Source: an uncultured Candidatus Saccharibacteria bacterium
Lineage (GTDB): Bacteria > Patescibacteriota > Minisyncoccia > Phycocordibacterales > PALSA-1337
Assembly: GCA_964543075.1 (NCBI GenBank)
Contig: CAZIVT010000002.1
Span: forward strand, 3,089-67,088
DNA length: 64,000 nucleotides
Reading direction: 5' to 3'
This document shows, piece after piece, positions 1 through 64,000 of this stretch; within the stretch, counting starts at the first letter, position 1, and each line of letters begins with the position of its first letter. The translations under genes were made by a program, and so were the position numbers. The notes under the pieces were generated by a model that saw only the letters and a list, made by a program, of their open reading frames with translations, had not been told where the DNA came from and did not search any database.

Positions 1-204
1 GCAAATCACAACAAGTATTTCACTCTCAAAAATAAGTTCGGGAAAGTTGATGAGCAGTTCATACGGCAGAGCGTGAAGAATATGCAAGACTGTACTTGGT
101 ATATTGCTGGTCCGCCAAATATGATCGACGCTGTTCGAAATATTCTTCTTTTGCTCGGCATTAGAGCAGAATCAATCTTATATGAAGGATTTGATGGTTA
201 TTAA
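1..204 (+). CDS. C-terminal fragment of an FAD/NAD(P)-binding ferredoxin-reductase-type oxidoreductase (5' end outside window)
   Basis: Frame 1 is open from base 1 to TAA at 202-204. The tail CTWYIAGPPNMIDAVRNILLLLGIRAESILYEGFDGY resembles the NAD-binding C-terminus (G-P-P-x-M) of FNR-like reductases. Confidence 0.45.
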   Translation, partial: ANHNKYFTLKNKFGKVDEQFIRQSVKNMQDCTWYIAGPPNMIDAVRNILLLLGIRAESILYEGFDGY

Positions 205-213
205 TTTTATTAT

Positions 214-1446
214 ATGAATAAGTATTATAAGAAGACTCACAAGAAAAGGCACTGGCTATGGCTTATCTTTCCTGCTTTGCTTGGAATGGTTTTACTAGCG
301 TCAGGATTATTTACGATTACCAAGGAGATAACATATACCGACGATTCAATCGTTGCTCAATCTGAGAATTCAAAAGCAGAACAAAGAATACAGGAGTATC
401 GAGTGGAATCTGGAGACACGTTCGGAACGATACTTGGATCGTTCGGCGTGACCGGCACGGATGTCGATAGTATACTAGCCGCCTCGCAAGATGTATATGA
501 TTTCACAAAAATAAAGACCGGGCAGTTGCTTAAGGTGATTTTTGTTCAGAATGCATTTGCGGCAATGGAGTATGTTATCACCGATCACCAAGTGGTGACT
601 GTAGAAAAAAGCGGCGAAGACTTTGCGGTTGAAACATCCGATATCAAGTACGACATAACACCCGTAACAGCAGAAGCAAGTATAACTTCGTCACTATTTC
701 TTGATGCCTCGTCCGCCGGACTTGAAGATAAAACCATCATGGAGCTTGCCGAAATTTTTGGATGGGATATTGATTTCGCAACTGATATTCGCGAAGGAGA
801 TTCATTCAGAGTTCTCTACGAGAAACGATCAACTGAAGGTAAACCAGCGAAGTCAGGAAAAATACTCGCGGCTCGATTTGAAAATCAAGGCAAAACATAT
901 TGGGCAGTGGCTTATGAAGACGCTTCTGGAAACGTGAAATATTACGATCAAGACGGAAACTCTCTTGCAAGACAATTCTTAAAATCTCCATTGACCTATA
1001 AGTATATAAGCACTCAATACACGAACAGCCGTATTAATCCTGTTACAAAAACGGTAGACACGCATAAGGCGATTGACTATGCGGCTCCAGCTGGAACCCC
1101 TATTGTCGCTTCTGCTGATGGCGTAGTTGCCTACGCAGACTGGAAAGGTGGTTATGGAATAGATGTCGAGATAAATCACGAAGGGTCATACAGGACTTTG
1201 TATGCCCACCTTTCTCGTATTGCGAAGGGCATCAAAAACGGTGTCGAGGTGAAGCAAGGTCAGGTCATTGGCTATGTAGGGTCGACTGGAATCTCCACTG
1301 GACCGCATTTGCACTTTGCCATGTATAGAAATGGAAGCCCCTTGAATCCCTTGACCGCTGATCTGCCACCAGGAGAGGCAATAGGAAGTGAATCAAAAGC
1401 TGATTTTGACTCCAAAAAGGACAAGCTGATAAGTAAATGGTTTTAA
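214..1446 (+). CDS. LysM-domain M23 family metallopeptidase with N-terminal membrane anchor
   Basis: TM segment WLWLIFPALLGMVLLASGLF, LysM-like YRVESGDTFGTILGSFGV, and M23 signatures HKAIDYAAPAGTPI and GSTGISTGPHLHFAMY. Confidence 0.85.
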   Translation: MNKYYKKTHKKRHWLWLIFPALLGMVLLASGLFTITKEITYTDDSIVAQSENSKAEQRIQEYRVESGDTFGTILGSFGVTGTDVDSILAASQDVYDFTKIKTGQLLKVIFVQNAFAAMEYVITDHQVVTVEKSGEDFAVETSDIKYDITPVTAEASITSSLFLDASSAGLEDKTIMELAEIFGWDIDFATDIREGDSFRVLYEKRSTEGKPAKSGKILAARFENQGKTYWAVAYEDASGNVKYYDQDGNSLARQFLKSPLTYKYISTQYTNSRINPVTKTVDTHKAIDYAAPAGTPIVASADGVVAYADWKGGYGIDVEINHEGSYRTLYAHLSRIAKGIKNGVEVKQGQVIGYVGSTGISTGPHLHFAMYRNGSPLNPLTADLPPGEAIGSESKADFDSKKDKLISKWF

Positions 1447-1488
1447 ACTAGAAGAGTTATCCACAGTCCGATCATTTGACAAATAGGA

Positions 1489-1507
1489 TATAGGGGTATA
1501 CCCTATA
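1489..1507. promoter_or_regulatory. Putative CsoR operator
   Basis: TATAGGGGTATACCCTATA lies 35 bp upstream of the csoR ATG. The core GGGTATACCC is a perfect palindrome, resembling the G/C-tract inverted repeats bound by CsoR-family repressors. Confidence 0.4.
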
Positions 1508-1541
1508 AGCAGGTCGATAACTAATAATCTAATAAAAACAT

Positions 1542-1823
1542 ATGCACCATTCAGTTGATCAAAAAATAAAAGGCCGGGCTTTGCACCGGGCAAAGATTCT
1601 TAAAGGCCAGTTTGACGGTCTTATAAAGGCTATTGAGAAGGAAGAGTACTGCCCCACGCTCTTGGAGCAGTCACTCTCCATTCAAAGGTCGCTCAAAAGC
1701 CTTGACAGTTTTCTCTTGGAAAATCATCTCCGTTCCCATGTGAAGCATCAAATGCAGAGCAAGGGTGAAGATGAGAAAGCAGTCAAAGAATTAATCAGGA
1801 TATACAACTTATCCAATAAATAA
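1542..1823 (+). CDS. csoR: CsoR/RcnR-family metal-sensing transcriptional repressor
   Basis: 93 aa. The pattern LHRAKILKGQFDGLIKAIEKEEYCPTLLEQSLSIQRSL is typical of DUF156/CsoR four-helix repressors, with a Cys in the YC motif. It is the first gene of the copper operon. Confidence 0.85.
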   Translation: MHHSVDQKIKGRALHRAKILKGQFDGLIKAIEKEEYCPTLLEQSLSIQRSLKSLDSFLLENHLRSHVKHQMQSKGEDEKAVKELIRIYNLSNK

Positions 1824-1825
1824 TC

Positions 1826-2029
1826 ATGTCTAGCAACATCACAAAACAACTAAAAAAGGCTGGTATGCACATTGAGTTGGATCAGAAGGCGTTAGATGTT
1901 GTATGTGGTATGGAACTTGATCCTGTTCAAACAAAACTGCATGCCGAGCACAAGGGCGAAGTGTATTACTTCTGTAGTACCAATTGCAAGAATCACTTTA
2001 TTAATGATCCAACAAAGTACGTTGGCTAA
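1826..2029 (+). CDS. YHS/TRASH-domain metal-binding protein
   Basis: VVCGMELDP...GEVYYFCSTNCKNHFINDPTKYV matches the YHS-domain pattern (C-G-M ... Y-Y-F-C-S-x-x-C). It starts 2 nt after the csoR stop. Confidence 0.8.
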   Translation: MSSNITKQLKKAGMHIELDQKALDVVCGMELDPVQTKLHAEHKGEVYYFCSTNCKNHFINDPTKYVG

Positions 2030-2039
2030 AAAACCATTT

Positions 2040-3185
2040 ATGAATAAATTATACTTAACTATCGCTGTAGTGATTATCGTTGGCATTGGATTTGCGCTGT
2101 TTTCCCAATCAAGTCCCGACAAATCTGCCACAGATAATGCAAAAGTAGGCAACACTGTTTCTGGCACCCAGGAAAAAATCTATATAGCTCTCGAAGATGA
2201 AGGAAAGGTTGCGGTTATGGACCCGACGGAAAGAAAGATAATCAAGACAATTGATCTTTCCAAAGAAACCGACGGTAAAGAGGTACATTTTATGGCTCAC
2301 AATGTTCAGGTATCTCCGAACGGCCAATTTGTCGCAGTCACCGCAAATGTTGCGGAAAGCATGGATGGAATGTCTAGCGGCTCAATGGCATCTCCTGATG
2401 ACTCATCTGATGAGCTTGTTATTATCAATCCTACCACTGACCAAATCACACAACGCATCCCCATTGATATAGAAAGTCATCTCGCGCATGTTGTTGTTTC
2501 AAAAGACGGGAAAACAGCATATGTGATTTCACAGGAAAAAAGCCTAGTTTATCTTATCAATCTGGAAAGCGGCAAAATAGCAAAAAAGATCGAGCTCGGA
2601 CAAAACGCTCAACCACACGGTTTACGCCTGTCATCAGACGACTCGAAAGCCTTTATAGCTCTCATTGGCAAAGGGCTGGCAATACTAGATACGGCATCGG
2701 GAAAATTTGAGACTATTCAGTTACCCGGTGCAGGTGTCCAGACAGCAGTAACCCAAGATGGTAAATACGCTTTTGTCTCGGTATACGACACTAAACAAAT
2801 TGGCCTGCTCGATCTCAAGACAAATAAATTAAGTTTTATCAATTTACCGACTGAAGCAAAGGGGCCGGTGCAAATCTATCCGTCGCCTGACTCTAAATAT
2901 CTATATGTGGCGGATCAAGGCTATTACTTCGACCAACCGTCAAGTGACAAAGTCTATCGCATTGATATAGCGAAGAAAGAGGTAGATAAGACTGTGGATG
3001 CCGGCACTGCGCCCCACGGCATCGTTGTTAATGATTCGGGAGAGTTTGCGTTTGTTACTAACTTACTAAGCAATGACATATCAGTCATTGATCTCATGAC
3101 TGATAAGGAAGTTGCAAGAATTCCAGCAGGCAAAATGCCAAATGGCATTAGTATCTGGAACAGCGTCACGGGAGGAACGCGTTAA
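2040..3185 (+). CDS. YVTN/YncE-like beta-propeller repeat protein with signal anchor
   Basis: Start moved to the ATG at 2040 (MNKLYLTIAVVIIVGIGFALF), because the longer ORF overlaps the YHS gene. Repeated propeller blades are present, e.g. PHGLRLSSDDSKAFIA and PHGIVVNDSGEFAFVTNLLSNDISVIDL. Confidence 0.7.
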   Translation: MNKLYLTIAVVIIVGIGFALFSQSSPDKSATDNAKVGNTVSGTQEKIYIALEDEGKVAVMDPTERKIIKTIDLSKETDGKEVHFMAHNVQVSPNGQFVAVTANVAESMDGMSSGSMASPDDSSDELVIINPTTDQITQRIPIDIESHLAHVVVSKDGKTAYVISQEKSLVYLINLESGKIAKKIELGQNAQPHGLRLSSDDSKAFIALIGKGLAILDTASGKFETIQLPGAGVQTAVTQDGKYAFVSVYDTKQIGLLDLKTNKLSFINLPTEAKGPVQIYPSPDSKYLYVADQGYYFDQPSSDKVYRIDIAKKEVDKTVDAGTAPHGIVVNDSGEFAFVTNLLSNDISVIDLMTDKEVARIPAGKMPNGISIWNSVTGGTR

Positions 3186-3210
3186 TTAATCAAACTAACT
3201 AATTCAAAAT

Positions 3211-3435
3211 ATGAAACTATCGAAAATACTACATGTCGCGAGTGTCATCTCAGGAGTTTTGGGAATTCTAGGGATTCTGGGCCTCTTTGGTTTCTGGGGT
3301 GTAGGGATGATGGGAAATAATCAGGGTATGATGCCGATGTCTGTAGGCTCAATCCCGCTCCTCCTAGCCGCAATTTGGTTTCAGATTGGAGCAATTCATC
3401 ACATGATACTTGAGAGAAAGGGAGAAATTGTTTAG
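3211..3435 (+). CDS. Small Met-rich two-TM membrane protein
   Basis: 74 aa, hydrophobic, with MMGNNQGMMPM between the TM segments. It sits inside the copper operon. Confidence 0.4.
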   Translation: MKLSKILHVASVISGVLGILGILGLFGFWGVGMMGNNQGMMPMSVGSIPLLLAAIWFQIGAIHHMILERKGEIV

Positions 3436-3455
3436 TCGCTTAACTAAAAAATTAT

Positions 3456-3684
3456 ATGCATAATCATAATGACAATAATAAAGAAATAAAGACGGTGGTC
3501 ACAAAGGAATGATGTTGATGATGATCCCGTGCTTGCTCCTATTAGGATTTCTGTTTCTTGGTGGGGCAACTTATCTTCTTCTGGGTATCTCTGGCCAATT
3601 CTTATTGGCGTCTTTGTAATTGTGCATGTTTGGATGATGTTCAAGGGTCACGGCGGACACGATCACGGGTCTGATAAGAAATAA
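3456..3684 (+). pseudogene. DUF2933-like small His-rich membrane protein, apparently split across three frames
   Basis: ATG 3456 gives MHNHNDNNKEIKTVVTKE then a stop. Frame 2 (ATG 3509) gives MMLMMIPCLLLLGFLFLGGATYLLLGISGQFLLASL. Frame 1 (GTG 3529 to TAA 3682-3684) ends LWPILIGVFVIVHVWMMFKGHGGHDHGSDKK, the typical DUF2933 C-terminus. Confidence 0.3.
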
Positions 3685-3689
3685 ATACT

Positions 3690-5795
3690 ATGACTCATCA
3701 CGAACACACAAAAGATCTGTACACCTGCCCTATGCATCCAGAGGTGATGCAGGACAATCCTGGTATGTGCCCTGAATGCGGTATGCGGCTGGTGCCTACA
3801 AAGAAAAAGGGATCAGTCGGACACGAGGATCATGATAAACACGCAGGTCATTCGACCAAGATGTTTTTTAGAAAGTTTTGGATAAGCCTCATTTTAACTA
3901 TTCCAGTTGTGCTCTACGCTAAGGTCGTAGAGACTATTTTCAAGTGGTCACCGCCTACTTTTCCCGGTTCGGACTATCTCCCTTTGATCTTAGGATCGAT
4001 CGTCTTTTTCTATGGTGGCTGGGTATTCCTTGCTGGTGCATGGCGTGAAATCAAAGGACGACTGCCGGGCATGATGACCCTGATCGCTATCGCTATTTCT
4101 GCCGCTTACCTCTGGAGTGTGTATGCGGTTTTTGCAGGTGCTGAAGCTCTTTTTTGGGAGCTTACAACGCTTATCACCATTATGCTTCTTGGGCACTGGC
4201 TCGAGATGCGTGCAGTTTCCGGAGCACAAGGTGCGCTTAAGGAGCTTTCAAAGCTCCTTCCTGATACTGCAGAAGTAATCCGTAATAGTGTAACAACAAC
4301 TATTTCGCTTTCCGAGCTTCGAGAGAACGATGTTGTGCTCGTAAAACCCGGAACGAAGATTCCTGCAGACGGCTCGATCATTGATGGCGACTCTGATGTA
4401 AACGAGTCGATGGTTACAGGTGAATCAAAGCCTGTTTCTAAGAAAGAGGGTGATGCAGTCATCGCCGGCACGATAAATGGAGACGGTGCGTTGAAAATTA
4501 AAGTTTCGAATATTGGCGAGAAGACATTTCTTGCCGGTGTTATGCGTTTGGTTGCTGAAGCGCAGGCTTCTAAGTCTCGTTTACAGATTCTTTCCGACCG
4601 AGCCGCTCTTTATCTAACCATAGTCGCAGTCGGCGGAGGTATTATTACACTCGTTGCCTGGCTTCTGGCAGGCGCTGATGTCGGTTTTGCGGTGGCTCGG
4701 CTTGTAGCTGTGCTTGTGATTGCTTGTCCGCACGCGCTTGGTTTGGCAGTCCCACTTGTTGCATCAATCTCTACGACCAAAGCGGCACAGAACGGCTTTT
4801 TGGTAAAACAACGCCTTGCTCTTGAGGCCGCTCGAACTATTGATACGGTGTTATTTGATAAAACAGGAACACTCACCAAGGGAGAATTCGGAGTAGTAGA
4901 AGTTTGGAACACTAGCGGACACACCAGAGACGAGGTCATAGAATTAGCTGCTTCACTTGATGCCCTGTCGGAACATCCGATCGCTCGTGCTGTTGTCGCA
5001 AAAGCAAAAGAACAAAAGTTGTCACTCAAAGATCCTAAGAAATTTGAAGCGATCAAAGGCAAGGGCGTGAAAGCAATGATCGGCGAGCAGGAGATTATGG
5101 TTGGCGGACCGGCACTTCTTGAGGGTCTTGGACTTACCGTCCCCAATGAAATCTCCAATCAGATTCAGGATACTGGCAAAAAAGGACAGACCGTTGTCTT
5201 TACAGTAAAAGATAGAAAGCTCCTCGGTGCCATTGCTCTTGCCGACATCATCCGCGAAGAATCACGAGAAGCCATTAAATCGCTCAAAGAAAGGGGTGTG
5301 AAAACAGCAATGATCACCGGTGACTCCGAAGATGTGGCCAAGTGGGTTGCCTCCGAGCTTGGCATAGATGAATATTTCGCCAGGGTGCTCCCGTCGGAGA
5401 AATCAGAAAAGGTCAAAGCGTTGCAGGATCGTGGCTTGAAGGTCGCAATGGTTGGAGATGGTATTAATGACGCTCCGGCTTTAACACAGGCCGATCTCGG
5501 CATTGCAATAGGTGCCGGCACAAACGTCGCCATTGAGTCGGCCGGTATCATTCTCGTGCGAAACGATCCCAGAGACATCGTGAAGATTGTCCGGTTGTCT
5601 CAAATGACTTACACCAAGATGATTCAGAACCTGTTCTGGGCGACCGGATACAATGTGGTCGCGTTGCCGCTTGCCGCCGGTGCGCTTGCGTTCAAGGGAA
5701 TCATTCTTGACCCGGCAGTTGCCGCCGTTTTTATGTCGGCAAGCACGGTCATTGTTGCCATTAACGCTGTCCTTCTGCGAAGGCGCGAATTATAA
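3690..5795 (+). CDS. copB: Copper-translocating P1B-type ATPase (CPH motif, His-rich N-terminus)
   Basis: DKTGTLT, GDGINDAP and TGES motifs. TM6 carries ACPHALGLAVPL (CPH as in CopB-type pumps). The N-terminus has YTCPMHPEVMQDNPGMCPECGMRLVP plus HEDHDKHAGH. Confidence 0.93.
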   Translation: MTHHEHTKDLYTCPMHPEVMQDNPGMCPECGMRLVPTKKKGSVGHEDHDKHAGHSTKMFFRKFWISLILTIPVVLYAKVVETIFKWSPPTFPGSDYLPLILGSIVFFYGGWVFLAGAWREIKGRLPGMMTLIAIAISAAYLWSVYAVFAGAEALFWELTTLITIMLLGHWLEMRAVSGAQGALKELSKLLPDTAEVIRNSVTTTISLSELRENDVVLVKPGTKIPADGSIIDGDSDVNESMVTGESKPVSKKEGDAVIAGTINGDGALKIKVSNIGEKTFLAGVMRLVAEAQASKSRLQILSDRAALYLTIVAVGGGIITLVAWLLAGADVGFAVARLVAVLVIACPHALGLAVPLVASISTTKAAQNGFLVKQRLALEAARTIDTVLFDKTGTLTKGEFGVVEVWNTSGHTRDEVIELAASLDALSEHPIARAVVAKAKEQKLSLKDPKKFEAIKGKGVKAMIGEQEIMVGGPALLEGLGLTVPNEISNQIQDTGKKGQTVVFTVKDRKLLGAIALADIIREESREAIKSLKERGVKTAMITGDSEDVAKWVASELGIDEYFARVLPSEKSEKVKALQDRGLKVAMVGDGINDAPALTQADLGIAIGAGTNVAIESAGIILVRNDPRDIVKIVRLSQMTYTKMIQNLFWATGYNVVALPLAAGALAFKGIILDPAVAAVFMSASTVIVAINAVLLRRREL

Positions 5796-5814
5796 TTAAC
5801 CGACCAATAAATAT

Positions 5815-7419
5815 ATGAAAAATAAACTAATCATTGGAATCATCGTGGTCGTTGTCATCATTGGAGGGGTTGCCCTTTTACAGCGATCTAACACTGGCAA
5901 TATAGTGATGGCCGGCAGTTTTTCTACCGACATCACCGGTCTTGCTGAAGCCAAGCAGAGCGAGACGGTCGAACTTAAGAACGGCGATACGTACGATCTC
6001 ACCGCTTCAATCGTAAAGAAAACGATCGGCAACAGCGTGGTCAAAATGCTTGCCTATAACGGCATGATACCGGGACCCATGATCAAGGTGCAACAGGGTG
6101 CGGAAGTTACTTTGAATTTCACCAATAACACCGATGTCGATACCACGATCCATTCTCACGGTGTTCGGCTGGAGAATAAGTTTGATGGCGTACCAGACGT
6201 AACCCAGAAAGAAGTGAAGCCAGGTGAATCATTTACTTACAAAATCAAATTCCCTGACGAGGGTATGTATTGGTATCACCCTCACATTCGGGAGGACTAT
6301 GCACAAGAACTTGGTCTCTATGGAAATTATCTAGTAGTTCCAAATGATCCGAACTACTGGTCTCCAGTCAATCGTGAAGTCGCACTCTTTGTCGACGACA
6401 TTCTTATCGAGAACGGCAAGATTGCAGTATTCAGCAAAGAGTCAGCTGACCGCACCCTCATGGGCAGGTTCGGGAACACCATGCTCGTAAATGGAGAGAC
6501 CAACTATTCACTTCAAGCAAAAGCCGGAGAAGTTATTCGCTTCTACATCACCAATTCAGCAAATACCAGAACGTTTAACATATCTATCCCCGGTGCAAAA
6601 ATGAAACTAGTAGGAGCTGATGGCGGCAAATACGAACGCGAAACGTGGAGCGACAGCATACTCTTGAGTCCGTCTGAACGCGCTATTGTTGAGGTATTGT
6701 TTGCCGATGCCGGATCATACAAGATTGAGCATAAGACTCCAGAGCGTACTTATACTCTTGGAACAATTACAGTCTCTCCAGAAAAAGTAGCTACTTCATA
6801 CAGTAAAGAATTTGGCGTACTGCGTTCAAATAAAGATATTCAATCGGAGATTGATGCATTCAGATCATCATTCAATAAACCGGCCGATAAACGTCTGAAG
6901 CTCACGATTGATATGGGAATGCAAATGCAGGGCATGATGCAAAGTAACACCGGCGGACATAACATGAACATGATGGGTAATGACCAGATGATGTCCAACA
7001 ATGAAATGGTGTCAAGCGGCGATCCTATCGAGTGGGAAGAAAACAATGCGGCGATGAATACGATGTCGAATCCGGAAATGATGAAGTGGGTTATAGAAGA
7101 CGAAGATACCGGCAAGAAGAACATGGACATTGACTGGAATTTCAAAGTCGGCGACAAGGTAAAAATCAAAATTACCAACGATCCGAACTCCATGCATCCG
7201 ATGCAACACCCAATCCACTTCCACGGCCAGCGATTCTTAGTCTTGAGTACGAACGGTAAGTCGAATGATAACCTCGTCTGGAAAGATACTACGCTTATCC
7301 AAAATGGGGACACCGTTGAGATTATCGTTGAAATGACGAACCCAGGCGAATGGATGGCGCATTGTCACATTGCGGAGCATTTGGAGGCGAGCATGATGTT
7401 TGGGTTTAAGGTAGAGTAA
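5815..7419 (+). CDS. Multicopper oxidase with methionine-rich insert
   Basis: Copper ligand motifs HSHG, WYHPH, HPMQHPIHFHG and HCHIAEHLEASMM. Met-rich segment MGMQMQGMMQSNTGGHNMNMMGNDQMMSNNEM, as in CueO/PcoA-type oxidases. Confidence 0.9.
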   Translation: MKNKLIIGIIVVVVIIGGVALLQRSNTGNIVMAGSFSTDITGLAEAKQSETVELKNGDTYDLTASIVKKTIGNSVVKMLAYNGMIPGPMIKVQQGAEVTLNFTNNTDVDTTIHSHGVRLENKFDGVPDVTQKEVKPGESFTYKIKFPDEGMYWYHPHIREDYAQELGLYGNYLVVPNDPNYWSPVNREVALFVDDILIENGKIAVFSKESADRTLMGRFGNTMLVNGETNYSLQAKAGEVIRFYITNSANTRTFNISIPGAKMKLVGADGGKYERETWSDSILLSPSERAIVEVLFADAGSYKIEHKTPERTYTLGTITVSPEKVATSYSKEFGVLRSNKDIQSEIDAFRSSFNKPADKRLKLTIDMGMQMQGMMQSNTGGHNMNMMGNDQMMSNNEMVSSGDPIEWEENNAAMNTMSNPEMMKWVIEDEDTGKKNMDIDWNFKVGDKVKIKITNDPNSMHPMQHPIHFHGQRFLVLSTNGKSNDNLVWKDTTLIQNGDTVEIIVEMTNPGEWMAHCHIAEHLEASMMFGFKVE

Positions 7420-7448
7420 AAGCTCGCCATACAGGCAAACAAACAAGA

Positions 7449-7475
7449 AGGGGCTTGAAGCCTCTTTTTGTTTGT
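7449..7475 (+). terminator. Rho-independent terminator after the copper operon
   Basis: Stem AGGGGC/GCCTCT (one G-U pair), loop TTGAA, followed by TTTTGTTTGTTT. Confidence 0.5.
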
Positions 7476-7491
7476 TTCAATGAGCCACTAT

Positions 7492-7887
7492 TCAACAAAG
7501 ACATGCTATGCAGATACAAAGTGCATAAGAGCATGAAGGGATGGGGGTCAGAAAGAGAATGGGTAATTTGCCGAACTTCGGCTTTTTCTCTTTGATGTAT
7601 CTTTCGGCAGGCTTGATTGTGATCTCAATTTTTGTCCGTATTTCTATCTCAAGAAGTTTCTGACAGCTGGGACAGCGCATCGTGAATGACGCATTTGAGT
7701 TGAATGCTCCGTTCTTGAAGACAATATTCGTGCAATGAGGGCAATTGCCGATATTTAATGGTTCTTGATCCATATTCGCTGGAGGGTTTGCTGGTGCCGG
7801 CGTTGATTCCGGAGCTTCAGAAACCTTTGACATGGAATTAATTAATAATCGTTCCCGACCGGGGTCGACTACTTCCCGGTCAATCAA
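7492..7887 (-). CDS. Hypothetical zinc-ribbon protein
   Basis: Contains CPHC...CPSC (NCPHCTNIVF ... RCPSCQKLL). No recognisable family and the start is uncertain. Confidence 0.4.
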   Translation of the reverse strand: MIDREVVDPGRERLLINSMSKVSEAPESTPAPANPPANMDQEPLNIGNCPHCTNIVFKNGAFNSNASFTMRCPSCQKLLEIEIRTKIEITIKPAERYIKEKKPKFGKLPILFLTPIPSCSYALCICIACLC

Positions 7888-7894
7888 CGGGCAA

Positions 7895-8428
7895 TTAAGT
7901 GTCGTCTATTGCCTTCCTTTTTGCGCCATTCATCGACATCTTGGCGACCAGCACATCTCTCATCTCCGCTAAGTTATCCCCAGTTTTTTGATCACGTGCG
8001 TAATTCTTTTTAATAAATTCTTTTTCTTTATTCTTGTTAGTAGTTCCTGCTGACTGATCTGACCGGTCTGTATGACCGATGTGCAAGTCTGATTGACCGA
8101 TCTTGTTTGAGTTCGGTCTGTATGACCGGTCTAGTTTCAACAGGTAGTACACATTGTGGTAGCGTCGCCGGCTCTTTCGGATGATCTCAAGCTTGATAAG
8201 TTGCCGGATACCTCTTTGCACGCTCGAGATGCTTGCACCGATCTTATCGGCAATGGTCTGGTGGGACGGAAAACAAAAACCCTCCTGGTTGGCGTGCTCT
8301 GCCAGGCAGTTATAAATAGCGATGCCGATTGGACCTATCGTGCTTCCGTATTCATCGAGAAGCACCTTGCTGATCCAGTACCAGTCACCTTTGCGAAGAT
8401 CTCTGATTGTTATTTTTTCATCCGGCAT
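7895..8428 (-). CDS. Winged-helix DNA-binding protein, phage/plasmid replication-initiator-like
   Basis: Start moved to MPDEKITIRDL. The segment FCFPSHQTIADKIGASISSVQRGIRQLIKLEIIRK is a typical HTH of DnaD/replication-O-like helper proteins. Confidence 0.55.
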   Translation of the reverse strand: MPDEKITIRDLRKGDWYWISKVLLDEYGSTIGPIGIAIYNCLAEHANQEGFCFPSHQTIADKIGASISSVQRGIRQLIKLEIIRKSRRRYHNVYYLLKLDRSYRPNSNKIGQSDLHIGHTDRSDQSAGTTNKNKEKEFIKKNYARDQKTGDNLAEMRDVLVAKMSMNGAKRKAIDDT

Positions 8429-8632
8429 ACACGAGAAATAAGGGCGTGGTGAGGGTTGACCAAAACCCAGACCGCACCTTATCGCTCCTCTCAATGAGGT
8501 GGCAGACCATTGAGGGGAGAGTAAGAGGCGGTCTACCATTCCTTAGATTTTGGTAGAGCCCGATCGATGTTATCCATCGCCCGGCAGAAATCTCTTCGTG
8601 TAATTGGATTTTCAAGTTCCCGGATGTTGAAG

Positions 8633-8911
8633 TTACGCAAGAGACTCTCCCGTCTCCAAAGAAGTTCCTTCCTTGTCGGTGGCTTCCGAGTCATCCGTGT
8701 CCATATCCTCCGGATAAGTCTCTTGATCAGGATTTTCGTTCTCATGTTTTTTGATGTGATCCATGTGATCCAAAAGCATGAACGCCATACGCTTAAAGCC
8801 AGCGTGGACTTTCCAAACTTCTTGTCGGGACGGCTCTCGGCCGAGTACGTCGGCGAGTGCGTTGCGAGTGAGCTCAACGAGAGCTTCCTCATCTTTATCT
8901 GGTTTGGACAT
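8633..8911 (-). CDS. Hypothetical acidic protein
   Basis: 92-aa ORF with a plausible composition. The overlapping 131-aa ORF in another frame is Arg/Ser-rich and less protein-like. Confidence 0.4.
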   Translation of the reverse strand: MSKPDKDEEALVELTRNALADVLGREPSRQEVWKVHAGFKRMAFMLLDHMDHIKKHENENPDQETYPEDMDTDDSEATDKEGTSLETGESLA

Positions 8912-8964
8912 GCGGTGGTTTGGTTCATAGAAGTGACCTCACACTTTTATTGACCCCACCTTGC

Positions 8965-9171
8965 CTAAGGCAAGAAAACTTCCTCTACTCTGACCCCGAG
9001 AGCCAAAGCGATCCGCTGGGCTGTTTCGAGATTCGGCCGTTTCCGGCCGGTCTCGTACCTGCTGATCGCAGTGTTGTGCTTAAAACCAAGAATTCGGGCT
9101 AGTTGATATTGCGTTAGCCCTTTCTTGATTCGAAGGTCACGGAGTTTTATATTCACTGGTGATTTGTTCAT
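8965..9171 (-). CDS. XRE-family HTH regulator (Cro-like)
   Basis: LRIKKGLTQYQLARILGFKHNTAISRYETGRKRPNLETAQRIALALGV is a canonical XRE HTH. It is divergent from the CI-like gene. Confidence 0.85.
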   Translation of the reverse strand: MNKSPVNIKLRDLRIKKGLTQYQLARILGFKHNTAISRYETGRKRPNLETAQRIALALGVRVEEVFLP

Positions 9172-9201
9172 AGGTTTAACTTTTAGACCTCTATAGTCAT
9201 A

Positions 9202-9219
9202 TTAAGCAAAATTGCTTAA
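9202..9219. promoter_or_regulatory. Operator palindrome O1
   Basis: TTAAGCAAAATTGCTTAA is a perfect 18-bp palindrome in the cro/cI divergent intergenic region. Confidence 0.6.
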
Positions 9220-9243
9220 CTCGTCAATATATCAGGGTGTGGA

Positions 9244-9259
9244 TAAGCAAAGTTGCTTA
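9244..9259. promoter_or_regulatory. Operator palindrome O2
   Basis: TAAGCAAAGTTGCTTA has the same half-sites (TAAGCAA-N2-TTGCTTA) as O1 and lies 42 bp away. Confidence 0.6.
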
Positions 9260-9296
9260 ATCTTTACAATTTTGCTACGATGTACTAAACTGGTCG

Positions 9297-9316
9297 TAAG
9301 CAAGGAAATTAAGCAA
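9297..9316. promoter_or_regulatory. Two direct operator half-sites
   Basis: TAAGCAAGGAAATTAAGCAA contains two TAAGCAA half-sites in direct orientation, just upstream of the CI-like ATG at 9328. Confidence 0.4.
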
Positions 9317-9327
9317 ATTCAACAAAT

Positions 9328-10047
9328 ATGTCATTTGGTTCATATCTAAAAAATCAAAGAGAATCGAAAAGTTGGACTATAAAAGAGCTGGCCGAACGGC
9401 TCGGCTTTTCCTCGAGCTACATCAGCCAGTTGGAGAATGGGACACGCAATCCATCCCATAAACAGCTGGCCGTTCTCGCCAAGGCCTATCAGCTTCCTGA
9501 AGAGGAACTGAAGAAGCATTGGACCGAGGGGAAGATCCAAAAGGTCAGCATGGAGGGCAATTATAAATTCAACATCAGCGATGTTGGCGAGAAGCGTGTT
9601 CACGAGGCCGCAAGCAAATTAGAGCAAGGGCTTGAGGAACTACGGAATACCATCTCTGGCGATGATGCATACATCAAGACGCCAGTGATTGATGCACTCT
9701 CAGCCGATGACCTCGGCACTCGTTTGAAGGAAGCGAAGGAGTTTTTCTTTCTCCCTAAAAACAGCGTGCCGGCCGGACATCGTATGTTTGGCTTTCGGGT
9801 GGATGGTTTATCACTACCCGATGCCGGCATTCTCACCGGGGACTTCACCATCCTCGATGCAGATGCTGATCCAAAGAGTGGCGATATTGTGGTGGTCGCC
9901 ACTCCGGATGGACTGGTGATGACTTATTACCATGAGCGAGGTGACTACCTTGAGCTCAGGCCGGAGACGGAGGGCTTCAAAAAGACCTACCATCTCAAGG
10001 AGAGCAAGATAGTGGGTCGGCTCGTCTACCACGTCAAGAAGTATTAA
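9328..10047 (+). CDS. CI-like repressor: XRE HTH fused to an S24/LexA-like C-terminal domain
   Basis: N-terminal HTH WTIKELAERLGFSSSYISQLENGTRNPS. The C-terminus VDGLSLPDAGILTGDFTILDADADPKSGDIVVV...LELRPE...IVGRLVY resembles the LexA/CI autopeptidase fold. The catalytic dyad was not verified. Confidence 0.8.
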   Translation: MSFGSYLKNQRESKSWTIKELAERLGFSSSYISQLENGTRNPSHKQLAVLAKAYQLPEEELKKHWTEGKIQKVSMEGNYKFNISDVGEKRVHEAASKLEQGLEELRNTISGDDAYIKTPVIDALSADDLGTRLKEAKEFFFLPKNSVPAGHRMFGFRVDGLSLPDAGILTGDFTILDADADPKSGDIVVVATPDGLVMTYYHERGDYLELRPETEGFKKTYHLKESKIVGRLVYHVKKY

Positions 10048-10133
10048 AGAACAGGGCTCTCCGCAAGGTGAGCCCTGAAGCTATTTATAGGAGGTTGATT
10101 ATAAAAAATAAGTAAAGAATTTATCAATTAATT

Positions 10134-11717
10134 ATGAACTACTTAATCTACGGCCGTGTCTCTACATCTCGTCAGGCCGAACGAGAATTGAGTATTCCAG
10201 CGCAGGTGAAAGCATGCCAGAAGTACGGCATGGATCACGGTTGGAATCTCGCACCTGATGGCATCTATGAGGAAAAGGGTGAATCAGCTCGAACAGTTGA
10301 ACGTCCACAGCTTCAGAAAATGCTTCATCGGGCAAAGACTGATAACAAGGTCGATGCGATATTGATGCACAAACTTGATCGTATGTGTCGCAACGTTGCG
10401 GACTACGCCGCAATAAAGATGATGCTCAAAAAGCACGACGTCCGGTTGATCTCGGTGGTCGAGCAATTCGATGAGTCTTTCTCCGGAGAGCTTGTCGAGA
10501 ACATCATGTCCTCAATTGCTCAATGGACGTCCCAGAACATCAGCTGGGAGGTCAGGAAAGGCCTTAAAGAGGCCGTAGAGCGTGGCAGGTTCCCCGGATA
10601 CGCTCCAATCGGCTATATGAACGATCGGAAGACCAAATCCCTGATCGTGGATACTGTTCGAGCACCATATGTGAAGCTGGGGTTTGAGCTTTACGCGACA
10701 GGCAAATTTTCTTACTACACGCTCGGTGACGAATTGGCAAAACGAGGTCTCAAGAGCAAGGCTGGCAAACGTGTCTCAAAGAAAGGCGTTGAGCGGATGC
10801 TTCAAAATTCGATCTACTACGGTCTTATAAAAACACGATCGGCCACCAATCAGGCAAACTTTCCGTCACTCATTACCAAGAAGCTCTTTGATGATGTGCA
10901 GGAAATCATCGCACAGCACAATCACTACGCCGATCGGTCTCGCAAGCACACCTTTCCGCTTACCGGCTTCATGCGATGCGGTTACTGTGGCTCGATGTTG
11001 AGTGGTCAGGTGAAAAAGGGTCACTTGTACTATAACTGCTCTCACCGACGTGACGCCAAATGTCCGGAAAGAAAGTACACTCGATCTGAGCTTATTGAGG
11101 AGCAGGTCGTAGCGTATCTCTCACGAGTCGAGTTGCCACCTAAGTTCAAGACGGTCTTGGATGCGTACTTCCAGCACTTCGCAAAAGAGCGTATGGATCA
11201 GGAGGAAAACGAACGCAAGAGCATTAAGCACGACCTGATCAGGGTGCAACAGCAGATCCGTAATATTGTCGTGGATCGCTCAAAACGCATCATTGACGCA
11301 GAGGTTTTTATAAAGATTCAGGACGAGCTTCTCAAGGAGAAAGAGATGTATCAGGATCGCTTGGCCGAGCTCGAGGGTAAGTCAGACAAATTCGTGCAGA
11401 AATTCAATGAGCTTCTCGACTTCACGGATCACGCCGATGAGGTGTATCAAAAGAGTGGCACTAGTCAGAAGCGAACGGTACTAAAGCTTTGCATTGAGGG
11501 ATTCACAGTCAGAAATCAAAAACTGACACCGATATGGACGCCAGTTTTTGATGTTCTTATGGACTTACAATGGTCCAAGTTCGATCCCCCAAAAGTCGGC
11601 GGCAAGGGTTCTAAAACCGCCTCAAAAACCCTTGCCGTACCTAAGGTTCTAACTTGGACATCTGGCGGAGACGGAGGGATTCGAACCCTCGAGGCCCTTG
11701 CGAGCCTAACACCTTAG
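10134..11717 (+). CDS. Large serine recombinase (integrase)
   Basis: Resolvase N-domain LIYGRVSTSRQ with the catalytic Ser, a recombinase domain, the zinc ribbon CGYCGSML...YYNCSHRRDAKCPE and a coiled-coil. The last 56 nt of the ORF overlap tRNA-Ser on the other strand, so the true C-terminus is uncertain. Confidence 0.9.
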   Translation: MNYLIYGRVSTSRQAERELSIPAQVKACQKYGMDHGWNLAPDGIYEEKGESARTVERPQLQKMLHRAKTDNKVDAILMHKLDRMCRNVADYAAIKMMLKKHDVRLISVVEQFDESFSGELVENIMSSIAQWTSQNISWEVRKGLKEAVERGRFPGYAPIGYMNDRKTKSLIVDTVRAPYVKLGFELYATGKFSYYTLGDELAKRGLKSKAGKRVSKKGVERMLQNSIYYGLIKTRSATNQANFPSLITKKLFDDVQEIIAQHNHYADRSRKHTFPLTGFMRCGYCGSMLSGQVKKGHLYYNCSHRRDAKCPERKYTRSELIEEQVVAYLSRVELPPKFKTVLDAYFQHFAKERMDQEENERKSIKHDLIRVQQQIRNIVVDRSKRIIDAEVFIKIQDELLKEKEMYQDRLAELEGKSDKFVQKFNELLDFTDHADEVYQKSGTSQKRTVLKLCIEGFTVRNQKLTPIWTPVFDVLMDLQWSKFDPPKVGGKGSKTASKTLAVPKVLTWTSGGDGGIRTLEALASLTP

Positions 11718-11752
11718 CACGGTGCCGCTTTCGACCACTCAGCCACGTCTCC
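11662..11752 (-). tRNA. tRNA-Ser (GCT anticodon), CCA encoded
   Basis: Manual fold of the reverse complement: acceptor GGAGACG/CGTCTCC, anticodon arm GCACC-GTGCTAA-GGTGT, long variable arm, T arm GAGGG-TTCGAAT-CCCTC, then GCCA. Confidence 0.9.
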
Positions 11753-11992
11753 ATGTAATATTTTCTTAAAGGCAGTGCCACCTTTGTAGCTTTTGACCTT
11801 CTTCTCGAGCATACGAGCCTCTTGTTCAGTGTCGGTCTCACAGTAGCATACCAGTTTCCAAGGACCATTCAACTTGGTAAAAGCACCGCCGGTGCCGCTG
11901 TTGTGCGAGACCAGTCTCTCACTCATGTTTATGGTAGAGCCGACATAATGTTTCCCATTCTTTAGGCTCTTGAGTATATAAACATACGCCAT
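11714..11992 (-). CDS. GIY-YIG nuclease family protein (YhbQ/COG2827-like)
   Basis: MAYVYILKSLKNGKHYVGSTINMSERLVSHNSG...PWKLVCYCETDTEQEARMLEKKVKSYKG is a canonical GIY-YIG pattern. The ORF has no stop of its own, and its last 13 codons are tRNA-Ser sequence with the TAA in the anticodon loop. Confidence 0.8.
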   Translation of the reverse strand: MAYVYILKSLKNGKHYVGSTINMSERLVSHNSGTGGAFTKLNGPWKLVCYCETDTEQEARMLEKKVKSYKGGTAFKKILHGDVAEWSKAAPC

Positions 11993-12061
11993 TCACTTTC
12001 GACCATCCCGCCTTTGGCGGGATAAACTCAGCCACGACCCGCCTTGGCGGGTCACGTCTCC
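11993..12061 (-). pseudogene. Decayed copy of the tRNA-Ser 5' portion (nt 1-26) interrupted by two mini-hairpin insertions
   Basis: The reverse complement reads GGAGACG[TGACCCGCCAAGGCGGGTCG]TGGCTGAG[TTTATCCCGCCAAAGGCGGGA]TGGTCGAAAG. With the brackets removed it equals the first 25-26 nt of the intact tRNA-Ser. Confidence 0.65.
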
Positions 12062-12144
12062 ATCGGTGCGCCGAAGCTCGAAAAGCGTAGGCGACCAGTC
12101 GCCAAGCCATTCTTGCACAAAAGAGGGGAGTAATCAAAGTCATC

Positions 12145-12180
12145 GAAAACAAAAGGCCGTCCACTGAGAGAATGGACGGC
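12145..12180 (-). terminator. Rho-independent terminator of the 12201..12548 gene
   Basis: Stem GCCGTCCA/TGGACGGC (8 bp perfect), followed on the minus strand by CTTTTGTTTTC. Confidence 0.6.
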
Positions 12181-12200
12181 TTGATGAGAGATATGAGAGC

Positions 12201-12548
12201 TTATCGTACTGTCGCTATACCAGTCTGTTCATCCGTGCGAACGTGTTGTTCGGCGAGCTTCCGCGCGACAGCGTCCTCGATCTGTTCTCGAGTCAGATCT
12301 AGGTCGGATCCGGTCCCGGTGACATTAGTCGGACGGACGGTCCAAAGCGTCCCTTTGCCCGGTTCTCTACATCGTCCGATGACGATGAACCGGATGGGAA
12401 TACCTTGCTCTACTTCCCAGAGAAAGTCCTTGCCGATCAGGCTTGGCGGTGAAGCTCTTCTTGACCGCGCGGCTGCCTGACGGATATCGCTGAAGGTGAC
12501 GGTTCTTTTGTTCATTCCATTGCTCGTTTCGGTATAAGATTGTTGCAT
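12201..12548 (-). CDS. Hypothetical protein
   Basis: 115-aa ORF (alternative start MNKRTV at 12515) with a downstream terminator. The opposite-strand ORF 12172..12480 is Ser/Arg/Cys-rich and looks spurious. Confidence 0.5.
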   Translation of the reverse strand: MQQSYTETSNGMNKRTVTFSDIRQAAARSRRASPPSLIGKDFLWEVEQGIPIRFIVIGRCREPGKGTLWTVRPTNVTGTGSDLDLTREQIEDAVARKLAEQHVRTDEQTGIATVR

Positions 12549-12677
12549 AGTCCGAGAGAGATGGTATTGAAATATCTATTCATTGTCAAATCAGCCAAAG
12601 ATGGGCGACAGCTGTGAATTACTCGTCTTGTCGAGATGTCCTGTGTAACCTAGAATATCTCATGAAAGGACCTTGCC

Positions 12678-12899
12678 ATGAACGAACAACCAATGCCGCC
12701 AGTCTCTCATCGGGAAGATATGGCCTCTATGGTCGGGGAAATCCTCGATCCGTTCAATGTATGGGTTACTGGCATCGCGGTCGGACATTCTCCGACGCAC
12801 AACGAGTGCGCACAGCACTATATGACACACGGCGGCCTGGAGCGTTTCAGGCAGCTACATCCGACATTCATCGTCGATCCATTGCCGGTCGCCGCATGA
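12678..12899 (+). CDS. Hypothetical small protein
   Basis: 73-aa ORF preceded by TAGAAT and an AAGGA-like motif, and followed directly by a strong terminator. Confidence 0.45.
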   Translation: MNEQPMPPVSHREDMASMVGEILDPFNVWVTGIAVGHSPTHNECAQHYMTHGGLERFRQLHPTFIVDPLPVAA

Positions 12900-12911
12900 A
12901 AGCGCATCACA

Positions 12912-12936
12912 GGCGGACCCACCGGTCCGCCTTTTG
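12912..12936 (+). terminator. Rho-independent terminator
   Basis: GGCGGACC-CACC-GGTCCGCC followed by TTTT. Confidence 0.65.
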
Positions 12937-12955
12937 TCATGGTATACTGTGTCGC

Positions 12956-13579
12956 ATGCTTGCGGCCTTTGTGACCGGCGTCATCATCGCGTTCCTCACC
13001 TCGATACCGGTCGGGCCGGTCGGCCTCCTCTGCATATCGCGATCGATCTCCCACGGCAAGTATTCCGGGATGGTGGTCGGCCTCGGTGCCGCCGTGGTCG
13101 ACGCCTTCTTCGCCGCTGTAGCGGCTTTCAGCCTGACAGGCATCGTCCATTTCATCAAGGACTACTCCATCGCGTTCCATATCGTCAGCTTCTGCGCGCT
13201 CATCGGTGTCGCTATCTACTTCCTCCGAGCCAAGACCCATGTCGCGCACGAGCATCGCCGCGAGGTGTCGCACAGCGAGAATTTCTTCGTCTCCGCTTTC
13301 CTCAATATCACCAACCCATTCGCCATCTTCGGTTTCTTCACGCTCTTCGCACTAGCTGGCTTGGGTCGAGGCATCGGCCACGGGGAAGCGATCGCCGCGG
13401 TCGGAGGAGTCTTCGTCGGGGCGTGTCTCTGGTGGTATCTCCTAGCGGCTGTCTCCGACCGTTTCGAGTCCAAAGTCGACGATCGCATGATGACCGCGCT
13501 CAACCGCGCCTTCGGCATCCTGATCATCGCCTTCGTCGTTTTCCTCGCGTTCAAGTTCGTGCTGTCGCTTTTGCACTAG
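12956..13579 (+). CDS. LysE/RhtB-family amino-acid exporter
   Basis: Start moved to MLAAFVTGVIIAFLTSIPVGPVGLLCI (typical LysE N-terminus). About six TM segments. TATACT sits 7 nt upstream of the ATG. Confidence 0.8.
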   Translation: MLAAFVTGVIIAFLTSIPVGPVGLLCISRSISHGKYSGMVVGLGAAVVDAFFAAVAAFSLTGIVHFIKDYSIAFHIVSFCALIGVAIYFLRAKTHVAHEHRREVSHSENFFVSAFLNITNPFAIFGFFTLFALAGLGRGIGHGEAIAAVGGVFVGACLWWYLLAAVSDRFESKVDDRMMTALNRAFGILIIAFVVFLAFKFVLSLLH

Positions 13580-13635
13580 GCCGATGGCACACGACCTATT
13601 TTGAAATAGGGCATACATACGCTACTATTAGAGCC

Positions 13636-14835
13636 ATGAAGACCGTCACTGACAAAGCGCGCATCGAAGAACTCTTGGCGCGCGGCATGCTCGTCGAAGC
13701 ATATCCATCCAAAGCCGAGCTCATGGAGCGGCTCCTCTCAGGCGATCGTATCCGGATCTACTACGGCCTCGATCCGACGCATACCGCCATCCATCTCGGT
13801 CATGCCAAGAACCTTATATTCCTCGAAGAGCTCCGTCAGCTCGGCCATGAGGTCATCGTCCTCTTCGGCGATTTCACCGCCACGATCGGCGATCCGACCG
13901 ACAAGGCCGCCGCTCGTTCTCAGCTCACTGTCGAACAGGTCAAAGAGAACATGAAGACGTGGATCGAGCAGATCACGCCGCTCGTCGATTTCGATGACGC
14001 GGATAATCCCGCGCGCGTCGAGCGCAACTCCTCATGGCTCTCCAAACTCTCATTCGCCGACGTTCTCGATCTCTCTTCCAATTTCACTGTCCAGCAGATG
14101 CTCGAGCGTGATATGTTCGAGAAGCGCATGGAGACCGGTGCGCCTATCCACCTGCATGAGTTCATGTATCCGCTGATGCAGGGATACGACAGCGTGGCGA
14201 TGGATGTGGATGCTGAGCTATGTGGAACCGACCAGATCTTCAACGCTCTAGCCGGACGCACGCTCCTCAAGCGCTACAAGAACAAGGACAAGCTCATCAT
14301 CGCTCTCAACCTGATCGCTAACCCTGCAACCGGCGAGCTGATGTCCAAGTCCAACGGCACCGGCGTGTTCATCGACCAGTCGCCGGCCGATCTATTCGGT
14401 TCGATCATGGCGCTCCCTGATCCGATGATCGAGCCGCTCTTCACGCACTGCACCCGTATCCCGATGTCAGACAAGGAGGGGTTCATGGCCGCCGGGCCGA
14501 GGAAGGCCAAGGCCGCTGTGGCGCTCGATATCGTCAAGCGTCTCCATGGCGAGTCAGCGGCGCTGGCGGCAGAGCAGGCATTCGAGAATACCTTCGCCAA
14601 AGGCGGCGTGCCGGATGATGTGCAGGAGGTCTCCCTGGGAGACGGCGAGCATCTCTCTGATGCGCTCGTCAAAGCAGGCGTTATATCTTCCAAGGCCGAG
14701 TGGCGCCGGCTCATCGATGGCGGCGGCATCCGTACCGAGGACGACGAGAAGATATCCGACCCTCATTTCAAACCGGTCAAGACTGTAGTCCTCAGGGTTG
14801 GCAAACGGAGGTTTGTAAGAATAGTACCGCGCTAG
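13636..14835 (+). CDS. tyrS: Tyrosine--tRNA ligase
   Basis: HIGH motif (DPTHTAIHLGH), KMSKS variant (GELMSKSNG), TyrRS-like core and a C-terminal S4-like domain (LSDALVKAGVISSKAEWRRLIDGGGI). The upstream 234 codons of the long ORF are an Arg-rich alternative frame of lysE. Confidence 0.92.
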   Translation: MKTVTDKARIEELLARGMLVEAYPSKAELMERLLSGDRIRIYYGLDPTHTAIHLGHAKNLIFLEELRQLGHEVIVLFGDFTATIGDPTDKAAARSQLTVEQVKENMKTWIEQITPLVDFDDADNPARVERNSSWLSKLSFADVLDLSSNFTVQQMLERDMFEKRMETGAPIHLHEFMYPLMQGYDSVAMDVDAELCGTDQIFNALAGRTLLKRYKNKDKLIIALNLIANPATGELMSKSNGTGVFIDQSPADLFGSIMALPDPMIEPLFTHCTRIPMSDKEGFMAAGPRKAKAAVALDIVKRLHGESAALAAEQAFENTFAKGGVPDDVQEVSLGDGEHLSDALVKAGVISSKAEWRRLIDGGGIRTEDDEKISDPHFKPVKTVVLRVGKRRFVRIVPR

Positions 14836-14922
14836 TTCAATAGTCAAATAGTACCTAGTCCAATAGTCTCTGCTACCAAATCCAGGGGCAGGGACTATTC
14901 GACTATTGAACTATTTGACTGC
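14836..14922. repeat. Intergenic word-repeat hairpin element H1 (CTACC..GCAG core family)
   Basis: Left arm GTTCAATAGTCAAATAGT... pairs with right arm ...GACTATTGAACTATTTGACT. Central part is TCTCTGCTACCAAATCCAGGGGCAGGG. It lies between the convergent tyrS and comFC genes. Confidence 0.65.
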
Positions 14923-15618
14923 TCAATGCGCCAACGATAATCCTCTGACGTCGGTGAACCCCGCGCGTTTCAATGTCTCGATCGCTTCGTGCATCGTGCT
15001 TCCAGTGGTGATGACGTCATCTATGACGATCAATCGCCGCTTGGTGAGCTCCGGCTCCGCCTCAGTGAGCTTCTCCAGCGTCTTTTCATCTATTGCGAAT
15101 ATCCCTTTTGCATCTTCGACTCGGTGTTTGCGATCTTTCATGGTTTGTCGATCCGCATGATGTGTGCGTATCAGCAGGTTTCTGTCGAATACAAACCGAG
15201 CAGGATCTCTCTCTTGTGCCCATCGCGCTATCTCATCCATCAGTAGCTCACACTGGTTGTACCCGCGCTCGCGTCTCCGCCGCGATGTTATCGGCATAGG
15301 TAGGACGAGTATCGGACAGACGCCGGACGCGGCATCTGTAGATATCTCCTCGAGATCGGAAAATAGCGCATACCCGCCGATTTCGACAGCTTGCGTCGAG
15401 TGTTTGTATTTGATGTTCCAGATGAGCTTGGAGACACGCTCATCCTTGTAGGCGAAGATAGATCGGGTGTCAGGGAGATCCACCGCGAGGCCAGAATAGT
15501 TAGGTGCCGGAGGTAGCTTCTCCAAGGCCTCGCGTGGTGACAGCGAAAAGATCTCCTTTTCAGCAGGAGAAAGAGGGAAGAGCGCGTCGAGGATGGTTTG
15601 GTAGAGTATCTTGAGCAT
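14923..15618 (-). CDS. comFC: ComF-family phosphoribosyltransferase-like competence protein
   Basis: PRTase motif RRLIVIDDVITTGSTMHEAIETLKRAG and an N-terminal ComF-like region. Confidence 0.8.
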   Translation of the reverse strand: MLKILYQTILDALFPLSPAEKEIFSLSPREALEKLPPAPNYSGLAVDLPDTRSIFAYKDERVSKLIWNIKYKHSTQAVEIGGYALFSDLEEISTDAASGVCPILVLPMPITSRRRRERGYNQCELLMDEIARWAQERDPARFVFDRNLLIRTHHADRQTMKDRKHRVEDAKGIFAIDEKTLEKLTEAEPELTKRRLIVIDDVITTGSTMHEAIETLKRAGFTDVRGLSLAH

Positions 15619-15639
15619 GAGTTCGGCATACTATGATAC

Positions 15640-15770
15640 CTCCACAGACGCCAATTGGCCTAATCTCTGATTAACCTAGTTGGCCTAAGAAACGCTTGTG
15701 AGACTATCTAGTATAGGTAGTCAGGAGGTTTTAGGACAATTAGGAATTAGAATAATTAGGGTAATTTCGG
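15640..15770. repeat. Intergenic word-repeat hairpin element H5 (CTAATT-word family)
   Basis: CCAATTGGCCTAATCTCTGATTAACCTAGTTGGCCTAAG ... TTTTAGGACAATTAGGAATTAGAATAATTAGGGTAATT. The arms are related to those of the element at 35728..35814. Confidence 0.6.
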
Positions 15771-15783
15771 TATACTATATCCT

Positions 15784-16881
15784 ATGGCCCTCTTTTCCGG
15801 ACTTTTCAAAAAGGACTCCAGTGTGCTCGGCATAGACATCGGATCTTCCGCCATCAAGGTCATCCAGATCAAGAAGAAGCGCGGTCGCGCAGTTCTGGAG
15901 ACCTATGGTGAGCTGGCGCTCGGTCCGTACGCTGGCATCGAAGTCGGCCGCGCGGCGAGCGTGCAGGCTGACAAGATCGTCGAAGCCATCAAGGACATCC
16001 TTCGTGAGTCAAAGACCACGACCGGGCTCTGCGGCGTCGCTTTGCCGCTCTCTTCGAGCTTGATCTCATTCATCTCCGTGCCGCCTGTCCCAGAAAAGCA
16101 GATGAGCGAGGTCATCTCTCTCGAAGCCCGCAAATACATCCCAGTTCCTCTCAATGAAGTCCTGCTCGATTGGTCAGTGATCCCCAAGGAGGACTCCTAT
16201 GTCAGCGAAGACGAATCCGCCAAGCAGGAGAAGCGGGGGAGCGACGTCCTCGTGGTCGCTATCCACAATCAGTACATCAATGACTACCAGTCCATCATCG
16301 GTGGGAGCGGTCTCCAGCCGAGCTTCTACGAGATAGAGATCTTCAGTTCCATACGCGCAGTCGTCGACCAGGGTATCCAGACAGTGATGATCATCGATAT
16401 GGGAGCGCGGTCGACCAAGCTCTATATCGTCGAGCGCGGCATCTTGCGCGCGTCTCATATCATCAACAAGGGCAGCCAAGACATCACGCTGGCTCTCTCC
16501 AAGGCCATGAGCATCACAGTGACCGATGCTGAGACCATGAAGCGCACCTATGGCCTCAAAGGAGGCCCAGAATACAAAGAGCTGACCGAGATCATCACCG
16601 TCAATCTCGATTATATCTTCTATGAGGCCAACGCGACGCTCCTCAACTACCAGAAAAAGTTCAATAAGAACGTCAGTAAAGTCATCCTGACCGGAGGGGG
16701 GGTGCTCCTCAAGGGTTTCACCGATTTGGCGCGCATCGGCTTTCAGACTGAGGTAGTCTACGCGGACCCATTCAGCAAGCTCGAGACGCCAGCCTTCTTG
16801 GCTGACGAGTTCGCTCAGGCTGGGCCGGAGTTCGCGGTGGCTATCGGAGTCGCGCTCCGCAGACTCGGAGAGATGGAGTGA
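15784..16881 (+). CDS. pilM: Type IV pilus assembly protein PilM (actin-like ATPase fold)
   Basis: N-terminus VLGIDIGSSAIKVIQIKK, length and position match PilM. TATACT-N7-ATG lies upstream. Confidence 0.85.
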   Translation: MALFSGLFKKDSSVLGIDIGSSAIKVIQIKKKRGRAVLETYGELALGPYAGIEVGRAASVQADKIVEAIKDILRESKTTTGLCGVALPLSSSLISFISVPPVPEKQMSEVISLEARKYIPVPLNEVLLDWSVIPKEDSYVSEDESAKQEKRGSDVLVVAIHNQYINDYQSIIGGSGLQPSFYEIEIFSSIRAVVDQGIQTVMIIDMGARSTKLYIVERGILRASHIINKGSQDITLALSKAMSITVTDAETMKRTYGLKGGPEYKELTEIITVNLDYIFYEANATLLNYQKKFNKNVSKVILTGGGVLLKGFTDLARIGFQTEVVYADPFSKLETPAFLADEFAQAGPEFAVAIGVALRRLGEME

Positions 16882-16961
16882 CGAGTAGTCAGTCCTTCGT
16901 TATACACACCTCACACTGGCTCTACTCTGGTATAATCATATAGAAACCATCTTACGGAGAT

Positions 16962-17615
16962 ATGGAGACCAAATTCCAGACATCATTCATACCGAAGAAA
17001 CCTCTCACGCTTGCCGGAAGCGGCTTGGGAGGGATCTCTGTCCCTCAGCAGCCCAAGCGACGAGGGACGAGCGTCTTCATGTCCATCGCGGTAATCATCT
17101 TCATCATCTCTCTCGGCGCGGTTGCAGGAGTGCACTTCTGGAAGTCTGTCCTCATCTCGGCTCAGGATAGCTACAAGGTCCAGTTGGCCCAGCGGGAAAA
17201 GCAGTTCAACCTGGCACTCATCGAAGAGCTCAAGCGTCAAGATGTCAAGATCAGCTTGGCTGACCAATTGCTCCGCAATCACCTCGCCATATCCAATATC
17301 TTCGGCATCATCGGCAGCTTCACCATTGAGAACGTCAGGTATCTGTCGCTCGACTTGTCCGCTCCCGCGAACAGCACAGAAGACGTCAAGATCTCGATGA
17401 AAGGGCAGGGATCCAACTTGAGCGCTATCGCGTTCCAGTCGAAAGTCCTCGCGACGCTCGAAGAATACGGCCTCCGTACGATCGTCAGGAATCCCATCCT
17501 GTCCGATCCAGTCCTGGACGCCTCGGGCGCGGTATCGTTTGGATTCACTGCTACGATCAACTCAGGAGCGCTCTCATACGAAAAGAGCGTGACTTCGAGC
17601 GAGTCCGCACCATAG
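16962..17615 (+). CDS. PilN-like bitopic pilus assembly protein
   Basis: Single TM (SVFMSIAVIIFIISLGAVAGV) followed by a coiled-coil and a periplasmic-type domain, directly after pilM. The GGAG 4 nt upstream is a rare SD-like motif in this window. Confidence 0.5.
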   Translation: METKFQTSFIPKKPLTLAGSGLGGISVPQQPKRRGTSVFMSIAVIIFIISLGAVAGVHFWKSVLISAQDSYKVQLAQREKQFNLALIEELKRQDVKISLADQLLRNHLAISNIFGIIGSFTIENVRYLSLDLSAPANSTEDVKISMKGQGSNLSAIAFQSKVLATLEEYGLRTIVRNPILSDPVLDASGAVSFGFTATINSGALSYEKSVTSSESAP

Positions 17616-17622
17616 CAATCCC

Positions 17623-18195
17623 ATGAACAAGAACATCACCGCACTCATCCTGATCATATTGGCCGCTGGCGTGTACTTCACGTATACGCAGGGCAAGCTC
17701 GATGAGCTCAAGTCCATCCGAGAGGTCAACAGCGAGTACTCATCAGCTATCGCCAATGCCGATCAGCTCATCAAGGATCGCGATCGTGTCCTCACTCAGT
17801 ACAATGACATCGCCGCTGATGATCGCGACAGGCTCGACAAGATGATCCCTGACACAGTCGACAACATACGTCTGATCATCGACCTCAATAGCGTCGCTTT
17901 GGATCATGGATTCTCTCTCCGCAACATCAAAGCCGCGGCATCGAGCGACAAGGAGGGAGCTCCGCCGCGCCAGGTACAGTCTGGTTCGCGCGACATAGTC
18001 ATAGCCAATCCTACCCTCGACACGGTGACGGTCACGTTCAGCGTGACCGCGCCATACCAGCAGTTCATCGAGTTCATGCGTTCTCTGGAAGCCAACTTGC
18101 GCGTGATGGATCTGACGCATCTGACCATAGCGGCCAACAGCTCAGGGACGTATGACTTTGGCGTCGAGTTCAAGACCTATTGGCTCCGCGAATAA
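17623..18195 (+). CDS. PilO-like bitopic pilus assembly protein
   Basis: N-terminal TM, coiled-coil (GKLDELKSIREVNSEY...) and a C-terminal alpha/beta domain. Position after pilM/pilN-like. Confidence 0.5.
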   Translation: MNKNITALILIILAAGVYFTYTQGKLDELKSIREVNSEYSSAIANADQLIKDRDRVLTQYNDIAADDRDRLDKMIPDTVDNIRLIIDLNSVALDHGFSLRNIKAAASSDKEGAPPRQVQSGSRDIVIANPTLDTVTVTFSVTAPYQQFIEFMRSLEANLRVMDLTHLTIAANSSGTYDFGVEFKTYWLRE

Positions 18196-18199
18196 CATC

Positions 18200-18532
18200 A
18201 TGAAGAACAAAACCTCATCAAAGAAGACCCTCGTGAGCTCGGTTATCATCATCGTCGCTGTGGCGATCGCGTATTTCTTCTATATGGGCAACAAGGCCCC
18301 CTCCGGACAGTCTCTACTCGAGACGCAGGTGACGCCTGAGGCCAACGCGGCCAGCTCGCGCATACTGGCTCTGCTCAATCAGATCAGATCGCTCAAGATA
18401 GACACGGAGATATTCGATGATCCGGTATATCAGACGCTCATCGATTATTCGGTCGCCATACCAGATGTCCCTGTCGGCAGGCTCAATCCGTTCGCTCCTA
18501 TACCAGGAGTGCCGATAGAAGGGTCAAATTGA
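18200..18532 (+). CDS. Small membrane-anchored protein of the pilus operon
   Basis: Start moved to MKNKTSSKKTLVSSVIIIVAVAIAYFF. No recognisable family. Confidence 0.4.
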   Translation: MKNKTSSKKTLVSSVIIIVAVAIAYFFYMGNKAPSGQSLLETQVTPEANAASSRILALLNQIRSLKIDTEIFDDPVYQTLIDYSVAIPDVPVGRLNPFAPIPGVPIEGSN

Positions 18533-18616
18533 ACGTTGAAAATTGAACGTTGAAGATTAATCCCTCGGGACTAATAGCCGGAATTTTCAATTTTCAATTT
18601 TCAATTTTCAATGCAA
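18527..18616. repeat. Intergenic word-repeat hairpin element H8
   Basis: Left arm is (AATTGAACGTTGAA)x2 and right arm is (ATTTTCA)x4. They are partly complementary (TTGAAAATTGAA versus TTCAATTTTCAA). Confidence 0.6.
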
Positions 18617-18617
18617 C

Positions 18618-20360
18618 ATGTCTGTCCTCGATATCCTACTCCAGAAGAATATCATCACCAAAGATGACGTCCGCGACATCCGCAAGGCGACATCCGCAGG
18701 CAGTCCGCTCGAGGACGCGCTGATCGCCCGTGGGGTCAAACCAGAAGACGTCATCGCGGCCCGCGGTGAATTCCTCAATATGCCCGTCCGTGCGGTAGCC
18801 GAGCAATCGGTCCCTTTTGAAGTGCTCGAGTACATCCCCGAGGAGTCGGCCGTCCACTACAAGTTCGCGCCGCTCGGTCTCGTCGACGGGACGCTCGAAG
18901 TCGGCATCGTCGATCCTGACAACATGGAGGCACGCGACGCGCTGACCTTCTTGGTGGCGAAAAAGAACATCCCATACAAGCTATTCCTCATCACTATCGA
19001 TGACTTCAAGAAAGTGATCGAGATGTACAAAGGCATCACCGGAGAGGTGTCCAAAGCGCTCTCGGAGCTCGAGAGCGAGCTCTCTGTCGATATCTCTGAT
19101 GGCATCAAGAAAGAGGACCTCGCGTCAGAGAAAGGTGGCGGCAAAGGCTCGAGCAAAGCCGAGGATGAGACGCTGATCATCGAGGATGCTCCTGTGGTCA
19201 AGATCGTCGCTACTATCGTCCGGTATGCCGTCGAAGGGGAGGCCTCAGACGTCCACATCGAGCATATGCGCGACAAGATCCGCGTGCGCTTCCGCGTCGA
19301 TGGTGTGCTCAATACGTCGCTCATCTTGCCGCCGCAGGTGCACTCGGCTGTCGTGGCTCGCATCAAAGTCCTCTCCAACATGCGCCTCGACGAGAAGCGC
19401 AAGCCTCAGGACGGACGCTTCTCGGCACGCATAGACGGACGTCGTGTCGATTTTCGTGTCTCTACATTCCCTTCGTATTATGGCGAGAAAGTCGAGATGC
19501 GTATCCTCGACCAAGCAAAGGGTATCCGTACTCTCGACGATATGGGCATGTCCGACAAGAATCTCTCTATGCTCCGTGAGGCGATCAACAAGCCATACGG
19601 CATGATCCTCATCACGGGCCCGACCGGTTCTGGAAAATCCACTACGCTCTACTCTATCCTCGGCGAGGTCGACCGTGAGAGCTACAACGTCCTATCGCTC
19701 GAAGATCCGGTCGAATATCAGATGGAAGGCGTCAGCCAATCGCAGGTTCGTCCGGAGATCGGATATGATTTCAGCTCTGGATTGCGCACGACGCTCCGTC
19801 AGGACCCCGATATCATCATGGTCGGTGAGATCCGCGACAAAGAGACCGCCCAGCTGGCGGTGCAGGCGGCTCTGACCGGTCACTTGGTCTTCTCGACTCT
19901 GCACACCAATGACGCCGCCGGCGTCATACCGCGTCTCATCGATATGGGTGTCGACCCGTATCTGATCGCGCCGACGCTCATCCTAGCAGTCGCGCAACGC
20001 CTCGTAGGACTCTTGCCAAAGGGCGGGGGAGAGCCCATGGCGGTCGATGGCAGTCTCAAAGCGATGATAGACAAGCAGTTCGCTGATCTTCCTGAACAAT
20101 ACAGGCAGGACATCCCATTCACAGATACTGTCAACAAGATCAAACCTACTCCCGAGTGTCCCAAAGGGACGAGGGGCCGTATGGCAGTCTTCGAGATGTT
20201 CACTATGGACAAGGATATCGAGAAAGTCATCCTGACCAATCCGACCGAGACAGAGATCTTCAAGATCGCGCGCGCAAAAGGCATGACTACCCTCAAGGAA
20301 GATGCCATCATCAAGGCGTTCGGCAAAGTGATACCGATAGAGGAGGTCAATAAGCTGTGA
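18618..20360 (+). CDS. pilB: Type IV pilus assembly ATPase PilB (GspE family)
   Basis: T2SSE N-domain, Walker A GPTGSGKST, Asp box, Walker B and His box (LVFSTLHTN). Confidence 0.92.
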   Translation: MSVLDILLQKNIITKDDVRDIRKATSAGSPLEDALIARGVKPEDVIAARGEFLNMPVRAVAEQSVPFEVLEYIPEESAVHYKFAPLGLVDGTLEVGIVDPDNMEARDALTFLVAKKNIPYKLFLITIDDFKKVIEMYKGITGEVSKALSELESELSVDISDGIKKEDLASEKGGGKGSSKAEDETLIIEDAPVVKIVATIVRYAVEGEASDVHIEHMRDKIRVRFRVDGVLNTSLILPPQVHSAVVARIKVLSNMRLDEKRKPQDGRFSARIDGRRVDFRVSTFPSYYGEKVEMRILDQAKGIRTLDDMGMSDKNLSMLREAINKPYGMILITGPTGSGKSTTLYSILGEVDRESYNVLSLEDPVEYQMEGVSQSQVRPEIGYDFSSGLRTTLRQDPDIIMVGEIRDKETAQLAVQAALTGHLVFSTLHTNDAAGVIPRLIDMGVDPYLIAPTLILAVAQRLVGLLPKGGGEPMAVDGSLKAMIDKQFADLPEQYRQDIPFTDTVNKIKPTPECPKGTRGRMAVFEMFTMDKDIEKVILTNPTETEIFKIARAKGMTTLKEDAIIKAFGKVIPIEEVNKL

Positions 20361-20373
20361 TATAATAATACCC

Positions 20374-20799
20374 ATGACTGAACAAACCGTAACCACTGCT
20401 TCCTCTGCGCCGGCTTCGGATGCAAAGAAAGTCCTCCTCGTCGATGACGACAAGTTCCTGCTCGATATGTATGCCATCAAGTTCAGCAAGGCTGGCTACG
20501 AAGTCAAGACGGCAGATGCCACGGACGCGGCCCTCAAGATGCTCCGCGACGGATATATCCCCGATGTGATGCTCGCTGACATCGTCATGCCTGGTCTCGA
20601 TGGTCTCGAGCTGGTCGCAAGTGTCAAGAAGGAGAACTTGATCCCCCAAGCCAAGGTCATCATGTTGACCAATCAGGGCTCTTCCGATGACGTCTCCCGA
20701 GCCAAGAAGCTCAACGTGGATGGCTATATCGTCAAAGCGACGACCATACCGTCGGAGGTGCTCGGTGAAGTGGAGAAGATTATCAGCAGTAAACCGTAA
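20374..20799 (+). CDS. Stand-alone response-regulator receiver protein
   Basis: VLLVDDD...DVMLADIVMPGLDG...VIMLTNQG...GYIVKA are CheY-like receiver residues. It lies between pilB and pilT. Confidence 0.85.
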   Translation: MTEQTVTTASSAPASDAKKVLLVDDDKFLLDMYAIKFSKAGYEVKTADATDAALKMLRDGYIPDVMLADIVMPGLDGLELVASVKKENLIPQAKVIMLTNQGSSDDVSRAKKLNVDGYIVKATTIPSEVLGEVEKIISSKP

Positions 20800-20810
20800 A
20801 GTCAGCCGCG

Positions 20811-20880
20811 TGGTACCTAGTTAGTTCTCGCTACTAGATGCAGAAACTATGTAACTAGGTGCTATGCAACTAAGTAACTA
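20811..20880. repeat. Intergenic word-repeat hairpin element H2 (TCGCTACTAGAT..GCAGAAACTATGTAACT family)
   Basis: The core at 20828..20873 is about 90 percent identical by eye to 33190..33240. Arms GTACCTAGTTAG / CTAACTAGGTGC pair. Confidence 0.7.
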
Positions 20881-20886
20881 CCGTAT

Positions 20887-21945
20887 ATGGACTATAAACA
20901 AGAAATCCAAGAACTCGTCGACCTGGTCTTCAAGGAAGGCGCATCAGACCTGCATCTCTCGACTGGCCGCACGCCGATCATCCGCGTCTCCAGCAATCTG
21001 ATACCGCTCGTCAAGAAACCCACGCTATCTGACGCAGATATGAAGGGCTTCCTCAAGGTATTCCTCAACGAAGAGAGCATCGAGATCTTCCACAGAGAGA
21101 AAGATGTCGACTTTTCATACGGCCTAGACCAGGCGCGTTTCCGTGGCAATGCCTACTATCGTCAAGGCGCTATCTCCATCGCGCTTCGTCTCATCCCCAA
21201 GGCCATACGGACGCTTTCGGAGCTCAACCTGCCTCCTATCCTCGAGACATTCACGAGGAAGCCCCAGGGATTCTTCCTCGTGGTAGGACCGATCGGCCAA
21301 GGCAAGACCACTACGCTGGCTACGCTGGTCGAGATCATCAATCAGACGAGGTCAGAGCACATCATGACCATCGAGGATCCCATCGAGTATCTTTTTGATT
21401 CCAAGAAGTCCATCATCGATCAGCGCGAGGTGCGTTTCGATACGCCTGATTTCCAGACAGCTCTGGTGGCCATGTTCCGTCAGGATATCGATGTCTGTAT
21501 GGTGGGCGAGATGCGAGACAATACCACTGTCGCTACCGCCGTGACCGCCGCTGAGACAGGTCACCTGATCTTCTCGACACTGCATACCAACAATGCCGCC
21601 CAGACGATCAACCGCATCATCGACTCGTTCCCGCCGAGCCAGCAGGATCAGATCCGTATCCAGCTGGCAGGATCCCTGTCAGGCATATTCTCTCAGCGCC
21701 TCATCCCGCGCATCTCTGGCGGACAGATCCCGGCGTATGAGCTTCTCATCAACAACACCGCCGTCGCCAACCTGATTCGCGAGAAGCGCATCCATGAGAT
21801 CAATACCGTCATCGAGACGAGCTCACAGGAGGGGATGATCGACATGAACCGCTCGCTCGCCGAGCTCGCGCGATCCGGAGAGATCACCGTCGAGAACGCG
21901 TATCTCAATTCGCTCAATCCCAAGACGCTCGAACGCATGATGTGA
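20887..21945 (+). CDS. pilT: Twitching-motility retraction ATPase PilT
   Basis: Walker A GPIGQGKTT, and IFSTLHTNNAAQTINRIID is typical of PilT. 352 aa. Confidence 0.92.
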   Translation: MDYKQEIQELVDLVFKEGASDLHLSTGRTPIIRVSSNLIPLVKKPTLSDADMKGFLKVFLNEESIEIFHREKDVDFSYGLDQARFRGNAYYRQGAISIALRLIPKAIRTLSELNLPPILETFTRKPQGFFLVVGPIGQGKTTTLATLVEIINQTRSEHIMTIEDPIEYLFDSKKSIIDQREVRFDTPDFQTALVAMFRQDIDVCMVGEMRDNTTVATAVTAAETGHLIFSTLHTNNAAQTINRIIDSFPPSQQDQIRIQLAGSLSGIFSQRLIPRISGGQIPAYELLINNTAVANLIREKRIHEINTVIETSSQEGMIDMNRSLAELARSGEITVENAYLNSLNPKTLERMM

Positions 21946-21946
21946 T

Positions 21947-22037
21947 GTCAGTCAGATAGTCCATCGGTACATCGTCCAGTAGTCCTCGCTACCGGAATCA
22001 GCAGTAGAGATTATTCGACTGGGAACTATTGAACTGT
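21947..22037. repeat. Intergenic word-repeat hairpin element H3
   Basis: TCCTCGCTACCGGAATCAGCAGTAGAGATTATTCGACTGGGAACTATTGAAC is related to the H1 core (GCTACC..AATC.AG..GCAG..ATTCGACT..GAACTATT). Confidence 0.6.
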
Positions 22038-22065
22038 GATACATGCTCGCGCTATAATTACTCTC

Positions 22066-23277
22066 ATGCTTTTCAACTATGAAGCCATAGACGCGACCGG
22101 AGGCAAGAAGAACGGCTCTATAGATGCCATCAATCTAGACATCGCCATCGCTTCGCTCCAGCGACGCGGGCTCGTACTCACCAATATCAAAGAGGCCGAT
22201 GCCCCGAGCGGCATCCTCTCCGCCAATATCTCCTGGTTCGACCGTGTCTCAGTCAAGGACGTTGTCATCCTGTCCCGCCAGCTGGCGACTCTCTTTGAGG
22301 CGCAGGTGTCGGCGCTCCGCATCTTCCGCTTGCTCGGATCAGAGTCTGAAAATCACGTGCTAGCCAAGAAGCTCACCGAGATCGCCGATGATCTCCAAGC
22401 GGGAAGCTCGATATCCACAGCCCTCTCCAAACATCCCAAGGTATTCAGCGATTTCTATGTCAGCATGGTCAAAGCAGGTGAGGAATCAGGCAAGCTCGAC
22501 GACACCTTCCAGTATCTGGCCGACTATCTCGATCGCACCTATGAGCTCACGTCTCGCGTCCGCGGAGCGCTCATCTATCCGGCGTTCGTGGTCGTGACCT
22601 TCGTCGTGGTCATGATCCTCATGTTCACCATGGTCATCCCCAAGATCAGTGGCATCCTCGTCGATTCGGGCGTGGAGATACCGGTCTACACGCGCGTGAT
22701 CCTCGGACTCAGCAATTTCCTCGTAGAATACGGCTTCATCATCCTCGGCGTCGTCCTCATCGGCGGCTTTTTCCTCATCAGATTCATCCGCACGCCGGTG
22801 GGCAAGGCCGCGTTCGATCGATTCAAGCTCAATATCCCATATGTCAGCGGACTCTATCGCAAGCTCTACCTCTCGCGCATGGCCGACAACATGGCGACCA
22901 TGCTCGGTTCAGGTATCCCGATGGTCCGCGCGCTCGAGCTCACGTCCAATGTCATCAACAACAGCATCTACCAAGGCATCCTGACGGGGTCAGTGGAGAT
23001 GGTCAAGGGTGGTAAGACGCTCTCCGAGTCGCTCTCCGTCGATCCTGACGCTATCCCCGGTATCATGACGCAGATGATGAAGGTGGGTGAGGAGTCCGGC
23101 GAGCTCGGCAGTATCCTCAAGACCGTGGCCAAGTTCTACAGCCGCGAAGTGACCACAGCCGTCGACTCGCTCGTCTCGCTCATCGAGCCGCTCATGATCG
23201 TGCTCCTCGGCGGGGGAGTCGCCGTCCTTCTGGCGTCGGTGCTCATCCCGATCTACAACATCGCCAGCGCGCAGTAG
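22066..23277 (+). CDS. pilC: Type IV pilus platform protein PilC (GspF family)
   Basis: Start moved to MLFNYEAIDATGGKK (TATAAT-N7-ATG). Two GspF repeats and three TM segments. Confidence 0.9.
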   Translation: MLFNYEAIDATGGKKNGSIDAINLDIAIASLQRRGLVLTNIKEADAPSGILSANISWFDRVSVKDVVILSRQLATLFEAQVSALRIFRLLGSESENHVLAKKLTEIADDLQAGSSISTALSKHPKVFSDFYVSMVKAGEESGKLDDTFQYLADYLDRTYELTSRVRGALIYPAFVVVTFVVVMILMFTMVIPKISGILVDSGVEIPVYTRVILGLSNFLVEYGFIILGVVLIGGFFLIRFIRTPVGKAAFDRFKLNIPYVSGLYRKLYLSRMADNMATMLGSGIPMVRALELTSNVINNSIYQGILTGSVEMVKGGKTLSESLSVDPDAIPGIMTQMMKVGEESGELGSILKTVAKFYSREVTTAVDSLVSLIEPLMIVLLGGGVAVLLASVLIPIYNIASAQ

Positions 23278-23281
23278 CAGG

Positions 23282-23325
23282 AACACGCAGGGTAGACCTG
23301 CGTACGCAGGTCTACCCTGCGTGTT
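23282..23325. repeat. REP element copy 1 (44-bp perfect palindrome)
   Basis: AACACGCAGGGTAGACCTGCGTACGCAGGTCTACCCTGCGTGTT, 4 nt after the pilC stop. Confidence 0.9.
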
Positions 23326-23447
23326 ATCCACACCCCTATATTGTGCCGGTTTTGCGGATGGTATAATTATCCCTAACAAACCTTAATTTGAGAAAGGGAT
23401 GTTGTTACATATAAATTATCAATAGTTATCACGTAAATTTCATAATC

Positions 23448-23975
23448 ATGAAAAAGTTTACACAGAAAGGCTTCACCCTCATCGAACTCCTCGTGGTGAT
23501 CGCCATTATCGGTATCTTGTCGTCTGTTGTGTTGGTCTCCCTCAATAGTGCTAGGAGCAAGGGTGGGGATGCAGCTATACAAGGGAATTTGAATGCAATT
23601 AGAACTCAAGCTGAACTCTGGGCAAATAATCAGTCGACACCAACATATGCTACAACGGCTTTTGCGGCGGCGGCATGTCCAGGTACTACACAAACAGGAA
23701 ATATTCTTAATGATTCAACCATAATAAGCGCGATTAATGGTGCAAGTACTCAGGCAGGGGGTAGTGATAACAGTGACACCCGTTGCGCGGTCCGTTCAAA
23801 TGGATGGGCAATAGCCTCTCAACTTAAATCAGGTGGTACTGCAGGAGACTCAACACCAGATGCATGGTGTGTGGATAGCAGCGGAATCGCGAAACCCTAC
23901 ACGTATACATCTGGACAGACGATTGCGAATACGATCACTGATAACTCTTCTGGAAATACAGCATCCTGTAATTAG
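23448..23975 (+). CDS. pilA: Type IV major pilin
   Basis: Prepilin leader MKKFTQKG followed by FTLIELLVVIAIIGIL, and C-terminal Cys residues. Confidence 0.85.
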   Translation: MKKFTQKGFTLIELLVVIAIIGILSSVVLVSLNSARSKGGDAAIQGNLNAIRTQAELWANNQSTPTYATTAFAAAACPGTTQTGNILNDSTIISAINGASTQAGGSDNSDTRCAVRSNGWAIASQLKSGGTAGDSTPDAWCVDSSGIAKPYTYTSGQTIANTITDNSSGNTASCN

Positions 23976-24003
23976 TTGAGATTGTTCAATTTATCGAAAC
24001 TTC

Positions 24004-24030
24004 CCACCCCGCCCCAAGCGGGGTGGTTTC
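24004..24030 (+). terminator. Hairpin terminator after pilA
   Basis: CCACCCCGC-CCCAA-GCGGGGTGG followed by TTT. Confidence 0.55.
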
Positions 24031-24044
24031 GCGTTATGCATGAT

Positions 24045-24082
24045 CCGCAGGGTAGACCTGCGTACGCAGGTCTACCCTGCGG
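24045..24082. repeat. REP element copy 2 (38-bp perfect palindrome)
   Basis: CCGCAGGGTAGACCTGCGTACGCAGGTCTACCCTGCGG. It overlaps the last codons and the stop of the RAYT ORF. Confidence 0.9.
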
Positions 24083-24659
24083 GGACTGCGAGGATTCGAT
24101 AGGTGATGATGCTTGTTTGACTTCGGGACTCCCCCAAGTAGTCCTTGAAACTCGAGTACTCATATGATTTTGAATACTCTATAGCCTCGCCCAAATACTC
24201 CGTTTTGGCAGTTTTCGTCATGTCTGGTTGGTCTATTCCATATGGATTGAGATGAACGTATTGGACCAGATATCGCAGATACTCATCGGAGTCTACATGT
24301 TTTGATCTATACTGGCCTTGGAATATAGTGCCCGAATGGTCGTATTTCTTGTTGTAGTACATGGCATATGAGGTGCAGAGCCTCTGCATGAACTTTTCCA
24401 CCCCTCTTTCTGTCGTCTCGCGCATTCCGATATGAAAATGATTGGGCATGAGGCAGTAGCAGAATATATCCGTGAGCGTATCACGTTCAAACCGAAACAT
24501 ATCTGTCGGCTTTATTGTACGCAGGTCTACCCTGCGGGTGTGGTTATTCATGACGTACAGTAGTTGCAAAAACCTCATATAATCGGATGTGTCATGGAAA
24601 ATAGGCGCTTTGTGAGCACCTCGGTTATATACATGGTAGTGTTCTCCGATGATATGCAT
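24072..24659 (-). CDS. REP-associated tyrosine transposase (RAYT, IS200/IS605 Y1 TnpA-like)
   Basis: YHVYNRG, HUH motif CLMPNHFHI, and catalytic-Tyr region YLRYLVQYVHLNP. It is flanked by REP palindromes. Confidence 0.85.
   Translation of the reverse strand: MHIIGEHYHVYNRGAHKAPIFHDTSDYMRFLQLLYVMNNHTRRVDLRTIKPTDMFRFERDTLTDIFCYCLMPNHFHIGMRETTERGVEKFMQRLCTSYAMYYNKKYDHSGTIFQGQYRSKHVDSDEYLRYLVQYVHLNPYGIDQPDMTKTAKTEYLGEAIEYSKSYEYSSFKDYLGESRSQTSIITYRILAVPAG
24518..24537. repeat. Half REP inside the RAYT coding sequence
   Basis: TACGCAGGTCTACCCTGCGG, translated on the minus strand as TRRVDLRT. Confidence 0.7.
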
Positions 24660-24668
24660 GATCTGCAG

Positions 24669-24690
24669 TCCGCAGGGTAGACCTGCGTAC
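24669..24690. repeat. Half REP upstream of the RAYT start
   Basis: TCCGCAGGGTAGACCTGCGTAC is the left half only, 10 nt upstream of the RAYT ATG. Confidence 0.75.
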
Positions 24691-24801
24691 AGTACGATAT
24701 CAAAAGCAGATAAAATCCAGATAAAATAAGTATAAAGTTTTACTAAAGTTTTCCCCCTATATCTGATGATTGCTTGTCATACGTCGTGGTATAATTCATT
24801 T

Positions 24802-25347
24802 ATGAATAAAAATTCCCTCCGCAGGGTAGACCTGCGTACGCAGGTCTACCCTGCGGAAAAAGCTTTTACTATCATCGAGCTTCTCGTCGTGATCGCCATC
24901 ATCGCGCTCTTGACCGGTATCATCATGACCAACCTGACTTCCGCGAAGTCTCGTGCCAGGGATGCCAAGAGGATATCGGATATGGGGCAGATCGCTCTGG
25001 CGCTCGAGCTTTTCTATGATAGGTGTGGATCGTATCCTATAGCAGAGGGGTATCTTAGTCTTTCAGAAGACGCCAATGGATATTGCCCTAGTGGTGTGAC
25101 ATTTGAAGATTTTATGTCTGTTATTCCTTCCAATCCAGCTCCATATGATCTACCATATTACTACTATAATGCCCCTAGTGATGAGGTTGATTTCAAGGCA
25201 AAGAAATACCTGCTACGTGTCACCTTAGAAGGGAGCAACTCGGTATTGGATGATGATGTCGATAGTATACCAATAGCGGATTGGCCTGATATAGCCAGTA
25301 ACTTTTGTTCTGATGCCTCGAACGCCTACTGCATAATCGGAAATTAG
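24802..25347 (+). CDS. Type IV pilin-like protein with a REP-encoded leader segment
   Basis: MNKNSLRRVDLRTQVYPAEKA then FTIIELLVVIAIIALL. TATAAT-N6-ATG at 24790-24804. There is no alternative start between the REP and the FTIIE motif. Confidence 0.8.
   Translation: MNKNSLRRVDLRTQVYPAEKAFTIIELLVVIAIIALLTGIIMTNLTSAKSRARDAKRISDMGQIALALELFYDRCGSYPIAEGYLSLSEDANGYCPSGVTFEDFMSVIPSNPAPYDLPYYYYNAPSDEVDFKAKKYLLRVTLEGSNSVLDDDVDSIPIADWPDIASNFCSDASNAYCIIGN
24818..24857. repeat. REP element copy 3 (40-bp perfect palindrome) inside a prepilin leader
   Basis: TCCGCAGGGTAGACCTGCGTACGCAGGTCTACCCTGCGGA. Confidence 0.9.
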
Positions 25348-25348
25348 C

Positions 25349-26155
25349 TTGACTACTGTAACTTATCTCCTCCTCCCGTTCATATTCGGTGCCATAGTCG
25401 GCAGTTTTCTCAATGTCGTTGCCTTACGATTCGGGACCGGAAAAGGGATCGGAGGACGTTCGGGTTGTATGAATTGCGGCAAGAAGCTCGGTTGGCGCGA
25501 GCTGATACCGATCGTGAGCTTCTTTTTTCAGAAGGGTCGATGCAGGGAGTGCGGGAGCAAGATATCGTGGCAGTATCCGCTGGTAGAATTCATGACGGGC
25601 GCTATGTTCGCCTTGATCTTCTTGACCTTCCCGCCGTTCGATGTCGTGTCATCGGTGATGACGGTACTCCATATCATTGCGGCTTGTCTGCTGCTGGTTA
25701 TCTGTGTCTATGACATCAAGCACAAGATCATACCCGACGTGTTCTCATATGCTTTTTCTGGTATCGCACTCATCTCTCTCTTCGTCGGCGGATGGTCCTG
25801 GTGGCATGTTCCGAGCTGGTGGCAGATCATCGCCGGACCGCTCGCCGCTGTGCCGTTTGCGCTGATCTGGCTCGTCTCTCGTGGCAGATGGATGGGCCTC
25901 GGCGACGCCAAGCTGATGCTCGGCATCGGCTGGTTCCTCGGGATATCAGGGGCTGTCAATGCCATCATCTTGGCTTTCTGGATAGCCGCCGCAGTCAGCA
26001 TCATATGGATGCTCGTCACCTATAGGCGCTTCAAACGGGGAATGGAGATACCGTTCGGTCCCTACCTCATCGTGGGTATGTACGCCGTGCTCTTATTCGG
26101 GATCCAGGCGATAGATACGGGGATGCTCATGGAGCTTTTTACTTGGTATAATTGA
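25349..26155 (+). CDS. pilD: Prepilin peptidase / N-methyltransferase (A24 family)
   Basis: TTG start. LNVVALRF, Cys-pair zinc motif CMNCGKKL...CRECGSKI, and DVFSY / GLGDAKLM aspartyl motifs. Confidence 0.9.
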   Translation: MTTVTYLLLPFIFGAIVGSFLNVVALRFGTGKGIGGRSGCMNCGKKLGWRELIPIVSFFFQKGRCRECGSKISWQYPLVEFMTGAMFALIFLTFPPFDVVSSVMTVLHIIAACLLLVICVYDIKHKIIPDVFSYAFSGIALISLFVGGWSWWHVPSWWQIIAGPLAAVPFALIWLVSRGRWMGLGDAKLMLGIGWFLGISGAVNAIILAFWIAAAVSIIWMLVTYRRFKRGMEIPFGPYLIVGMYAVLLFGIQAIDTGMLMELFTWYN

Positions 26156-26159
26156 CCAT

Positions 26160-26765
26160 ATGCATAGTCCAAAAGAACAGCATGCTTTGAGATCAGTACA
26201 GTGTCCTCGACATGAACAGAAGAGTCGCGCGGGATTCACACTGGTCGAGCTCATAGTATCCGTGGCGATATTTGCCGTGATGACGGCCTTGGTAGTGGCG
26301 AAATATGGCAACTTCAATAACAACATACTGTTCACCAATCTCGCGTATGACGTCGCTGGCATCATCAGGACCGCCCAGTCATATGGACTGAGCGTGAGGA
26401 GCGCGGACGATGTGGGCAATTTCCAATCCGCCTACGGTGTGCATATATCTACCGACCAGCCCAAGACCATCATCTTCTTCGCTGATACGGATGAGGACGG
26501 CATCTATGGCGGCTCGAGCGAGGACATCAGCTTTTATGCGCTCAAGCAAGGGGCATATATCGTCGGATATTGCTTTGTGCCCTCATGTCAGGGATATGCC
26601 AATGGAGACCTCAATATCACGTTCAAGAGGCCTGATCCGGATGCGAGGTTGTATGATAGCGAGTTCCTCATCGGGAATTATGCCGAGATAGTCATCCAGT
26701 CACCCCAAGGAGATACGCGCGCGATAGTCGTCCGTGGCAACGGACAGATATCGATCAAAGACTAG
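26160..26765 (+). CDS. Minor pilin / pseudopilin (FimT/GspH-like)
   Basis: Long leader ending SRAG, then FTLVELIVSVAIFAVM. TATAAT-N7-ATG. Confidence 0.75.
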   Translation: MHSPKEQHALRSVQCPRHEQKSRAGFTLVELIVSVAIFAVMTALVVAKYGNFNNNILFTNLAYDVAGIIRTAQSYGLSVRSADDVGNFQSAYGVHISTDQPKTIIFFADTDEDGIYGGSSEDISFYALKQGAYIVGYCFVPSCQGYANGDLNITFKRPDPDARLYDSEFLIGNYAEIVIQSPQGDTRAIVVRGNGQISIKD

Positions 26766-26830
26766 CGAAGTGACCGAGAGGCCGCTGTGATGTTAGGCGT
26801 TCGGGATAGTTACTTGGTATAATCATGACG

Positions 26831-27484
26831 ATGAATCATCCCCAGAGATCGAACACGATAGGCGCGCAAGGATGTCGCGAGCGCGGCTTCACACTCGTCG
26901 AGATGATCGTGGCGCTCGCCATCTTCTCCATCGTCTCCGTGGTGGCGCTCGGCGCGTTGGTCAAGATCGTCTCCGCCAACAAAAAGGCCCAGAGCCTCCA
27001 GTCGTCGATCAGCAACTTGAGCTTCGCGCTCGATGCCATGTCTCGCGAGCTGCGTACCGGCAAGAATTATCATTGCGAGAGCAATGATGGTAGTCCGAAC
27101 TATACAGGAGAAGACATAGACTTATTGGGATGTCCGTCTGGATTGAGCGATCGAGAGACTGCCACGTTGCTCGGGTTCGCTTCGGCCAAGCGCATACCGG
27201 ATAGTAGTGGCACCTGCGCCGCTGCCTATGCGTATCGGTTCCGTCCCGAGGGGAGCGTGTATGTCCTGGAGAAAGCTGTTCAGACAGACTGCGATGAAGG
27301 CATCAGCTCTACCGACTTCGAGAATATCATCGACGAGAACGTCGAGATCACTGGGTATTTTCTCTCCGTCCAAGAAGACGAGTATCCTCGAGTGACCGTA
27401 CGCATCTCCGGGTATTCTGGCGTGAGGGAGAGGGAGAAGACCTACTTTGACGTGCAGACGACGATATCGCAACGCGTCCCATAA
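26831..27484 (+). CDS. Minor pilin / pseudopilin (PilW/GspJ-like)
   Basis: ...CRERG then FTLVEMIVALAIFSIV. Start set at the second ATG (26831), which is 7 nt after TATAAT. ATG 26825 is the alternative. Confidence 0.75.
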   Translation: MNHPQRSNTIGAQGCRERGFTLVEMIVALAIFSIVSVVALGALVKIVSANKKAQSLQSSISNLSFALDAMSRELRTGKNYHCESNDGSPNYTGEDIDLLGCPSGLSDRETATLLGFASAKRIPDSSGTCAAAYAYRFRPEGSVYVLEKAVQTDCDEGISSTDFENIIDENVEITGYFLSVQEDEYPRVTVRISGYSGVREREKTYFDVQTTISQRVP

Positions 27485-27488
27485 TCTC

Positions 27489-28067
27489 ATGACTATCTTC
27501 AACCACCAATCTTCAACCGTCGATTCCCGCAGGGTAGACCTGCGTACGCAGGTCTACCCTGCGGGGGCGAGTTCCGGCTTTACCATCATCGAGACGTTGG
27601 TGGCGATAACTGTGCTGATGATCGCTATCGCCGGGCCGCTGGTCGTAGCGACCAAGGGTCTCGCCGCGGCGCAGACTTCCAAGAATCAGATGATCGCCAC
27701 CTATCTCGCGCAAGAGACCATGGAGATCGCCAAGAATACCAAAGACAATAACATCGCCTCAGGTGCGGCATGGGATGAGCTGCTCAACGAATGCTCGGAG
27801 AGCTCGCCGTGCGATATGAGCCCGTTCGACGATTATATATTATGCCCGGAATCCCAGTACCAAGGCCAGGGATGCAGGATCTATTTCACTCCGGAGTTCG
27901 GGTATGTCAATTCTGCCACCGGAGATTCGACCCCGTTCTACCGCAAGTTCTATATCGAGCCGATCGGCAGCAGTGAGATATCCGTCAACGTCATGGTCAA
28001 TTGGAGGGAAGGGGCTCTTCCATATCAGGTTCATATTACCAATCAAATGCTCAATACTACCCGATGA
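27489..28067 (+). CDS. Minor pilin / pseudopilin (PilV/GspI-like) with a REP-encoded leader segment
   Basis: MTIFNHQSSTVDSRRVDLRTQVYPAGASSG then FTIIETLVAITVLMIAI. Start moved to the first ATG after the upstream stop. Confidence 0.75.
   Translation: MTIFNHQSSTVDSRRVDLRTQVYPAGASSGFTIIETLVAITVLMIAIAGPLVVATKGLAAAQTSKNQMIATYLAQETMEIAKNTKDNNIASGAAWDELLNECSESSPCDMSPFDDYILCPESQYQGQGCRIYFTPEFGYVNSATGDSTPFYRKFYIEPIGSSEISVNVMVNWREGALPYQVHITNQMLNTTR
27526..27565. repeat. REP element copy 4 (40-bp perfect palindrome) inside a prepilin leader
   Basis: CCCGCAGGGTAGACCTGCGTACGCAGGTCTACCCTGCGGG. Confidence 0.9.
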
Positions 28068-28558
28068 TGAAACGAGGCTACACACTCCTGTTCGCGGTGA
28101 TCACAGCGGCCTTGGTGCTCGGTGTGGCGGTGTTCATCATCTCGGTCAGCAAGAAGCAGTATGATCTCTCGATCTCTGCCCGCGATTCTATCTACGCGCT
28201 CTACGCCGCCGACAGTGGCATCGAATGCGCGGCCTTCGCTCTCGAGGGCGGCCAGCTCGAGCTCGACGGGACGCCGATCGTAGAATGCAATAATGAGTTT
28301 GCTTCAGGCGCATTTCAGAATATAGGCAATCCCGATGACACGATCTGGAACAGCGATACCGTCGATGAGGCGTCCGATCTGTACATTCCGTTCGAAGATG
28401 GCCGATGCGCTCTCATCACGGTCACGTACGGTCTCAACAAGGACGACGTCCCGGTCGTTCGTATCGTCTCTCGAGGTTATAACCAATGCGATAGCTCCGG
28501 CCCTAGGCCGAGCGCCCGCACTGTCGAGCGCGCGTTCCGTCTGACCAAGACTATTTGA
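28064..28558 (+). CDS. PilX-like minor pilus protein
   Basis: Start MMKRGYTLLFAVITAALVLGVAVFII overlaps the upstream stop (ATGATGA). Its N-terminal hydrophobic segment lacks the G/F cleavage motif, as in PilX-N proteins. Confidence 0.5.
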   Translation: MMKRGYTLLFAVITAALVLGVAVFIISVSKKQYDLSISARDSIYALYAADSGIECAAFALEGGQLELDGTPIVECNNEFASGAFQNIGNPDDTIWNSDTVDEASDLYIPFEDGRCALITVTYGLNKDDVPVVRIVSRGYNQCDSSGPRPSARTVERAFRLTKTI

Positions 28559-28563
28559 CGCAG

Positions 28564-28590
28564 GACGCAGGTCTACCCTGCGTACGCAGG
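28564..28590. repeat. Partial/permuted REP
   Basis: ACGCAGGTCTACCCTGCGTACGCAGGT is the right REP half followed by the start of another right half, 6 nt after the pilX-like stop. Confidence 0.7.
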
Positions 28591-28605
28591 TTCTGCTATC
28601 CTTAG

Positions 28606-30879
<2,274 letters not shown>

Positions 30880-31282
30880 CAAGAAAGTTGTCACTTTTTT
30901 GATGTCGTGGTAGTAGAGCATGGGGAGCTCCCTGTCGCCGTATTCATCGCAACAAAAAAAGATACGGTTTGCTCCTGCCCCACCATCCCGCCACCCAAAA
31001 ATCCTCACCTTGCCGTCGTTCGGTCATCCATCGCAACAAAAAAGATACGACCGGCTCCGCCCCGCCACTCTCGGCCGCCTCCCCACAGTGATCTCCATTC
31101 CCGCCGAGATTTTCATGTACATTTGATGAGATATGTGTTTTGATATCTCAGCCTTTTAAGCCACACCCCGCCACGGTGGGGTGAATGCCACAAGTCAAAA
31201 GTGAAAATAGCGACTAAGATTTTTGACAGAATTATCGCCGACTTATTTGTTGCTATGCTTTTCGCATGGTACACTCACAACC

Positions 31283-31573
31283 ATGATAACCACCCAAGAG
31301 GTCGAGAAATTGGCGGCGCTGGCTCGCATCAAGCTCTCCGATGCCGACAAGGCATCGCTGACGGATGAGTTCGGCTCCATCCTCGCCTATGTCGATCAGC
31401 TCAAGAAGGCCGATGTATCTCTCGACGCCGAGGGTCGCGTCGGCGCGGTCAGGAATGTCATGCGTGCCGATGAGTCCGCCCCGATTTCTTCTGGAGATCG
31501 AGAGGCGCTTCTCGCTGAAGCTCCGGACAGAGAAGGCGATCATATCGCGGTCAAGAAGATCATAGCGCAGTAG
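31283..31573 (+). CDS. gatC: Glutamyl/aspartyl-tRNA amidotransferase subunit C
   Basis: Start moved to MITTQEVEKLAALARIKLSDAD (TACACT-N7-ATG). Typical GatC sequence (ILAYVDQL). Confidence 0.85.
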   Translation: MITTQEVEKLAALARIKLSDADKASLTDEFGSILAYVDQLKKADVSLDAEGRVGAVRNVMRADESAPISSGDREALLAEAPDREGDHIAVKKIIAQ

Positions 31574-31609
31574 CGATACGAATACTACGAATAATGCGAA
31601 TAACGACGA

Positions 31610-33163
31610 ATGCCAATAGACTTACAAAATCTGACGATCGTGAAAGCGCATGAAGCGCTCAAGAAGGGCGAATTCACTTCGGTCGAATTGACGCAGGCGT
31701 ATCTGGATCAAATTGCCGCACGCAACGGCGACATCTACGCATATCTGGAGGTCTTCGAAGACGCGATAGATCAGGCCAAGGAGGCGGATAAGAAAATACA
31801 AGGATTGATCTCGCCAACGGCGGGGTTGACCCCGCCTGTGGCGGGGTTGAAAGAAGGAAAGATTGAAAGATTGAAAGATTCGGATACAGCCGCGGATTTC
31901 CCGATGTTGCTGGGCATCCCGTGCGCGATCAAAGATAATATCCTCATCAAGGGCCACATCGCCAGTTCAGCGTCCAAGATATTGGAGCGATATCATGCGA
32001 CCTACGATGCCACGGTCATCCGCAAGCTCAAGGAGGCCGGCGCGGTCTTCCTCGGACGCACCAATATGGACGAATTCGCTATGGGCGGCTCGACCGAGAA
32101 CTCCGCCTATGGTCCGACTAGGAATCCGCACGATCTCGAACGCGTTCCAGGCGGGACCTCGGGAGGATCGGCAGCTGTCGTAGCGGCGGACATGGCATTG
32201 TTTGCGCTCGGCTCGGATACAGGAGGATCGATCAGACAACCTTCGAGCTTTTGTGGTGTGGTAGGGATCAAACCGACATACGGCAATGTATCACGATATG
32301 GTCTGATGGCGGCTGTTTCGTCATTTGACCAGATTGGTCCGATAGTCAAGACGGTCGAAGATGCCGAAATAGTATTTGATGTGATCAAAGGGAAGGATGA
32401 GAAGGATGGAACAAGTCAAAATTCTCCCGCCTCCGCTCCACTCCGCGAAGCTTCGGCGGGCAAGCAATTCCCAATTCCCAATTCCCAATTCCAACACAGG
32501 CAAGATCGATTGCGTATAGGTATTCCGAAACACTTCTTGAAAGGAGATGGCATCGATCCGGCGGTCGTGAAGGCGTTCGAATCTTCGGTGGAAGCGCTTA
32601 AAGCTAAGGGATATGAGGTGATCGATATCGAGTTACCGAATATCTCGTATTCATTACCTGCATATTATATTCTGAACTTTGCGGAAATATCGTCCAACAT
32701 GGCGCGCTATGATGGTATGAGATTCGGTCTCCATGTAGATGGCGCGGACGGCATCGGCGACTATTTCGAGACGCGCAAGGCGGGCTTAGGCAAGGAGGTC
32801 ATCCGCCGCATCTTGCTCGGCACCTATGTACTCTCGTCAGGATACTACGACGCCTATTACAATCGCGCCAATGCCGTGCGCCGGATGATCACCGAGGACT
32901 TCACCAAAGCATTTCAGTCAGTCGACGTCATCGCCACGCCGACCACGCCATCTCCTGCGTTCAAACTCGGCGAGAAGACGAGCGATCCGGTGGCGATGTA
33001 TCTGGAAGATATATTCACCGTGACGGCAAACCTGACGGGCATGCCGGCCATCTCCGTGCCGATGAAGACCGACGGATTGCCCGTAGGCATCCAGTTCACC
33101 GCGCCACAGGGAGGGGAGAGCGCTCTATTTGAGATCGGAAAAGAGACGGAGATAGTCGAGTAG
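31610..33163 (+). CDS. gatA: Glutamyl/aspartyl-tRNA amidotransferase subunit A with two extra in-frame segments
   Basis: Amidase signature GGSSGGSAA-like GGTSGGSAAVVAA, GSDTGGSIRQP and KDNI. Confidence 0.95.
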   Translation: MPIDLQNLTIVKAHEALKKGEFTSVELTQAYLDQIAARNGDIYAYLEVFEDAIDQAKEADKKIQGLISPTAGLTPPVAGLKEGKIERLKDSDTAADFPMLLGIPCAIKDNILIKGHIASSASKILERYHATYDATVIRKLKEAGAVFLGRTNMDEFAMGGSTENSAYGPTRNPHDLERVPGGTSGGSAAVVAADMALFALGSDTGGSIRQPSSFCGVVGIKPTYGNVSRYGLMAAVSSFDQIGPIVKTVEDAEIVFDVIKGKDEKDGTSQNSPASAPLREASAGKQFPIPNSQFQHRQDRLRIGIPKHFLKGDGIDPAVVKAFESSVEALKAKGYEVIDIELPNISYSLPAYYILNFAEISSNMARYDGMRFGLHVDGADGIGDYFETRKAGLGKEVIRRILLGTYVLSSGYYDAYYNRANAVRRMITEDFTKAFQSVDVIATPTTPSPAFKLGEKTSDPVAMYLEDIFTVTANLTGMPAISVPMKTDGLPVGIQFTAPQGGESALFEIGKETEIVE

Positions 33164-33250
33164 TACTTAGCTACTTGGGTACATAGTTTTCGCTACTAGA
33201 TCTAGATGCAGAAACTATGTAACTGGGTACTATGTAACTATGTAACTATT
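33164..33250. repeat. Intergenic word-repeat hairpin element H4 (same family as H2)
   Basis: TCGCTACTAGATCTAGATGCAGAAACTATGTAACTGGGTACTATGTAACTA. It differs from H2 mainly by a CTAGAT duplication. Confidence 0.7.
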
Positions 33251-33267
33251 TTATATAATATACCCAT

Positions 33268-33882
33268 ATGCCTCCTTCGGAGTTCACAGACCCGTCTCCC
33301 CATATATCGATCGGCCCACCACAGGTCGACATCATGTCGTCTCTAGATACGGCGTATCAAGCTTTTCTCGCGTGGTTGCCGGCGCTGACGTCGATCCTCA
33401 AGTCAGCGTTCGGTGTCTTGGTGGGCCTCTCATTCCCGATATCGCTCTTTTTCCTGATCGTCATCATCTACTGCGTGGAACAGCTCAAGTATATCCGTAA
33501 GAGGGAGGAGCTCATATACGACACGCGGACCGAACCCGCGTATCAGGAACAAGAGGGAGGAGATCCAAAGCTCGCGCATCAGTGGTCGAGCGTGATACGG
33601 CACATCGAGTCTCCCAACGAGAACGATTGGAAGCAGGCGATCCTTGAGGCAGATATGATCCTCGGTGACATCCTGACTGCCATGGGCTATAGGGGAGAGA
33701 GCATCGGGGAGAAGCTCAAGCGGGTCAGTCTCGGCGATATGAAGTCTCTCGACGATGCCTGGGAGGCGCACAAAGTCCGCAATGACATCGCGCATCGACC
33801 TGGTTTCTCCATCAACCAGTATGATGCCCGACAGGTCATCGCTCGATACCGCAAGGTCTTCGAGGAGTTCTACTACATTTGA
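33268..33882 (+). CDS. Hypothetical membrane protein
   Basis: 204 aa with two N-terminal TM segments and a soluble helical C-domain. TATAAT-N8-ATG. Confidence 0.5.
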   Translation: MPPSEFTDPSPHISIGPPQVDIMSSLDTAYQAFLAWLPALTSILKSAFGVLVGLSFPISLFFLIVIIYCVEQLKYIRKREELIYDTRTEPAYQEQEGGDPKLAHQWSSVIRHIESPNENDWKQAILEADMILGDILTAMGYRGESIGEKLKRVSLGDMKSLDDAWEAHKVRNDIAHRPGFSINQYDARQVIARYRKVFEEFYYI

Positions 33883-33885
33883 TAC

Positions 33886-33988
33886 AGATATACGAATGCA
33901 TGCAAATCTACGAATAACTACGAATAGCGCAATCGCCATTCGCAGTTATTCGCATCATTCGAATAATTCGTATATTCGTATCGTGCGT
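33886..33988. repeat. Intergenic word-repeat hairpin element H9 (CGAATA-word family)
   Basis: Long imperfect inverted repeat ...CTACGAATAACTACGAATAGCGC AATC GCCATTCGCAGTTATTCGCATC.... A single-arm relative lies at 31574..31609. Confidence 0.6.
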
Positions 33989-33992
33989 ACGT

Positions 33993-34064
33993 GTTGCGGG
34001 GGCCGGAATCGAACCGGCAATTTTCAGGTTATGAGCCTGACGGGTTACCGTTACCCTACCCCGC
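33993..34064 (-). tRNA. tRNA-Met (CAT); the C1-A72 mismatch suggests an initiator
   Basis: Manual fold: CGCGGGG acceptor with C1 opposite A72, D arm GGGT/ACCC, anticodon arm TCAGG-CTCATAA-CCTGA, T arm GCCGG-TTCGATT-CCGGC. Ends are +/- 1 nt. Confidence 0.8.
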
Positions 34065-34179
34065 GATGTGAGGGCTCATTGTGTCATATTATAGCGTCTG
34101 ATGCAAGACCACGGATCGCGCCTCGAGGTGCGACCTTGATTTGCGCAAAGCCGTTTTTTCATCTATTGTATCTCCATCT

Positions 34180-34253
34180 GTCGGCGTAGCTCAGTTGGTT
34201 AGAGCGTGGGACTCATAAGCCCAAGGTCGGAGGTTCGATCCCTCCCGCCGACA
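34180..34253 (+). tRNA. tRNA with CAT anticodon (elongator Met or lysidine-modified Ile2)
   Basis: Acceptor GTCGGCG/CGCCGAC, anticodon loop CTCATAA, T arm GGAGG-TTCGATC-CCTCC. Confidence 0.8.
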
Positions 34254-34324
34254 CATCATGTTTTCTTGTGTTTTCCGCTCTTTTTGTTACACTAGGTCAC
34301 GTTCGTGCTTTGTATAGGGAATAT

Positions 34325-34399
34325 GCAGCTGTAGCTCAATCTGGTTAGAGCACTCCCCTGTCACGGGAGAGGTTGCGGGTTCGAGCCCCGTCAGCTGCG
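34325..34399 (+). tRNA. tRNA-Asp (GTC)
   Basis: Acceptor GCAGCTG/CAGCTGC, anticodon arm CTCCC-CTGTCAC-GGGAG, T arm GCGGG-TTCGAGC-CCCGT. Confidence 0.88.
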
Positions 34400-34484
34400 C
34401 ACTGCTCCGCTCTGCATACGCAGAGCTTCGCAGCGCAAGCATTGTGCTTGCCCTGCGAAGCTCGACGAAGTCGAGCGGATCAGG

Positions 34485-34560
34485 GCCGATGTAGCTCAGC
34501 TGGTAGAGCATTCCCATGGTAAGGGAAAGGTCTCCGGTTCAATCCCGGACATCGGCTCCA
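34485..34560 (+). tRNA. tRNA-Thr (GGT), CCA encoded
   Basis: Acceptor GCCGATG/CATCGGC, anticodon arm TTCCC-ATGGTAA-GGGAA, T arm TCCGG-TTCAATC-CCGGA, then TCCA. Confidence 0.88.
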
Positions 34561-34656
34561 CTGTTCCGATCCTCACGAGCTCGGAGTTTCGCAGTGCGGG
34601 CAACATATATGTGCCTGCTCTGCGAAGTCCCGAACGAGAGTGAGGGGCGGATCAGG

Positions 34657-34729
34657 GCCGAAGTAGCTCAGTTGGTAGAGCACTCGCTTCGTAAGCGAGT
34701 TGTCGCGAGTTCGATCCTCGCCTTCGGCT
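34657..34729 (+). tRNA. tRNA-Thr (CGT)
   Basis: Acceptor GCCGAAG/CTTCGGC, anticodon arm CTCGC-TTCGTAA-GCGAG, T arm GCGAG-TTCGATC-CTCGC. Confidence 0.88.
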
Positions 34730-34833
34730 CAAGAGAAATTCAAAAATTAAATTTATCCCGCCTTGGCGGGACAGGCAAAAATCAAAAGTGAAAGCGCAAC
34801 GACAGATATTTTCACTATCAGTATACCCTGACT

Positions 34834-35727
34834 ATGACAACAGGAAATCACAAAGAAGAGCTTGAGAAGAAGATAGCCGACCTCGAGACCGCTATGGGCG
34901 CCGCTGATTTTTGGGCGGACAAAGGGCGGGCGCAGGCCTCGATCAAGGAGCTCCAGCGACTCAAGGATGAGCTCGAGGGCGTGGGCAAATACGACCGTGG
35001 CGACGCCATCCTGAGCATCCTGTCGGGAGCGGGTGGAGACGACTCCGAGGATTTCTCATCGATCCTGTTCAAGATGTATCGCAAATATGCTGAGAGCAAG
35101 GGTTGGGGCTGGTCAGTCATCCACTCCAACGAGAATGACCACGGCGGTTATCGCAACATCACCGTGGAGATATCCGGAAAGGGTGTCTATGGCTCGCTCA
35201 AGAACGAGTCCGGCGTCCATCGCCTCGTGCGCATCTCGCCGTTCAACGCCAATCAAAAGCGCCACACGTCCTTCTCTATGGTCGAAGTCATTCCCCGATT
35301 CGAGAAAGCCTCGGCCGCCGATCTCGTCATACCCGATGCTGATATCGAGATATCCATCGCCAAATCCGGCGGTCCGGGCGGCCAGAACGTCAACAAGCGC
35401 GAGACCGCCGTGCGCCTCCTGCACAAGCCGACCAATATATCCATCCACGTGACCTCGGAGCGCTCGCAGGCGCAGAACAAGGAGAAGGCCATGGACATCC
35501 TCCGCGCCAAGCTCTGGAAGCGGATCGAGGATGAGCGCATGGCTCGGGAGAAGGGCATGCAGATATCCTCAACGACCTCTATCGAGTGGGGCAATCAGAT
35601 CCGTTCGTATGTGCTACATCCGTACAAGATGGTGAAGGATCATCGCACGGAGATGGAGACGAGTCAGGTAGACAAGGTGCTCGAGGGAGAGTTGGATGAG
35701 TTCATAGAGGCGGAGAAGGAGCTGTAG
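34834..35727 (+). CDS. prfB: Peptide chain release factor 2 (short form, no frameshift site)
   Basis: SPF tripeptide (RISPFNA), GGQ ([11 protein letters not shown]) and the RF2-like C-terminus. 297 aa in a single frame. Confidence 0.9.
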
Positions 35728-35814
35728 AATTACCCTAATTTCTAATTGATCTAATTTCTAAACAATGACCAATTGTAGGTTACTCAGAAATTAGGCCAAT
35801 TAGGTCAATTCTTG
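35728..35814. repeat. Intergenic word-repeat hairpin element H6 (CTAATT-word family)
   Basis: CTAATTGATCTAATTTCTA pairs with CAGAAATTAGGCCAATTAG. The left arm GAATTACCCTAATTTCTAATT matches the reverse complement of the H5 right arm. Confidence 0.65.
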
Positions 35815-35827
35815 TATAATGACCTCC

Positions 35828-36508
35828 ATGATCTATTACGATAAAGTCACCAAGATATACCCTGATAAGTCGGTAGGCCTCGAAGAGGTCAGCTTCGCCA
35901 TCGAACCAAAGGAGTTCGTAACCATCGTAGGCCATTCCGGCGCGGGCAAGACCACGCTCATGAAGATGCTCATCGCCGAGGATCGGCCGACAGCAGGATC
36001 GGTGTTCTTCGAGTCATCTGACATTCACAGGCTCAACAAGCGTGATGTCAGCAAGCTGCGCAGGCGCATCGGCACGGTGTTCCAGGACTTCCGCCTCATC
36101 CCCGGCAAGACTGTCTATGAGAATATCGCCTTCGCTATGGAGGCGGCCGGCCGTTCTGACGCCGAGATTGCCTCGGATGTCCCGCACGTGCTCGAGCTCG
36201 TGGATGTCGGTCACAAGATCTGGAATTTCCCGCGCGAGCTCTCCGGCGGCGAGCGCCAGCGCGTAGCCATCGCTCGTGCCATCGTCACCCAGCCGGATAT
36301 CGTCATCGCTGATGAGCCGACAGGCAACCTCGATCCAGTCAATGCCTATGAGATCATCCGCATCCTGCAGAAGATCAACGAGCTCGGCACGACAGTCCTC
36401 CTCACAACGCACAACAAAGGCGTCGTCGATGAGGTCAAGGGCCGTGTCATCACCATGGAAAAAGGCAAGATCGCGCGAGATGATCGGGAGGGGAAATACG
36501 TCTTATAA
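35828..36508 (+). CDS. ftsE: Cell-division ABC transporter ATPase FtsE
   Basis: Start set at [11 protein letters not shown] (TATAAT-N7-ATG). Walker [10 protein letters not shown], signature LSGGERQR and Walker B IVIADEP. Confidence 0.9.
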
Positions 36509-36510
36509 AT

Positions 36511-36598
36511 AACTCAAAACTCAAAGCTCAAAAGTCAAAAATAGACCAAATCGAAAAATCAGCGTTAGTTTTGCGTTTTGATTTTTGAGCTTTGAGTT
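36511..36598. repeat. Intergenic word-repeat hairpin element H7 (AAACTC/TCAAAA-word family)
   Basis: Left arm AACTCAAAGCTCAAAAGTCAAAA (36518..36540) pairs with right arm GTTTTGATTTTTGAGCTTTGAGTT (36575..36598). Confidence 0.7.
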
Positions 36599-36606
36599 GT
36601 CATTCT

Positions 36607-37563
36607 ATGATCTTCACCACCTTCAAGAGAATAGCCCGTACCGGATTCGTGAGCTTTTGGCGCAACGGCTTCCTGTCCTTTGCCGCGGTGGTAGTCATCA
36701 CGCTATCGCTCATGGCTATCGGCAGTCTGATCTTTGCGAGCGCGTTCGGCAAGACGCTGATCGCCGACGTCAAGGAGAAGGTGGACATCAACGTCTACTT
36801 CACGCTGGATGCCGAGGAAGATTCGATCACGGATCTCAAAGCCTCGATCGAGAAGCTGCCCGAGGTCGCGCGCGTCGAGTATGTCTCGCGGGATGAGGCG
36901 CTGGAACAGTTCAAGGAACGCTGGCAGGACAACGCGCTCATCATGCAGGGCCTGGATGAGATCGGTTCCAATCCATTCCCCGCCTCGCTCAACATCAAAG
37001 CCCACGATCCGGGTCAGTACGCGAGCATCGCCTCGTATCTGGAGGACAAGGGTCCGGTCTCCGGCGGGGGAGAGTCCATCATAGAGAAGGTCAACTATCA
37101 GCAGAACAAGCTAGTCATCGATCGTCTCGGCAGGATCATCCCGGTGGTGGAACAATCTGGCCTCGCGCTGGCACTGATCTTGGCGCTGGTAGCGATCATC
37201 GTGGTCTGGAATACGATCCGATTGATCGTCTTCACCATGAAGGAGGAGATCTCAGTCATGAAGCTGGTCGGCGCGAGCAACGTCTACGTGCGCGGACCTC
37301 TGGTCGTCTCAGGCATCATGTATGGAGTCGTCTCTGGCGTCCTGACGCTGGTGCTGATGGCGGCGTTCGCCTACTGGAGCGATGCGGTGGTTCTGCGCTT
37401 GGCTGGCGTCCAGGTGGCGGCTGATTTCGAGCTCGCGGTCAACGTCCTCTCGCGCTATTTCACGCAGAATTTCGGTCAGATCTTCATCCTGATCCTCGGA
37501 GCAGGCATCATCCTCGGTGGTGTTTCGAGCTATATCGCCGCGCGGAGGTATCTCAAGGTGTAG
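36607..37563 (+). CDS. ftsX: Cell-division permease-like protein FtsX
   Basis: Start moved to MIFTTFKRIARTGFVSFWRNG. Four TM segments with a large first extracytoplasmic loop, directly after ftsE. Confidence 0.85.
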   Translation: MIFTTFKRIARTGFVSFWRNGFLSFAAVVVITLSLMAIGSLIFASAFGKTLIADVKEKVDINVYFTLDAEEDSITDLKASIEKLPEVARVEYVSRDEALEQFKERWQDNALIMQGLDEIGSNPFPASLNIKAHDPGQYASIASYLEDKGPVSGGGESIIEKVNYQQNKLVIDRLGRIIPVVEQSGLALALILALVAIIVVWNTIRLIVFTMKEEISVMKLVGASNVYVRGPLVVSGIMYGVVSGVLTLVLMAAFAYWSDAVVLRLAGVQVAADFELAVNVLSRYFTQNFGQIFILILGAGIILGGVSSYIAARRYLKV

Positions 37564-37604
37564 GGATGTCGGTGTAGCCATGTAGGTCCCAATATATGTG
37601 GATA

Positions 37605-37632
37605 AAACCGTTCCGAAAAGGACGGTTTTTTT
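37605..37632 (+). terminator. Rho-independent terminator after ftsX
   Basis: AACCGTTCC-GAAAA-GGACGGTT followed by TTTTTT. Confidence 0.6.
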
Positions 37633-37657
37633 TGGTACAATTACCTGTGTCCGAATC

Positions 37658-40162
37658 ATGCCTGAATCACCTATCATACGCGCATCAAAACACATCGGCA
37701 TGGCGCTCATCATAGCGGCCCTGCTTTATGGCGGGTTGGAGATCGCGCGCGCCGCCGCGCGGAGCTCGCCCTTCTCGATCGGTCAGACGACGGATCCTGG
37801 CGCCGACGCCGAACCCTGCGGCCCGCTGGACGCCAACTGCTTCCCAGCGGTCTATGGCGTCTCCACCACGACGGCCAATACCTGGTCGGCTCTGCAGACC
37901 TTCGGCAACAATGCCTCTCTCGGAGGCGCCACCTTCAATGTCTCATCTCTCGGGACAGGTCAGCTCCTGCAGTACGACGGGACCAACTGGGTCAACACGG
38001 CGACGTCGTCCCTCGGCCTGCCGACGTTCAGCGACCTCTCGTCATATTCGAACTTCGGATACCTCTTTCCCTCCAACGCCACCTCCACCGCGCTCTCATT
38101 CACCGGTGGCCTGACCTCATATGCCTCCACCACCATCGGTGATGGAAGTACCACCGGAGGTCTCACCATCTCGGGTAATGCGACGACGACGGGGGCAGTA
38201 TCACTAGGTTCAACTTTGTCAATTGGAAATGGTTCTGGAGGGTCAGTTCCATCTTTTTCGCCAGGTTCGTTTTCTAGATTGACACTTGGTTCTTCTAAAT
38301 TGCAGGTCGGCGGAGACTATAATGTCCTTTCCCTTAGTTCGGCTATGAGGTTGGCTTGGGGCAGTGCTTCAACTGCTGACCCTACATACAATGATACGTA
38401 TCTTGTTCGTAACTCTGCTGGAGTTGTTGAGATTAATAATGGAACCACTGGGCAATACCGTGATTTACAGATTAGATCGCTTAATCCAACATCAGGCAAC
38501 GTCGGGATAGGGACGACAAATCCAGGAGTATTGCTTAGTATTTCAGGTGCGCATGTTTCAGGACAAGGAATGTTTAGGTTGGATGGCACTACACATGCCT
38601 ATGCAACTTACAATGCGGCAGGGACAAACGATTCGGGATTTTTCTTTAATAGGGGTGGCGCTACAAAATGGTACACAAATAATACAGGAACTACAGATGC
38701 ATTTAATATCGCAAGTCGTGATCCATCGGATAATATTCGATTCACCATACTTCAAAATGGCAACGTCGGCATCTCCACCACCTCACCCTTCGCCAAGCTC
38801 TCAGTCACCGGCTCGGGCACAGGCACCGGCACTGCATTCCAGGTAGCTGACTCGACGAATGCACCGAAGTTCACGGTGTTGGACAATGGGAATGTGGGCA
38901 TCGGAACGACGAGTCCATACACACAACTGGCACTCCAAGAAGGAGCAGGAACAGGTATTAATCTTTCGCCTTCCAACAGGTATATCTCGATTGAAAGTTC
39001 GACGAGTAATTCAGAAATTCGTTTCCTGAGAGACGGTGGGTTGAATGCTCGTGTGCAGTCGTCAGCAGGTACGTCATTAAATATGTCGACGCTCTGGGGG
39101 GGTAATGAGGTGTCAAAGATTGATCTGCAGCGTGGGAGTAACGCTGGCTACATCACCTTATCGACCGGAAGTTCGGGTGTGACAGAGCGTGTGCGCATTG
39201 ATAGCTTAGGTAACGTCGGCATCGGCACTACCACCCCCTGGCGCAAGCTCGCGGTCACGGGTACGGTTGGCTTCGATGGCTTGACGAACGACGGCACAGG
39301 CAACTACCTCTGTCTGACGGGCAATAACGAGGTTACATACAGCGCCACTGCCTGTACCGGCGTGTCGTCGCGTGAGTTCAAACATGCCATAGAGGACATC
39401 GTTGGCGGATTGGACACAGTGCTCGCTTTGAGGCCGGTGTCGTTCGTCTACAACGACGACGTATCACCCAACGATCAATCGACCCATCTCGGATTTGTGG
39501 CTGAAGAGGTGGATGAGATCGACCCGAATCTGGCCGCGTATGATAGTGCCGGCAAGGTGCGTTCGGTGAAGTATCTGGAGTTCATTCCGGTGATCATCAA
39601 AGCGTTGCAGGAATTGAGCGCGCGTATCGATCAGCTGGCGCAGGTGGGCATCGCGGGAATTAAACATATATTCGCCGAAAAGGTGACCACCGACGAACTG
39701 TGCGTCGGAGAGACCTGTGTCACGGAGGATGAGCTCAAAGCCCTGCTCCTGAACGCCGATATCGCTCCCGTCGATCATTCATCCGGCGGATCACAGCAAG
39801 AAGAGCAGAGCGAAGATCAGGAATCTCTCGATGAACAAGAAGATGTTCAGAATGAGGATACCGGATCCGACCAGGAAGTGGATGGAGAGGTCATAGATAC
39901 TGATACCACCGATGGAGAACCTGTTTCCGAACCAGTCGCGGAAGAGCCCGCGGATGAGCTTCAGGGAGATGATGAGAGTCAGGTGGATGACGAACCGGTC
40001 GAGAATGATCCTTTGGAAGATGAGACTACGGATGAGGGTATTCAAGCGGATGAAACGATAGACGAGGAACAGGATGCCGCAACGGATGAGGGCGACGGGG
40101 TGGATCAGGAGATATCGGATCAGCCCGTATCCGACCCCGCGCCGACCGAAGAGACTCTGTGA
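37658..40162 (+). CDS. Tail-fibre-like surface protein with an S74 intramolecular-chaperone domain and an acidic C-terminal tail
   Basis: Signal anchor MALIIAALLYGG. Repeated GNVGIGTT(N/S/T)P motifs. SSREFKHAIEDIVGGLDTVLALRPVSFVYN...HLGFVAEEV...VKYLEFIPVIIKALQEL matches the peptidase S74 autoprocessing domain. The last ~130 aa are D/E/Q-rich. Confidence 0.75.
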   Translation: MPESPIIRASKHIGMALIIAALLYGGLEIARAAARSSPFSIGQTTDPGADAEPCGPLDANCFPAVYGVSTTTANTWSALQTFGNNASLGGATFNVSSLGTGQLLQYDGTNWVNTATSSLGLPTFSDLSSYSNFGYLFPSNATSTALSFTGGLTSYASTTIGDGSTTGGLTISGNATTTGAVSLGSTLSIGNGSGGSVPSFSPGSFSRLTLGSSKLQVGGDYNVLSLSSAMRLAWGSASTADPTYNDTYLVRNSAGVVEINNGTTGQYRDLQIRSLNPTSGNVGIGTTNPGVLLSISGAHVSGQGMFRLDGTTHAYATYNAAGTNDSGFFFNRGGATKWYTNNTGTTDAFNIASRDPSDNIRFTILQNGNVGISTTSPFAKLSVTGSGTGTGTAFQVADSTNAPKFTVLDNGNVGIGTTSPYTQLALQEGAGTGINLSPSNRYISIESSTSNSEIRFLRDGGLNARVQSSAGTSLNMSTLWGGNEVSKIDLQRGSNAGYITLSTGSSGVTERVRIDSLGNVGIGTTTPWRKLAVTGTVGFDGLTNDGTGNYLCLTGNNEVTYSATACTGVSSREFKHAIEDIVGGLDTVLALRPVSFVYNDDVSPNDQSTHLGFVAEEVDEIDPNLAAYDSAGKVRSVKYLEFIPVIIKALQELSARIDQLAQVGIAGIKHIFAEKVTTDELCVGETCVTEDELKALLLNADIAPVDHSSGGSQQEEQSEDQESLDEQEDVQNEDTGSDQEVDGEVIDTDTTDGEPVSEPVAEEPADELQGDDESQVDDEPVENDPLEDETTDEGIQADETIDEEQDAATDEGDGVDQEISDQPVSDPAPTEETL

Positions 40163-40167
40163 ATATC

Positions 40168-41985
40168 ATGAAAGCGATACGCATACAGTTCGTCATGTAC
40201 GCGCTCGCCGCGCTCATCCTCGCCGGATTTGCCGGCGAGGCTTTGGCATCAGAGACGAGTGGTACGATCATCTCTGGTTCGTCATCGACCAGGATCTGCA
40301 AGGATGAGAGCTGTTCGTCATACAGCACCGTCAACTGGAAGCCGACACTCAACGCCAACACTACCGGCGCGACGGCTGTAGCTGTCACCGATAGCGGCGT
40401 TACCGGCTGGCTCTGGGGAGACGCCGTCGGCTGGGTCAACATGCAGCCCACCGGCGCGGGAGTGACCATCGATCCAAACACGGGAGCACTGTCTGGTCAC
40501 GCGTATGCCAATACCGGCTCATGGATTAATTTCAGCCCCACGACTGTCTCCGGCGGAACGCAGGTAGGAGTTACCATCACGTCAGCAGGGGAATTATCCG
40601 GTTGGGCGTATGTCTCCGGAGCCAACGGCGGCTGGATGAAGTTCGACTGCACAGCCGTGGCGACGTGTATCAAGACAGACTGGAGGCCCGTGAGTGCGCG
40701 GTCTTTCGGCGGATCAAGTGAACAGCCTTCTTCTGGCGGAGGCGGATCAGGATCCGTAGCTCGGACCACTACGACCTCGTGGTGGACGTGGCTCATTTCT
40801 CCTCTAGTCCCTCAGTCTCCGACTCTCGTCGTCGATCAGAACGCTCTCATAGCCGCTCCCATCGTACAGCCACAGAACCCCCTCGTGCGCACCATCGACG
40901 CCATCATTCCCGGGCTGATCCCGCAGACGCCTGTCCCGAGCCTGCCCGCACCCGTTATCTCAGCGGAGACACCGCTGTCATTGGCGGCCACATGGAACTT
41001 GGTCCCTGAGAAGCCCATCGCCGACTTCGTGATCGGTCCGCTCCCCGCGGAGATACGCATGCTGGCGATCAAATTCCCCGAGCTGGGAGAGACGTTCCGC
41101 GAGCTCGGCATCGCGCGGGTGAGCGATCTCGACAGGTTGAAGACGGCGCGCTTCGTCCTGCCGGGGCTCGATCAGGTCGAGGAGATACCGACGGACATCG
41201 TCTTCGCCAAGTCCGGCGATCTCATCAACTACAGCCCGTCACTGACTATCGCTGATGACGGTACGCCCGAGCAGCTCGTCAGTACCATCGTCGGCAAGCG
41301 GCTCGACCTGGTGATCAAGCCGGATCATCCGGTCGCGTCCATCGACGGGTATCTTCTGGTCAAGGACCTCGATCGCGTGCAGGCGCGCAAGGCGGTCCCG
41401 GAGACCTCGATACTGGCGTCGGCGCTGACCGCGGCTCTGGCCCTCATCAATCGGCCGACCGAGGCGCCGGCCGCACCGCCGGAAGAGAAGCTCGTGCTGG
41501 AGCGCTTCTCCTATAGCGACCCTGATGGGGATGGCATCTATACTGCCTCCATCCAGGCCCCGCTCGTGCATGGCGAGTACGAGGTCGTATCAGTCGTAGA
41601 ATACGAGGATGTCGCTCTGGGATCCAAGGAGTTCCGCTTGATAGCCGTCGTCGATCCGGAGGGGTATGTCTATCGTCGCAGTGGTGCGGACGAGGCGCGC
41701 ATCGGCGATGCGGTGGTCACGCTGTATCACAAGGATCCGGCCACGGGGACGTTCCTATCATGGGATGCCGGCAAATACCAACAGGTCAATCCGCAACGTA
41801 CCGACAAGAGCGGCACGTACTCGTTCCTCGTGCCGGAGGGGACATACCGGCTCGGCGTGACTGCGTCCGGATATGGCGAGTTCACCGGCCAGGAGTTCGA
41901 GGTGAGGCAGGGTAGGGGCGTCCATGAGAACATTGAGCTCAAGCCGGAGGGGTTCTTCAGGAGATTGTTCGGGATATTCAGGTAG
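40168..41985 (+). CDS. Secreted protein with GW-type repeats and a carboxypeptidase-regulatory-like C-terminal domain
   Basis: Signal peptide. Three repeats of the type GWLWGDAVGWVNMQP / GSWINFSP / GWAYVSGANGGWMKFD. C-terminus TDKSGTYSFLVPEGTYRLGVTASGY. Confidence 0.6.
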   Translation: MKAIRIQFVMYALAALILAGFAGEALASETSGTIISGSSSTRICKDESCSSYSTVNWKPTLNANTTGATAVAVTDSGVTGWLWGDAVGWVNMQPTGAGVTIDPNTGALSGHAYANTGSWINFSPTTVSGGTQVGVTITSAGELSGWAYVSGANGGWMKFDCTAVATCIKTDWRPVSARSFGGSSEQPSSGGGGSGSVARTTTTSWWTWLISPLVPQSPTLVVDQNALIAAPIVQPQNPLVRTIDAIIPGLIPQTPVPSLPAPVISAETPLSLAATWNLVPEKPIADFVIGPLPAEIRMLAIKFPELGETFRELGIARVSDLDRLKTARFVLPGLDQVEEIPTDIVFAKSGDLINYSPSLTIADDGTPEQLVSTIVGKRLDLVIKPDHPVASIDGYLLVKDLDRVQARKAVPETSILASALTAALALINRPTEAPAAPPEEKLVLERFSYSDPDGDGIYTASIQAPLVHGEYEVVSVVEYEDVALGSKEFRLIAVVDPEGYVYRRSGADEARIGDAVVTLYHKDPATGTFLSWDAGKYQQVNPQRTDKSGTYSFLVPEGTYRLGVTASGYGEFTGQEFEVRQGRGVHENIELKPEGFFRRLFGIFR

Positions 41986-42012
41986 TTTACAGTTTACAAT
42001 TAAAAATTTTTA

Positions 42013-42381
42013 GTGAAAGACGCAATCAGTATCATGAATAAAGCATCCACCATCGTCATAGTCGCGCTCATCCTCATCTCAGCATTCCTTGTCGTGCGCA
42101 TATCGAGCATCTCGGCTGAGCTCGCATCAGCCCGCGCCGAGATCGCCGAGCATACCACCGATAGGCAAGTGGTCGCCTTCCTCGGACTTTTCATAGATCG
42201 GGTTCTCCAGAGCGATGAGCCGGTGGATTTCGATACCAGACTCAAGCTGGAGAATGACGTCCGTGCCATGAATGATCCGAGCATCTTGGCCCAATGGAAC
42301 GCGTTCACCGCGAGCAAGAGCGAGGCCGAGGCCCAAGAAGCGGTCAAAGACCTGCTCGATATGTTGGTCGAGAGGATCTAG
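42013..42381 (+). CDS. Hypothetical membrane-anchored protein
   Basis: 122-aa ORF with one TM segment. Start uncertain (GTG 42013 or ATG 42034). Confidence 0.4.
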   Translation: MKDAISIMNKASTIVIVALILISAFLVVRISSISAELASARAEIAEHTTDRQVVAFLGLFIDRVLQSDEPVDFDTRLKLENDVRAMNDPSILAQWNAFTASKSEAEAQEAVKDLLDMLVERI

Positions 42382-42513
42382 GTATCTGTGGCGTGTCTCG
42401 AGCCATATCACGGAGGAAGTATCTCAAGATGCGAGTATGGCATGCACGCGGCACTATTTGGTATACTTAGAGGCGTCATACAGTACGCTACCCGGCTCGC
42501 TCGGGGGATATTT

Positions 42514-43332
42514 ATGTACATGAAGCACCATACATCTATCCTGCTCGTCTTCATCTGCGCGATTGCCATCATATCGTGGTCGCTTCATGCTACGCATATC
42601 GTCTATGGCGCCGATGAAGTCGTCGATTCTCTCGAGGAGAGAGATACAGGGACAGTCCTCGGTACGAGCACTCCTCCCGTGGAGACAGAGATCATCCAGC
42701 CAGCGACCGTAGTAGATCCCTCAGCGACCAGCACGGAGGCTATAGTAGAGACGGGAGAGACATCAGAGCCACAAGAAGTCCTCGTGGATGACGTTGATAC
42801 TGGTGTCACAGGAGAAGCTACAGATGGATCTGTTCCCGAAGAGTCAGTCGATGATGGGTCAGAAGAGGTCGCTGATGAGGCATCTGACGAAGAGATGGTA
42901 GAGGAAACAGACGAAGAAGCCTATCTAGATCATCCCGGTCTTCCAACTGTCATGACTGTGCTCCCTAAGCCGAGAATATTCACTAAGAGCTTTGTCCTCG
43001 ATCGGGCGGCAGAGCATACGTGCAAAGCCCGCACGTTCAGAGTCGATATTTCAGGAGATGATTTCTCCTGGGTAGATGTCGCTTTTGAGGGTGCAGAAGA
43101 CGCGCTCTATCGCGCCGAGATCGGAGGTCTGCCGCGGGGCATAGAGGTGAGGTTCGTATCGACCGGCGACTATGCTACCGAGGTCAGCGCAGGCTATCAA
43201 GTCATCGATCTAGATATACACAGCGACCCTGGATCACAAAAAGGCAATTTTGACATACCGATCATATTCACCGCCTTGCGAGAAGAGGGGCCATCGTCTG
43301 TGTCATGTCAGTTCAACCTCGTCAACCTATGA
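42514..43332 (+). CDS. Secreted acidic hypothetical protein
   Basis: Start moved to MYMKHHTSILLVFICAIAIISWSLHA (signal peptide). Acidic low-complexity linker followed by a C-terminal globular part. Confidence 0.5.
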   Translation: MYMKHHTSILLVFICAIAIISWSLHATHIVYGADEVVDSLEERDTGTVLGTSTPPVETEIIQPATVVDPSATSTEAIVETGETSEPQEVLVDDVDTGVTGEATDGSVPEESVDDGSEEVADEASDEEMVEETDEEAYLDHPGLPTVMTVLPKPRIFTKSFVLDRAAEHTCKARTFRVDISGDDFSWVDVAFEGAEDALYRAEIGGLPRGIEVRFVSTGDYATEVSAGYQVIDLDIHSDPGSQKGNFDIPIIFTALREEGPSSVSCQFNLVNL

Positions 43333-44318
43333 AGAATCCTGATGCCGCAGCTCCTCGGATCGTTTGGCTGGTCGTCGCGATCTGCTTTTTTGCGACGGCT
43401 AGCGTCGTCCTAGGTTCTCTGCTTTTCGTCAAGACGCGCCCGGACGCTCTGCGTAAGGCCAGCAATCCGTATCCGCTCATCGATTTCGCACGGAGCTTCA
43501 TAGGACAGGAGCACTATCTGACGACTATCCAGCCGCTCCGTGCGCGCATCAAGGAGATGGCCGATGAATTCGAATCCGGATCGGTCTCTGTATATATAGA
43601 GTATCTCAATACGGGCGCGAACATCTCCATCAACCCGGAGCTCTATATATGGCCGGCGAGCTTGACCAAGGTCCCGCTTGCCATGGCCGTCATGAAGAAG
43701 ATCGAGAGAGGGGAATGGAAGCTCAGTAACGAGCTCGTCCTCATGCGTGGTGATGGCGACGACAAGTCCGGGGATAGCGAGAACCCGCTTTCGGAATACC
43801 CGATCGGCACCAGGTTCACCATCGAGAAGCTGCTCGAAGAGCTCCTCATCAACTCTGACAACACTGCTTATTTCATATTCTTACGCAATCTTCACCAGGA
43901 TGATCTCAAGAATGTCATCCAGTCGCTGGGCATGGAGGCCCTATTCACCGAAGAGGGGAAGATCTCGGCCAAAGAATATTCCCGCGTCCTACGGGCGCTG
44001 TATACCGCGAGCTTCCTCTCCAGAGAGCATTCGCAATACATGCTCGAACTGCTCGACAGGGCGACGTTCGACAAATTCATCTCTGGGGCAGTACCTGCAG
44101 AAGTTCCATTTCCTCATAAATATGGCGAGAACAAGCCGCTCGCCGCGTATTCTGATTCGGGTATAGCGTATGTTCCCGATAGGCCGTATATCATATCCGT
44201 CATGGTCCAGGGAGATCCACAGGCTCCTCATGACGTCGAAGCTGAGCGCGTCGCCGCGTTCATGAAAATGCTCTCCAAGGAGGCGTATGACTATTTCAGG
44301 ACCGAGATAAACCGATGA
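43329..44318 (+). CDS. Class-A beta-lactamase-like serine hydrolase with membrane anchor
   Basis: ATGA start/stop overlap with the upstream gene. S-x-x-K (PASLTKV), SDN (INSDNTAY) and a K-x-G-like motif (HKYGEN). Confidence 0.6.
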   Translation: MKNPDAAAPRIVWLVVAICFFATASVVLGSLLFVKTRPDALRKASNPYPLIDFARSFIGQEHYLTTIQPLRARIKEMADEFESGSVSVYIEYLNTGANISINPELYIWPASLTKVPLAMAVMKKIERGEWKLSNELVLMRGDGDDKSGDSENPLSEYPIGTRFTIEKLLEELLINSDNTAYFIFLRNLHQDDLKNVIQSLGMEALFTEEGKISAKEYSRVLRALYTASFLSREHSQYMLELLDRATFDKFISGAVPAEVPFPHKYGENKPLAAYSDSGIAYVPDRPYIISVMVQGDPQAPHDVEAERVAAFMKMLSKEAYDYFRTEINR

Positions 44319-44331
44319 TCCAGAATGAGCC

Positions 44332-47300
44332 ATGAAGCATATATGTATCAGTAGCTCGATTGTGGCACGTCTGACCAGGATATCTACCGGGTTCGTGCTC
44401 ATGCTGGCCATGGTTCTGACCAATATCCCCCTCGGATTCATCGTGACGATCGCGAAGAAATTCGATGACCGCAATGTTGTCGACTTGATGTGGCAGGCCC
44501 AGCGCGACTCGTCGGTCGTGGACTCGTTCGGCGTCGAGCAGGCTCATGCATCGGCAGAGAATACGGTCGATGTCACCATACTGGACGCTACCGACGAGTT
44601 CGGACCCTCTCCATCGGTCGTCTTCACGAGCGACCAAGTGGGATATGTTTTCTACATCGATGCGACTGCGCAGGATCTCGCCTACAGCAAGACCACCAAT
44701 GGCGGCACCAACTGGAGCGCGGCTGTCGTCATCGATACCGCCATCACCGGCTGGACCACCCTCGCCGTCTGGTATGACCAGTGGACGCCAGGAGACACCA
44801 CCGGCACGCGCATCCATATCGCCGCCGCGGACGATGCCGCTGACGACATCTACTACACATATCTCGATACCAACGGCGATACCCTCAAGGGCAGTGTGGT
44901 CGCGGCAGTCCCCGGATCGACTACCTTCACCGAAGCGAGCGATGGTCCCCCGAGCATCACCAAGGGAGCAGGAGGAGCACTCTTCATCTCCGGCAACTTC
45001 ACGAACACCGCCGGTGGCAAAGTCTACAAATCGACCGACGGAGCCGGAAACACATGGTCGGATGCCACGCCGACGAGCTGGAGCACAGTGGCGATCGATC
45101 AGATCCAGCTCTTACCTCTCCTCACCGACAACGACATCATCGCCATCAAGGCCCAGACGGCAGACAACACCATCAGATATCGCATATATGACGAGGTCGG
45201 CGACACCTGGGACGGAGCCTGGTCCGCGAGCATCGCCTCGCTCACCGAGAACACCACCTACGACCAGTGGTTCTCGGCCACCATCAGGAAGTCTACCGGA
45301 GACGTGTACCTCGCCTTCGCCAATCAGACCAACAATGCCGCCAACGATATCGCGTTCTGGAGCTTCGACGAGAGCGCTCGTTCGGGCTTCTCCCAAGGAG
45401 CGGATCTCTTCACCAACGATATCAGCGTGATGATGCCCGCTCCGCTCGTCGACGAGAACACGGGAGACATCTACGTCTCCTACCTCCGCGGCACGCTCAA
45501 CTCCGCCATGAATGTCTACTACAAGAAGTCGACTGATGGGGGCGCGAGTTGGGGCGATGAATCCGCGAAGCTCAACGAATTCGCCGATGACCACAAAGGC
45601 GTGCGTACCAATCTCCTCAGCGGGAGTAGGCTCTACGTCGTCTGGTACAACGACGACCTCAACGACATATATGGAAGTACCATCATGGATGGCGCAGAAG
45701 TGTCGATAGACAACGCCTTGACTGATGGTACCGACGAGTTCGGGCCGTCGCCATCATCGGTATTCATCTCTGATCAAGAAGGCTATGTCTTCTACATCGA
45801 TGCGGGTAACGACCTTGTCTATAGGAAGACCGTCGATGGAGGCAAGAACTGGCTCAATCCGGTGATCGTGAACAATGTCATCACCGGCTGGACCACCCTC
45901 GCCGTCTGGTATGACCAGTGGACGCCAGGAGACACCACCGGCACGCGCATCCATATCGCCGCCGCGGACGATGCCGCTGACGACATCTACTACACATATC
46001 TCGATACCAACGGCGATACCCTCAAGGGCAGTGTGGTCGCGGCAGTCCCCGGATCGACTACCTTCACCGAAGCGAGCGATGGTCCCCCGAGCATCACCAA
46101 GGGAGCAGGAGGAGCACTCTTCATCTCCGGCAACTTCACGAACACCGCCGGTGGCAAAGTCTACAAATCGACCGACGGAGCCGGAAACACATGGTCGGAT
46201 GCCACGCCGACGAGCTGGAGCACAGTGGCGATCGATCAGATCCAGCTCTTACCTCTCCTCACCGACAACGACATCATCGCCATCAAGGCCCAGACGGCAG
46301 ACAACACCATCAGATATCGCATATATGACGAGGTCGGCGACACCTGGGACGGAGCCTGGTCCGCGAGCATCGCCTCGCTCACCGAGAACACCACCTACGA
46401 CCAGTGGTTCTCGGCCACCATCAGGAAGTCTACCGGAGACGTGTACCTCGCCTTCGCCAATCAGACCAACAATGCCGCCAACGATATCGCGTTCTGGAGC
46501 TTCGACGAGAGCGCTCGTTCGGGCTTCTCCCAAGGAGCGGATCTCTTCACCAACGATATCAGCGTGATGATGCCCGCTCCGCTCGTCGACGAGAACACGG
46601 GAGACATCTACGTCTCCTACCTCCGCGGCACGCTCAACTCCGCCATGAACGTCTACTACAAGAAGTCGACTGATGGGGGTGCGAGTTGGGGAAGCGAATC
46701 GGAGAACTTGAACAAGGGCGTCGTCGATGACTTCAAGACTCTACGCGGGAACCTCCTGAGCGAAGATCGTCTCTATGCGGTCTGGTACAACGACGACCTC
46801 AACGACATATATGGAAGTACAGTAAACGACGTCTACGCATGGGAGCAGGCCGCGTATAGATTCTTCAACAGCGCCGCCTCCACCGATGTGGGGTCGGCTT
46901 TGGCGAATCAGGATATTCCGGGAGTCTTGGCGAGCGGCGGAGATACGTTCCGTCTGCGCATGCTTCTGCACAATACGGGACAGGCTCCGATCAATAGTGC
47001 CTCCATGAAGCTTCAGTATGCTGAGAAGTCAGGCACATGCGATACGGCTTTTTCGGGCGAGAGCTATGTCGATGTCACTTCATCGACTGATATAGCCTAT
47101 GATGTGGCCAACTCTCCGGCTGACGGAGATGCTTTGACATCCAACGCCTCAGACCCGACGCTCGGCAACAGTGTCGTCAATCAGACCTATGAAGAAGCCA
47201 ATCCCTTTACCAATACACAGGCCATAGTGCCATCGGGACAGGATGGTAAGTGGGATTTCGCGCTGATCGACAACGGCGCGCCGCCCGGTACGAGCTATTG

Positions 47301-48162
47301 TTTCCGTATCGTCTATACTGATGGCAATCTCATCAATCAGTATAGCGTCATCCCTGAGGTCTCTACCGCCTCCGGAGGCAATTCTCCACCCGTCGCTTCG
47401 GATGTCTCCATCGATTCTGATGCGGCCTCAGTGACGCTCATAGAAAGCACGACCAAGGACGTGGTCTGTGTCGCTACAGTCACTGATACGGATGGGTATA
47501 CAGATATTTCATCGGTCACGGCGGATCTCTTTCGGACATCACAGACTGTCAGTTCCGGACTCGATGACAACGATCACTATCAACTCTCAGGGGATAGTCA
47601 ATGCGTGCCTTCCGGTGGAGCGGGGAACAGTGAGACGTATACATGCACGTTCGCGGTCCAGTACTTCGCCGATGCTACGGATACTGGTTCGCCCAATGCG
47701 GCCGATGATTGGACGTGTCGAGTCATGCCCAGCGATTCAGCAGGAGAAGGGACGAGCGCGAGCGATACGATAGAAGTCGACTCACTGTTCGCATTGGAAG
47801 TCACGGCATCCATCGACTACGGGTCTCTCGATCCTGATAGCGATACGGGCTCGACCAATCAACAGGTGACGGTGACTAACACTGGCAATCGCGATATGGA
47901 TCCGCAGGTATCCGGAGGAGATATGGTTTCCGGCATCAATTCTATAGCCGTAGGACAACAAAAATACGCGTCTGCAGGATTCACCTATACGAGCGGTGGA
48001 ACGACGCTCTCCACGACACCGGCGACGCTCGACCTGGCCCTTCCTCAGCGCACCGCCGCGGTCGTCGACGCGCTCGTGTACTGGGGTATCGGCATACTGG
48101 ATGGGACTCCGGGAGGCGGATATGCCGGAACCAACACATTCACCGCTACGTCAGGTATATAA
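44332..48162 (+). CDS. Giant surface protein: two BNR/Asp-box beta-propeller units plus a C-terminal adhesin-like module
   Basis: Asp-box motifs (SKTTNGGTNWS, YKSTDGAGNTWS, KKSTDGGASWG) repeat in two ~379-aa units. The C-terminal ~300 aa are paralogous to the product of 48295..49209. Confidence 0.8.
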   Translation: MKHICISSSIVARLTRISTGFVLMLAMVLTNIPLGFIVTIAKKFDDRNVVDLMWQAQRDSSVVDSFGVEQAHASAENTVDVTILDATDEFGPSPSVVFTSDQVGYVFYIDATAQDLAYSKTTNGGTNWSAAVVIDTAITGWTTLAVWYDQWTPGDTTGTRIHIAAADDAADDIYYTYLDTNGDTLKGSVVAAVPGSTTFTEASDGPPSITKGAGGALFISGNFTNTAGGKVYKSTDGAGNTWSDATPTSWSTVAIDQIQLLPLLTDNDIIAIKAQTADNTIRYRIYDEVGDTWDGAWSASIASLTENTTYDQWFSATIRKSTGDVYLAFANQTNNAANDIAFWSFDESARSGFSQGADLFTNDISVMMPAPLVDENTGDIYVSYLRGTLNSAMNVYYKKSTDGGASWGDESAKLNEFADDHKGVRTNLLSGSRLYVVWYNDDLNDIYGSTIMDGAEVSIDNALTDGTDEFGPSPSSVFISDQEGYVFYIDAGNDLVYRKTVDGGKNWLNPVIVNNVITGWTTLAVWYDQWTPGDTTGTRIHIAAADDAADDIYYTYLDTNGDTLKGSVVAAVPGSTTFTEASDGPPSITKGAGGALFISGNFTNTAGGKVYKSTDGAGNTWSDATPTSWSTVAIDQIQLLPLLTDNDIIAIKAQTADNTIRYRIYDEVGDTWDGAWSASIASLTENTTYDQWFSATIRKSTGDVYLAFANQTNNAANDIAFWSFDESARSGFSQGADLFTNDISVMMPAPLVDENTGDIYVSYLRGTLNSAMNVYYKKSTDGGASWGSESENLNKGVVDDFKTLRGNLLSEDRLYAVWYNDDLNDIYGSTVNDVYAWEQAAYRFFNSAASTDVGSALANQDIPGVLASGGDTFRLRMLLHNTGQAPINSASMKLQYAEKSGTCDTAFSGESYVDVTSSTDIAYDVANSPADGDALTSNASDPTLGNSVVNQTYEEANPFTNTQAIVPSGQDGKWDFALIDNGAPPGTSYCFRIVYTDGNLINQYSVIPEVSTASGGNSPPVASDVSIDSDAASVTLIESTTKDVVCVATVTDTDGYTDISSVTADLFRTSQTVSSGLDDNDHYQLSGDSQCVPSGGAGNSETYTCTFAVQYFADATDTGSPNAADDWTCRVMPSDSAGEGTSASDTIEVDSLFALEVTASIDYGSLDPDSDTGSTNQQVTVTNTGNRDMDPQVSGGDMVSGINSIAVGQQKYASAGFTYTSGGTTLSTTPATLDLALPQRTAAVVDALVYWGIGILDGTPGGGYAGTNTFTATSGI
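44742..45512 (+). repeat. Internal tandem repeat, copy A (identical core)
   Basis: By eye, base-for-base identical to 45879..46649 (offset 1137 bp = 379 codons). The first mismatch is at 45513 (T versus C). Confidence 0.85.
45879..46649 (+). repeat. Internal tandem repeat, copy B (identical core)
   Basis: See copy A. The flanks of the two units are clearly diverged. Confidence 0.85.
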
Positions 48163-48294
48163 TCTCTCGTGCGGGTCGGATGGATCGAGGTGCTGTGGAT
48201 AATCAACTCGTCCCAAGAAAAAGCGCATGATATACTATGTGCGCATTTCGAGAGAGATACTCATAGTGCACCCTTTTTAAACACTCCGTATTTT

Positions 48295-49209
48295 ATGAAA
48301 ACAAAAAAAGAGACTATCCATTCGATCGTCGCGTCAGGCGTGAGCGCCATCATGATACTATCGGCAGTCATCGTCCATGCCGATACGACGAGTACCTCTG
48401 TCACCGTGGGCAACGCCGCGCCTTCTATATCAGCCACGACCTTCAATAGCGGCTCAGCGATCGTGCTCACTGAGAACACCACGACGGCTGTATACGCGAC
48501 CACGACAGTCACAGATAGCAACGGATGTGGGAGTATCTACGGAGTCACCGCCAACATTCGCCGATCCGGCGTCGCCGCGGCGAGCTGTGACCAGGTCGGA
48601 GAAGCAGACAACAACAGTTGCTATCCGGTCCTCACGTGTACTGTAGAAGCAGGAACATGTACGGGGGGATCTGATACAGCGGCCAACTACGTATGTTCGA
48701 CATCGCTCCAGTTCTACGCTGATCCGACAGACTCAGGTAGCTTCAGTGCCCAAAACTGGACTGTCGACCTGATAGCCGGAGACGGGGTCGCTACGACTAC
48801 TGAGGCTGCCAACGCGAGCGTCGAGCTCAACTCTCTCGCGGCGCTCAATGTCGATGCTTCATTGGCATACGGCACGATCGCTGCCAATACCGATACAGGA
48901 GCTCTCAACTCGACTACCACGGTCACCAATACCGGCAATACCAACATAGACCCCGATATTTCAGGGACCAATATGACCTCAGGAGGAGATACGATAGCGG
49001 TAGGGAACCAGGAGTACAGCAGTTCGATATTCACGTACGGATCAGGTACGGACCTCTCGACTTCGCCCACGAGTCTCGACCTGACATTGGCCAAACCTAC
49101 ATCAGCGAGTGCGGTGACCGACGATGTTTCCTGGGGTATAGCCATACCGGGCGGAACTCCTCCGGGAAACTATACAGGCACCAACACATTCACGGCTGTT
49201 GCAAACTAG
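48295..49209 (+). CDS. Secreted two-domain adhesin/fibre-subunit-like protein
   Basis: Start moved to MKTKKETIHSIVASGVSAIMILSAVIVHA. It aligns by eye with the C-terminus of the giant protein (…SLQFYADPTDSGS…, …LNVDASLAYGTI…, …WGIAIPGGTPPGNYTGTNTFTAV). Confidence 0.65.
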   Translation: MKTKKETIHSIVASGVSAIMILSAVIVHADTTSTSVTVGNAAPSISATTFNSGSAIVLTENTTTAVYATTTVTDSNGCGSIYGVTANIRRSGVAAASCDQVGEADNNSCYPVLTCTVEAGTCTGGSDTAANYVCSTSLQFYADPTDSGSFSAQNWTVDLIAGDGVATTTEAANASVELNSLAALNVDASLAYGTIAANTDTGALNSTTTVTNTGNTNIDPDISGTNMTSGGDTIAVGNQEYSSSIFTYGSGTDLSTSPTSLDLTLAKPTSASAVTDDVSWGIAIPGGTPPGNYTGTNTFTAVAN

Positions 49210-49248
49210 CCCTGATTCGGGTAGCCTTGCGATGTTAGGATCACGCTC

Positions 49249-50121
49249 GTGAATCTATCACGTCTCATCATCGGCATAGCCATAGTATCAGCATCCGTCG
49301 TGGGATGGGCGTCTTCCACGTATGCAGGGTTTGGTGTATCTCCAGGTCAGATCCAGGAGGACAAGCTCGTCCCTGGGGCGCTCATGGAAAAGACCATATA
49401 TCTAGTCCAAGGGACCCCTACTGAGGATTTGCCGATACGCGTATCAGTAGAATCTCCCAATATCCAAGATTGGATCACTATCCCGGATGGGCCGGATCAG
49501 GTCATCCCCGCGGGGCAACAGCAGTTCCCGGTTAGACTATCGATCCATGTTCCAGAGGATGCTTCGCTCGGGATATATCGCGCGTTCGTCAGAGTGACGA
49601 CGATCCCGCCCAAGGCCGAAGGGTCGCAGATCACCATCGCGCTCGGCGCCAAGGTGACCGTGGATCTCACTGTCGGCGATGATGTCGTATCAGAGTTCTC
49701 GGTCAAATCTATCAAGATCCAAGACATACATGAACGCCAAGATCCGCGCGTATCAGTGACGATCGTCAATACAGGCAACGTGCCTGCCGCTCCTGAGAAT
49801 GCCTCGTTCGAGCTATTCAACAAGTATGGTCAGATACGTCTCGCATACGCCGAGAACGATGATTTCGAAGAGACTCCGCCATTCCAGGAACGGACGATAG
49901 ATCTCCGATTCCCCCTCGATGTCCGGCTTGGTATCGGCGAGTACTGGGGCCATGTTAAAATCTATGATGATGGAATCGTCGTCAAAGAGCTCAAAACAAT
50001 CTTCAATGTCACCGAACGGACATGGTTGGAGCGCTACATGTATGCGCTCATCGGATCCGGCATCGGCATCATCATCTTGCTCCTCATCATCGTGGGGTAT
50101 CTCGCTCGCAAACGTGCGTAG
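49249..50121 (+). CDS. Cell-surface protein with two beta-sandwich-like halves and a C-terminal TM anchor (DUF916/DUF3324-like architecture)
   Basis: GTG start, signal peptide, GFGVSPGQIQEDKLVPGALMEKTIYLV, a second half VSVTIVNTGNVPAAPENASFELF, and a C-terminal TM plus basic tail LARKRA. Confidence 0.55.
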   Translation: MNLSRLIIGIAIVSASVVGWASSTYAGFGVSPGQIQEDKLVPGALMEKTIYLVQGTPTEDLPIRVSVESPNIQDWITIPDGPDQVIPAGQQQFPVRLSIHVPEDASLGIYRAFVRVTTIPPKAEGSQITIALGAKVTVDLTVGDDVVSEFSVKSIKIQDIHERQDPRVSVTIVNTGNVPAAPENASFELFNKYGQIRLAYAENDDFEETPPFQERTIDLRFPLDVRLGIGEYWGHVKIYDDGIVVKELKTIFNVTERTWLERYMYALIGSGIGIIILLLIIVGYLARKRA

Positions 50122-51229
50122 CATCCTCGCATCTATTCTCATAGCGGCGTCCCTCGTGTCTCTATGTCCCGCGCAGTATCTCTATGCCGCGACGTCAGAG
50201 GTCACGGTGACCGTCATTGTGGCAGAGTGTTCTGATGGCATAGACAACGATGGCAATAGCCTCATCGACTATCCGGATGATCCAGGATGTACGTCAGCAC
50301 TAGATCTATACGAGGATACGATCGCAGCATGTGCGGATGGTATAGACAACGATAGCGATGGATCGACCGACTTCCCGGCGGATATCGGATGTGATTCTGC
50401 GGGAGACGATGATGAGTACAACGCTCCCTCGACCCCTCCGAGCGGGGGATCGGGAGGGAGTAGTGGTGGAGGCAGTAGAGGCGACGACACACCTCCTCCA
50501 TCCTCCCAATCTAGCGTGATCATCAAGGGTGTCGCCTATCCAGGTAGCGATGTCCATGTGCTCAAGGATGGACAGTCTGTCGCTATTTCGCCGGCAGGTC
50601 CAGATGCCAAGTTCGAGATACAAGTCTCAGGTCTGGGACCGGGTACCTATACGTTCAGCGTGTGGGCTTCCGATTCCAATGGAGTCCGTTCGACGCTCTA
50701 TCCCTTCACGGTGACGCTCTCACCCAGTATAACCGCCGTCGTGAGCGGTGTATACTTGCCGCCTACCTTGAGCATCGGCTTTTCCTCCGTACGGCGTGGC
50801 GATCCACTGACGATCATCGGGCAGACCAGGCCGTCAGCTAGCGTCTCAGTCGTGACGCACTCTGAGAGTGAGGTCATCGGACAGGCCGTCGCCGATGCTC
50901 AGGGTCTCTGGAGCTACGTGCTCGATACGCTTCAGCTCGAGTATGGCGATCATATGACCCAGGCGCGCTCCAAGGCGGGTGCCGAGATCAGCATGATGTC
51001 GAAGTCCCTCATCTTCAAAGTTGCGTCACAATCCATCCCGCTTACCTCCGCAGAGGGTCTCATGGGCGACTTCAATCATGACAACAGGGTCAATCTAGCC
51101 GACTTCAGCATCATGTTATATTGGCATGGTCGTCCGCTCACGGCTTCATCCCCCGGAGTCGATCTCAATGGTGACGGCAAACTCGATCTGACCGATTTCA
51201 GCATATTCGCCTATCATTGGACGGGATAG
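50114..51229 (+). CDS. Secreted protein with Cys/Asp calcium-binding-type repeats, an Ig-like region and a C-terminal dockerin
   Basis: GTG start overlapping the upstream stop. CSDGIDNDGNSLIDYPDDPGC and CADGIDNDSDGSTDFPADIGC repeats. Dockerin pair DFNHDNRVNLADFSIM and DLNGDGKLDLTDFSIF. Confidence 0.7.
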   Translation: MRSILASILIAASLVSLCPAQYLYAATSEVTVTVIVAECSDGIDNDGNSLIDYPDDPGCTSALDLYEDTIAACADGIDNDSDGSTDFPADIGCDSAGDDDEYNAPSTPPSGGSGGSSGGGSRGDDTPPPSSQSSVIIKGVAYPGSDVHVLKDGQSVAISPAGPDAKFEIQVSGLGPGTYTFSVWASDSNGVRSTLYPFTVTLSPSITAVVSGVYLPPTLSIGFSSVRRGDPLTIIGQTRPSASVSVVTHSESEVIGQAVADAQGLWSYVLDTLQLEYGDHMTQARSKAGAEISMMSKSLIFKVASQSIPLTSAEGLMGDFNHDNRVNLADFSIMLYWHGRPLTASSPGVDLNGDGKLDLTDFSIFAYHWTG

Positions 51230-51252
51230 GTTCTACGATATCTCACATCATC

Positions 51253-52179
51253 ATGAATACCAGAACACCAAACTCGTATAGATCTACCGTGACAGCTTTC
51301 ATGCTCGTCGCGCTCTATGTTCTCATCCCCGCTCCTGCTGACGCGGCCGAATCATGGTTCGTATCGGATATGATCGAGGTCGGATCTGAGTCTCACATCT
51401 TCGTCATGATGAGTTCGGACGATCCGATCAATGCTGTCGAGATGTCTATACACGCGCCAGATGGTCTGCGCATAGTGGATGCGTCAGACGGAGATTCGGT
51501 CGTCAATTTCTGGGTCGAACGGCCGATGGTCTCAGAGGACATGAGGTCAGTCAGGTTCGCAGGCATCATCCCAGGAGGGTTCAGCGGCGCAGAAGGGAAG
51601 GTCATCGACCTGAGCGTCATAGCCGATCGGCCAGGGCAATACACGATGTCGTTCGATGCATCTTCCAAGCTCTATATGAATGATCCGACAGCGGCAGGGA
51701 TCGAGATCCAGGTCCGACCTTCTCGAATCATCGCGAGCGTCGATGTGGCCACGTCATCGGCCGCGATACAGTCTGACACAGACGTCGATCCTCCCGAGCC
51801 GTTCACTCCGGTCTATGCGCGCATCTCCGATGGGGATGAGGATTTCTGGGTGGTCTCATTCGAGACGCAAGACAAAGGATCAGGAGTCTATCTCTACCAG
51901 GTCGCCGAGACGCGCAGGCCAGTAGATATGGATGATCGTTTCGCGCTCGCGCGGCTCACGTGGACGACGACGTGGTCGCCGTATCGACTATCGGACCAGG
52001 AGACTGTTTCGCATATCTATGTCAAAGCCGTCGATCGCAAGGGCAATGTCCGATTCGGTCATCTCGATCCACTGCGACATATCCCATGGTATCGAGGCCC
52101 GATCCAGTATATACTTATCCTGACGGTATCAATCGCGCTCCTTGTCTTCCTGTGGTCGCGTCGGAGAGCGGTGCGGTGA
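51253..52179 (+). CDS. Membrane-anchored cohesin-like domain protein
   Basis: Signal peptide, a domain aligning with the cohesin-like N-domain of the next gene (…INAVEMSIHAPDGLRIVDASDGDSVVNFWV…), and a C-terminal TM YILILTVSIALLVFLW. Confidence 0.55.
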   Translation: MNTRTPNSYRSTVTAFMLVALYVLIPAPADAAESWFVSDMIEVGSESHIFVMMSSDDPINAVEMSIHAPDGLRIVDASDGDSVVNFWVERPMVSEDMRSVRFAGIIPGGFSGAEGKVIDLSVIADRPGQYTMSFDASSKLYMNDPTAAGIEIQVRPSRIIASVDVATSSAAIQSDTDVDPPEPFTPVYARISDGDEDFWVVSFETQDKGSGVYLYQVAETRRPVDMDDRFALARLTWTTTWSPYRLSDQETVSHIYVKAVDRKGNVRFGHLDPLRHIPWYRGPIQYILILTVSIALLVFLWSRRRAVR

Positions 52180-52192
52180 CGTCCATATCTCT

Positions 52193-53956
52193 ATGCTGAG
52201 AGCGATTCTTGCGTATACCAGATCTACTAGCCGACATACGTCGCGTATGGCGGCTGTCGTAGCGCTCATGGCGCTCGTCTCTATCGGCTATGTCTCTCCA
52301 TCTCGAGCCGAGGCCGCGGTGCTGTCTATCGCTCCGTCAGACGCATCGGCGACATATACGGTGGGTCAGGTATTCTCTGTACCAGTCCTCGTCTCGACAG
52401 TGAGCGGCATCCCAGTCAATGCCGTATCAGGCACGATCTCATTCCCGACCAATTCTCTCCAAGTCGTCTCGCTCGATACGTCCGGAACATTCGTGGATTT
52501 CTGGATAAGCAAGCCCGTGTTCTCCAATAGCGAGGGGACTATCAATTTCGAAGGAGGCTCCTACAATCCAGGATTCCTCGGTTCGGGAGGGAAGATAGTC
52601 AATATCCTATTCAAAGCAAAGGCTGTCGGTCCGGCGACGGTCTCATTTTTGAGCTCAGCAGCTCTGGCCAATGACGGGCGGGGAACCAACATCCTCATCA
52701 AGGCCAATCCGGCAACGCTCAATATCGTCCCTTCTTCTGCTCTCGTTCCTGATGTAGCCAATACAGTCGAAAGCCAAGCACTCTCTGCGTATTCGCCGAC
52801 TCACCCTGATCAGACCAAGTGGTACAATCTGACCACGGCAAAAGTCGCTTGGCGTCTCCCGACAGGGACAACTGCCGTGAGGACGCGCCTCGACAGGAGT
52901 CCGTCGACCATACCGTCGATCATGTACTCTCCTCCGATCTCTGAGAAAGAGGTAGAAATATCCTCTGACGGTGTCTGGTATTTCCATGTACAAGCTCGCA
53001 ATGACAGCGCGTGGGGTCCAGTCACTCACTACAAGTTGCAGATCGATACGACATCCCCCGATCCATTTTCCATCGAATTCCCCCATGGTTCCACATCTGA
53101 TGATCCGCGCCCCGTCATACTCTTCAATACCACCGATGGACTCTCTGGCATGAGTCACTACGATGTAGTGATCGGTGATTTGGATCTGGTACACGTAGAT
53201 TACAAATCTGTCGATAGCAATCCATATGCCATACCTGATCAGGATCCTGGAGATCAGGTAATCAAAGTAGTCGCGTATGATGTCGCAGGCAATGCCGCGA
53301 TCGCCACGAGCACGTTCACTATCACCGGTCTCAAGCAGCCTGAGTTCGACGCGTTCCCCGAGATCCTCACAGAAGGAGACAGCCTCCAATTTCTCGGTAC
53401 CACGTATCCATACGCGACCTTGGTGGTCACCATCACAGATAGCGTCGGGCAACCTGTCACACAAGAAGCAGTGGCGAACTCAGCTGGCAGATTCATCATG
53501 ATATGGCAGAAATATCTCAACAAAGGCCTGTATACAATGACGTCACATGTCGTCGATGAACGGGGAGCCAAGAGCGTTTCTATCGACGAACGACTGATCA
53601 CTGTCAGGCCACCTGCGCTCACGCGCATTGGCGTGCCGATACTCAACTACATGACGTTCCTCGCCATCGTCATCGGTGGCATCGCGGCGATCGTTCTCTG
53701 GTCCTGGTACCTGCTCTATCATGTGCGCAAATTGAATCGCAAGCTCTCTAGCCGTCTTCGCGCCGCTGATGAAAGCGTCCATACTCAGTTCAAGAAGCTG
53801 CAAAGATCGGTCAGCCAACAGGTCAAGGCGCTCGAAGCCGCTTCCGAGCGCCGGACGCTGACCCCCGAGGAATCTCGACTGATCGACGGGCTCCGCGATG
53901 CCATAGACGAGGCGGAAGAAGTTGTGGAACGAGAAGTCAAAGACATCGGGAAGTAG
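52193..53956 (+). CDS. Cohesin-domain surface protein with Ig-like repeats, a TM anchor and a cytoplasmic coiled coil
   Basis: VLSIAPSDASATYTVGQVFSVPVLVST...VNAVSGTISFPTNSLQVVSLD...GTINFEGG is a cohesin-like pattern. TM segment FLAIVIGGIAAIVLWSWYLLY. Confidence 0.65.
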   Translation: MLRAILAYTRSTSRHTSRMAAVVALMALVSIGYVSPSRAEAAVLSIAPSDASATYTVGQVFSVPVLVSTVSGIPVNAVSGTISFPTNSLQVVSLDTSGTFVDFWISKPVFSNSEGTINFEGGSYNPGFLGSGGKIVNILFKAKAVGPATVSFLSSAALANDGRGTNILIKANPATLNIVPSSALVPDVANTVESQALSAYSPTHPDQTKWYNLTTAKVAWRLPTGTTAVRTRLDRSPSTIPSIMYSPPISEKEVEISSDGVWYFHVQARNDSAWGPVTHYKLQIDTTSPDPFSIEFPHGSTSDDPRPVILFNTTDGLSGMSHYDVVIGDLDLVHVDYKSVDSNPYAIPDQDPGDQVIKVVAYDVAGNAAIATSTFTITGLKQPEFDAFPEILTEGDSLQFLGTTYPYATLVVTITDSVGQPVTQEAVANSAGRFIMIWQKYLNKGLYTMTSHVVDERGAKSVSIDERLITVRPPALTRIGVPILNYMTFLAIVIGGIAAIVLWSWYLLYHVRKLNRKLSSRLRAADESVHTQFKKLQRSVSQQVKALEAASERRTLTPEESRLIDGLRDAIDEAEEVVEREVKDIGK

Positions 53957-53995
53957 GCCTCTTGGAATTTCCGTCATTTGGTGTATACTCCACCC

Positions 53996-55873
53996 ATGCG
54001 ACGGAAGAAGCGCCCGAATGGCCGGAATAGCGTGAAGAAAAGTTCAGCGAAAAGCCATTCGCGGGGCGCTTCAAAGCCCTCTCGTCCGAGACATGCTCAC
54101 AAGTACATCTTCGTCATCGGCGGCGTGATGTCCGGCGTCGGCAAGGGTATCGCCACCTCTTCCATAGGCACGCTGCTCGCCGCCAAGGGCTGGACGGTCA
54201 ATCTGGCCAAGGTCGACCCCTATCTCAATGTCGATGCTGGCACCATGAATCCCACTGAGCATGGGGAAGTCTTCGTGCTCGATAGCGGCCTGGAGACCGA
54301 TCAGGACATGGGGAACTATGAGCGCTTCCTCAACCGCGACCTCACGGCCGATGACTATATCACGAGCGGCATGGTCTATCGCCACGTCATCGAGAAGGAG
54401 CGCGCGCTCGGCTACGGCGGCAAGTGCGTCGAGGCCATCCCGCATATCCGCGACGAGATCGTGCGACGCTTCGAGCATAGCGCCAAGGTCAACAAGTCCG
54501 ACATCTCGATCATCGAGATCGGCGGCACCGTCGGCGACTATCAGAACATCATGTTCATCGAAGCGGCTCGTGTGCTCAAGATCCGCCATCCGCAGGATGT
54601 CATCTTCATCATGGTGTCGTATCTGCCGGTGCCGGGCGCGCTCGGCGAGATGAAGACGAGGCCGACCCAGAACGCCGTGCACCAGCTGGCCTCATACGGA
54701 GTGACCGCCGATATCATCATCGCGCGCGCCAGCATCCCGCTCGACGAGCGCCGCAAGGAGAAGATCGCTACCGCTTGCAACTTGCCGGCCACACGGGTGG
54801 TTTCTGCTCCGGATATCAGGAGCATCTATGACGTCCCGGGCAATTTCGAGCATGACCGTCTCGCCGATACTGTGCTCGAAGCGCTCCATGTGCCCGCGGG
54901 CGAGCGATCGGGTCCGCTCATCGATGACCCACTCATCTCCATGAAGTCGTGGAAGAAGATGGCCGCCGGCGTCGGCCGACCGCTCGATGAGGGCGAGCGT
55001 CCGCTCAATATCGCTATCGTCGGCAAATATTTCAATACGGGGGATTTCGTCCTCACGGATGCATATTTATCGGTGCTCGAAGCGATCAAATTCTCTGGTC
55101 ATGAGGTCAAGGTCAAGCCGATCATACATACGATCAATGCGAGAGACTTCGAAGAGAAAACTCAAAACTCAAAACTCAAAAGTCAAAAATCCGGTGCAGA
55201 TTCGGACCCTGGTCTTTTTCCGTATGCCCAACTCGACGAGATGGACGGCGTGATCGTGCCCGGCGGGTTCGGCGAGAGCGGTATCGAGGGCAAGCTCAAC
55301 GTCATCAGGTATTGCCGCGAGAATGGCATCCCGTACTTCGGCCTCTGCTACGGCATGCAGCTCATGACCATCGAGTACGCGCGCAATGTCCTCGGTCTCT
55401 CCGGCGCGCAGACGGCCGAGATCGATCCGGCCGCGCCGCATCTCATCATCGATATCATGCCCGATCAGAAGAAGAAGCTCCAGGACGCCGACTATGGCGG
55501 CTCGATGCGCCTCGGTCTCTATCCGGCCAAATTGCTCAAAGGATCGATCGCTCAAGAGGCTTATTCGCAGTTCGCCGGCAAGCCTCTGCCCAAACCGACG
55601 ACCATGATCAAGGAGCGCCACCGCCATCGCTACGAGGTCAATCCCAAATATGTCGAGCGGCTAGAAAAAGGCGGCCTCGTTTTTTCTGGAAAATCACCCG
55701 ACGGTCGTCTATGCGAGATCGCAGAATTGCCGCGAGATCGACATCCCTTTTTCCTCGGTACGCAGTTCCATCCGGAGTTCCTGGCGCGTCCGCTCCTGCC
55801 GCATCCGCTCTTCACCGAGTTCCTCAGGGCGGCAAAATGGAGGAAAAGATCTCAAATAGAGAAAGGGAATTAA
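53996..55873 (+). CDS. pyrG: CTP synthase with a basic N-terminal extension and one extra in-frame segment
   Basis: KYIFVIGGVMSGVGKG, a GATase domain with GLCYGMQ and HRHRYEVN. Start set at the ATG 6 nt after TATACT. Confidence 0.93.
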   Translation: MRRKKRPNGRNSVKKSSAKSHSRGASKPSRPRHAHKYIFVIGGVMSGVGKGIATSSIGTLLAAKGWTVNLAKVDPYLNVDAGTMNPTEHGEVFVLDSGLETDQDMGNYERFLNRDLTADDYITSGMVYRHVIEKERALGYGGKCVEAIPHIRDEIVRRFEHSAKVNKSDISIIEIGGTVGDYQNIMFIEAARVLKIRHPQDVIFIMVSYLPVPGALGEMKTRPTQNAVHQLASYGVTADIIIARASIPLDERRKEKIATACNLPATRVVSAPDIRSIYDVPGNFEHDRLADTVLEALHVPAGERSGPLIDDPLISMKSWKKMAAGVGRPLDEGERPLNIAIVGKYFNTGDFVLTDAYLSVLEAIKFSGHEVKVKPIIHTINARDFEEKTQNSKLKSQKSGADSDPGLFPYAQLDEMDGVIVPGGFGESGIEGKLNVIRYCRENGIPYFGLCYGMQLMTIEYARNVLGLSGAQTAEIDPAAPHLIIDIMPDQKKKLQDADYGGSMRLGLYPAKLLKGSIAQEAYSQFAGKPLPKPTTMIKERHRHRYEVNPKYVERLEKGGLVFSGKSPDGRLCEIAELPRDRHPFFLGTQFHPEFLARPLLPHPLFTEFLRAAKWRKRSQIEKGN

Positions 55874-55874
55874 A

Positions 55875-55933
55875 AAACCGGGCCAAGAGATTCCTCAAAT
55901 AAGGAGGTATCTCTTGGCAGCCGGTGGTTTTTC
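55875..55933 (+). terminator. Long-stem terminator after pyrG
   Basis: GCCAAGAGAT ... ATCTCTTGGC (10 bp), extended by AACCGG/CCGGTGGTT, then TTTTT. Confidence 0.6.
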
Positions 55934-56190
55934 ATGGACGTAAGCCCCCAAAGAGGCAGTCCTAGACCCTAGTGGATCTGATATGACGAGGTCATGTTGA
56001 TCGGAGCTCAATTTACATTCGTCTATTCATTCGGTTCAATAGGCGCTTGTTTGTCGAGTGATCTACGCTGCTTCCATGGGCTTATTCAGCACGTCATGGA
56101 TTCAGCCACAAGTGTATCATATCGGCATATAAAAGTCAAGCCCCTCTTATAGGGCTCAAATGAGGTTTGGGATCCTCGTTTATCCATAAG

Positions 56191-56218
56191 AAAACCCGCT
56201 GGTAAGAGCGGGTTTTGT
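56191..56218 (-). terminator. Terminator of the 56236..56868 gene
   Basis: AACCCGCT-GGTAAG-AGCGGGTT flanked by A/T runs on both sides. Confidence 0.55.
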
Positions 56219-56235
56219 GTAGTCAGTCGAGCTGA

Positions 56236-56868
56236 TCAGTCAGTCGCGTCAGGTTCTCTCCACATGAAGCAGATCGTGCGGCCATTGTCTCGGCTCACGT
56301 ACTTGGTGTGATAGAGATCCGACCCTATCGTACAGGTGAGGAATCTGCGATGGTACGTATCGAATGCTCCTGGATAGAAGTTGGAAGGTCGCGGTCCCTC
56401 GACCGCGTAATTGTCCAACCACAGGCTGTATCGCGATGGGTCGGAGAACCCGGGCTCTGTGGGAGCGAGCTCTTCCTCGAGGCCTCGTCGCGCGGCGTCT
56501 TGTGCAGACTCTCCGTGGAGCATCTTCTCCCCGAGACTGCCGCTATAAGGCCTGCGCGTACCGTTGCGGAATTCCCGCAGGACGAGCTCTCGGCCGGTGT
56601 GGTGGCAGATCACGGTGATGACGGCGACATTGATGTGGATGATCAGGATCCGATCGGGGTGATCCTCCAGCCACGCCTCTCCGGAATGGATCCATTCGAT
56701 GAGGGTCTCGAGGTCGTTGGCTTCGGGATCATCCTCCCACTTCCTCCAATCGATCTCATGCTTGCGCAGCAGGCTGATGACCCGGTCGCGGGTCGGGTAG
56801 GTATCTATGTAGATGAGTCCGACACAGCAGAATGAGGCGATGATGAGCATCGCGTCGGTGAATGTCAT
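56236..56868 (-). CDS. Hypothetical protein with a degenerate Nudix-like box and an N-terminal TM segment
   Basis: GEKMLHGESAQDAARRGLEEEL loosely resembles the Nudix box (G-x5-E-x7-R-E-x2-E-E). It is not a clean match. Confidence 0.35.
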   Translation of the reverse strand: MTFTDAMLIIASFCCVGLIYIDTYPTRDRVISLLRKHEIDWRKWEDDPEANDLETLIEWIHSGEAWLEDHPDRILIIHINVAVITVICHHTGRELVLREFRNGTRRPYSGSLGEKMLHGESAQDAARRGLEEELAPTEPGFSDPSRYSLWLDNYAVEGPRPSNFYPGAFDTYHRRFLTCTIGSDLYHTKYVSRDNGRTICFMWREPDATD

Positions 56869-57016
56869 GGTGCGTCCTTTGGTTGACGTTGGTTTTTTCT
56901 GCCTTGTTTTATACTCCTTTTTACGCTATCCTGCAAGGCACACGTTTTCTTCCTGCGTTCGTATACATGCTATTGCTTGCACTGCGTAGCTCGTAGCGAA
57001 GCGGAGAGCGAAGCAG

Positions 57017-57076
57017 TGCGGGATCGTCCTTCGTCGCTCCTCGCACGCTCGGAGCTTCTCAGGACAGGTCTAATGG
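57017..57076 (+). pseudogene. tRNA-Gln 5' fragment interrupted by a ~39-nt insertion
   Basis: TGCGGGATCGTC[CTTCGTCGCTCCTCGCACGCTCGGAGCTTCTCAGGACAG]GTCTAATGG. With the bracket and one GTC copy removed it equals the first 18 nt of the intact tRNA-Gln 100 bp downstream. Confidence 0.55.
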
Positions 57077-57175
57077 CCCTCCCTCTGCTCCTCGCATGCT
57101 CGGAGCTTCGGAAGGACGAGAAGCGATTTCGATAGAGCATGAGGCACGTCGTATATTCGATCAGTATATTTACAT

Positions 57176-57246
57176 TGCGGGATCGTCTAATGGTAGGACA
57201 CAGCTCTCTGAAAGCTGGTATCTTGGTTCGAGTCCAAGTCCCGCAG
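57176..57246 (+). tRNA. tRNA-Gln (CTG)
   Basis: Acceptor TGCGGGA/TCCCGCA (U1-A72 as in tRNA-Gln), anticodon arm CAGCT-CTCTGAA-AGCTG, T arm CTTGG-TTCGAGT-CCAAG. Confidence 0.85.
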
Positions 57247-57329
57247 CACTTCGGCTCGCCGCGCTCGCCTTAGCACCTCAACCTACAACGTCATTTCGAG
57301 CCCCACAGGCTTTTGCTATAATCATACCC

Positions 57330-57704
57330 ATGAAACCTACAAGCGAAGCGACGCTCAAGCGCGTGCATGCAATGAGCTTTGCAAAGGTATATCCGATGTA
57401 CATCGCTAAGGCTGAAAAGAAAGGCCGCACCAAGGGAGAGGTCGACGAAGTCATTCGCTGGCTCACTGGATACGCGCAAAGCGAATTGGATGCGCAGATC
57501 AAAAGGGAGGTGAGCTTCGAGACCTTCTTCGAAGAAGCTCCTAGGCTCAATCCTTCACGCGAGCTCATCACGGGGACGATCTGTGGTGTGCGGGTAGAGG
57601 AGATAGGAGATGAGATCATGCGTGAAGTCCGCTATCTCGACAAGTTGGTCGATGAGCTCGCACAAGGGAGGCCGGTGGAGAAGATCCTGCGGAAGGTCGC
57701 ATAG
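57330..57704 (+). CDS. DUF2200-family protein
   Basis: Start moved to [48 protein letters not shown], typical of DUF2200. TATAAT-N7-ATG. The longer ORF runs through tRNA-Gln. Confidence 0.7.
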
Positions 57705-57728
57705 TTTCGTCATGCTATACTTATCCGT

Positions 57729-58307
57729 ATGAGACCTATAACTCTATGGATCATGTTGTGCATGATCGTCACACTCGTGATCGGTGCGATCGCGACCATG
57801 GTGACTCAAAGCATCCGCATGGCCGGAGATGATCCGCAAGTCCAGATGGCGCGCGACGCGGCGAGGATGATAGGTGAAGGGTCTCCGCCGCTGGATGTGA
57901 TACCACAGGGATCCATAGACCCTTCCGTGAGTCCCGCGTCATTTGTCGTCGTCTATGACAGTAAAGGTCAGGCGCTGGCGTCATCATTGCAGATAGGTGG
58001 TCTCGTACCGAGTCCCTCTGTCAATGTGTTCGATCAGGCATGGAATCAAGGAGAATATCGGCTGGTATGGCAGCCGACCGAGGATGCACGTGTCGCCGTC
58101 GTCATCGTACCTGTTCTTGGACAGCCGGTCTTCGTGCTCGCAGGACGTTCGACAGGGGAGACAGAGGACAGAGTAGCTACCATACGCTGGACCGCATTCT
58201 TGTCATGGTGCGTGACTGTCGTCATGGTTACCTGTGTGATGGGAATCATAGCCATCGCGAGTCGTCGTGATGGGGATGGTGGAAGGTCGATCAGTGACGT
58301 CGTTTGA
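57729..58307 (+). CDS. Hypothetical bitopic membrane protein
   Basis: 192 aa with N- and C-terminal TM segments around a soluble domain. Confidence 0.45.
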   Translation: MRPITLWIMLCMIVTLVIGAIATMVTQSIRMAGDDPQVQMARDAARMIGEGSPPLDVIPQGSIDPSVSPASFVVVYDSKGQALASSLQIGGLVPSPSVNVFDQAWNQGEYRLVWQPTEDARVAVVIVPVLGQPVFVLAGRSTGETEDRVATIRWTAFLSWCVTVVMVTCVMGIIAIASRRDGDGGRSISDVV

Positions 58308-58740
58308 TCGGGTGTAGATGTGCGGCGATGACGATCGCGGCCGCGACGATGAGGATGTTCTTGATGATGTACTGACCCTCTAGGGTGGGGACCATGAATC
58401 CCGACCAGCTCGAGGTTGTCAGGAAGAAGAGTGGCATGATCGTCGTGATCAGGTGGATGATGAGAAGCGGTATGACGATCCTCTCGGTTCCACGGATGAG
58501 GAAGAGGATACCGATCAGACACTCAAAGATGCCGAAGGCGATCATGAACGTCGAGAAGGGCATGTCGATGGGGAAGGTTCGTTCGAAGAGAGCTTGCACG
58601 AGCGGGCTGGCAGGGGAGAGGCCGAAGACCTTGAGGATGCCGAACCAGAAGAAGACGACGAATAGTCCGCCGCGCGCGACGGGAATGCTGAGCTTGCGGA
58701 AGACATGGATGAGCTCGATGTCGAGGGTGCGTAGGGTCAT
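58291..58740 (-). CDS. Four-TM membrane protein (DoxX/DUF417-like)
   Basis: 149 aa, hydrophobic, with GGLFVVFFWFGILKVFG and IIHLITTIMPLFFL. Family assignment is tentative. Confidence 0.4.
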   Translation of the reverse strand: MTLRTLDIELIHVFRKLSIPVARGGLFVVFFWFGILKVFGLSPASPLVQALFERTFPIDMPFSTFMIAFGIFECLIGILFLIRGTERIVIPLLIIHLITTIMPLFFLTTSSWSGFMVPTLEGQYIIKNILIVAAAIVIAAHLHPIKRRH

Positions 58741-58836
58741 GGGACTAGTATAGCATTTTCGGATCCGCAGCTTCTACAAAAATCCCCACACACCGACAAT
58801 GGCGTGTGGGGTGACAGTCGATTCAACAATGAGGAT

Positions 58837-59229
58837 CTAGCAGTCGGAAAATGCGATTGGTCCTGCTTGACACTGAATCTGGATCCGCATCGGATCATCG
58901 GGCTGTGTGCCAACGATCCCTTTACAACAGTTAAAGAAGCTGAGCCGCATACCGTGGCAGAAGTGTTTTGATGCTAGGCCACGAAGCACATCTCCTGCAT
59001 GGATGCGCGTGAGCATCTTGCCGATCGGGGATTTTGGATCCTCTTGCCAATCGGCAGATCCGCCACGGCTTCGTGCTTCATGAGCCTTTTTGTGGAGCAG
59101 TTCGAGAGCAGGGCCCAAATCTCGACGCATGGCCTCGACAAGCAAAGCCTCGTTCTGTTCGGGCGTTGTTGGTCTATCGAGGTTGATGCCCATATCATTG
59201 GCGATAGAGGTTATCGATGGTAGTGACAT
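58837..59229 (-). CDS. Hypothetical Cys-rich protein
   Basis: 130-aa ORF with no recognisable motifs. Confidence 0.35.
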   Translation of the reverse strand: MSLPSITSIANDMGINLDRPTTPEQNEALLVEAMRRDLGPALELLHKKAHEARSRGGSADWQEDPKSPIGKMLTRIHAGDVLRGLASKHFCHGMRLSFFNCCKGIVGTQPDDPMRIQIQCQAGPIAFSDC

Positions 59230-59322
59230 ACTATTAAGGAACTCTTTCTTGGTTATATCGGTCGCACTATGCGATCGATATCGAAACTCGAATAGATTCG
59301 AGGATCGATATCGCCCACAAGC

Positions 59323-59997
59323 CTACTTTCGATATGATTGAATTGTAGCTATCATGGCGGCCGTATCGGTTTCAATCCCGGATATCTTATTGTCTATGAT
59401 GACGTAGGGAATGCCTGCGAGCGACAGCTCGTATCGTATCTGTTCGGCGACCCTACCACTGTTCACGGTTGCTTCACGTACGATCACCACCAGATCTACG
59501 CCGGATAATATGCCTGTAGCTATCGGATCCGTACCGGCTCGCTCATCTATCACAACTTCATCATTCCGATCTAGATGCAAGAGAGGCAAATAAACTTTGA
59601 GTGGCGCGGCGAGAGAATGACTGCATGATTCTTGAGATCGTACCCGGTCGGTATGCGGCCCCGCTACCATGAGACGGAGACCCGGCTCAAGTTCGATCGA
59701 TACTTCGGCAGTGTACCTATCCGCAGGAAATGTCTTGAATGCCATGCCTATCGAGCGGCCGAGTTCAAGCGTGGCTTGGTAAGTATCCTCTCGATTCGAT
59801 CCCATGTATTCTTTGATCCGATCAGGATCAGTGCCTAAGAATACGCGAGGGTCTGCACCGAGATTATAGGAAAGGTCCATATTGTGATCTGCATCAATGG
59901 CAAGTACGCGCTTGTTGCGGTTGCGGAAATCACGCACCAAGGCAGTCGCCATAGTCGATTTTCCCGAACCGCCTTTTCCGGTGAACGCGATCTTCAT
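59323..59997 (-). CDS. CooC/MinD-type P-loop NTPase (candidate metallochaperone)
   Basis: Start moved to MKIAFTGKGGSGKST (deviant Walker A). VLAIDADHN. ESCSHS sits where CooC carries its C-x-C metal site. It is divergent from the Fur-family gene and shares its palindromic boxes. Confidence 0.7.
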   Translation of the reverse strand: MKIAFTGKGGSGKSTMATALVRDFRNRNKRVLAIDADHNMDLSYNLGADPRVFLGTDPDRIKEYMGSNREDTYQATLELGRSIGMAFKTFPADRYTAEVSIELEPGLRLMVAGPHTDRVRSQESCSHSLAAPLKVYLPLLHLDRNDEVVIDERAGTDPIATGILSGVDLVVIVREATVNSGRVAEQIRYELSLAGIPYVIIDNKISGIETDTAAMIATIQSYRK

Positions 59998-60039
59998 ATA
60001 GAAACCATGGGGGATCATGTATCTAGCTGGCTGGTTTTT

Positions 60040-60064
60040 GTAATTGAAAAAGTTTTTCAATTAC
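60040..60064. promoter_or_regulatory. Putative Zur/Fur box 1
   Basis: GTAATTGAAAAAGTTTTTCAATTAC is a perfect 25-bp palindrome, 43 bp upstream of the CooC-like start. Confidence 0.6.
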
Positions 60065-60093
60065 CTACGGAGGAATATAGCTTATCTTCCTTC

Positions 60094-60115
60094 TAATTGC
60101 AAATCTTTTTCAATT
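60094..60115. promoter_or_regulatory. Putative Zur/Fur box 2
   Basis: TAATTGCAAATCTTTTTCAATT matches box 1 at 19 of 25 positions. It is immediately upstream of TATATT and the Fur-family ATG. Confidence 0.5.
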
Positions 60116-60138
60116 GGGTTATATTGTAGACTATCAAC

Positions 60139-60645
60139 ATGTCCACCTACCGCAGCCGTCACAACCATCGATCTCGTGGAGAAGATGGATCCCTAGATGA
60201 GGATATCGATGAAGAATATATCGATGAAGAAGCGCGATACCTTTTGTGGTCGATGCGCGTCAAGATCACGAAGCCGCGCATGGCCATAGTCACGCTGTTA
60301 TTGAAAGAAAAGAAGCCTCTATCTATATCTCAGATCTCCGAGAAGATCCCGGACTATAGCCAGACGTCGCTCTATCGTACATTGGAGATCTTGACCGCGC
60401 ATGATATCGCGCAAAAGATCAATGCAGAGAAGACGCATGCCCGATACGAGATAGCATTTGGTCGTAAGCACCATCACCATCTGATCTGTACCGGCTGTGG
60501 AGACATAGAAGATGTCTCTCACTGTCTGCCGCAAAGCATCGAACAGGCGATCCTTATGGACTCAAAGCATTTCGCGTCGCTATCGAGGCATTCGCTGGAA
60601 TTCTTCGGTATCTGCAAGAGATGCGCCGGTTCCATTAATAAATAA
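60139..60645 (+). CDS. Fur-family metalloregulator (probably Zur)
   Basis: Winged helix (LSISQISEKIPDYSQTSLYRTLEIL), HHHHLIC, and CxxC pairs CTGCG and CKRCAG. An acidic N-terminal extension is present. A ZIP transporter follows. Confidence 0.8.
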   Translation: MSTYRSRHNHRSRGEDGSLDEDIDEEYIDEEARYLLWSMRVKITKPRMAIVTLLLKEKKPLSISQISEKIPDYSQTSLYRTLEILTAHDIAQKINAEKTHARYEIAFGRKHHHHLICTGCGDIEDVSHCLPQSIEQAILMDSKHFASLSRHSLEFFGICKRCAGSINK

Positions 60646-60656
60646 AAAAATCAATC

Positions 60657-61409
60657 ATGACCATACTCATCGCTATCATCGCTTCGCTCGCCGCTTTCAT
60701 CGGCGGGGCCATCGCGCTCCGATTCAAAGACAAGCTCCACATCATCCTCGGTCTGTCGGCCGGAGCCGTCATCGGCGCGGCGCTCTTCGACCTCATTCCT
60801 GAAGCCATCGAGCTTGGCGAGTCTATCTCAGTGCATGCCGAACATCTGACCGCGCTCACTGCCGTCGGATTCCTCGCGTACCTGATCCTCGACCGCGTAT
60901 TCTCATTCCACCCGCACCCTCACGGTAGCCCCGACCAGGGCCGACCAACCGATAACGTATCCGAGTATAGCCATCACGGTGGTTCGCTCGGCGGCGCCAG
61001 CTTCACACTGCACAGCCTGATCGACGGCATCGCTATCGGCCTCGCGTTCCAAGCCGGTTCAACCATCGGCGCTATCGTAGCTATCGCTGTCATCGCGCAC
61101 AGATTCTCCGACGGCATCAACACGGTCGGCGTCATCCTCAAACATCGTGGGGCACACTCGCACGCATGGGGCTGGCTCATCGCAGTTGCTCTCGCGCCAA
61201 TCATCGGCGCTGCTTCGACATATCTCTTCTCCGTATCGGACCGCTCCCTTGCTACCATCCTAGCCGTATTCGCCGGATTCTTCCTCTATATCGGCGCGAG
61301 CGATCTCATCCCCGAGGGACATCACAGTCATGCCAAAGGCTTGACCACTGCGATGACTATCGTCGGCGCCGCCGCGCTCTATCTCATCGTCTCGTTCGCT
61401 CACGCCTGA
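60657..61409 (+). CDS. zupT: ZIP-family zinc transporter (ZupT-like)
   Basis: HSLIDGIAIGLAF and IAHRFSDGINT motifs, a His-rich loop HPHPHGSPD, and eight predicted TM segments. Confidence 0.85.
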   Translation: MTILIAIIASLAAFIGGAIALRFKDKLHIILGLSAGAVIGAALFDLIPEAIELGESISVHAEHLTALTAVGFLAYLILDRVFSFHPHPHGSPDQGRPTDNVSEYSHHGGSLGGASFTLHSLIDGIAIGLAFQAGSTIGAIVAIAVIAHRFSDGINTVGVILKHRGAHSHAWGWLIAVALAPIIGAASTYLFSVSDRSLATILAVFAGFFLYIGASDLIPEGHHSHAKGLTTAMTIVGAAALYLIVSFAHA

Positions 61410-61428
61410 TGCGTGATACAATGGCCGC

Positions 61429-62634
61429 ATGAGCAGGAAAATTCCGATCCCGATCCCGATCTCGACCATAGTGTTTGTCGCCATAGTCACGGCATGCGTG
61501 TTCGTATCGACGCTGACGTCGATAGGGCATGAGGCGCAAGCACAGGAATTGGTGCGAGACACGATATCTATCTTCAAGGCGCGCGTCATCGAAGTGCTCG
61601 AACAAGAGGAGCGCCAAGTCCTCGGGACCGATGTCGGAGGTATATTCCAAAAGCTCTCGGTAGAGATCCTCGAGGGTCCTCAGGAGGGGGAGCGGGTCAT
61701 TGTCGAGAATGATTATCTCAATCTACAGGATGGAGAGATGTTCTATCTCCGACATGTAATCAACGATGTAGACGGCATCGATTATTATTCGGTGGCTGAC
61801 CCATATCGCCTACCGGTCATCTATATCCTCATCGGCGCATTCGTCGTGCTCGTGATCGTATTCGGGGGCAAACAGGGAGCTCGCGGCATCGTCGCGCTGG
61901 CTATCAGTTTCGTATTCATCATCTATCTGCTGTTCCCGGGAGTCCTCCACGGATACTCTCCCGTCTGGGTGAGCATGGGCGTCGCGTCGCTCATCGTCGT
62001 GCTCGGTTCATATATCACGCACGGATTCAACAGAGTCACATCATCGGCCGTTTTGGGCATGATAGCGACTATCCTGATCACGGGCGCTCTCGCCTATGTG
62101 AGCATCCACTATGGTCGTCTGACAGGGTTTGACTCAGAAGAGGCCGTCTTCCTCAATCTGCAGACACGAGGTGCGATAGATTTTGCCGGCCTCTTGCTCG
62201 GGGGTATGCTCATCGGCTTGCTCGGCGTGCTCTATGATGCGGCTATCGGTCAAGCAGTCGCAGTCGACGAATTGCACCATGTCGGCCCGCACTTGGAACG
62301 ATCGGTCATCTTCCGTCGAGCCATCCGGATCGGTAGAGAGCATATCGGCGCGCTGGTCAATACGCTCGCCATCGCCTATGTCGGCGCGTCTCTCCCGCTA
62401 CTCCTGCTTTTCTATCATTCTACAGCCGGTACAGACATACTCATAAATCAGGAGATATTCGCCGCGGAGATCGTCCGCGCGCTGGTCGGATCCATCGGCC
62501 TTGTCCTGGCAGTCCCTATCACTACCGCGATCGCTGTCTCCATGCTCGTACACCCGAGAGACAGATCTCTGACTAGTCCGGCATCTATCGCGACGGAACG
62601 AGAGCAGGTCGAGCATGCCGGACATGCTCACTGA
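61429..62634 (+). CDS. YibE/F-family membrane protein
   Basis: N-terminal extracytoplasmic domain followed by a multi-TM YibE/F-like core (GGKQGARGIVALAISFVFIIYLLFPG...). Confidence 0.7.
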   Translation: MSRKIPIPIPISTIVFVAIVTACVFVSTLTSIGHEAQAQELVRDTISIFKARVIEVLEQEERQVLGTDVGGIFQKLSVEILEGPQEGERVIVENDYLNLQDGEMFYLRHVINDVDGIDYYSVADPYRLPVIYILIGAFVVLVIVFGGKQGARGIVALAISFVFIIYLLFPGVLHGYSPVWVSMGVASLIVVLGSYITHGFNRVTSSAVLGMIATILITGALAYVSIHYGRLTGFDSEEAVFLNLQTRGAIDFAGLLLGGMLIGLLGVLYDAAIGQAVAVDELHHVGPHLERSVIFRRAIRIGREHIGALVNTLAIAYVGASLPLLLLFYHSTAGTDILINQEIFAAEIVRALVGSIGLVLAVPITTAIAVSMLVHPRDRSLTSPASIATEREQVEHAGHAH

Positions 62635-62679
62635 CGATCAGTCTCCCGCGAGTGTTGTATCCATGGTACAATTCACCAC

Positions 62680-63987
62680 ATGTCGAAGCCGCACATCGTC
62701 ATACTCGGCGCAGGGTTCGGAGGTACCTATGTGGCACAGAAGCTCGTCCCGTATGCAAAGAAGGGGATGATCGAGCTTACGATCGTCAATCGCACCAACT
62801 ACTTCCTCTTCACGCCACTCCTTCACGAAGTCGCCACGGGCGCGCTATCTCCGACATCGGTCGCCGAGCCGCTTCGAGAGATATTCGCGGGTACGGGAGT
62901 CCATATCGTCCAGGGTACAGTCGAATCTATCGACCGTACCGCTCGCGTGGTGGAGATCGGAGGCCATTTGAGCATGAGACCCATCTCCTATGACTACCTA
63001 GTCATAGCTACCGGTTCGCAGACCAACTATTTCGGCGTTCCTGGCGCAGACCGATATTCATATCCACTCAAAGATCTCTCTGATGCCGCACGCATCCGTT
63101 CGCAAGTCATAGATTCGTTCGAGCAGGCGATCCTCGTCGATGATCCGTCCGAACGTGCCCGTCTGCTATCTTTTGCAGTCGTCGGTGGAGGGGCTACCGG
63201 CGTAGAGACAGCAGCCGAGCTGGCCGAGCTCGTGCATTCTATGGTCCATAGATATTACGGCGCTACGGCAGGATGTCATCCGGGAGATCCGCGCACATGC
63301 CGTCCCGAAGAGCCGTTCGTCACGCTCATCCACATGGGTTCACACGTGTTAGAGATGTTCTCGCCTCCGCTCAGATCTGCCGCTGAGCGCCGCCTGCGCC
63401 AGGCGGGCGTCGACCTTCAGCTTGAGAGCATCGTCTCTGAAGTCTCTCCTGCAGGACTTCTCCTCAAATCAGGATCTAGGATCCCTGCCGCTACCGTCAT
63501 CTGGACTGCTGGTGTCAAGCCGGTCATCCCTCGATTCCGAAATGAGACCCCCACACTGGTCGCGGGTCGTCTCGTCGTCGATGGGCAGTTCCGTGTTGCC
63601 GGCGATGCGTGCGTCTTCGCTCTCGGCGATGTTGCAGGATATATAGATCCTGACCGTCTCCAAGCGGATCCCGCCGCTCGTCCTGTTCCGATGCTCGCGC
63701 AGGTCGCGAGCGCTCAATCGGCCATAGTCGCACGCAACCTGATCGCCTCGATCCGAGGTATTGAGCTGACCACGTTCCATTATCATTCCAAAGGGAGCAT
63801 GGTGTCGGTGGGGCAGTGGTTCGCATTAGGAGAGATCTTCTCTCTCAACATAGCCGGTCGCTTGACATGGTGGCTCTGGCGCACGCTCTATCTTTTCAAA
63901 TTCGCTTCATGGAAGAAGCGTTTCCGCATCGCTTTCGAATGGGCTCTCGAGCTCGTCTCCCCGCGTGATATCACCAAGCTGACATGA
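62680..63987 (+). CDS. ndh: Type II NADH dehydrogenase (NDH-2)
   Basis: IVILGAGFGGTY (first GxGxxG), FTPLLHEVATG, and a second dinucleotide fold VVGGGATGVE. TACAAT-N7-ATG. Confidence 0.88.
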   Translation: MSKPHIVILGAGFGGTYVAQKLVPYAKKGMIELTIVNRTNYFLFTPLLHEVATGALSPTSVAEPLREIFAGTGVHIVQGTVESIDRTARVVEIGGHLSMRPISYDYLVIATGSQTNYFGVPGADRYSYPLKDLSDAARIRSQVIDSFEQAILVDDPSERARLLSFAVVGGGATGVETAAELAELVHSMVHRYYGATAGCHPGDPRTCRPEEPFVTLIHMGSHVLEMFSPPLRSAAERRLRQAGVDLQLESIVSEVSPAGLLLKSGSRIPAATVIWTAGVKPVIPRFRNETPTLVAGRLVVDGQFRVAGDACVFALGDVAGYIDPDRLQADPAARPVPMLAQVASAQSAIVARNLIASIRGIELTTFHYHSKGSMVSVGQWFALGEIFSLNIAGRLTWWLWRTLYLFKFASWKKRFRIAFEWALELVSPRDITKLT

Positions 63988-64000
63988 CCGTCTTCTCGAC

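Follow-up and report, generated by a model that had tools for sequence, protein, structure and literature searches.

This locus raises the question of what kind of element ends at a tRNA-Ser gene near the left end of the 64,000-nt stretch of DNA analysed here (the window), and how it uses that gene as a target. An earlier note, made from the sequence by eye, had described an integrative element or prophage remnant. We find that positions 1..11662 very probably form the integrase-bearing arm of a tailed temperate phage that is integrated in a CPR/Patescibacteria chromosome at the 3' end of tRNA-Ser(GCT).

The sequence left of ~11.66 kb is AT-richer than the rest, as had been noticed, and carries a foreign tetranucleotide signature. 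The GC fraction is 0.456 (45.6%) in 1..11662 versus 0.545 (54.5%) in 11753..64000, and 1-kb windows give 0.455 ± 0.029 in the block versus 0.545 ± 0.029 elsewhere (Mann-Whitney p = 4e-7). When 4-kb blocks are correlated with the host part by tetranucleotide content, the three blocks up to 12 kb give −0.02, 0.27 and 0.38, and all those further right give 0.81-0.95. A compositional break is therefore present by both measures, and it coincides exactly with the 3' end of tRNA-Ser(GCT). Host REP-like palindromes are absent from 1..11662. The features at this junction are:

1..11662, no strand: integrase-proximal prophage arm, recognised by the GC and tetranucleotide break and by left-extending contigs
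10134..11717, + strand: large serine recombinase (integrase) of 527 aa, with Pfam matches to Resolvase (2e-30), Recombinase (4e-12) and Zn_ribbon_recom (3e-11)
11572..11587, no strand: P'', a half-site-like sequence (GGTCCAAGTTCGATCC) present as a third copy, in inverted orientation with respect to P'
11601..11636, no strand: 10-bp-stem hairpin GGCAAGGGTT...AACCCTTGCC, carried by the element and found, with variations, in most relatives
11645..11662, no strand: attL P' arm (GGTTCTAACTTGGACATC on the + strand), an inverted repeat of the attR P arm of a related prophage
11663..11668, no strand: common core TGGCGG, from comparison of attB, attL and attR
11663..11752, − strand: host tRNA-Ser(GCT); its body supplies attL with the B arm, and the encoded CCA and the trailer come from the phage

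Horizontal acquisition of an integrative element ending at tRNA-Ser is borne out by the composition break and by the empty site in related genomes. In three of these (L029, L008 and L010; TyrRS identity 60-80%), tRNA-Ser(GCT) is followed directly by DoxX, with no insertion. Because these relatives show the empty site, they do not present the gene order of the block without mobility genes. The tRNA gene end lacks CCA at the empty sites of L008 and L010, and CCA is also absent from five of the six other tRNA gene ends in the window, the exception being tRNA-Thr(GGT). On integration the tRNA body would remain the host's, without a duplicated segment, and the phage would donate G73-CCA together with a strongly folded trailer. 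For the 101 nt that follow the tRNA, folding gives −42.1 kcal/mol (z = −4.6; none of 200 shuffles as good), and the hairpin, which lies where it had been placed before, is the inner part of this larger fold. P'' forms the outer stem around it and covaries with P' over 20 family members, with four compensated pairs. A repeat of the tRNA-Ser 3' end, which the earlier note had proposed to seek upstream, was not found in the window or in 20 kb of a relative; none is expected, because recombination by a serine integrase leaves a common core of only 4-7 bp.

The integrase carries the N-terminal motif YGRVSTSRQ and matches the PHROG_95 integrase family (9e-99). It shares at most 29% identity with any integrase in 50,697 deposited phage genomes, and solved structures match its catalytic domain only. 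Its reading frame does run into the oppositely oriented tRNA-Ser, over 55 nt rather than the 56 first given, and its last 18 codons (11663-11716) come from the strand complementary to the host tRNA. This overlap is no oddity of the locus, because the phage attachment site, attP, lies inside the integrase frame across the whole family: tblastn matches to residues 518-527 in most loci indicate that the frame continues across attP. Integration would therefore swap the last ~18 residues, and in silico the excised form of the integrase has 553 aa versus 538 aa for the integrated form.

We found 107 relatives in JGI metagenomes and scanned 60 of them. A complete, oppositely oriented tRNA adjoins 49 of the scanned loci: tRNA-Ser with anticodon GCT (17), GGA (13), TGA (7) or CGA (5), or tRNA-Asp (7). 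TGGCGG comes next in 58 of the 58 loci that reach P', and the integrase gene ends against CCGCCA, its complement, which comprises the last acceptor-stem bases, discriminator G73 and CCA. Integrases 98-99% identical to that of the window lie at GCT, GGA and CGA genes, and integrases at least 93% identical lie at four tRNA-Ser isoacceptor genes and tRNA-Asp in different hosts. The element is thus a member of a phage family that is widespread and has a serine integrase with an unusual target, the very 3' tip of tRNA-Ser or tRNA-Asp genes. Next to P' in L050, L054 and L082 there are only tRNA fragments or a damaged tRNA, so integration or later events are not always harmless.

The P' arm is identical in all compared loci with integrases 91-99% identical, whatever the adjacent tRNA, except for one substitution in each of L050 and L058. 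The attR of the prophage in the window was not recovered; examples of attR were taken from the relatives L134, L136 and L138 (attR of the related prophage in L138 lies at 10930-10958), and within one related prophage the P arm is the inverted repeat of P'. The distance from the GGTTC motif to the core is 24 nt in P, 22 nt in P' and 19 nt in B, a shift relative to B of 5 bp for the P arm but only 3 bp for P'. A 5-bp shift of the ZD motif has been described for serine integrases (PMC3783163), and Int-S systems have a short common core, as here (PMC8092301). We infer that attP is a classical serine-integrase imperfect inverted repeat of ~48 bp with core CCGC(CA), lacking a tRNA duplication. The attR end of L136, ...CCACCGC|A, places the exchange inside CCGC, and symmetry together with the shared sequence suggests that the crossover dinucleotide lies there. 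Intact attP, as in a free or circular phage, was not found in IMG/VR with the predicted 16-mer.

In the mechanism that we propose, the integrase would recombine the phage attP, GGTTCTAACTTCGGGACATC-GCCACCGCCA-GATGTCCAAGTTAGAACC, an imperfect inverted repeat around a 10-nt spacer that would imitate the tRNA 3' end, with an attB whose B arm would consist of the tRNA T-arm and acceptor 3' strand and whose B' would be the unconserved downstream flank. Strands would be exchanged at two adjacent nucleotides of the CCGC common to both sites, probably at the first CC, where the symmetry centre would lie. The only strict need of the target would apparently be GGTTCRAATCC...CCGC(CA), which would explain why integrases at least 93% identical are found at four tRNA-Ser isoacceptor genes and at tRNA-Asp.

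A conserved lysogeny and replication module of ~4.2 kb adjoins the tRNA, in the order terminator, small ORF, HTH_36 initiator, 92-aa ORF, Cro, operators, CI-S24 and integrase:

7437..7477, no strand: terminator-like inverted repeat with 20-bp arms, 90% complementary, at the boundary between cargo and lysogeny module
7492..7887, − strand: conserved core ORF (93-131 aa) in a family-conserved block, no family match
7895..8539, − strand: winged-helix HTH_36 replication-initiator-like protein (Pfam HTH_36, 2e-10)
8633..8911, − strand: 92-aa acidic core-module protein, conserved in the family
8965..9171, − strand: Cro-like HTH_3 protein (Pfam HTH_3, 5e-17)
9202-9219 and 9243-9260, no strand: two predicted palindromic operators, TTAAGCAA-NN-TTGCTTAA, read from the sequence
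9328..10047, + strand: CI-like repressor with HTH_3/HTH_31 and S24 (LexA-like) autopeptidase domains (Pfam HTH_31, 2e-14; Peptidase_S24, 4e-9)

A block of ~60 bp at the boundary between cargo and core is conserved in 14-19 other loci. The domains confirm both the divergent Cro-like/CI-like pair and the winged-helix replication-like gene that had been named earlier, and the view that a large serine recombinase mobilises an element carrying a CI/Cro switch is supported. The product of 7895..8539 matches PHROG replication initiation, O-like and DnaD-like families (1e-13). No recombination directionality factor was identified; the 92-aa acidic protein is a possible candidate for such a factor or for an early gene. 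Further operator half-sites lie at 9297-9316, and the predicted operators overlap divergent promoter-like sites at 9227-9199 (−) and 9263-9291 (+). The CI-S24/Cro pair and these predicted operators presumably set lysogeny versus induction.

A set of copper and envelope-redox genes occupies a variable cargo slot to the left of the lysogeny module:

214..1446, + strand: M23 peptidase (Csd3-like) with a weak LysM domain, cargo (Pfam Peptidase_M23, 2e-33; Csd3_N2, 3e-20)
1542..1823, + strand: CsoR-type metal-sensing repressor (Pfam Trns_repr_metal, 4e-15)
1826..2029, + strand: YHS-domain small metal-binding protein (Pfam YHS, 9e-12)
2040..3185, + strand: secreted beta-propeller (YncE/cytochrome-D1-like), start codon uncertain (Pfam Cytochrom_D1, DUF5074, Lactonase, YNCE)
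3211..3435, + strand: 74-aa membrane protein, no family match
3690..5795, + strand: P1B-type heavy-metal (copper) ATPase with N-terminal HMBD (E1-E2_ATPase, 4e-52; Hydrolase, 2e-39; HMBD, 6e-10)
5815..7419, + strand: multicopper oxidase (Pfam Cu-oxidase_3, Cu-oxidase, Cu-oxidase_2)

The copper module that the earlier note had recognised is present (CsoR, YHS, beta-propeller, 74-aa membrane protein, P1B ATPase and multicopper oxidase), and its view of copper resistance delivered to a small-genome host fits the CPR host, with resistance suggested by domain content. From the same domain content, the copper genes would probably serve lysogenic conversion and be controlled by the CsoR repressor encoded among them. 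A ferric-reductase-like pair, PAP2 and DsbA follow further left, outside the window. Homologues occur in the cargo of relatives for the M23 peptidase (L045, L048, L095, L123) and the P1B ATPase (L048, L116), and the multicopper oxidase has an 80% nt homologue in L048 and L123; the variant L001 lacks window positions 2030-3205 and hence the beta-propeller gene. Depending on the locus, the slot holds copper genes, a CDF transporter, restriction or SMC-like ATPase systems, or methyltransferases.

Searches of the ORFs against Pfam and PHROG found no virion genes within 1..11662. The earlier statement that none are visible holds inside the window, because the element continues beyond position 1; it fails for the element as a whole, whose backbone lies to the left. 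Four contigs (L002-L005) are 100% identical to the window and extend the block leftwards, as does L001, an 89-97% variant. The left end of the prophage lies outside the window, and contigs L002, L001 and L140-L142 add at least 13 kb to what is seen here. Same-sample contigs carry intact ORFs in the order TerL-TerS-ParB-MTase-Fic-RadC-144aa-DsbA, with 85% nt identity to the related provirus and 92% to L001, and the TerL/TerS side lies ~10.7 kb left of the window. The join of L141/L142 to L002 is not closed, the assembly breaking at an inverted repeat. The variant L001 holds RadC, DsbA, copper genes, CI and integrase on a single contig. One IMG/VR provirus, which shares the core module and has an integrase 94% identical to that of the window, encodes TerS, TerL, portal, major head protein, tail fibre and amidase; this complete-looking prophage measures ~37.9 kb to its attR. 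By analogy with it, the full phage would be ~38-40 kb long.

These contigs bear most directly on whether the block is instead an integrative element of non-viral type (genomic island or IME) or the remains of a prophage, with nothing but integrase, switch, replication gene and metal cargo. Such a reading would suit an arm without virion genes, a large, host-beneficial-looking cargo, the one unclosed assembly gap between cargo and phage backbone in the exact strain, and the damaged tRNA junctions in three relatives, which suggest that some copies are old. We nevertheless consider it unlikely, given that contigs of the same samples link RadC-144aa-DsbA, through intact ORFs, to Fic, methyltransferase, ParB, TerS and TerL, that L001 joins RadC and DsbA to copper genes, CI and integrase, that a full prophage of 37.9 kb is found in the relative sharing the core module, and that almost identical integrases occupy five different tRNA genes, which points to recent mobility. 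A prophage remnant, as the earlier note had it, is not demonstrable for a prophage arm whose TerL/TerS side lies further left.

A temperate phage mobilised by its serine integrase is also preferred over two readings that concern the junction and the DNA itself. Targeting of tRNA is typical for tyrosine integrases (PMC8092301, PMC13626063), and the cargo of one relative contains a tyrosine recombinase (L042, 6158-6979), so an enzyme of that type might have made the association through a long core and tRNA 3' duplication, leaving the serine recombinase a mere resolvase or invertase. This is highly improbable: a Pfam scan of 18 annotated ORFs gave no match to Phage_integrase (PF00589), the tRNA 3' repeat is missing from the window and from 20 kb of a relative, the serine recombinase, which has full integrase architecture, lies directly against the tRNA end in 58 of 58 loci, and a junction core of 4-7 bp between inverted-repeat arms is the signature of serine integrases. 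That the low-GC block is native host DNA, as a compositional fluctuation or ancient fixed region, has next to no probability; other mild GC dips do occur at 23-25 kb, 38-39 kb and 59-61 kb, but tetranucleotide correlation stays at or below 0.38 in the block and at or above 0.81 everywhere else, three relatives have the empty site, and the same module adjoins different tRNA genes in other hosts.

Like the integrases of phiC31, Bxb1, TP901-1, A118/LI and SPbeta, the enzyme combines Resolvase, Recombinase and zinc-ribbon domains and is encoded at the prophage end. Shared with phiC31-type phage integrases are a simple inverted-repeat attP of ~48 bp, a very short core, no target duplication and an outer motif nearer the centre in attB than in attP (PMC3783163). 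Unlike in those systems, the natural attB is a tRNA 3' tip, a single integrase lineage using at least five different tRNA genes, and attP lies inside the integrase ORF and is accompanied by the extra half-site-like P''. Characterised serine integrases typically disrupt ORFs (PMC8092301, PMC13626063), whereas this element targets the tRNA tip; the remark that serine integrases at tRNA genes are uncommon matches reports of Int-S sites in ORFs (PMC8092301) and of S-int proviruses favouring CDSs (PMC13626063).

Tyrosine-integrase tRNA elements such as P4, P22, mv4 and Islander-type islands similarly use the tRNA 3' end, have an adjacent integrase gene and restore the displaced gene part. They differ in enzyme family and chemistry and share tens of bp with their targets, compared with 4-7 here, and the tRNA fragment repeated at their far end is absent here. 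SSV-type archaeal viruses carry attP in the integrase gene, which is split upon integration into a tRNA gene. The present element resembles them in having attP in the integrase frame, a product altered by integration and a tRNA target. However, SSV integrases are tyrosine recombinases whose gene falls into two large parts, whereas here a serine recombinase exchanges its last ~18 codons and keeps its catalytic and DNA-binding domains intact. The switch resembles lambdoid ones in its divergent S24 repressor and small Cro-like HTH protein with repeated predicted palindromic operators between them, but its sequence relationship to lambdoid CI/Cro is limited to domains.

A survey of Hainich groundwater reports proviruses in 106 of 519 Patescibacteria MAGs (PMC12960796), in the same kind of host and in partly shared environments; its consulted passages hold no description of integration mechanism, att sites or cargo. 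Several of the related loci derive from Hainich groundwater assemblies.

The sequence to the left of the tRNA-Ser(GCT) gene differs in composition from the remainder of the window. GC content is 45.6% in 1..11662 and 54.5% in 11753..64000 (Mann-Whitney p=4e-7); left of 12 kb the maximum over 1-kb windows is 0.493, and right of 12 kb most windows exceed 0.50. Against the remaining window, tetranucleotide correlations are -0.02, 0.27 and 0.38 in the three leftmost 4-kb blocks, compared with 0.81-0.95 in all later blocks, so that the AT-rich island judged by eye in the earlier note corresponds to a clear break. Two host repeat families, a 38-bp perfect palindrome and a small CCCGCC...GGCGGG hairpin, have no copy in 1..11662. 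The closest relatives of the TyrRS (60-80% identity) all come from CPR/Patescibacteria MAGs. In three related loci, L029, L008 and L010 (L-numbers denote related loci and contigs), tRNA-Ser(GCT) lies in the same place upstream of TyrRS and is followed directly by a DoxX-family gene, without the island. Thus, the block in the window is an insertion into a site that is occupied in this genome and empty in relatives; neither a missing break nor the same gene order without mobility genes, the two outcomes that would have spoken against the island, was found. We consider it highly probable that window 1..11662 represents the integrase-bearing arm of a prophage with a copper cargo, which a serine integrase inserted at the tip of tRNA-Ser.

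Features of the arm and its junction
7437-7477: conserved terminator-like inverted repeat at the boundary between cargo and core
7492-7887 and 8633-8911: small core ORFs
9202-9219 and 9243-9260: palindromes TTAAGCAA-NN-TTGCTTAA between cro and cI
9297-9316: further half-sites of the same kind
10134..11717 (+): large serine recombinase (integrase), 527 aa
11572-11587: P'', a half-site-like third copy
11601..11636: hairpin
11645..11662: P' arm of attL
11663..11668: common core (TGGCGG, complement of CCGCCA)
11663..11752 (-): tRNA-Ser(GCT), called by ARAGORN

The integrase ORF and its reach into the oppositely oriented tRNA-Ser are as described in the earlier note, except that the overlap is 55 nt, not 56; the hairpin is where that note placed it. 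The N-terminus of the integrase matches Pfam Resolvase (1.6e-30, residues 5-152) and carries the nucleophilic-serine motif YGRVSTSRQ at residues 6-14, and the C-terminus matches PF07508 (Recombinase, 4e-12) and PF13408 (Zn_ribbon_recom, 3e-11). The protein aligns with the PHROG_95 integrase over residues 1-469 (9e-99), and among solved structures in the PDB only its catalytic domain finds a match, the TP901-1 integrase catalytic domain (1e-14). Its maximum identity to any integrase among 50,697 deposited phage genomes is 29%. By sequence and att sites it classes as a large serine recombinase, yet one remote from characterised members. No tyrosine recombinase (PF00589) lies next to the tRNA among the 18 annotated ORFs scanned in 1..15.6 kb, and the Pfam and PHROG hits in the window, L001, L042, L043 and L125 include no relaxase, coupling protein or type IV secretion gene. 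As regards a recombination directionality factor, the two small core ORFs match no Pfam or PHROG family.

Domain searches agree with the earlier description of a CI/Cro pair, a winged-helix replication-like gene and copper genes. A CI-like HTH+S24 protein is encoded opposite a Cro-like HTH_3 protein, forming a divergent lysogeny switch whose intergenic palindromes overlap divergent promoter-like sites. The replication-initiator-like gene is HTH_36, and the arm also encodes an M23 peptidase, for which zero relatives were found in IMG/VR, a 74-aa membrane protein and a beta-propeller. The copper set comprises a CsoR repressor, YHS, a P1B ATPase with HMBD and a three-domain multicopper oxidase, all with Pfam hits above cut-offs; judging from these domains, the CsoR/CopA/oxidase set may serve copper homeostasis.

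Terminase, portal, capsid, tail and lysis genes are absent from the window, which may merely mean that the window cuts the element. The earlier note had taken it for an integrative element or prophage remnant without visible virion genes; the element at tRNA-Ser and the lack of such genes in the window stand, but the element extends past position 1. Contigs L002-L005 (100% identical to the window) and L001 (a variant at 89-97%) continue it leftward with low-GC genes, namely a ferric-reductase-like pair, DUF7282, PAP2 and DsbA. At its left end L001 runs into a RadC/JAB gene. An IMG/VR provirus, with an integrase 94% identical to the window's, has a counterpart that shares 81% identity with this gene. 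This provirus has the same core module and differing cargo (PHP/SMC-like ATPase, PD-(D/E)XK nuclease, tyrosine recombinase, methyltransferases); its backbone reads ParB, TerS, TerL, portal, major head protein, tail fibre or spike, and amidase, and ~37.9 kb separate the tRNA from its far junction. Samples SRR13355620-22, which contain the window's exact sequence, also yielded contigs encoding the RadC protein P0111. Its gene has Fic, a sigma-like gene, a methyltransferase, ParB, TerS and the beginning of TerL on one flank and a 144-aa gene and DsbA on the other. TerL and TerS are in this way joined to the window via RadC and DsbA in same-sample contigs with one gap remaining, between L141/L142 and L002, where the contigs do not overlap and both ends stop at an inverted repeat. 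We conclude that packaging genes would begin ~10.7 kb left of position 1, and the window's prophage copy may be complete.

The database record of the IMG/VR provirus, IMGVR_UViG_3300025154_002045 (L138 past 10958), is listed at 55.9 kb. Since its attR lies at ~37.9 kb, the listed boundary is over-extended, and the last ~18 kb are probably host DNA or another element.

In most relatives homology to the window ends at ~7.4-7.9 kb, where the terminator-like inverted repeat separates cargo from core. Beyond it the content varies.

Cargo left of the boundary in related loci
L048, L123, L116: copper ATPase, oxidase and M23 again
L067: CDF transporter
L057: restriction endonuclease and AAA_13/SMC-like ATPase
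L042: PHP/SMC-like set
L043: methyltransferases

This variable content indicates that, between RadC and the lysogeny module, the copper genes fill a slot of moron type. The cargo region of L049, whose integrase is 99% identical, contains tRNA-Phe and tRNA-Arg(TCT) at 6831-6979, which are phage-borne tRNAs.

Evidence for attR comes from the junctions of relatives, the window's own attR being unseen. In tRNA sense, with a slash marking the junction, the empty attB of L029 reads ...GGGTTCGAATCCCACCGTCTCCGCC/AATATGGTACAATC..., the attR in L134, where a related phage occupies this host site, reads ...GGTTCAAAGTTGCGGAAATCGCCACCGCC/AATATGGTACAATC..., and the attL of the window reads ...CCGTCTCCGCCA/GATGTCCAAGTTAGAACC. 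The related phage's attR was recovered from L134 and L135, and upstream of it L134 encodes a 957-aa protein, an amidase and a 72-aa gene product. The contigs with host DoxX orthologues, L131-L135, are from samples other than the window's. From both junctions of the IMG/VR prophage (attL in L042/L053, attR in L138) we rebuilt a 48-bp attP, GGTTCTAACTTCGGGACATC-GCCACCGCCA-GATGTCCAAGTTAGAACC. Its arms around the core CCGCC(A), GGTTCTAACTT(CG)GGACATC, are inverted repeats except for a 2-nt indel, and the inner repeats GGACATC and GATGTCC enclose 10 nt of spacer centred on the first CC of CCGCCA. The L134 attR and the L029 attB show the same pattern, and the attR of L136 (...CCACCGC/AATTT) confines the exchange to CCGC. 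This symmetry and the L136 junction would place the crossover at the first CC of CCGCCA. So read, the att layout is of the standard serine-integrase type with a common core of 4-7 bp, in agreement with the 5-8 bp cores of Int-S prophages (PMC8092301). In the P arm 24 nt separate the motif GGTTC from the core; in the B arm, whose GGTTC is the T-loop, the distance is 19 nt. A zinc-ribbon-domain motif moved 5 bp toward the centre in attB has been described (PMC3783163); relative to P' the shift is merely 3 bp, and the fit to the 5-bp rule is therefore consistent, not proof. The B' arm is unconserved, and the 25-nt tRNA fragment at one site (L050) shows that little beyond the T-loop half and the acceptor strand would be needed. 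We regard the att model overall as probable.

The repeat of the tRNA 3' end that the earlier note proposed to look for upstream did not turn up: the window, L001, L002 and L043 have none, L001, L002 and L043 contain no T-loop or tRNA fragment, and the attR sites of relatives hold only CCACCGCC. An inverted copy of P' upstream is likewise absent from the window, L001, L002 and L043. A search for intact attP in the free phage genomes of IMG/VR with the exact 16-mer ATCGCCACCGCCAGAT returned 67 hits, about the chance number, none with P/P' context. The predicted attP of the window's phage is GGACATCGCCACCGCCAGATGTCC, and the left end of its prophage is predicted to read ...GGTTCTAACTTCGGGACATCGCCACCGCC, with the promoter and gene of DoxX next to it some 27-30 kb upstream.

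Five of the six other tRNAs in the window have no encoded CCA, and tRNA-Thr(GGT) ends in CCA. CCA is also missing from the tRNAs at the empty sites of L008 and L010, whereas CCGCCA is present at every occupied site, which argues that the phage supplies the CCA. It would also supply a 100-nt trailer to the tRNA, for which a fold of -42 kcal/mol (z=-4.6) is computed. In a consensus scan for canonical intrinsic terminators the hairpin was not called, its T-run lying 6 nt from the stem; we therefore term this region a structured trailer only.

A scan of JGI metagenomes gave 107 relatives (67-99% identity), of which 80 were fetched and 60 loci scanned for tRNAs. In 49 of the 60, the 3' end of the integrase gene overlaps a complete tRNA in the opposite orientation: Ser-GCT (17), Ser-GGA (13), Ser-CGA (5), Ser-TGA (7) or Asp-GTC (7). 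The other 11 comprise two with a tRNA cut by the contig end, four that stop at TGGCGG, three with just a 3' fragment of a tRNA or an internally deleted tRNA, and two that end before the junction. P'-TGGCGG is present in all 58 of the 58 informative loci. Integrases 98-99% identical to the window's occur at GCT (window, L047), GGA (L045, L048) and CGA (L046), and one that is 93% identical occurs at tRNA-Asp (L059). Just past ...CCGCCA, the sequence (GATGTCCAAGTTAGAACC...) is that of the element and is conserved; the tRNA bodies (variable arm, T stem and acceptor stem) vary by locus and fit their own 5' halves. Since the body varies with the host, the junction lies at the 3' tip of the tRNA. A first alignment had suggested a hybrid tRNA with phage-derived variable and T arms; this idea was rejected when the table of 50 loci showed the whole body to track the host.

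Three prophages adjoin damaged targets, which may be secondary sites or products of later deletions. That of L054 (~11530-11590) borders a tRNA-Ser(GGA) missing 27 nt of the variable arm and T arm, that of L082 (~2671-2690) merely 11 nt of tRNA end, and that of L050 (10995-11242) a tRNA fragment of 25 nt, with the intact gene 130 nt away.

In most relatives, tblastn matches to the integrase reach residues 518-527, and so the frame is open through P' into the tRNA complement. The last 18 codons of the window's integrase are host-encoded; the conserved domains end near residue 469. When the IMG/VR prophage is joined end to end in silico, the product has 553 aa versus 538 aa in the integrated state, and the tails part after ...LTWTSGG. 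The integrated tail of the integrase reads ...SGGDGGIRTLEALASLTP and the excised tail ...SGGGDVPKLEP.... Integration would thereby exchange the integrase's own C-terminus. P'' lies ~50 nt inside P' and is inverted relative to it, with the hairpin in between. P' and P'' covary over 20 family members, with four compensated pairs (e.g., U-A in 10 and G-C in 7). An RNA stem, formed either in the trailer of the tRNA or at the 3' end of the mRNA for the integrase, could explain the covariation, and co-evolution of three integrase-binding half-sites could explain it equally well.

We lean slightly towards the view that these proteins form a clade of large serine integrases, borne by CPR temperate phages of one widespread family, whose attB would be the near-universal 3' tip of tRNA-Ser and tRNA-Asp (T-loop, acceptor strand, G73 and CCA). 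One integrase and attP would then be usable at at least five tRNA genes across hosts, with CCA and a structured trailer written on and the C-terminus swapped, and the covarying P'' would hint at an extra regulatory or architectural element not known from serine-integrase systems. The initial observation is confirmed, and its interpretation partly supported.

In large surveys, proviruses with S-int are reported to favour coding sequences, and tyrosine integrases to dominate RNA-gene targets (PMC13626063; PMC8092301). In the main LSR discovery paper, a large survey (PMC10083194), tRNA goes unmentioned in the text. Our literature search, which was incomplete, found no description of a serine-integrase lineage targeting tRNA 3' ends, an absence of evidence only. 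Serine integrases are the main tools for large-DNA insertion, and the sites they use in nature are mostly unique ORF sequences; a lineage reading the conserved tRNA 3' end and tolerating five tRNA bodies would be unusual for the family and a candidate for landing-pad-free integration in many bacteria. CPR/Patescibacteria account for a large share of bacterial diversity, and their temperate phages are known chiefly as survey counts (106 of 519 MAGs with proviruses; PMC12960796). The present locus offers a worked example of a CPR temperate phage: its ends are mapped, it has a lysogeny switch and a defined cargo slot, and its relatives are many. Its metal-resistance and envelope-redox cargo illustrates how minimal-genome hosts may gain accessory physiology.

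Several minor features concern the host site. In other relatives of the host (L131, L132/L133), neither the tRNA nor this phage's P arm is found upstream of the DoxX promoter, where L132 reads ...CCCTCACCTCCACTA/AAATATGC; the sequence may belong to another element at the same site. A divergent 'tRNA-Ser' with the unusual anticodon ACT adjoins tRNA-Ser(GCT) in L008 (7554-7639), L029 (9876-9962), L047 (2732-2821) and L068 (11736-11823) according to ARAGORN, which called none in the window. L029 also has a second T-loop-like sequence, GGTTCGAATCC, at 3485-3495, 80 nt past tRNA-Ile and uncalled as a tRNA, possibly the remains of a tRNA that a different integrative element left behind.

Directly upstream of tRNA-Ser(GCT) in the window, a 92-aa GIY-YIG nuclease ORF (11714-12065, minus strand; Pfam 5e-16) takes its last 13 codons from the first ~39 nt of the tRNA, from the 5' acceptor strand to the anticodon stem. 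Upstream of this ORF is a decayed second copy of the first ~25 nt of the tRNA, GGAGACGTG[hairpin]GTGGCTGAG[hairpin]TGGTCGAAAG, broken by two inserted copies of the small CCCGCC..GGCGGG hairpin. It looks as if a GIY-YIG cassette was inserted in the D-arm region, bringing or duplicating the 5' part of the tRNA. The ORF is missing from the empty-site relatives. A homologue (42% identity) in a different host lies directly upstream of tRNA-Ser(GGA) (L080, ORF 2340-2624, minus strand; tRNA 2174-2263), which suggests that the association of GIY-YIG with tRNA-Ser recurs in CPR genomes.

The perfect 38-bp palindrome ACGCAGGGTAGACCTGCGTACGCAGGTCTACCCTGCGT has at least four copies (23285-23322, ~24045-24082, 24819-24856 and ~27527-27564), located at 23-28 kb, where GC and tetranucleotide match are lower. 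A related MAG (L009, 15999-16040) has it too, and it is therefore regarded as a REP- or MITE-like host repeat. The small GC hairpins, CCCGCC-TTGG/AAGG-GGCGGG, lie at 12007, 12038, 29413, 29441, 31831 and 34757, in host DNA only.

Follow-up and report, generated by a model that had tools for sequence, protein, structure and literature searches.

We find that, in the window analyzed here (the whole 64,000-nt stretch of DNA), a tRNA-Ser(GCU) gene is partly duplicated, with a small GIY-YIG gene lying between its two copies. The locus probably belongs to a widespread family of selfish GIY-YIG cassettes that reside inside partly duplicated tRNA genes. Read along the minus strand, a promoter-like motif is followed by an interrupted copy of nt 1-25 of tRNA-Ser(GCU), the GIY-YIG open reading frame (ORF) and an intact tRNA-Ser(GCU). 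The individual features are the following:

12156..12180, minus strand: terminator-like hairpin with T-run, ending the upstream transcription unit (ORF115)
12106..12122, minus strand: promoter-like motif TTTTGTGCAAGAATGGC with a TG-extended -10-like element, a candidate promoter as judged by its sequence
12090..12103, minus strand: extra small palindrome GGCGACTGGTCGCC, within the 44-nt stretch between promoter motif and fragment
11996..12061, minus strand: pseudo-tRNA, the 5' fragment (nt 1-25) of tRNA-Ser(GCU) in three blocks (score 25, p ~0.007), with homologous fragments elsewhere
12061..12053, minus strand: fragment block 1, GGAGACGTG, tRNA nt 1-9
12037..12052, minus strand: GC palindrome 1, ACCCGCCAAGGCGGGT, between fragment nt 9 and 10; loci L011, L016 and L020 have a palindrome at the same position
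12032..12026, minus strand: fragment block 2, GCTGAGT, tRNA nt 10-16
12005..12025, minus strand: GC palindrome module 2, TTATCCCGCCAAAGGCGGGAT, separating nt 16 from nt 17 in the fragment's D-loop; same position and flanks in many Ser/Tyr loci
12004..11996, minus strand: fragment block 3, GGTCGAAAG, tRNA nt 17-25
11714..11992, minus strand: GIY-YIG nuclease ORF of the Slx1/UPF0213 type, 92 codons (Pfam match)
11663..11752, minus strand: intact tRNA-Ser(GCU), called as tRNA-Ser(gct) by ARAGORN and matched by the Rfam tRNA model (56.7 bits, E=9e-11)
10134..11717, plus strand: large serine recombinase of a separate island with lower GC content, a neighbor outside the cassette

An initial annotation of this DNA had placed a GIY-YIG ORF between an intact tRNA-Ser and a partial 5' copy of the same gene, an arrangement that is borne out by ARAGORN, Rfam, Pfam and a block alignment. 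It had also proposed that the ORF lacks a stop codon of its own, and this is indeed the case: ORF and tRNA overlap by 39 nt (11714..11752), such that tRNA nt 1-36 encode the last 12 residues (GDVAEWSKAAPC, codons 81-92), and the TAA (11716..11714) coincides with tRNA nt 37-39, i.e. the last anticodon base followed by AA. The 5' fragment carries the two mini-hairpins ascribed to it; its extent had to be corrected from nt 1-26 to nt 1-25, because its blocks align to nt 1-9, 10-16 and 17-25. Between the palindromes, 25 of 25 positions are identical to the local tRNA, and block 3 is followed by TGA and then by the ATG of the ORF at 11992. Given the terminator-like hairpin at 12156..12180, cassette and tRNA form a separate unit. 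Syntenic relatives that lack the cassette share the promoter-like motif, which precedes nt 1 of their tRNA-Ser(GCU) gene by 9 nt (the empty-site sequence of locus L090 reads TTTTATGCAAGAATGGC-ACAGTAATT-GGAGACG). The 44-nt stretch that separates motif and fragment in the window is missing from this empty site.

The similarity between fragment and tRNA persists when the insertions are handled as block breaks. In 300 shuffles, the colinear-block score of 25 against the tRNA was attained once (p ~0.007). A fold into two hairpins is predicted for the fragment (-18.7 kcal/mol as DNA, z=-4.86), and the palindrome motif occurs six times in the window, compared with zero expected occurrences. An Rfam scan up to E=10 matched the tRNA itself and gave no match to fragment or ORF. 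Standing alone, these within-window statistics make a moderate case for the fragment; what renders the case decisive is the recurrence of the arrangement in other genomes.

In a species-level genome collection, relatives of the ORF are encoded in 474 of 599 candidate stretches. The locus search was built on an alignment of seven sequences, as an alignment of 17 was too diverse, and it yielded 81 loci from different species, mostly in metagenome-assembled genomes, which represent the closest relatives of the ORF and not a sample of all UPF0213 proteins. Locus L089 stems from the same strain as the window (100% identity) and adds no independent information. A tRNA on the same strand directly adjoins the ORF in 73 of the 81 loci, and in at least 47 a palindrome-interrupted partial copy of the same tRNA is found on the other side of the ORF, so that the adjacency and the tRNA-fragment duplication for which the earlier reader had suggested a survey are both strongly recurrent. 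The order seen in the window, with a palindrome-bearing 5' fragment, the ORF and the intact tRNA of the same type, is present in 40/81 loci, and a mirror form, in which the intact tRNA precedes the ORF and a hairpin-studded 3' fragment follows it, in 7/81. Another 26/81 loci have an adjacent tRNA, and 8/81 have none, several of the latter lying at contig ends. The block score, which permits overlapping blocks, is conservative, since the fragments of L011, L016 and L020 are visible yet fall below the threshold. The first base of the fragment is tRNA nt 1 in 30/40 loci, the ORF terminates within the tRNA in 28/60, and the end points of the duplication vary. In each lineage, the fragment matches the local tRNA, and some loci have disrupted tRNA copies on both sides of the ORF. 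Locus L078 seemed to place the ORF between duplicate intact tRNAs but was rejected as such a case, since its two tRNAs differ in sequence. A scan of viral contigs revealed no relatives of the ORF.

The palindromes, too, are part of the cassette. Their family consensus, CCCGCC-N2-5-GGCGGG, interrupts the fragment at an unchanged place in the D-loop and between identical flanks (CTTG...TGAA), in distant lineages and also beside other tRNA genes, among them those for Tyr and other Ser isoacceptors. Within -200 to +250 nt of 80 ORFs, we counted 62 modules (1.1 per kb), as opposed to 0.038 per kb away from the ORF in the same loci and none in 298 kb of other loci, corresponding to a 29-fold enrichment beside the ORF; some loci carry modules on both sides of the nuclease gene. 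The stem pair flanking the core covaries, with C-G in 36, T-A in 32 and a mismatch in two of 73 cases, counted without requiring palindromy for inclusion. Moreover, two loci with 83% identical ORFs carry a 30-nt double module in opposite orientations, which argues for an element acting at the DNA level. Solo modules are few, with four in the 64-kb window and 14 in 373 kb of other cassette loci; two of those in the window lie in frame in LigA, within a ~21-aa insertion relative to LigA of solved structure, one in GatA and one after tRNA-Thr. In locus L013, one module is nested in the loop of another. The hairpins were also considered as plain terminators or 5'-UTR elements, an idea that we rejected, as they lie on whichever side carries the partial copy, can be inverted and also occur inside coding genes.

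These data bear on the proposal, made in the initial annotation, that the 5' fragment is the old end of the tRNA gene left to decay. The fragment is short and interrupted, and the window on its own would allow for a single insertion in one genome that was followed by random mutation and the chance insertion of hairpins. However, the same palindrome occupies the same positions in dozens of species and at other tRNAs, the blocks between the palindromes have remained fully identical to the local tRNA, and the stem pairs covary. The hairpin-interrupted pseudo-tRNA is a conserved hallmark across species, so that the notion of a decaying 5' end is wrong and the hairpins are not incidental, and we regard the single-insertion scenario as very improbable.

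Still less credible is an intron or split tRNA, in which the functional molecule would be composed of the fragment and the 3' half of the tRNA, with the ORF and the second 5' part removed. Introns are numerous in the tRNA and rRNA genes of CPR bacteria (Patescibacteria) (PMC13011429, PMC11270868), and the fragment's first base corresponds to tRNA nt 1. This scheme is contradicted by the complete, high-scoring tRNA downstream, the replacement of the D-loop GG by a palindrome, and the mirror-form loci and inverted modules, which speak against a design at the RNA level. In addition, no intron, ribozyme or known motif family was matched in Rfam at E up to 10 between positions 10000 and 14000, and the locus does not qualify as a group I or II intron, whose ribozyme core would lie between two exons of one tRNA.

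The other end of the tRNA is occupied by the serine-integrase island, as described previously: the last 18 codons of the recombinase ORF are antisense to tRNA nt 36-90, the 3' half of the gene, an arrangement also found in Tagabacteria loci. This proximity could suggest that the fragment is an att duplication generated by the island and the GIY-YIG gene part of its cargo, the more so as integrases adjoin cassette-bearing tRNAs in six loci and the GC content of the ORF (45%) resembles that of the island. Its GC3 of 0.55, however, is not clearly island-like (0.40-0.57 in the island, about 0.6-0.8 in host genes), and the duplicated part is the 5' end of the tRNA, on the side away from the island. 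Most cassette loci, including Tagabacteria variants with different downstream content, have no integrase; one is present in only 6/88 loci, opposite the fragment, and does not travel with the duplicated tRNA segment. There is thus very little probability that the cassette is an integrase by-product.

The ORF is matched by PF01541 over residues 1-68 (59.1 bits, cut-off 22.6, E=5e-16). In an alignment of 17 sequences, Y3/Y5, Y16 and G18 are nearly invariant and R26, H30 and E63 invariant, and no invariant Asn is found. Its AlphaFold model (pLDDT 86.7, with low confidence in the tRNA-encoded tail) comprises the elements E2-9, E15-20, H23-32, H37-42, E45-53 and H56-68, i.e. the beta-beta-alpha-alpha-beta-alpha arrangement of the GIY-YIG fold, and Foldseek returned GIY-YIG domains only. 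In structure, it comes closest to At-HIGLE, Slx1-Slx4 and BH0048 and not to I-TevI (E=4e-4 to 1e-2 for HIGLE and Slx1, 0.46 for I-TevI), and sequence comparison gives the same picture, with BH0048 at E=1e-10, EF2693 at 2e-5, SLX1 at 2e-4 and I-TevI at 5e-4. According to the published definition of the Slx1/UPF0213 and UvrC/I-TevI branches, which includes a C-terminal Asn in the UvrC branch (PMC1564403), the ORF belongs to the Slx1/UPF0213 branch of the GIY-YIG superfamily, and its initial designation as YhbQ-like is right at the family level. It represents a putative structure-specific nuclease, whose activity and cleavage target are inferred. The protein (92 aa) consists of the catalytic domain (residues 1-68), one helix and the 12 tRNA-encoded residues, and neither Pfam nor the AlphaFold model reveals a DNA-binding module that could recognize a long target. 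Close homologs (59-64% identical) share the tRNA-encoded C-terminus (...GEVAEWSKAAxC). The gene is under strong purifying selection (dN/dS ~0.08), which marks the protein as functional and counts in favor of a mobile element, and only about 4/80 ORFs are visibly broken. It is present in a single copy, with no second GIY-YIG gene in the 64-kb window.

A fold typical of structure-specific nucleases, combined with a gene that is flanked by its own palindromic repeats, is reminiscent of REP/RAYT systems. By analogy, the nuclease could mainly spread or maintain the GC palindromes, with the tRNA locus acting as a safe harbor for the module-flanked gene. The module enrichment beside the ORF, the solo modules in LigA, in GatA and after tRNA-Thr and the nested module of L013 all agree with this idea. 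It explains neither the near-constant place of the gene in a duplicated tRNA nor that of the modules on the duplicated copy, and the solo modules are scarce. To our knowledge, GIY-YIG enzymes also form no covalent DNA intermediate, unlike HUH transposases. We therefore consider a REP/RAYT-like system unlikely.

Comparison of related genomes points to gain and loss of the cassette, and possibly to its horizontal movement. In the syntenic loci L090 and L108 (TyrS, ComF), tRNA-Ser(GCU) is preceded by the same promoter motif and the cassette is absent. These nearest cassette-free relatives are distant (62% TyrS identity); empty alleles were seen only at this distance, and no presence/absence polymorphism within a species was found among the loci compared. 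Among 28 pairs, ORF identity is unrelated to the identity of syntenic ComF (rho 0.006; short proteins and few loci), and only 30 of 62 nearest-neighbor ORFs lie at the same tRNA type, compared with 14% by chance. In L013, the disrupted copy is of the native tRNA type and the intact copy of a different one. The window tRNA itself looks mosaic in sequence: relative to a cassette-free relative, it is identical at nt 1-9 (9/9) and in the T-arm and acceptor (27/27), and matches at 21/36 positions in nt 10-45, a segment that agrees at 32-35/36 positions with cassette-linked tRNAs of other classes. The 3' part may come from the integrase island, which weakens this argument. The tRNA-targeting mobile nuclease element envisaged at the outset is consistent with the tRNA-tied cassette, the intact tRNA and the empty relatives, even though the decay of the old end that was part of it does not stand.

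The same comparison bears on whether the nuclease and its pseudo-tRNA leader could instead be a vertically inherited accessory of a tRNA operon, domesticated for tRNA-precursor processing, quality control or the protection of tRNA genes from integrating elements. Both the purifying selection, with its small number of broken ORFs, and the conservation of the ComF...tRNA-Ser(GCU) neighborhood together with the cassette in several CPR classes fit such retention for a host function. Integrase islands are often found at the same tRNAs, and a TrmH-GIY-YIG fusion has previously prompted the suggestion of an RNA-related role (PMC1564403). Nevertheless, syntenic relatives do without the cassette, ORF similarity is independent of host-gene similarity, the ORF lineage changes tRNA types, forward and mirror architectures coexist with variable duplication end points, and the integrase islands are there despite the cassette. 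Domestication thus appears quite unlikely.

In the selfish-cassette reading, which we favor, a ~80-codon gene for a putative nuclease of the Slx1/UPF0213 branch lies inside a tRNA gene that is partly duplicated in tandem; it takes its stop codon, and would also take its promoter, from the tRNA. The tRNA's promoter would drive a single transcript that leads from the pseudo-tRNA (nt 1-25), split by two copies of the family-specific GC palindrome, through the nuclease ORF to the intact tRNA, and the insertion would be harmless to the host because an intact tRNA copy is retained. The cassette may spread from genome to genome, and at times from one tRNA gene to another, through recombination that is stimulated by breaks and has its homology arms in conserved tRNA sequence. 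The palindromes could act as DNA-level modules that inactivate the redundant tRNA copy and, by cutting the direct repeats into stretches of at most 16 nt, avoid deletion of the cassette; they may also provide a substrate or handle for the nuclease, which itself lacks a DNA-binding domain. If RNase P cuts at tRNA nt 1, the mRNA would lose its stop codon, which would keep nuclease expression low.

Some observations run counter to this reading. The intact tRNA persists in cassette-bearing genomes, in some mirror-form loci with its native flank, so that the occupied allele would not be immune to cleavage if the target were a classical homing site contained entirely in the tRNA. Furthermore, homing enzymes that recognize a specific sequence are not typically proteins of 80 aa that lack a DNA-binding domain. 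It is tempting to speculate, albeit as a possibility that we hold only tentatively, that the cassettes constitute a new class of autonomous mobile elements, among the smallest (~0.3 kb), in which a bare Slx1-type nuclease recognizes tRNA genes or its own palindromes by DNA structure, not by sequence. Such an enzyme would invade and duplicate tRNA genes, with the palindrome modules disabling the resident copy and the host then depending on the nuclease-fused copy as a 'tRNA hostage'; the same palindromes would also be seeded in frame into housekeeping genes.

The near-obligate tie of a large UPF0213 subfamily to duplicated tRNA genes opens concrete, testable biology. If correct, our interpretation would explain the targeting of one class of genes by a nuclease that is too small to recognize a long sequence, and it would reveal a new way of colonizing tRNA genes harmlessly, in which the tRNA gene is duplicated in part and lends its promoter and stop codon. 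It would also account for some tRNA gene fragments and unexplained short insertions in essential proteins, in CPR and other genomes. Genome annotation is affected as well, since ORFs extending into a tRNA, like pseudo-tRNAs disrupted by hairpins, are prone to mis-calling.

Within the reach of the searchable library, the literature contained no description of an arrangement of GIY-YIG gene, tRNA fragment and palindromes. Nor did the studies examined report a function for bacterial UPF0213/YhbQ-type proteins, whose structures have been solved, or connect Slx1/UPF0213 proteins with tRNA genes, mobility or palindromic repeats. In eukaryotes, Slx1 depends on Slx4 and on a RING domain. The Slx1/At-HIGLE/UPF0213 group, including YhbQ, BH0048 (1zg2) and EF2693 (1ywl), provides the best sequence and fold matches to the ORF, which shares with it the minimal domain and likewise lacks the C-terminal Asn seen in UvrC-branch members (PMC1564403). 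A close parallel in genomic setting is provided by the free-standing GIY-YIG homing endonucleases of T4-like phages, above all SegB, whose gene is likewise located amid tRNA genes. It uses break repair to promote its own inheritance along with that of neighboring tRNA sequence and has been tied to segmental duplication and amplification of tRNA loci (PMC2330249; PMC13096335). However, Seg enzymes are phage-borne proteins of ~200 aa or more from the I-TevI/UvrC branch that contain DNA-binding domains, whereas the cassette is found in cellular genomes and encodes a bare Slx1-branch domain of ~80 aa; pseudo-tRNA, palindromes and ORF/tRNA overlap, all present in the cassette, are absent from seg genes. 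Small GIY-YIG ORFs in structural RNA genes are also known from the same host group, the Patescibacteria, where they occur in rRNA-gene insertions other than group I or group II introns and were called sparse and 'outside the context of homing' (PMC11270868). The cassette differs from them by its location in tRNA genes and by its target duplication and palindromes, neither of which is reported for the rRNA insertions. With REP/REPIN-RAYT systems and Rickettsia palindromic elements, it shares short GC-rich palindromes that flank a single nuclease gene and also occur in frame in housekeeping genes (here LigA and GatA), but its nuclease is of the GIY-YIG and not the HUH type found in REP/RAYT, its modules are short, at about 15-26 nt, it has few solo copies, and it is tightly coupled to duplicated tRNA genes. 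Similar to integrative elements that target tRNA genes and bring along a replacement piece, finally, the cassette leaves an intact tRNA beside a partial duplicate and uses conserved tRNA sequence as a portable target. Unlike these elements, it has no integrase, its whole unit comprises ~0.3 kb, and it duplicates the 5' end of the tRNA, with the duplicate systematically interrupted by palindromes.

The feature, a cassette in which a GIY-YIG ORF is combined with a hairpin-interrupted partial copy and an intact copy of the same tRNA gene, is real and strongly recurrent. At the window locus, its components are arranged as follows.

Layout of the window locus
12180..12156, minus strand: terminator-like hairpin
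12122..12106, minus strand: promoter-like motif TTTTGTGCAAGAATGGC
Between promoter-like motif and tRNA fragment, minus strand: 44-nt stretch with a small palindrome
12061..12053, minus strand: fragment block 1, GGAGACGTG, equal to tRNA-Ser(GCU) nt 1-9
12052..12037, minus strand: palindrome ACCCGCCAAGGCGGGT
12032..12026, minus strand: fragment block 2, GCTGAGT, equal to tRNA-Ser(GCU) nt 10-16
12025..12005, minus strand: module TTATCCCGCCAAAGGCGGGAT
12004..11996, minus strand: fragment block 3, GGTCGAAAG, equal to tRNA-Ser(GCU) nt 17-25
After block 3, minus strand: TGA, then the ORF's ATG at 11992
11714..11992, minus strand: GIY-YIG ORF, 92 aa, with the GIY-YIG domain in residues 1-68
11663..11752, minus strand: intact tRNA-Ser(GCU), called by ARAGORN and Rfam

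The tRNA encodes the last 12 codons of the ORF (nt 1-36) and, in its anticodon loop, the TAA (nt 37-39). The initial annotation described this layout accurately, except that the match between fragment and tRNA comprises 25 bases rather than 26. Within the window alone, shuffling gives the gapped match no more than moderate significance (about 1 in 150). The folded fragment forms two strong hairpins (z=-4.86), and six copies of the palindrome motif are present in the window, with none expected.

The encoded nuclease retains its catalytic-motif residues, shows a dN/dS of about 0.08 (one unsaturated pair) and is modelled with confidence except for its tRNA-encoded tail. Its nearest solved relatives are the UPF0213 proteins BH0048 and EF2693, Slx1 and At-HIGLE, all described as structure-specific nucleases, with I-TevI being much more distant. 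The protein is too small to hold a DNA-binding domain.

Homologues of equal length with 59-64% identity are found in Tagabacteria and other Patescibacteria; they share the C-terminus ...NGEVAEWSKAAxC and likewise run into a tRNA-Ser. In eight Tagabacteria contigs, the ORF and tRNA-Ser(GCU) overlap by the same 38-39 nt, with constant upstream genes and variable downstream content, including serine recombinases. The sequence directly upstream of this ORF, GGAGAGGTGGCTGAGC-TTGTCCCGCCGTAGGCGGGATGA-AGTCTAAAGCGGC, corresponds to nt 1-30 of the local tRNA, its D-loop carrying the same palindrome. When one genome per species was scanned, at least 474 relatives of the ORF were returned, the best 80 of which were classified together with the window locus.

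Arrangement of the classified loci
Hairpin-interrupted 5' fragment, ORF, intact same tRNA: 40 loci
Mirror form (intact tRNA, ORF, hairpin-interrupted 3' fragment): 7 loci
tRNA adjacent, fragment under the conservative threshold: 26 loci
Lacking an adjacent tRNA (several of these masked or at contig ends): 8 loci

In 30 of 40 loci, nt 1 of the tRNA is also where the fragment starts, and in 28 of 60 the ORF stops inside the tRNA. Downstream of the intact tRNA, 9-11 of 52 loci have yet another copy of it broken up by palindromes, leaving ORF and intact tRNA flanked by disrupted copies or halves. Ser tRNAs (GCU, UGA, GGA) and Tyr tRNAs predominate, with Met, Pro, Phe, His, Gln, Gly, Arg, Val and others also represented, and the hosts are mostly Patescibacteria, joined by MAGs labelled Bacteroidota, Ignavibacteria, Omnitrophota, Poribacteria and others.

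Three further arrangements were noted at single loci. On a Poribacteria chromosome (L079, 2260-2976), seven tandem tRNA-like units with 107-nt spacing directly precede a GIY-YIG ORF, and another partial copy follows it. At L016 (3240-3330), a second hairpin-bearing 5' fragment separates ORF and intact tRNA; because the ORF reads through it, the protein's C-terminus is palindrome-encoded. At L098 (4155-4520, minus strand), two tandem units of ~180 nt, each opening with promoter-proximal sequence and tRNA nt 1-18 and continuing as hairpin-rich non-coding sequence, precede a tRNA-Ser(GCU) without an ORF and may represent a non-autonomous relative of the cassette.

The palindromes are 29-fold enriched beside the ORFs, occupying whichever partial tRNA copy exists, 5' or 3' of the ORF. 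They share the core CCCGC(C)...(G)GCGGG across phyla, and those of the D-loop type have common flanks (CTTG...TGAA). Of 73 base pairs flanking the core, 36 are C-G, 32 are T-A and just two are mismatched, indicating that the stem is maintained. Two loci whose ORFs are 83% identical carry a double module in opposite orientations, and at L013 (3345-3400) the loop of one module contains a second (TTATCCCGCCAAGGCGGGACAG) inside a disrupted tRNA-Ser copy, which is the pattern expected of a module inserting as a unit. Solo modules lie away from the cassette.

Solo modules in the window
29413-29454: modules in frame within LigA (28609..30879, plus strand)
31831-31845: module in frame within GatA (31610..33163, plus strand)
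34757-34770, minus strand: module TTTGCCTGTCCCGCCAAGGCGGGATAAA, 27 nt after tRNA-Thr(CGU), with no ORF or tRNA fragment beside it

Both module-bearing genes are essential. Compared with solved structures, LigA carries ~21 extra residues exactly at the modules, in its adenylation domain; GatA has about 12 additional ones. Enrichment, core, stem, placement, inversion, nesting and in-frame solo copies speak for a module at the DNA level and against an RNA regulatory element.

Comparisons bearing on gain, loss and exchange rest on small samples. Two metagenomic contigs (L090, L108) share the TyrS/ComF neighbourhood of the window (62% TyrS identity) and carry TTTTATGCAAGAATGGC plus 9 nt, then tRNA-Ser(GCU), with neither fragment nor ORF at this tRNA; these cassette-free relatives are distant from the window genome. 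About 115 nt from that tRNA, both contain a second, divergent tRNA-Ser-like gene (L090 949-1036, L108 2353-2440) with the anticodon ACT, which is unusual for bacteria. A ComF-like gene lies near cassette-linked tRNA-Ser(GCU) in several CPR (Patescibacteria) classes, yet in pairwise comparisons the identity of the ORFs does not track that of ComF. Lineages of the ORF are associated with tRNA type but switch: for 30 of 62 ORFs the nearest neighbour resides at the same tRNA (14% by chance). The window tRNA is itself a mosaic: its acceptor and T-arm are identical to those of the cassette-free relative, whereas across its D-arm and anticodon arm only 21/36 positions agree with that relative and 32-35/36 with cassette-linked tRNAs of other classes, although the integrase island may have supplied the 3' half. 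At L013, the disrupted copy is of the native tRNA type and the intact copy beside the ORF of another. Two loci from one Tagabacteria species (L001, L002) encode about 100% identical ComF and GIY proteins and differ 80-145 nt upstream of the ORF, in the fragment's first bases and the sequence preceding it. The L001 fragment starts with GGAGGCG, as in tRNA-Ser of other lineages, that of L002 with GGAGAGG, as in the local tRNA. This difference suggests recombination at the fragment.

The adjoining island (1-11717; GC 0.42-0.49 versus 0.55) encodes a Cu-type P-type ATPase, a multicopper oxidase, an M23 peptidase, an HTH-S24 repressor and a large serine recombinase whose gene ends in 18 codons lying antisense to the 3' half of tRNA-Ser; such an integrase/tRNA overlap is also present in three Tagabacteria loci (L002, L004, L005). 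At 9955-9976 (minus strand), 160 nt upstream of the integrase start, TTGAAGCCCTCCGTCTCCGGCC matches the tRNA-Ser 3' end at 18/22 positions. It may be a displaced att site or tRNA remnant, in which case islands would have accreted in tandem.

Our analysis establishes the architecture and its conservation, a patchy distribution and an intact nuclease gene under selection. We propose that the tRNA promoter drives a single fragment-ORF-tRNA transcript, that the intact tRNA keeps the insertion neutral, and that processing by RNase P would leave the mRNA without its stop codon, thereby limiting expression. The cassette could spread via nuclease-stimulated recombination with both homology arms within tRNA sequence; single-crossover integration of an ORF-plus-tRNA segment, or equivalent gap repair, would yield the order partial copy, ORF, copy. 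The palindromes might disable the redundant tRNA copy, shorten direct repeats able to delete the cassette, and be bound or cut by the structure-specific nuclease.

The arrangement is unmentioned in a 2006 GIY-YIG survey (PMC1564403) and a 2026 study of Patescibacteria tRNA interruptions (PMC13011429), and no description was found in the literature searched, though absence there does not prove novelty. The cassette, which we file as a free-standing nuclease-type selfish gene targeting tRNA genes, is apparently undescribed, with a substantial chance of a new mechanism. Possible relatives are the insertions in CPR rRNA that encode GIY-YIG proteins (PMC11270868). Functionally, the cassette comes closest to T4 SegB, a homing enzyme of the GIY-YIG type that resides in a tRNA cluster and also causes duplication there (PMC2330249, PMC13096335); SegB, however, belongs to another branch, is much larger and lacks the cassette architecture. 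Integrative elements targeting tRNA genes follow the same logic of restoring the tRNA but are integrase-based. The palindrome side of the cassette resembles REP/RAYT systems and, including the in-frame modules in LigA and GatA, Rickettsia palindromic elements.

Follow-up and report, generated by a model that had tools for sequence, protein, structure and literature searches.

Four related palindromic elements in intergenic spacers of a Paceibacteria genome: a candidate lineage-specific dispersed repeat family

The whole stretch of DNA analysed here (64 kb; hereafter, the window) has a GC content of 52.9% and contains a type IV pilus cluster, with genes for PilM, PilB, a response regulator, PilT, PilC and pilins, as well as genes for a class I aaRS, a ComF-like protein, GatA, CTP synthase and further ones; the sole Rfam matches at the gathering threshold in the whole window were seven tRNAs. 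The best matches to PilT among 185,579 species genomes were from Patescibacteria/Paceibacteria MAGs ("Parcubacteria", near "Taylorbacteria"), with 82–86% identity. CPR genomes are of around 1 Mb and are regarded as streamlined.

Four intergenic spacers of the window hold related elements, designated H1 to H4, whose coordinates and cores are as follows:

H1, 14833..14922, plus strand: best-preserved copy, with arms (TAGTnnnn)x5 and (nnnnACTA)x3-4; covariance model score of 93.8 bits
H1 core, 14872..14891, plus strand: GCTAC-CAAATCCAGGG-GCAG, comprising the closing pairs of the apical stem and the loop
H2, 20808..20886, plus strand: between the response-regulator gene (stop codon 20797–20799) and pilT (ATG at 20887)
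H2 core, 20830..20843, plus strand: GCTAC-TAGAT-GCAG
H3, 21946..22035, plus strand: decayed copy, adjoining the pilT stop codon (21943–21945)
H3 core, 21988..22004, plus strand: GCTAC-CGGAATCA-GCAG
H4, 33164..33250, plus strand: adjoining the gatA stop codon (33161–33163), sister of H2; covariance model score of 98.2 bits
H4 core, 33192..33211, plus strand: GCTAC-TAGATCTAGAT-GCAG

The sequence-only reading had described four related elements in these spacers, each next to a stop codon and before the following gene, and all of them are indeed there. H1 occupies the entire 87-nt spacer between the convergent stop codons of a trpS/tyrS-like gene on its left (TAG, 14833–14835, itself within the 5′ arm of H1) and of a comF-like gene on its right (14923–14925, minus strand), and H2 to H4 begin 0–11 nt past a stop codon. 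The copies are of 80–90 nt with 32–47% GC, and the genes that flank them (aaRS, pilT, pilC, gatA) are housekeeping and functionally unrelated. All four have the same orientation, each 3′ of a plus-strand gene, which is weak evidence (p ~0.125 under random orientation, in a window with most of its genes on the plus strand); this uniformity, with four copies in 64 kb, counts weakly against considering them dispersed repeats. The exact PilT protein of the window recurs in two independent Logan assemblies (SRR13355621 and SRR13355622), in both of which H2 and H3 are identical in every base; the elements are therefore not assembly artefacts.

Relatedness was evaluated by local alignment against 1000 dinucleotide shuffles. 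H1 and H3, previously proposed as a second subgroup, aligned with a score of 47 (null 13.9±2.3, z=14.3, 0/1000 shuffles) and are homologous across around 80 nt. The alignment of H2 and H4 scored 78 (null 16.6±2.9, z=21, 0/1000 shuffles), and blastn gave 91.5% identity over 47 nt (E=2e-11), in agreement with the identity of about 90% estimated earlier; the CTAGAT duplication that had been noted between these two copies is also real, and is found in the loop of H4. The four cross-subgroup pairs yielded lower values (z=3.2–5.6, 1–13/1000 shuffles), in the same register over the core. These alignments support a single family with two subgroups, the link between the subgroups being weaker. The four copies share an invariant core, GCTAC...GCAG, which closes an 11-bp apical stem and makes up its loop; according to RNAalifold, the apical stem TAGTyyyyGC / GCAGrrACTA is common to all of them, and three of its pairs differ on both sides between subgroups. 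The consensus first put forward for the core, (T/C)C(T/G)CTAC-N-GCAG, fits H2, H3 and H4 but misses H1 by one base (at this position H1 reads TCTGCTAC), and it also matches two chance sites within ORFs of the window.

The similarity among copies could in principle be due to convergence, with independent AT-rich spacer hairpins having acquired similar words with no common origin, and the words AATTAG, ACGAATA and TTTTCAA do recur in hairpins from distant genomes without detectable homology. Nevertheless, the alignments of H1/H3 and of H2/H4 far exceed those of shuffles and cover 47–82 nt, the non-repetitive loop included, and all the cross-subgroup pairs are in one register over the core. Convergence is very unlikely for the two within-subgroup pairs, and we give it little credence for the family; the alignments show a common ancestry of the H1–H4 copies.

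The arms of the elements had been described as arrays of short words that pair into long imperfect hairpins. The word structure is evident: TRF found period-8 arrays in both arms of H1 and in the 3′ arm of H4, and in H1 the word TAGT recurs at positions 14833, 14841, 14849, 14856 and 14864 (spacings of 8, 8, 7 and 8 nt) and ACTA at 14894, 14902 and 14910 (spacings of 8 and 8 nt). In H2 the 5′ arm is short and ACTAnnnn words form a longer array on the 3′ side, reaching 6 nt before the pilT ATG, and the 3′ arm of H4 consists of a 4.8-copy AACTATGT array (TRF). The long hairpins stand only for part of the family. Folding energies, expressed as z-scores relative to shuffles, were clear for H1 (−42.9 kcal/mol, z=−7.4) and H4 (z=−3.6) and marginal for H2 (z=−2.2, with 5 out of 200 shuffles equally good), while H3 has lost a significant hairpin and is indistinguishable from shuffles (z=−0.6). 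Although H2 and H4 have nearly identical 3′ arrays, their 5′ arms pair with different words there, and the two copies are separated by register shifts, not by clean covariation. When aligned with a symmetric treatment of transitions, the H stems contained 19 G·T versus 16 A·C oppositions on the sense strand, that is, no bias. The strong hairpin of H1 lies exactly between convergent genes, as a selected bidirectional 3′-end element would, a circumstance that counts against H1 being a dispersed repeat.

The search of Rfam proposed with the sequence-only reading assigned no family to H1–H4, either at the gathering threshold or with E-values up to 10; the best match by E-value over H1–H3 and H4 reached 22 bits versus the 44.5 required. 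An nhmmer profile built from the four H sequences retrieved from the window the four copies and their palindromic reverse-strand echoes, and nothing else, and a search of the 64 kb with a covariance model (R1), its filters switched off, did not add a fifth copy. The nearest relatives identified through PilT homologues, of 87% protein identity at most, lack H elements, and with nhmmer and the covariance model we found zero copies in 1.31 Mb comprising 84 related Paceibacteria loci. A degenerate core pattern produced two chance matches in JGI metagenome contigs, both without arms (few chance matches were expected), and none in IMG/VR, where a second pattern gave five matches, all by chance in viral DNA. 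As far as the searched collections show, the H family is confined to its source genome.

This restricted distribution bears on the possibility that H1–H4 are genes for small RNAs or conserved, structured RNAs with a cis-regulatory role, which would account for their compact, structured, intergenic and multi-copy nature and for the conserved loop. Apart from the lack of Rfam matches up to E 10 and of conservation outside the source genome, none of the elements has its own promoter, one of the copies has decayed, H2 and H4 differ by register shifts instead of clean covariation, and the neighbouring genes have no functional relationship; we thus consider this explanation very improbable. The sequence-only reading had named a lack of covariation or conservation beyond the window as what would refute it; we found neither, and on this test the conserved structured-RNA or small-RNA option fails.

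The spacers between the response-regulator gene and pilT and between pilT and pilC are mostly of 5–30 nt, with no hairpin, in around 80 relatives. The long spacers flanking pilT in six of them (L004, L005, L031, L033, L073 and L088) contain unrelated hairpins, built with the word AAGTTCATAAAG in L004 and L088, CTAATTTC in L031, CCTACAA in L033 and GCCTAG in L073; that of L005 is a 40-bp stem not built of words. The pilT-pilC spacer of another relative, L086, carries a gene of the 23S_rRNA_IVP family bracketed by a 50-nt inverted word array. Likewise, the convergent trpS/comF arrangement is conserved, with a spacer of 0–10 nt in L004, L005, L025 and others; in L006, L009 and L016 the spacer is occupied by long, unrelated hairpins. 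PilT is of 352 aa in nearly all orthologues, and the C-terminus of TrpS is at the usual ...GKRRFV(K/R)IV.. position; both C-termini are full length, and therefore the H copies start at native stop codons and the genes are not truncated. Since these spacers are tiny, empty or differently filled in the relatives, the H copies look like lineage-specific insertions or expansions into formerly tiny spacers. The copies would then abut stop codons because the spacers were of 0–30 nt before the insertion, and the closeness to stop codons is no evidence of function.

Altogether, the window contains at least six short dispersed repeat families and around 10 spacer hairpins with arms of tandem 7–9-nt words. 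These hairpins include the following, which do not belong to the H family:

35728..35818, strand not given: word-repeat hairpin (CTAATTT / AATTAGG)
18525..18617, upstream of pilB: word-repeat hairpin (AAATTGA / AATTTTC x4.4)
33883..33990, strand not given: word-repeat hairpin (CTACGAATA / TATTCGTAT)
36509..36600, strand not given: word-repeat hairpin (AACTCAA / AGTTTTG)

One arm of the hairpin at 35728–35818 is 92% complementary to a second copy at 15653–15678, in a divergent spacer, and the words of the hairpin at 33883–33990 also form a solo array at 31576–31617. Some of these repeats extend into genes: the segment 36511–36542, from the 5′ arm of a spacer hairpin, is 96.9% identical over 32 nt to 55159–55190 in the CTP synthase ORF, within what we take to be the interdomain linker of this enzyme, and positions 29396–29435, within an ORF of 756 aa, are 95% identical to 34740–34779, in the spacer after the tRNA-Thr gene. 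Judging from these identities, other short repeats of the source genome have demonstrably been copy-pasted, coding DNA included. Additionally, gatA contains word arrays of period 8 (31847–31880) and period 7 (32465–32492), which translate as insertions of 11–13 residues with respect to solved GatA structures.

Word-repeat hairpins are a feature of the clade. A strict detector, demanding exact 6-mers repeated at 5–12 nt on one arm and their complements repeated on the other, found 18 matches in 1.38 Mb versus 0 in composition-matched shuffles, and H is one family within a real, clade-wide habit of word-repeat hairpins. nhmmer did not show homology of the other word hairpins to those from distant genomes, despite their common words. 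In the searchable literature we found nothing relevant on hairpins, MITEs or terminators in Patescibacteria, and no description of word-repeat palindromes, in-frame word arrays or modules combining a hairpin with a leaderless promoter. For the comparison of spacers across the clade we used energy z-scores, as the pair count in the best unbranched stem failed to separate spacers from shuffles. Spacers with a folding z-score of −4 or lower make up 22% of the tandem and convergent spacers versus 8% of the divergent ones (Fisher p=0.003), in a statistic that takes in ordinary terminators; this enrichment 3′ of genes counts against a dispersed-repeat origin of H1–H4. In 60 structured tandem spacers of the clade, with ordinary terminators again included, there were 129 G·U versus 95 A·C oppositions on the sense strand, a weak excess (p=0.027). 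The comparison of sense and antisense folding energies was discarded as a strand test for being confounded, with unstructured spacers showing the same bias.

The best promoter-like site in a 20-kb scan overlaps the end of H3:

22029..22058, plus strand: promoter-like site TTGAAC-18-TATAAT

The −35 hexamer of this site is the last word of the 3′ arm of H3, and 7 nt separate the end of the −10 from the pilC ATG (22066), which suggests that the pilC mRNA is leaderless. −10-like hexamers peak at −13 in the window (9 out of 56 genes at −14 to −11 versus around 0.3 per other position), and many of its genes are probably leaderless. Downstream of H4 there is a TATAAT (33253–33258) followed by an ATG at 33268. 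We found no recognisable −10 or promoter downstream of H2; transcription of pilT therefore probably runs through this copy, a point against efficient termination at H2. Intrinsic terminators have a GC-rich stem of around 5–14 bp, a loop of 3–8 nt and a U-rich tract within around 2 nt; H1–H4 have neither a short GC-rich stem nor a U-rich tract, and none of the 23 terminator-like sites found in a hairpin-plus-T-run pattern scan of positions 14500–34400 falls in them. The earlier view that these are not classical terminators is therefore sound, since every copy lacks the U-tract; classical hairpin-plus-T terminators occur elsewhere in the genome, at 7420–7491 and about 56130.

The elements might still be dedicated non-canonical terminators or insulators, whose hairpins would stop or process read-through between genes with leaderless promoters and whose resemblance would reflect a re-used module. 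This would agree with the position of all four copies directly 3′ of a gene, H1 being between convergent genes, with the presence of TATAAT around 7 nt before the next ATG after H3 and H4, at the place where −10 boxes peak, and with the long pilT-pilC spacers of relatives, which usually pair a hairpin with a TATAAT; at the class level, both the higher frequency of structured spacers 3′ of genes and the slight sense-strand G·U excess point in the same direction. However, no copy has a U-tract in a genome that does possess classical terminators, H3 is unfolded, H2 is probably read through, and in most relatives there is no hairpin at these sites. Moreover, strand bias is absent from the H stems, ordinary terminators are counted in the class-level statistics, and a hairpin of the same class (15640–15775) is found in a divergent spacer, from promoter to promoter. 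A dedicated terminator or insulator function appears, on balance, unlikely.

A role at the DNA level has also been considered, by which the word arrays would be binding arrays, upstream promoter modules (−35/UP-like) or cruciform insulators, the hairpin being secondary. In favour of this role, the best promoter match in 20 kb has the last word of H3 as its −35, the 3′ arrays exceed the 5′ arms in length and extend to the start region of the next gene, the stems are symmetric as DNA, with no G·U bias, and the hairpin at 15640–15775 sits between divergent promoters. On the other hand, H1 is between convergent genes and has no downstream promoter, and the arrays of H4 and H2 do not provide an acceptable −35 at the right spacing. 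Additionally, words differ completely among hairpins of one genome, which does not fit a single binding protein, and sites repeated every 8 bp would, by the geometry of DNA, fall on different faces of the helix. We consider a DNA-level role distinctly unlikely.

Our preferred interpretation, to which we assign a probability of about 0.5, is that H1–H4 are a lineage-specific, non-coding, palindromic dispersed repeat of Paceibacteria (CPR), of the kind of REP, ERIC, Correia, RPE or MITE sequences. From the three options offered by the sequence-only reading (transcript-processing or insulator elements, small-RNA genes, or non-autonomous mobile elements), the dispersed or mobile-type repeat is thus favoured by the confinement to one genome, the tiny or unrelated orthologous spacers and the unfolded H3; the small-RNA option is disfavoured, and a processing or insulator role of the RNA may or may not exist. 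The copy-pasting of other short repeats in the source genome, the word-repeat hairpins of the clade and the absence of a G·U bias in the H stems also speak for a dispersed repeat. The copies would have originated by duplicative spread into spacers, and their arms would lengthen by tandem duplication of words, as suggested by the CTAGAT duplication in H4, by 3′ arrays longer than the 5′ arms and by the shifted arm pairing of H2 and H4; template switching or palindrome correction would then mirror the arms across the dyad. As every copy is downstream of a plus-strand gene, it should be transcribed as 3′-UTR or intercistronic RNA, and there the copies that remain intact (H1 and H4, and H2 less clearly) would form stems of 23–33 bp. 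From the established requirements of RNase III substrates, we infer that such stems would be more plausible as substrates of RNase III or as exonuclease barriers than as intrinsic terminators, with no sign of selection for either role. The decayed H3 would now supply the −35 hexamer of the leaderless pilC promoter, in what appears to be a partial co-option, and shows that a copy can decay without consequence.

Generic dispersed stem-loop repeats are defined by at least three homologous copies, in intergenic sites that are not linked, all of them capable of forming a stem-loop; here there are four homologous copies, of which three fold, H2 only marginally, and H3 is decayed. MITEs are characterised by target-site duplications, terminal inverted repeats of the parent IS and presence/absence polymorphism. 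The best repeats flanking the H copies are of 5–6 nt (ACCGTA at H2 and TGTGAT at H3) and are not significant; they were rejected as target-site duplications because flank repeats of at least 6 nt occur in around 24% of random control windows. We found no terminal inverted repeats distinct from the hairpin itself in the H copies, and this and the non-significant target-site duplication count against a dispersed repeat. No Y1_Tnp, RAYT or transposase appeared among the best 25 of the 71 Pfam families in the 67 ORFs of the window; a parent element for a MITE was not seen, and the orthologous sites of other species are empty or differently filled. REPs are GC-rich palindromes of 20–40 nt with GTAG (CTAC) at their base and a cognate RAYT (Y1 transposase), and H elements have a different anatomy, with the invariant CTAC in the apical loop of elements of 80–90 nt and 32–47% GC.

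Other known systems were discarded. Integron attC sites contain a palindrome between a 5′ RYYYAAC inverse core and a 3′ GTTRRRY core, with cassette ORFs and an adjacent integrase; neither core motif was found at the ends of H1–H4 on either strand, and the flanking genes are housekeeping. TIGR arrays are formed by tandem units with box C/box D and dual spacers, beside a Tas (Nop-domain) gene (PMC12045711); the H copies occur singly at scattered sites instead of in tandem, and have no RUGAUGA or CUGA boxes. The anatomy of H1–H4 also rules out CRISPR, retron and iteron readings.

By themselves, the four elements are one more small palindromic repeat family on a long list, and the H family matters mostly as a pointer to a class, that of word-repeat hairpins together with words translated inside conserved enzymes. 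It is conceivable, although doubtful, that H1–H4 represent a local family of undescribed, clade-wide, self-extending "word-repeat palindromes" of Paceibacteria, whose 7–9-nt arrays would be mirrored and spread, would occur in frame in surface loops or linkers of gatA and pyrG, and would be co-opted time and again as boundary modules; such a module would provide stop codons in all frames, a hairpin and −35 boxes amid leaderless promoters. Should this class be real and mobile, it would bear on the turnover of non-coding DNA in reduced genomes, on the creation of gene boundaries made of a hairpin and a leaderless promoter, and on the annotation of MAGs, where ORF starts and protein "insertions" would be affected.

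Among known systems, the H elements come closest to repeats of the ERIC, Correia or REP type and, as regards the wider class of word-repeat hairpins, to the palindromic elements of Rickettsia (RPE), although neither their sequence nor their anatomy makes them members of any of these families. Like the REP/BIME of Proteobacteria, they are short, imperfectly palindromic, multi-copy, intergenic and lineage-specific, and REPs are also mostly 3′ of genes, where as 3′-UTR hairpins they can block exonucleases. Nevertheless, REPs are GC-rich sequences of 20–40 nt with the conserved GTAG/CTAC at the stem base, and they often occur in pairs (BIMEs) and in association with RAYTs, whereas the H elements are of 80–90 nt and AT-rich, have the CTAC in the loop and arms of tandem 8-nt words, and no RAYT was seen. 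With ERIC/IRU and Correia (NEMIS) elements they have no sequence similarity, but they coincide in being imperfect palindromes, transcribed, intergenic and sporadic at orthologous sites, with ERIC and Correia spanning around 100–150 nt. RNase III acts on Correia hairpins, which are also able to create promoters, a property to which the −35 supplied by H3 is a parallel; in contrast to H, where none is evident, Correia elements possess 26-bp terminal inverted repeats, a TA duplication and an IHF site. The RPE of Rickettsia are likewise small palindromic repeats of a bacterium with a reduced genome, found in spacers and in frame within genes, and the source genome of H also contains short repeats common to spacers and ORFs, with word arrays in loops of gatA and pyrG; nonetheless, H itself is found only in spacers and has no sequence relationship to RPE, and the coding copies in the genome are short word arrays, not whole palindromes.

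As in intrinsic terminators, the H hairpins are directly past a stop codon and, in the case of H1, between convergent genes; however, their stems are two to three times longer, AT-rich and interrupted, and the U-tract is absent. Finally, the IVS of 23S rRNA are also AT-rich extended hairpins, of around 90–110 nt, sporadic and belonging to several unrelated families; their extended stems are cleaved by RNase III, and, unlike them, the H elements are outside rRNA and carry no ORF. In the relative L086, a 23S_rRNA_IVP-family gene lies between pilT and pilC with an inverted word-repeat on either side.

Hairpins with arms of tandem short words are found in the window beyond the four H copies, in spacers where the arms consist of tandem 7–9-nt words:

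15640–15775, 18525–18617, 31576–31617, 33883–33990, 35728–35818, 36509–36600: word-repeat spacer elements outside the H family

The words differ from one of these hairpins to another (AATTAGG, TTTTCAA, ACGAATA, CTCAAAA). The AATTAGG hairpin is present in two copies of opposite orientation, one of them in a divergent spacer, and the element 5′ of gatA (31576–31617) is a solo ACGAATA array, 81% complementary to an arm of hairpin 33883–33990, 2.3 kb downstream. The pilT–pilC spacer of a relative (locus L086, 1602–2141; PilT 87% identical) contains a 114-aa gene of the 23S_rRNA_IVP family (PF05635) and, because a 50-nt inverted repeat of CAGGTAAC-type words brackets this gene, the element is a word-repeat hairpin with the gene in its loop. 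Other related Paceibacteria loci hold spacer elements with inverted ends:

L005 11060–11214; L019 4810–4967; L003 4153–4347; L006 3910–4061 and 9395–9556; L016 4221–4407; L041 10359–10597

These span 110–190 nt, with near-perfect ends of 30–45 nt, unrelated interiors and folding z of −10 to −12; they are MITE-like elements, distinct from the word-repeat type. Additionally, a small GC hairpin, (A)TCCCCGCCTTCGCGGGGATGAC(A), is repeated in spacers of several different Paceibacteria genomes, with a variant form in the window, and is possibly a terminator or repeat conserved throughout the clade:

3′ of pilT in L003, L015, L016 and L032: (A)TCCCCGCCTTCGCGGGGATGAC(A) hairpin
11990–12060, 29404–29463, 34750–34775: window occurrences

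The pilin gene cluster of the window contains, five times within 5 kb, a GC-rich perfect palindrome of 36–40 nt, together with two inverted half-sites on either side of a 132-nt segment that spans the start of gene 24072–24659 (minus strand):

23285–23324, 24045–24084, 24819–24858, 27527–27566, 28565–28600: CGCAGGGTAGACCTGCGTACGCAGGTCTACCCTGCG palindrome
24513–24537, 24670–24694: inverted half-sites of the palindrome

An invertible site or a recombination site is a possible reading of these palindromes and half-sites; the window also encodes a Resolvase-family ORF. Separately, the 1276-aa ORF 44332–48162, encoding a large protein 3′ of the pilus genes, carries an internal duplication of ca. 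1.14 kb (44584–46820; 75–91% identity), corresponding to a repeated domain block.

TATAAT-like hexamers peak at 13 nt 5′ of start codons (−14 to −11 in 9 of the 56 window genes), and the starts behind them lack a Shine-Dalgarno sequence, which suggests that many mRNAs of this organism are leaderless; in relatives the pattern is repeated 5′ of pilC.

15784, 20374, 22066, 26160, 33268, 48169, 57729, 61429, 62680: example starts with an upstream TATAAT-like hexamer
Window 23318–23447; L083 3022–3261; L086 3354–3525; L087 3901–4047: conserved region 5′ of the major pilin gene

The latter is a leadered 5′ region of a kind rare in these genomes, conserved across them, with a DnaA-box-like GTTATCCACA, then GCTATAAT, then the shared leader CTAACAAACCTTATTGTTTAGAAAAGGGG.

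Word arrays also occur in frame within ORFs, with period 7 or 8, along with small CCCGCC..GGCGGG hairpins:

31847–31880, 32465–32492: gatA
55157–55188: CTP synthase gene
29391–29463, 30424–30459: ORF 28609–30879

Compared with PDB 3h0l, the in-frame arrays of GatA are insertions of 11–13 residues. Positions 55159–55190 of the CTP synthase gene are 96.9% identical to a spacer hairpin arm (36511–36542), and ORF segment 29396–29435 is 95% identical to spacer 34740–34779. These in-ORF arrays and hairpins, and the repeats shared between ORFs and spacers, recall the Rickettsia palindromic elements.
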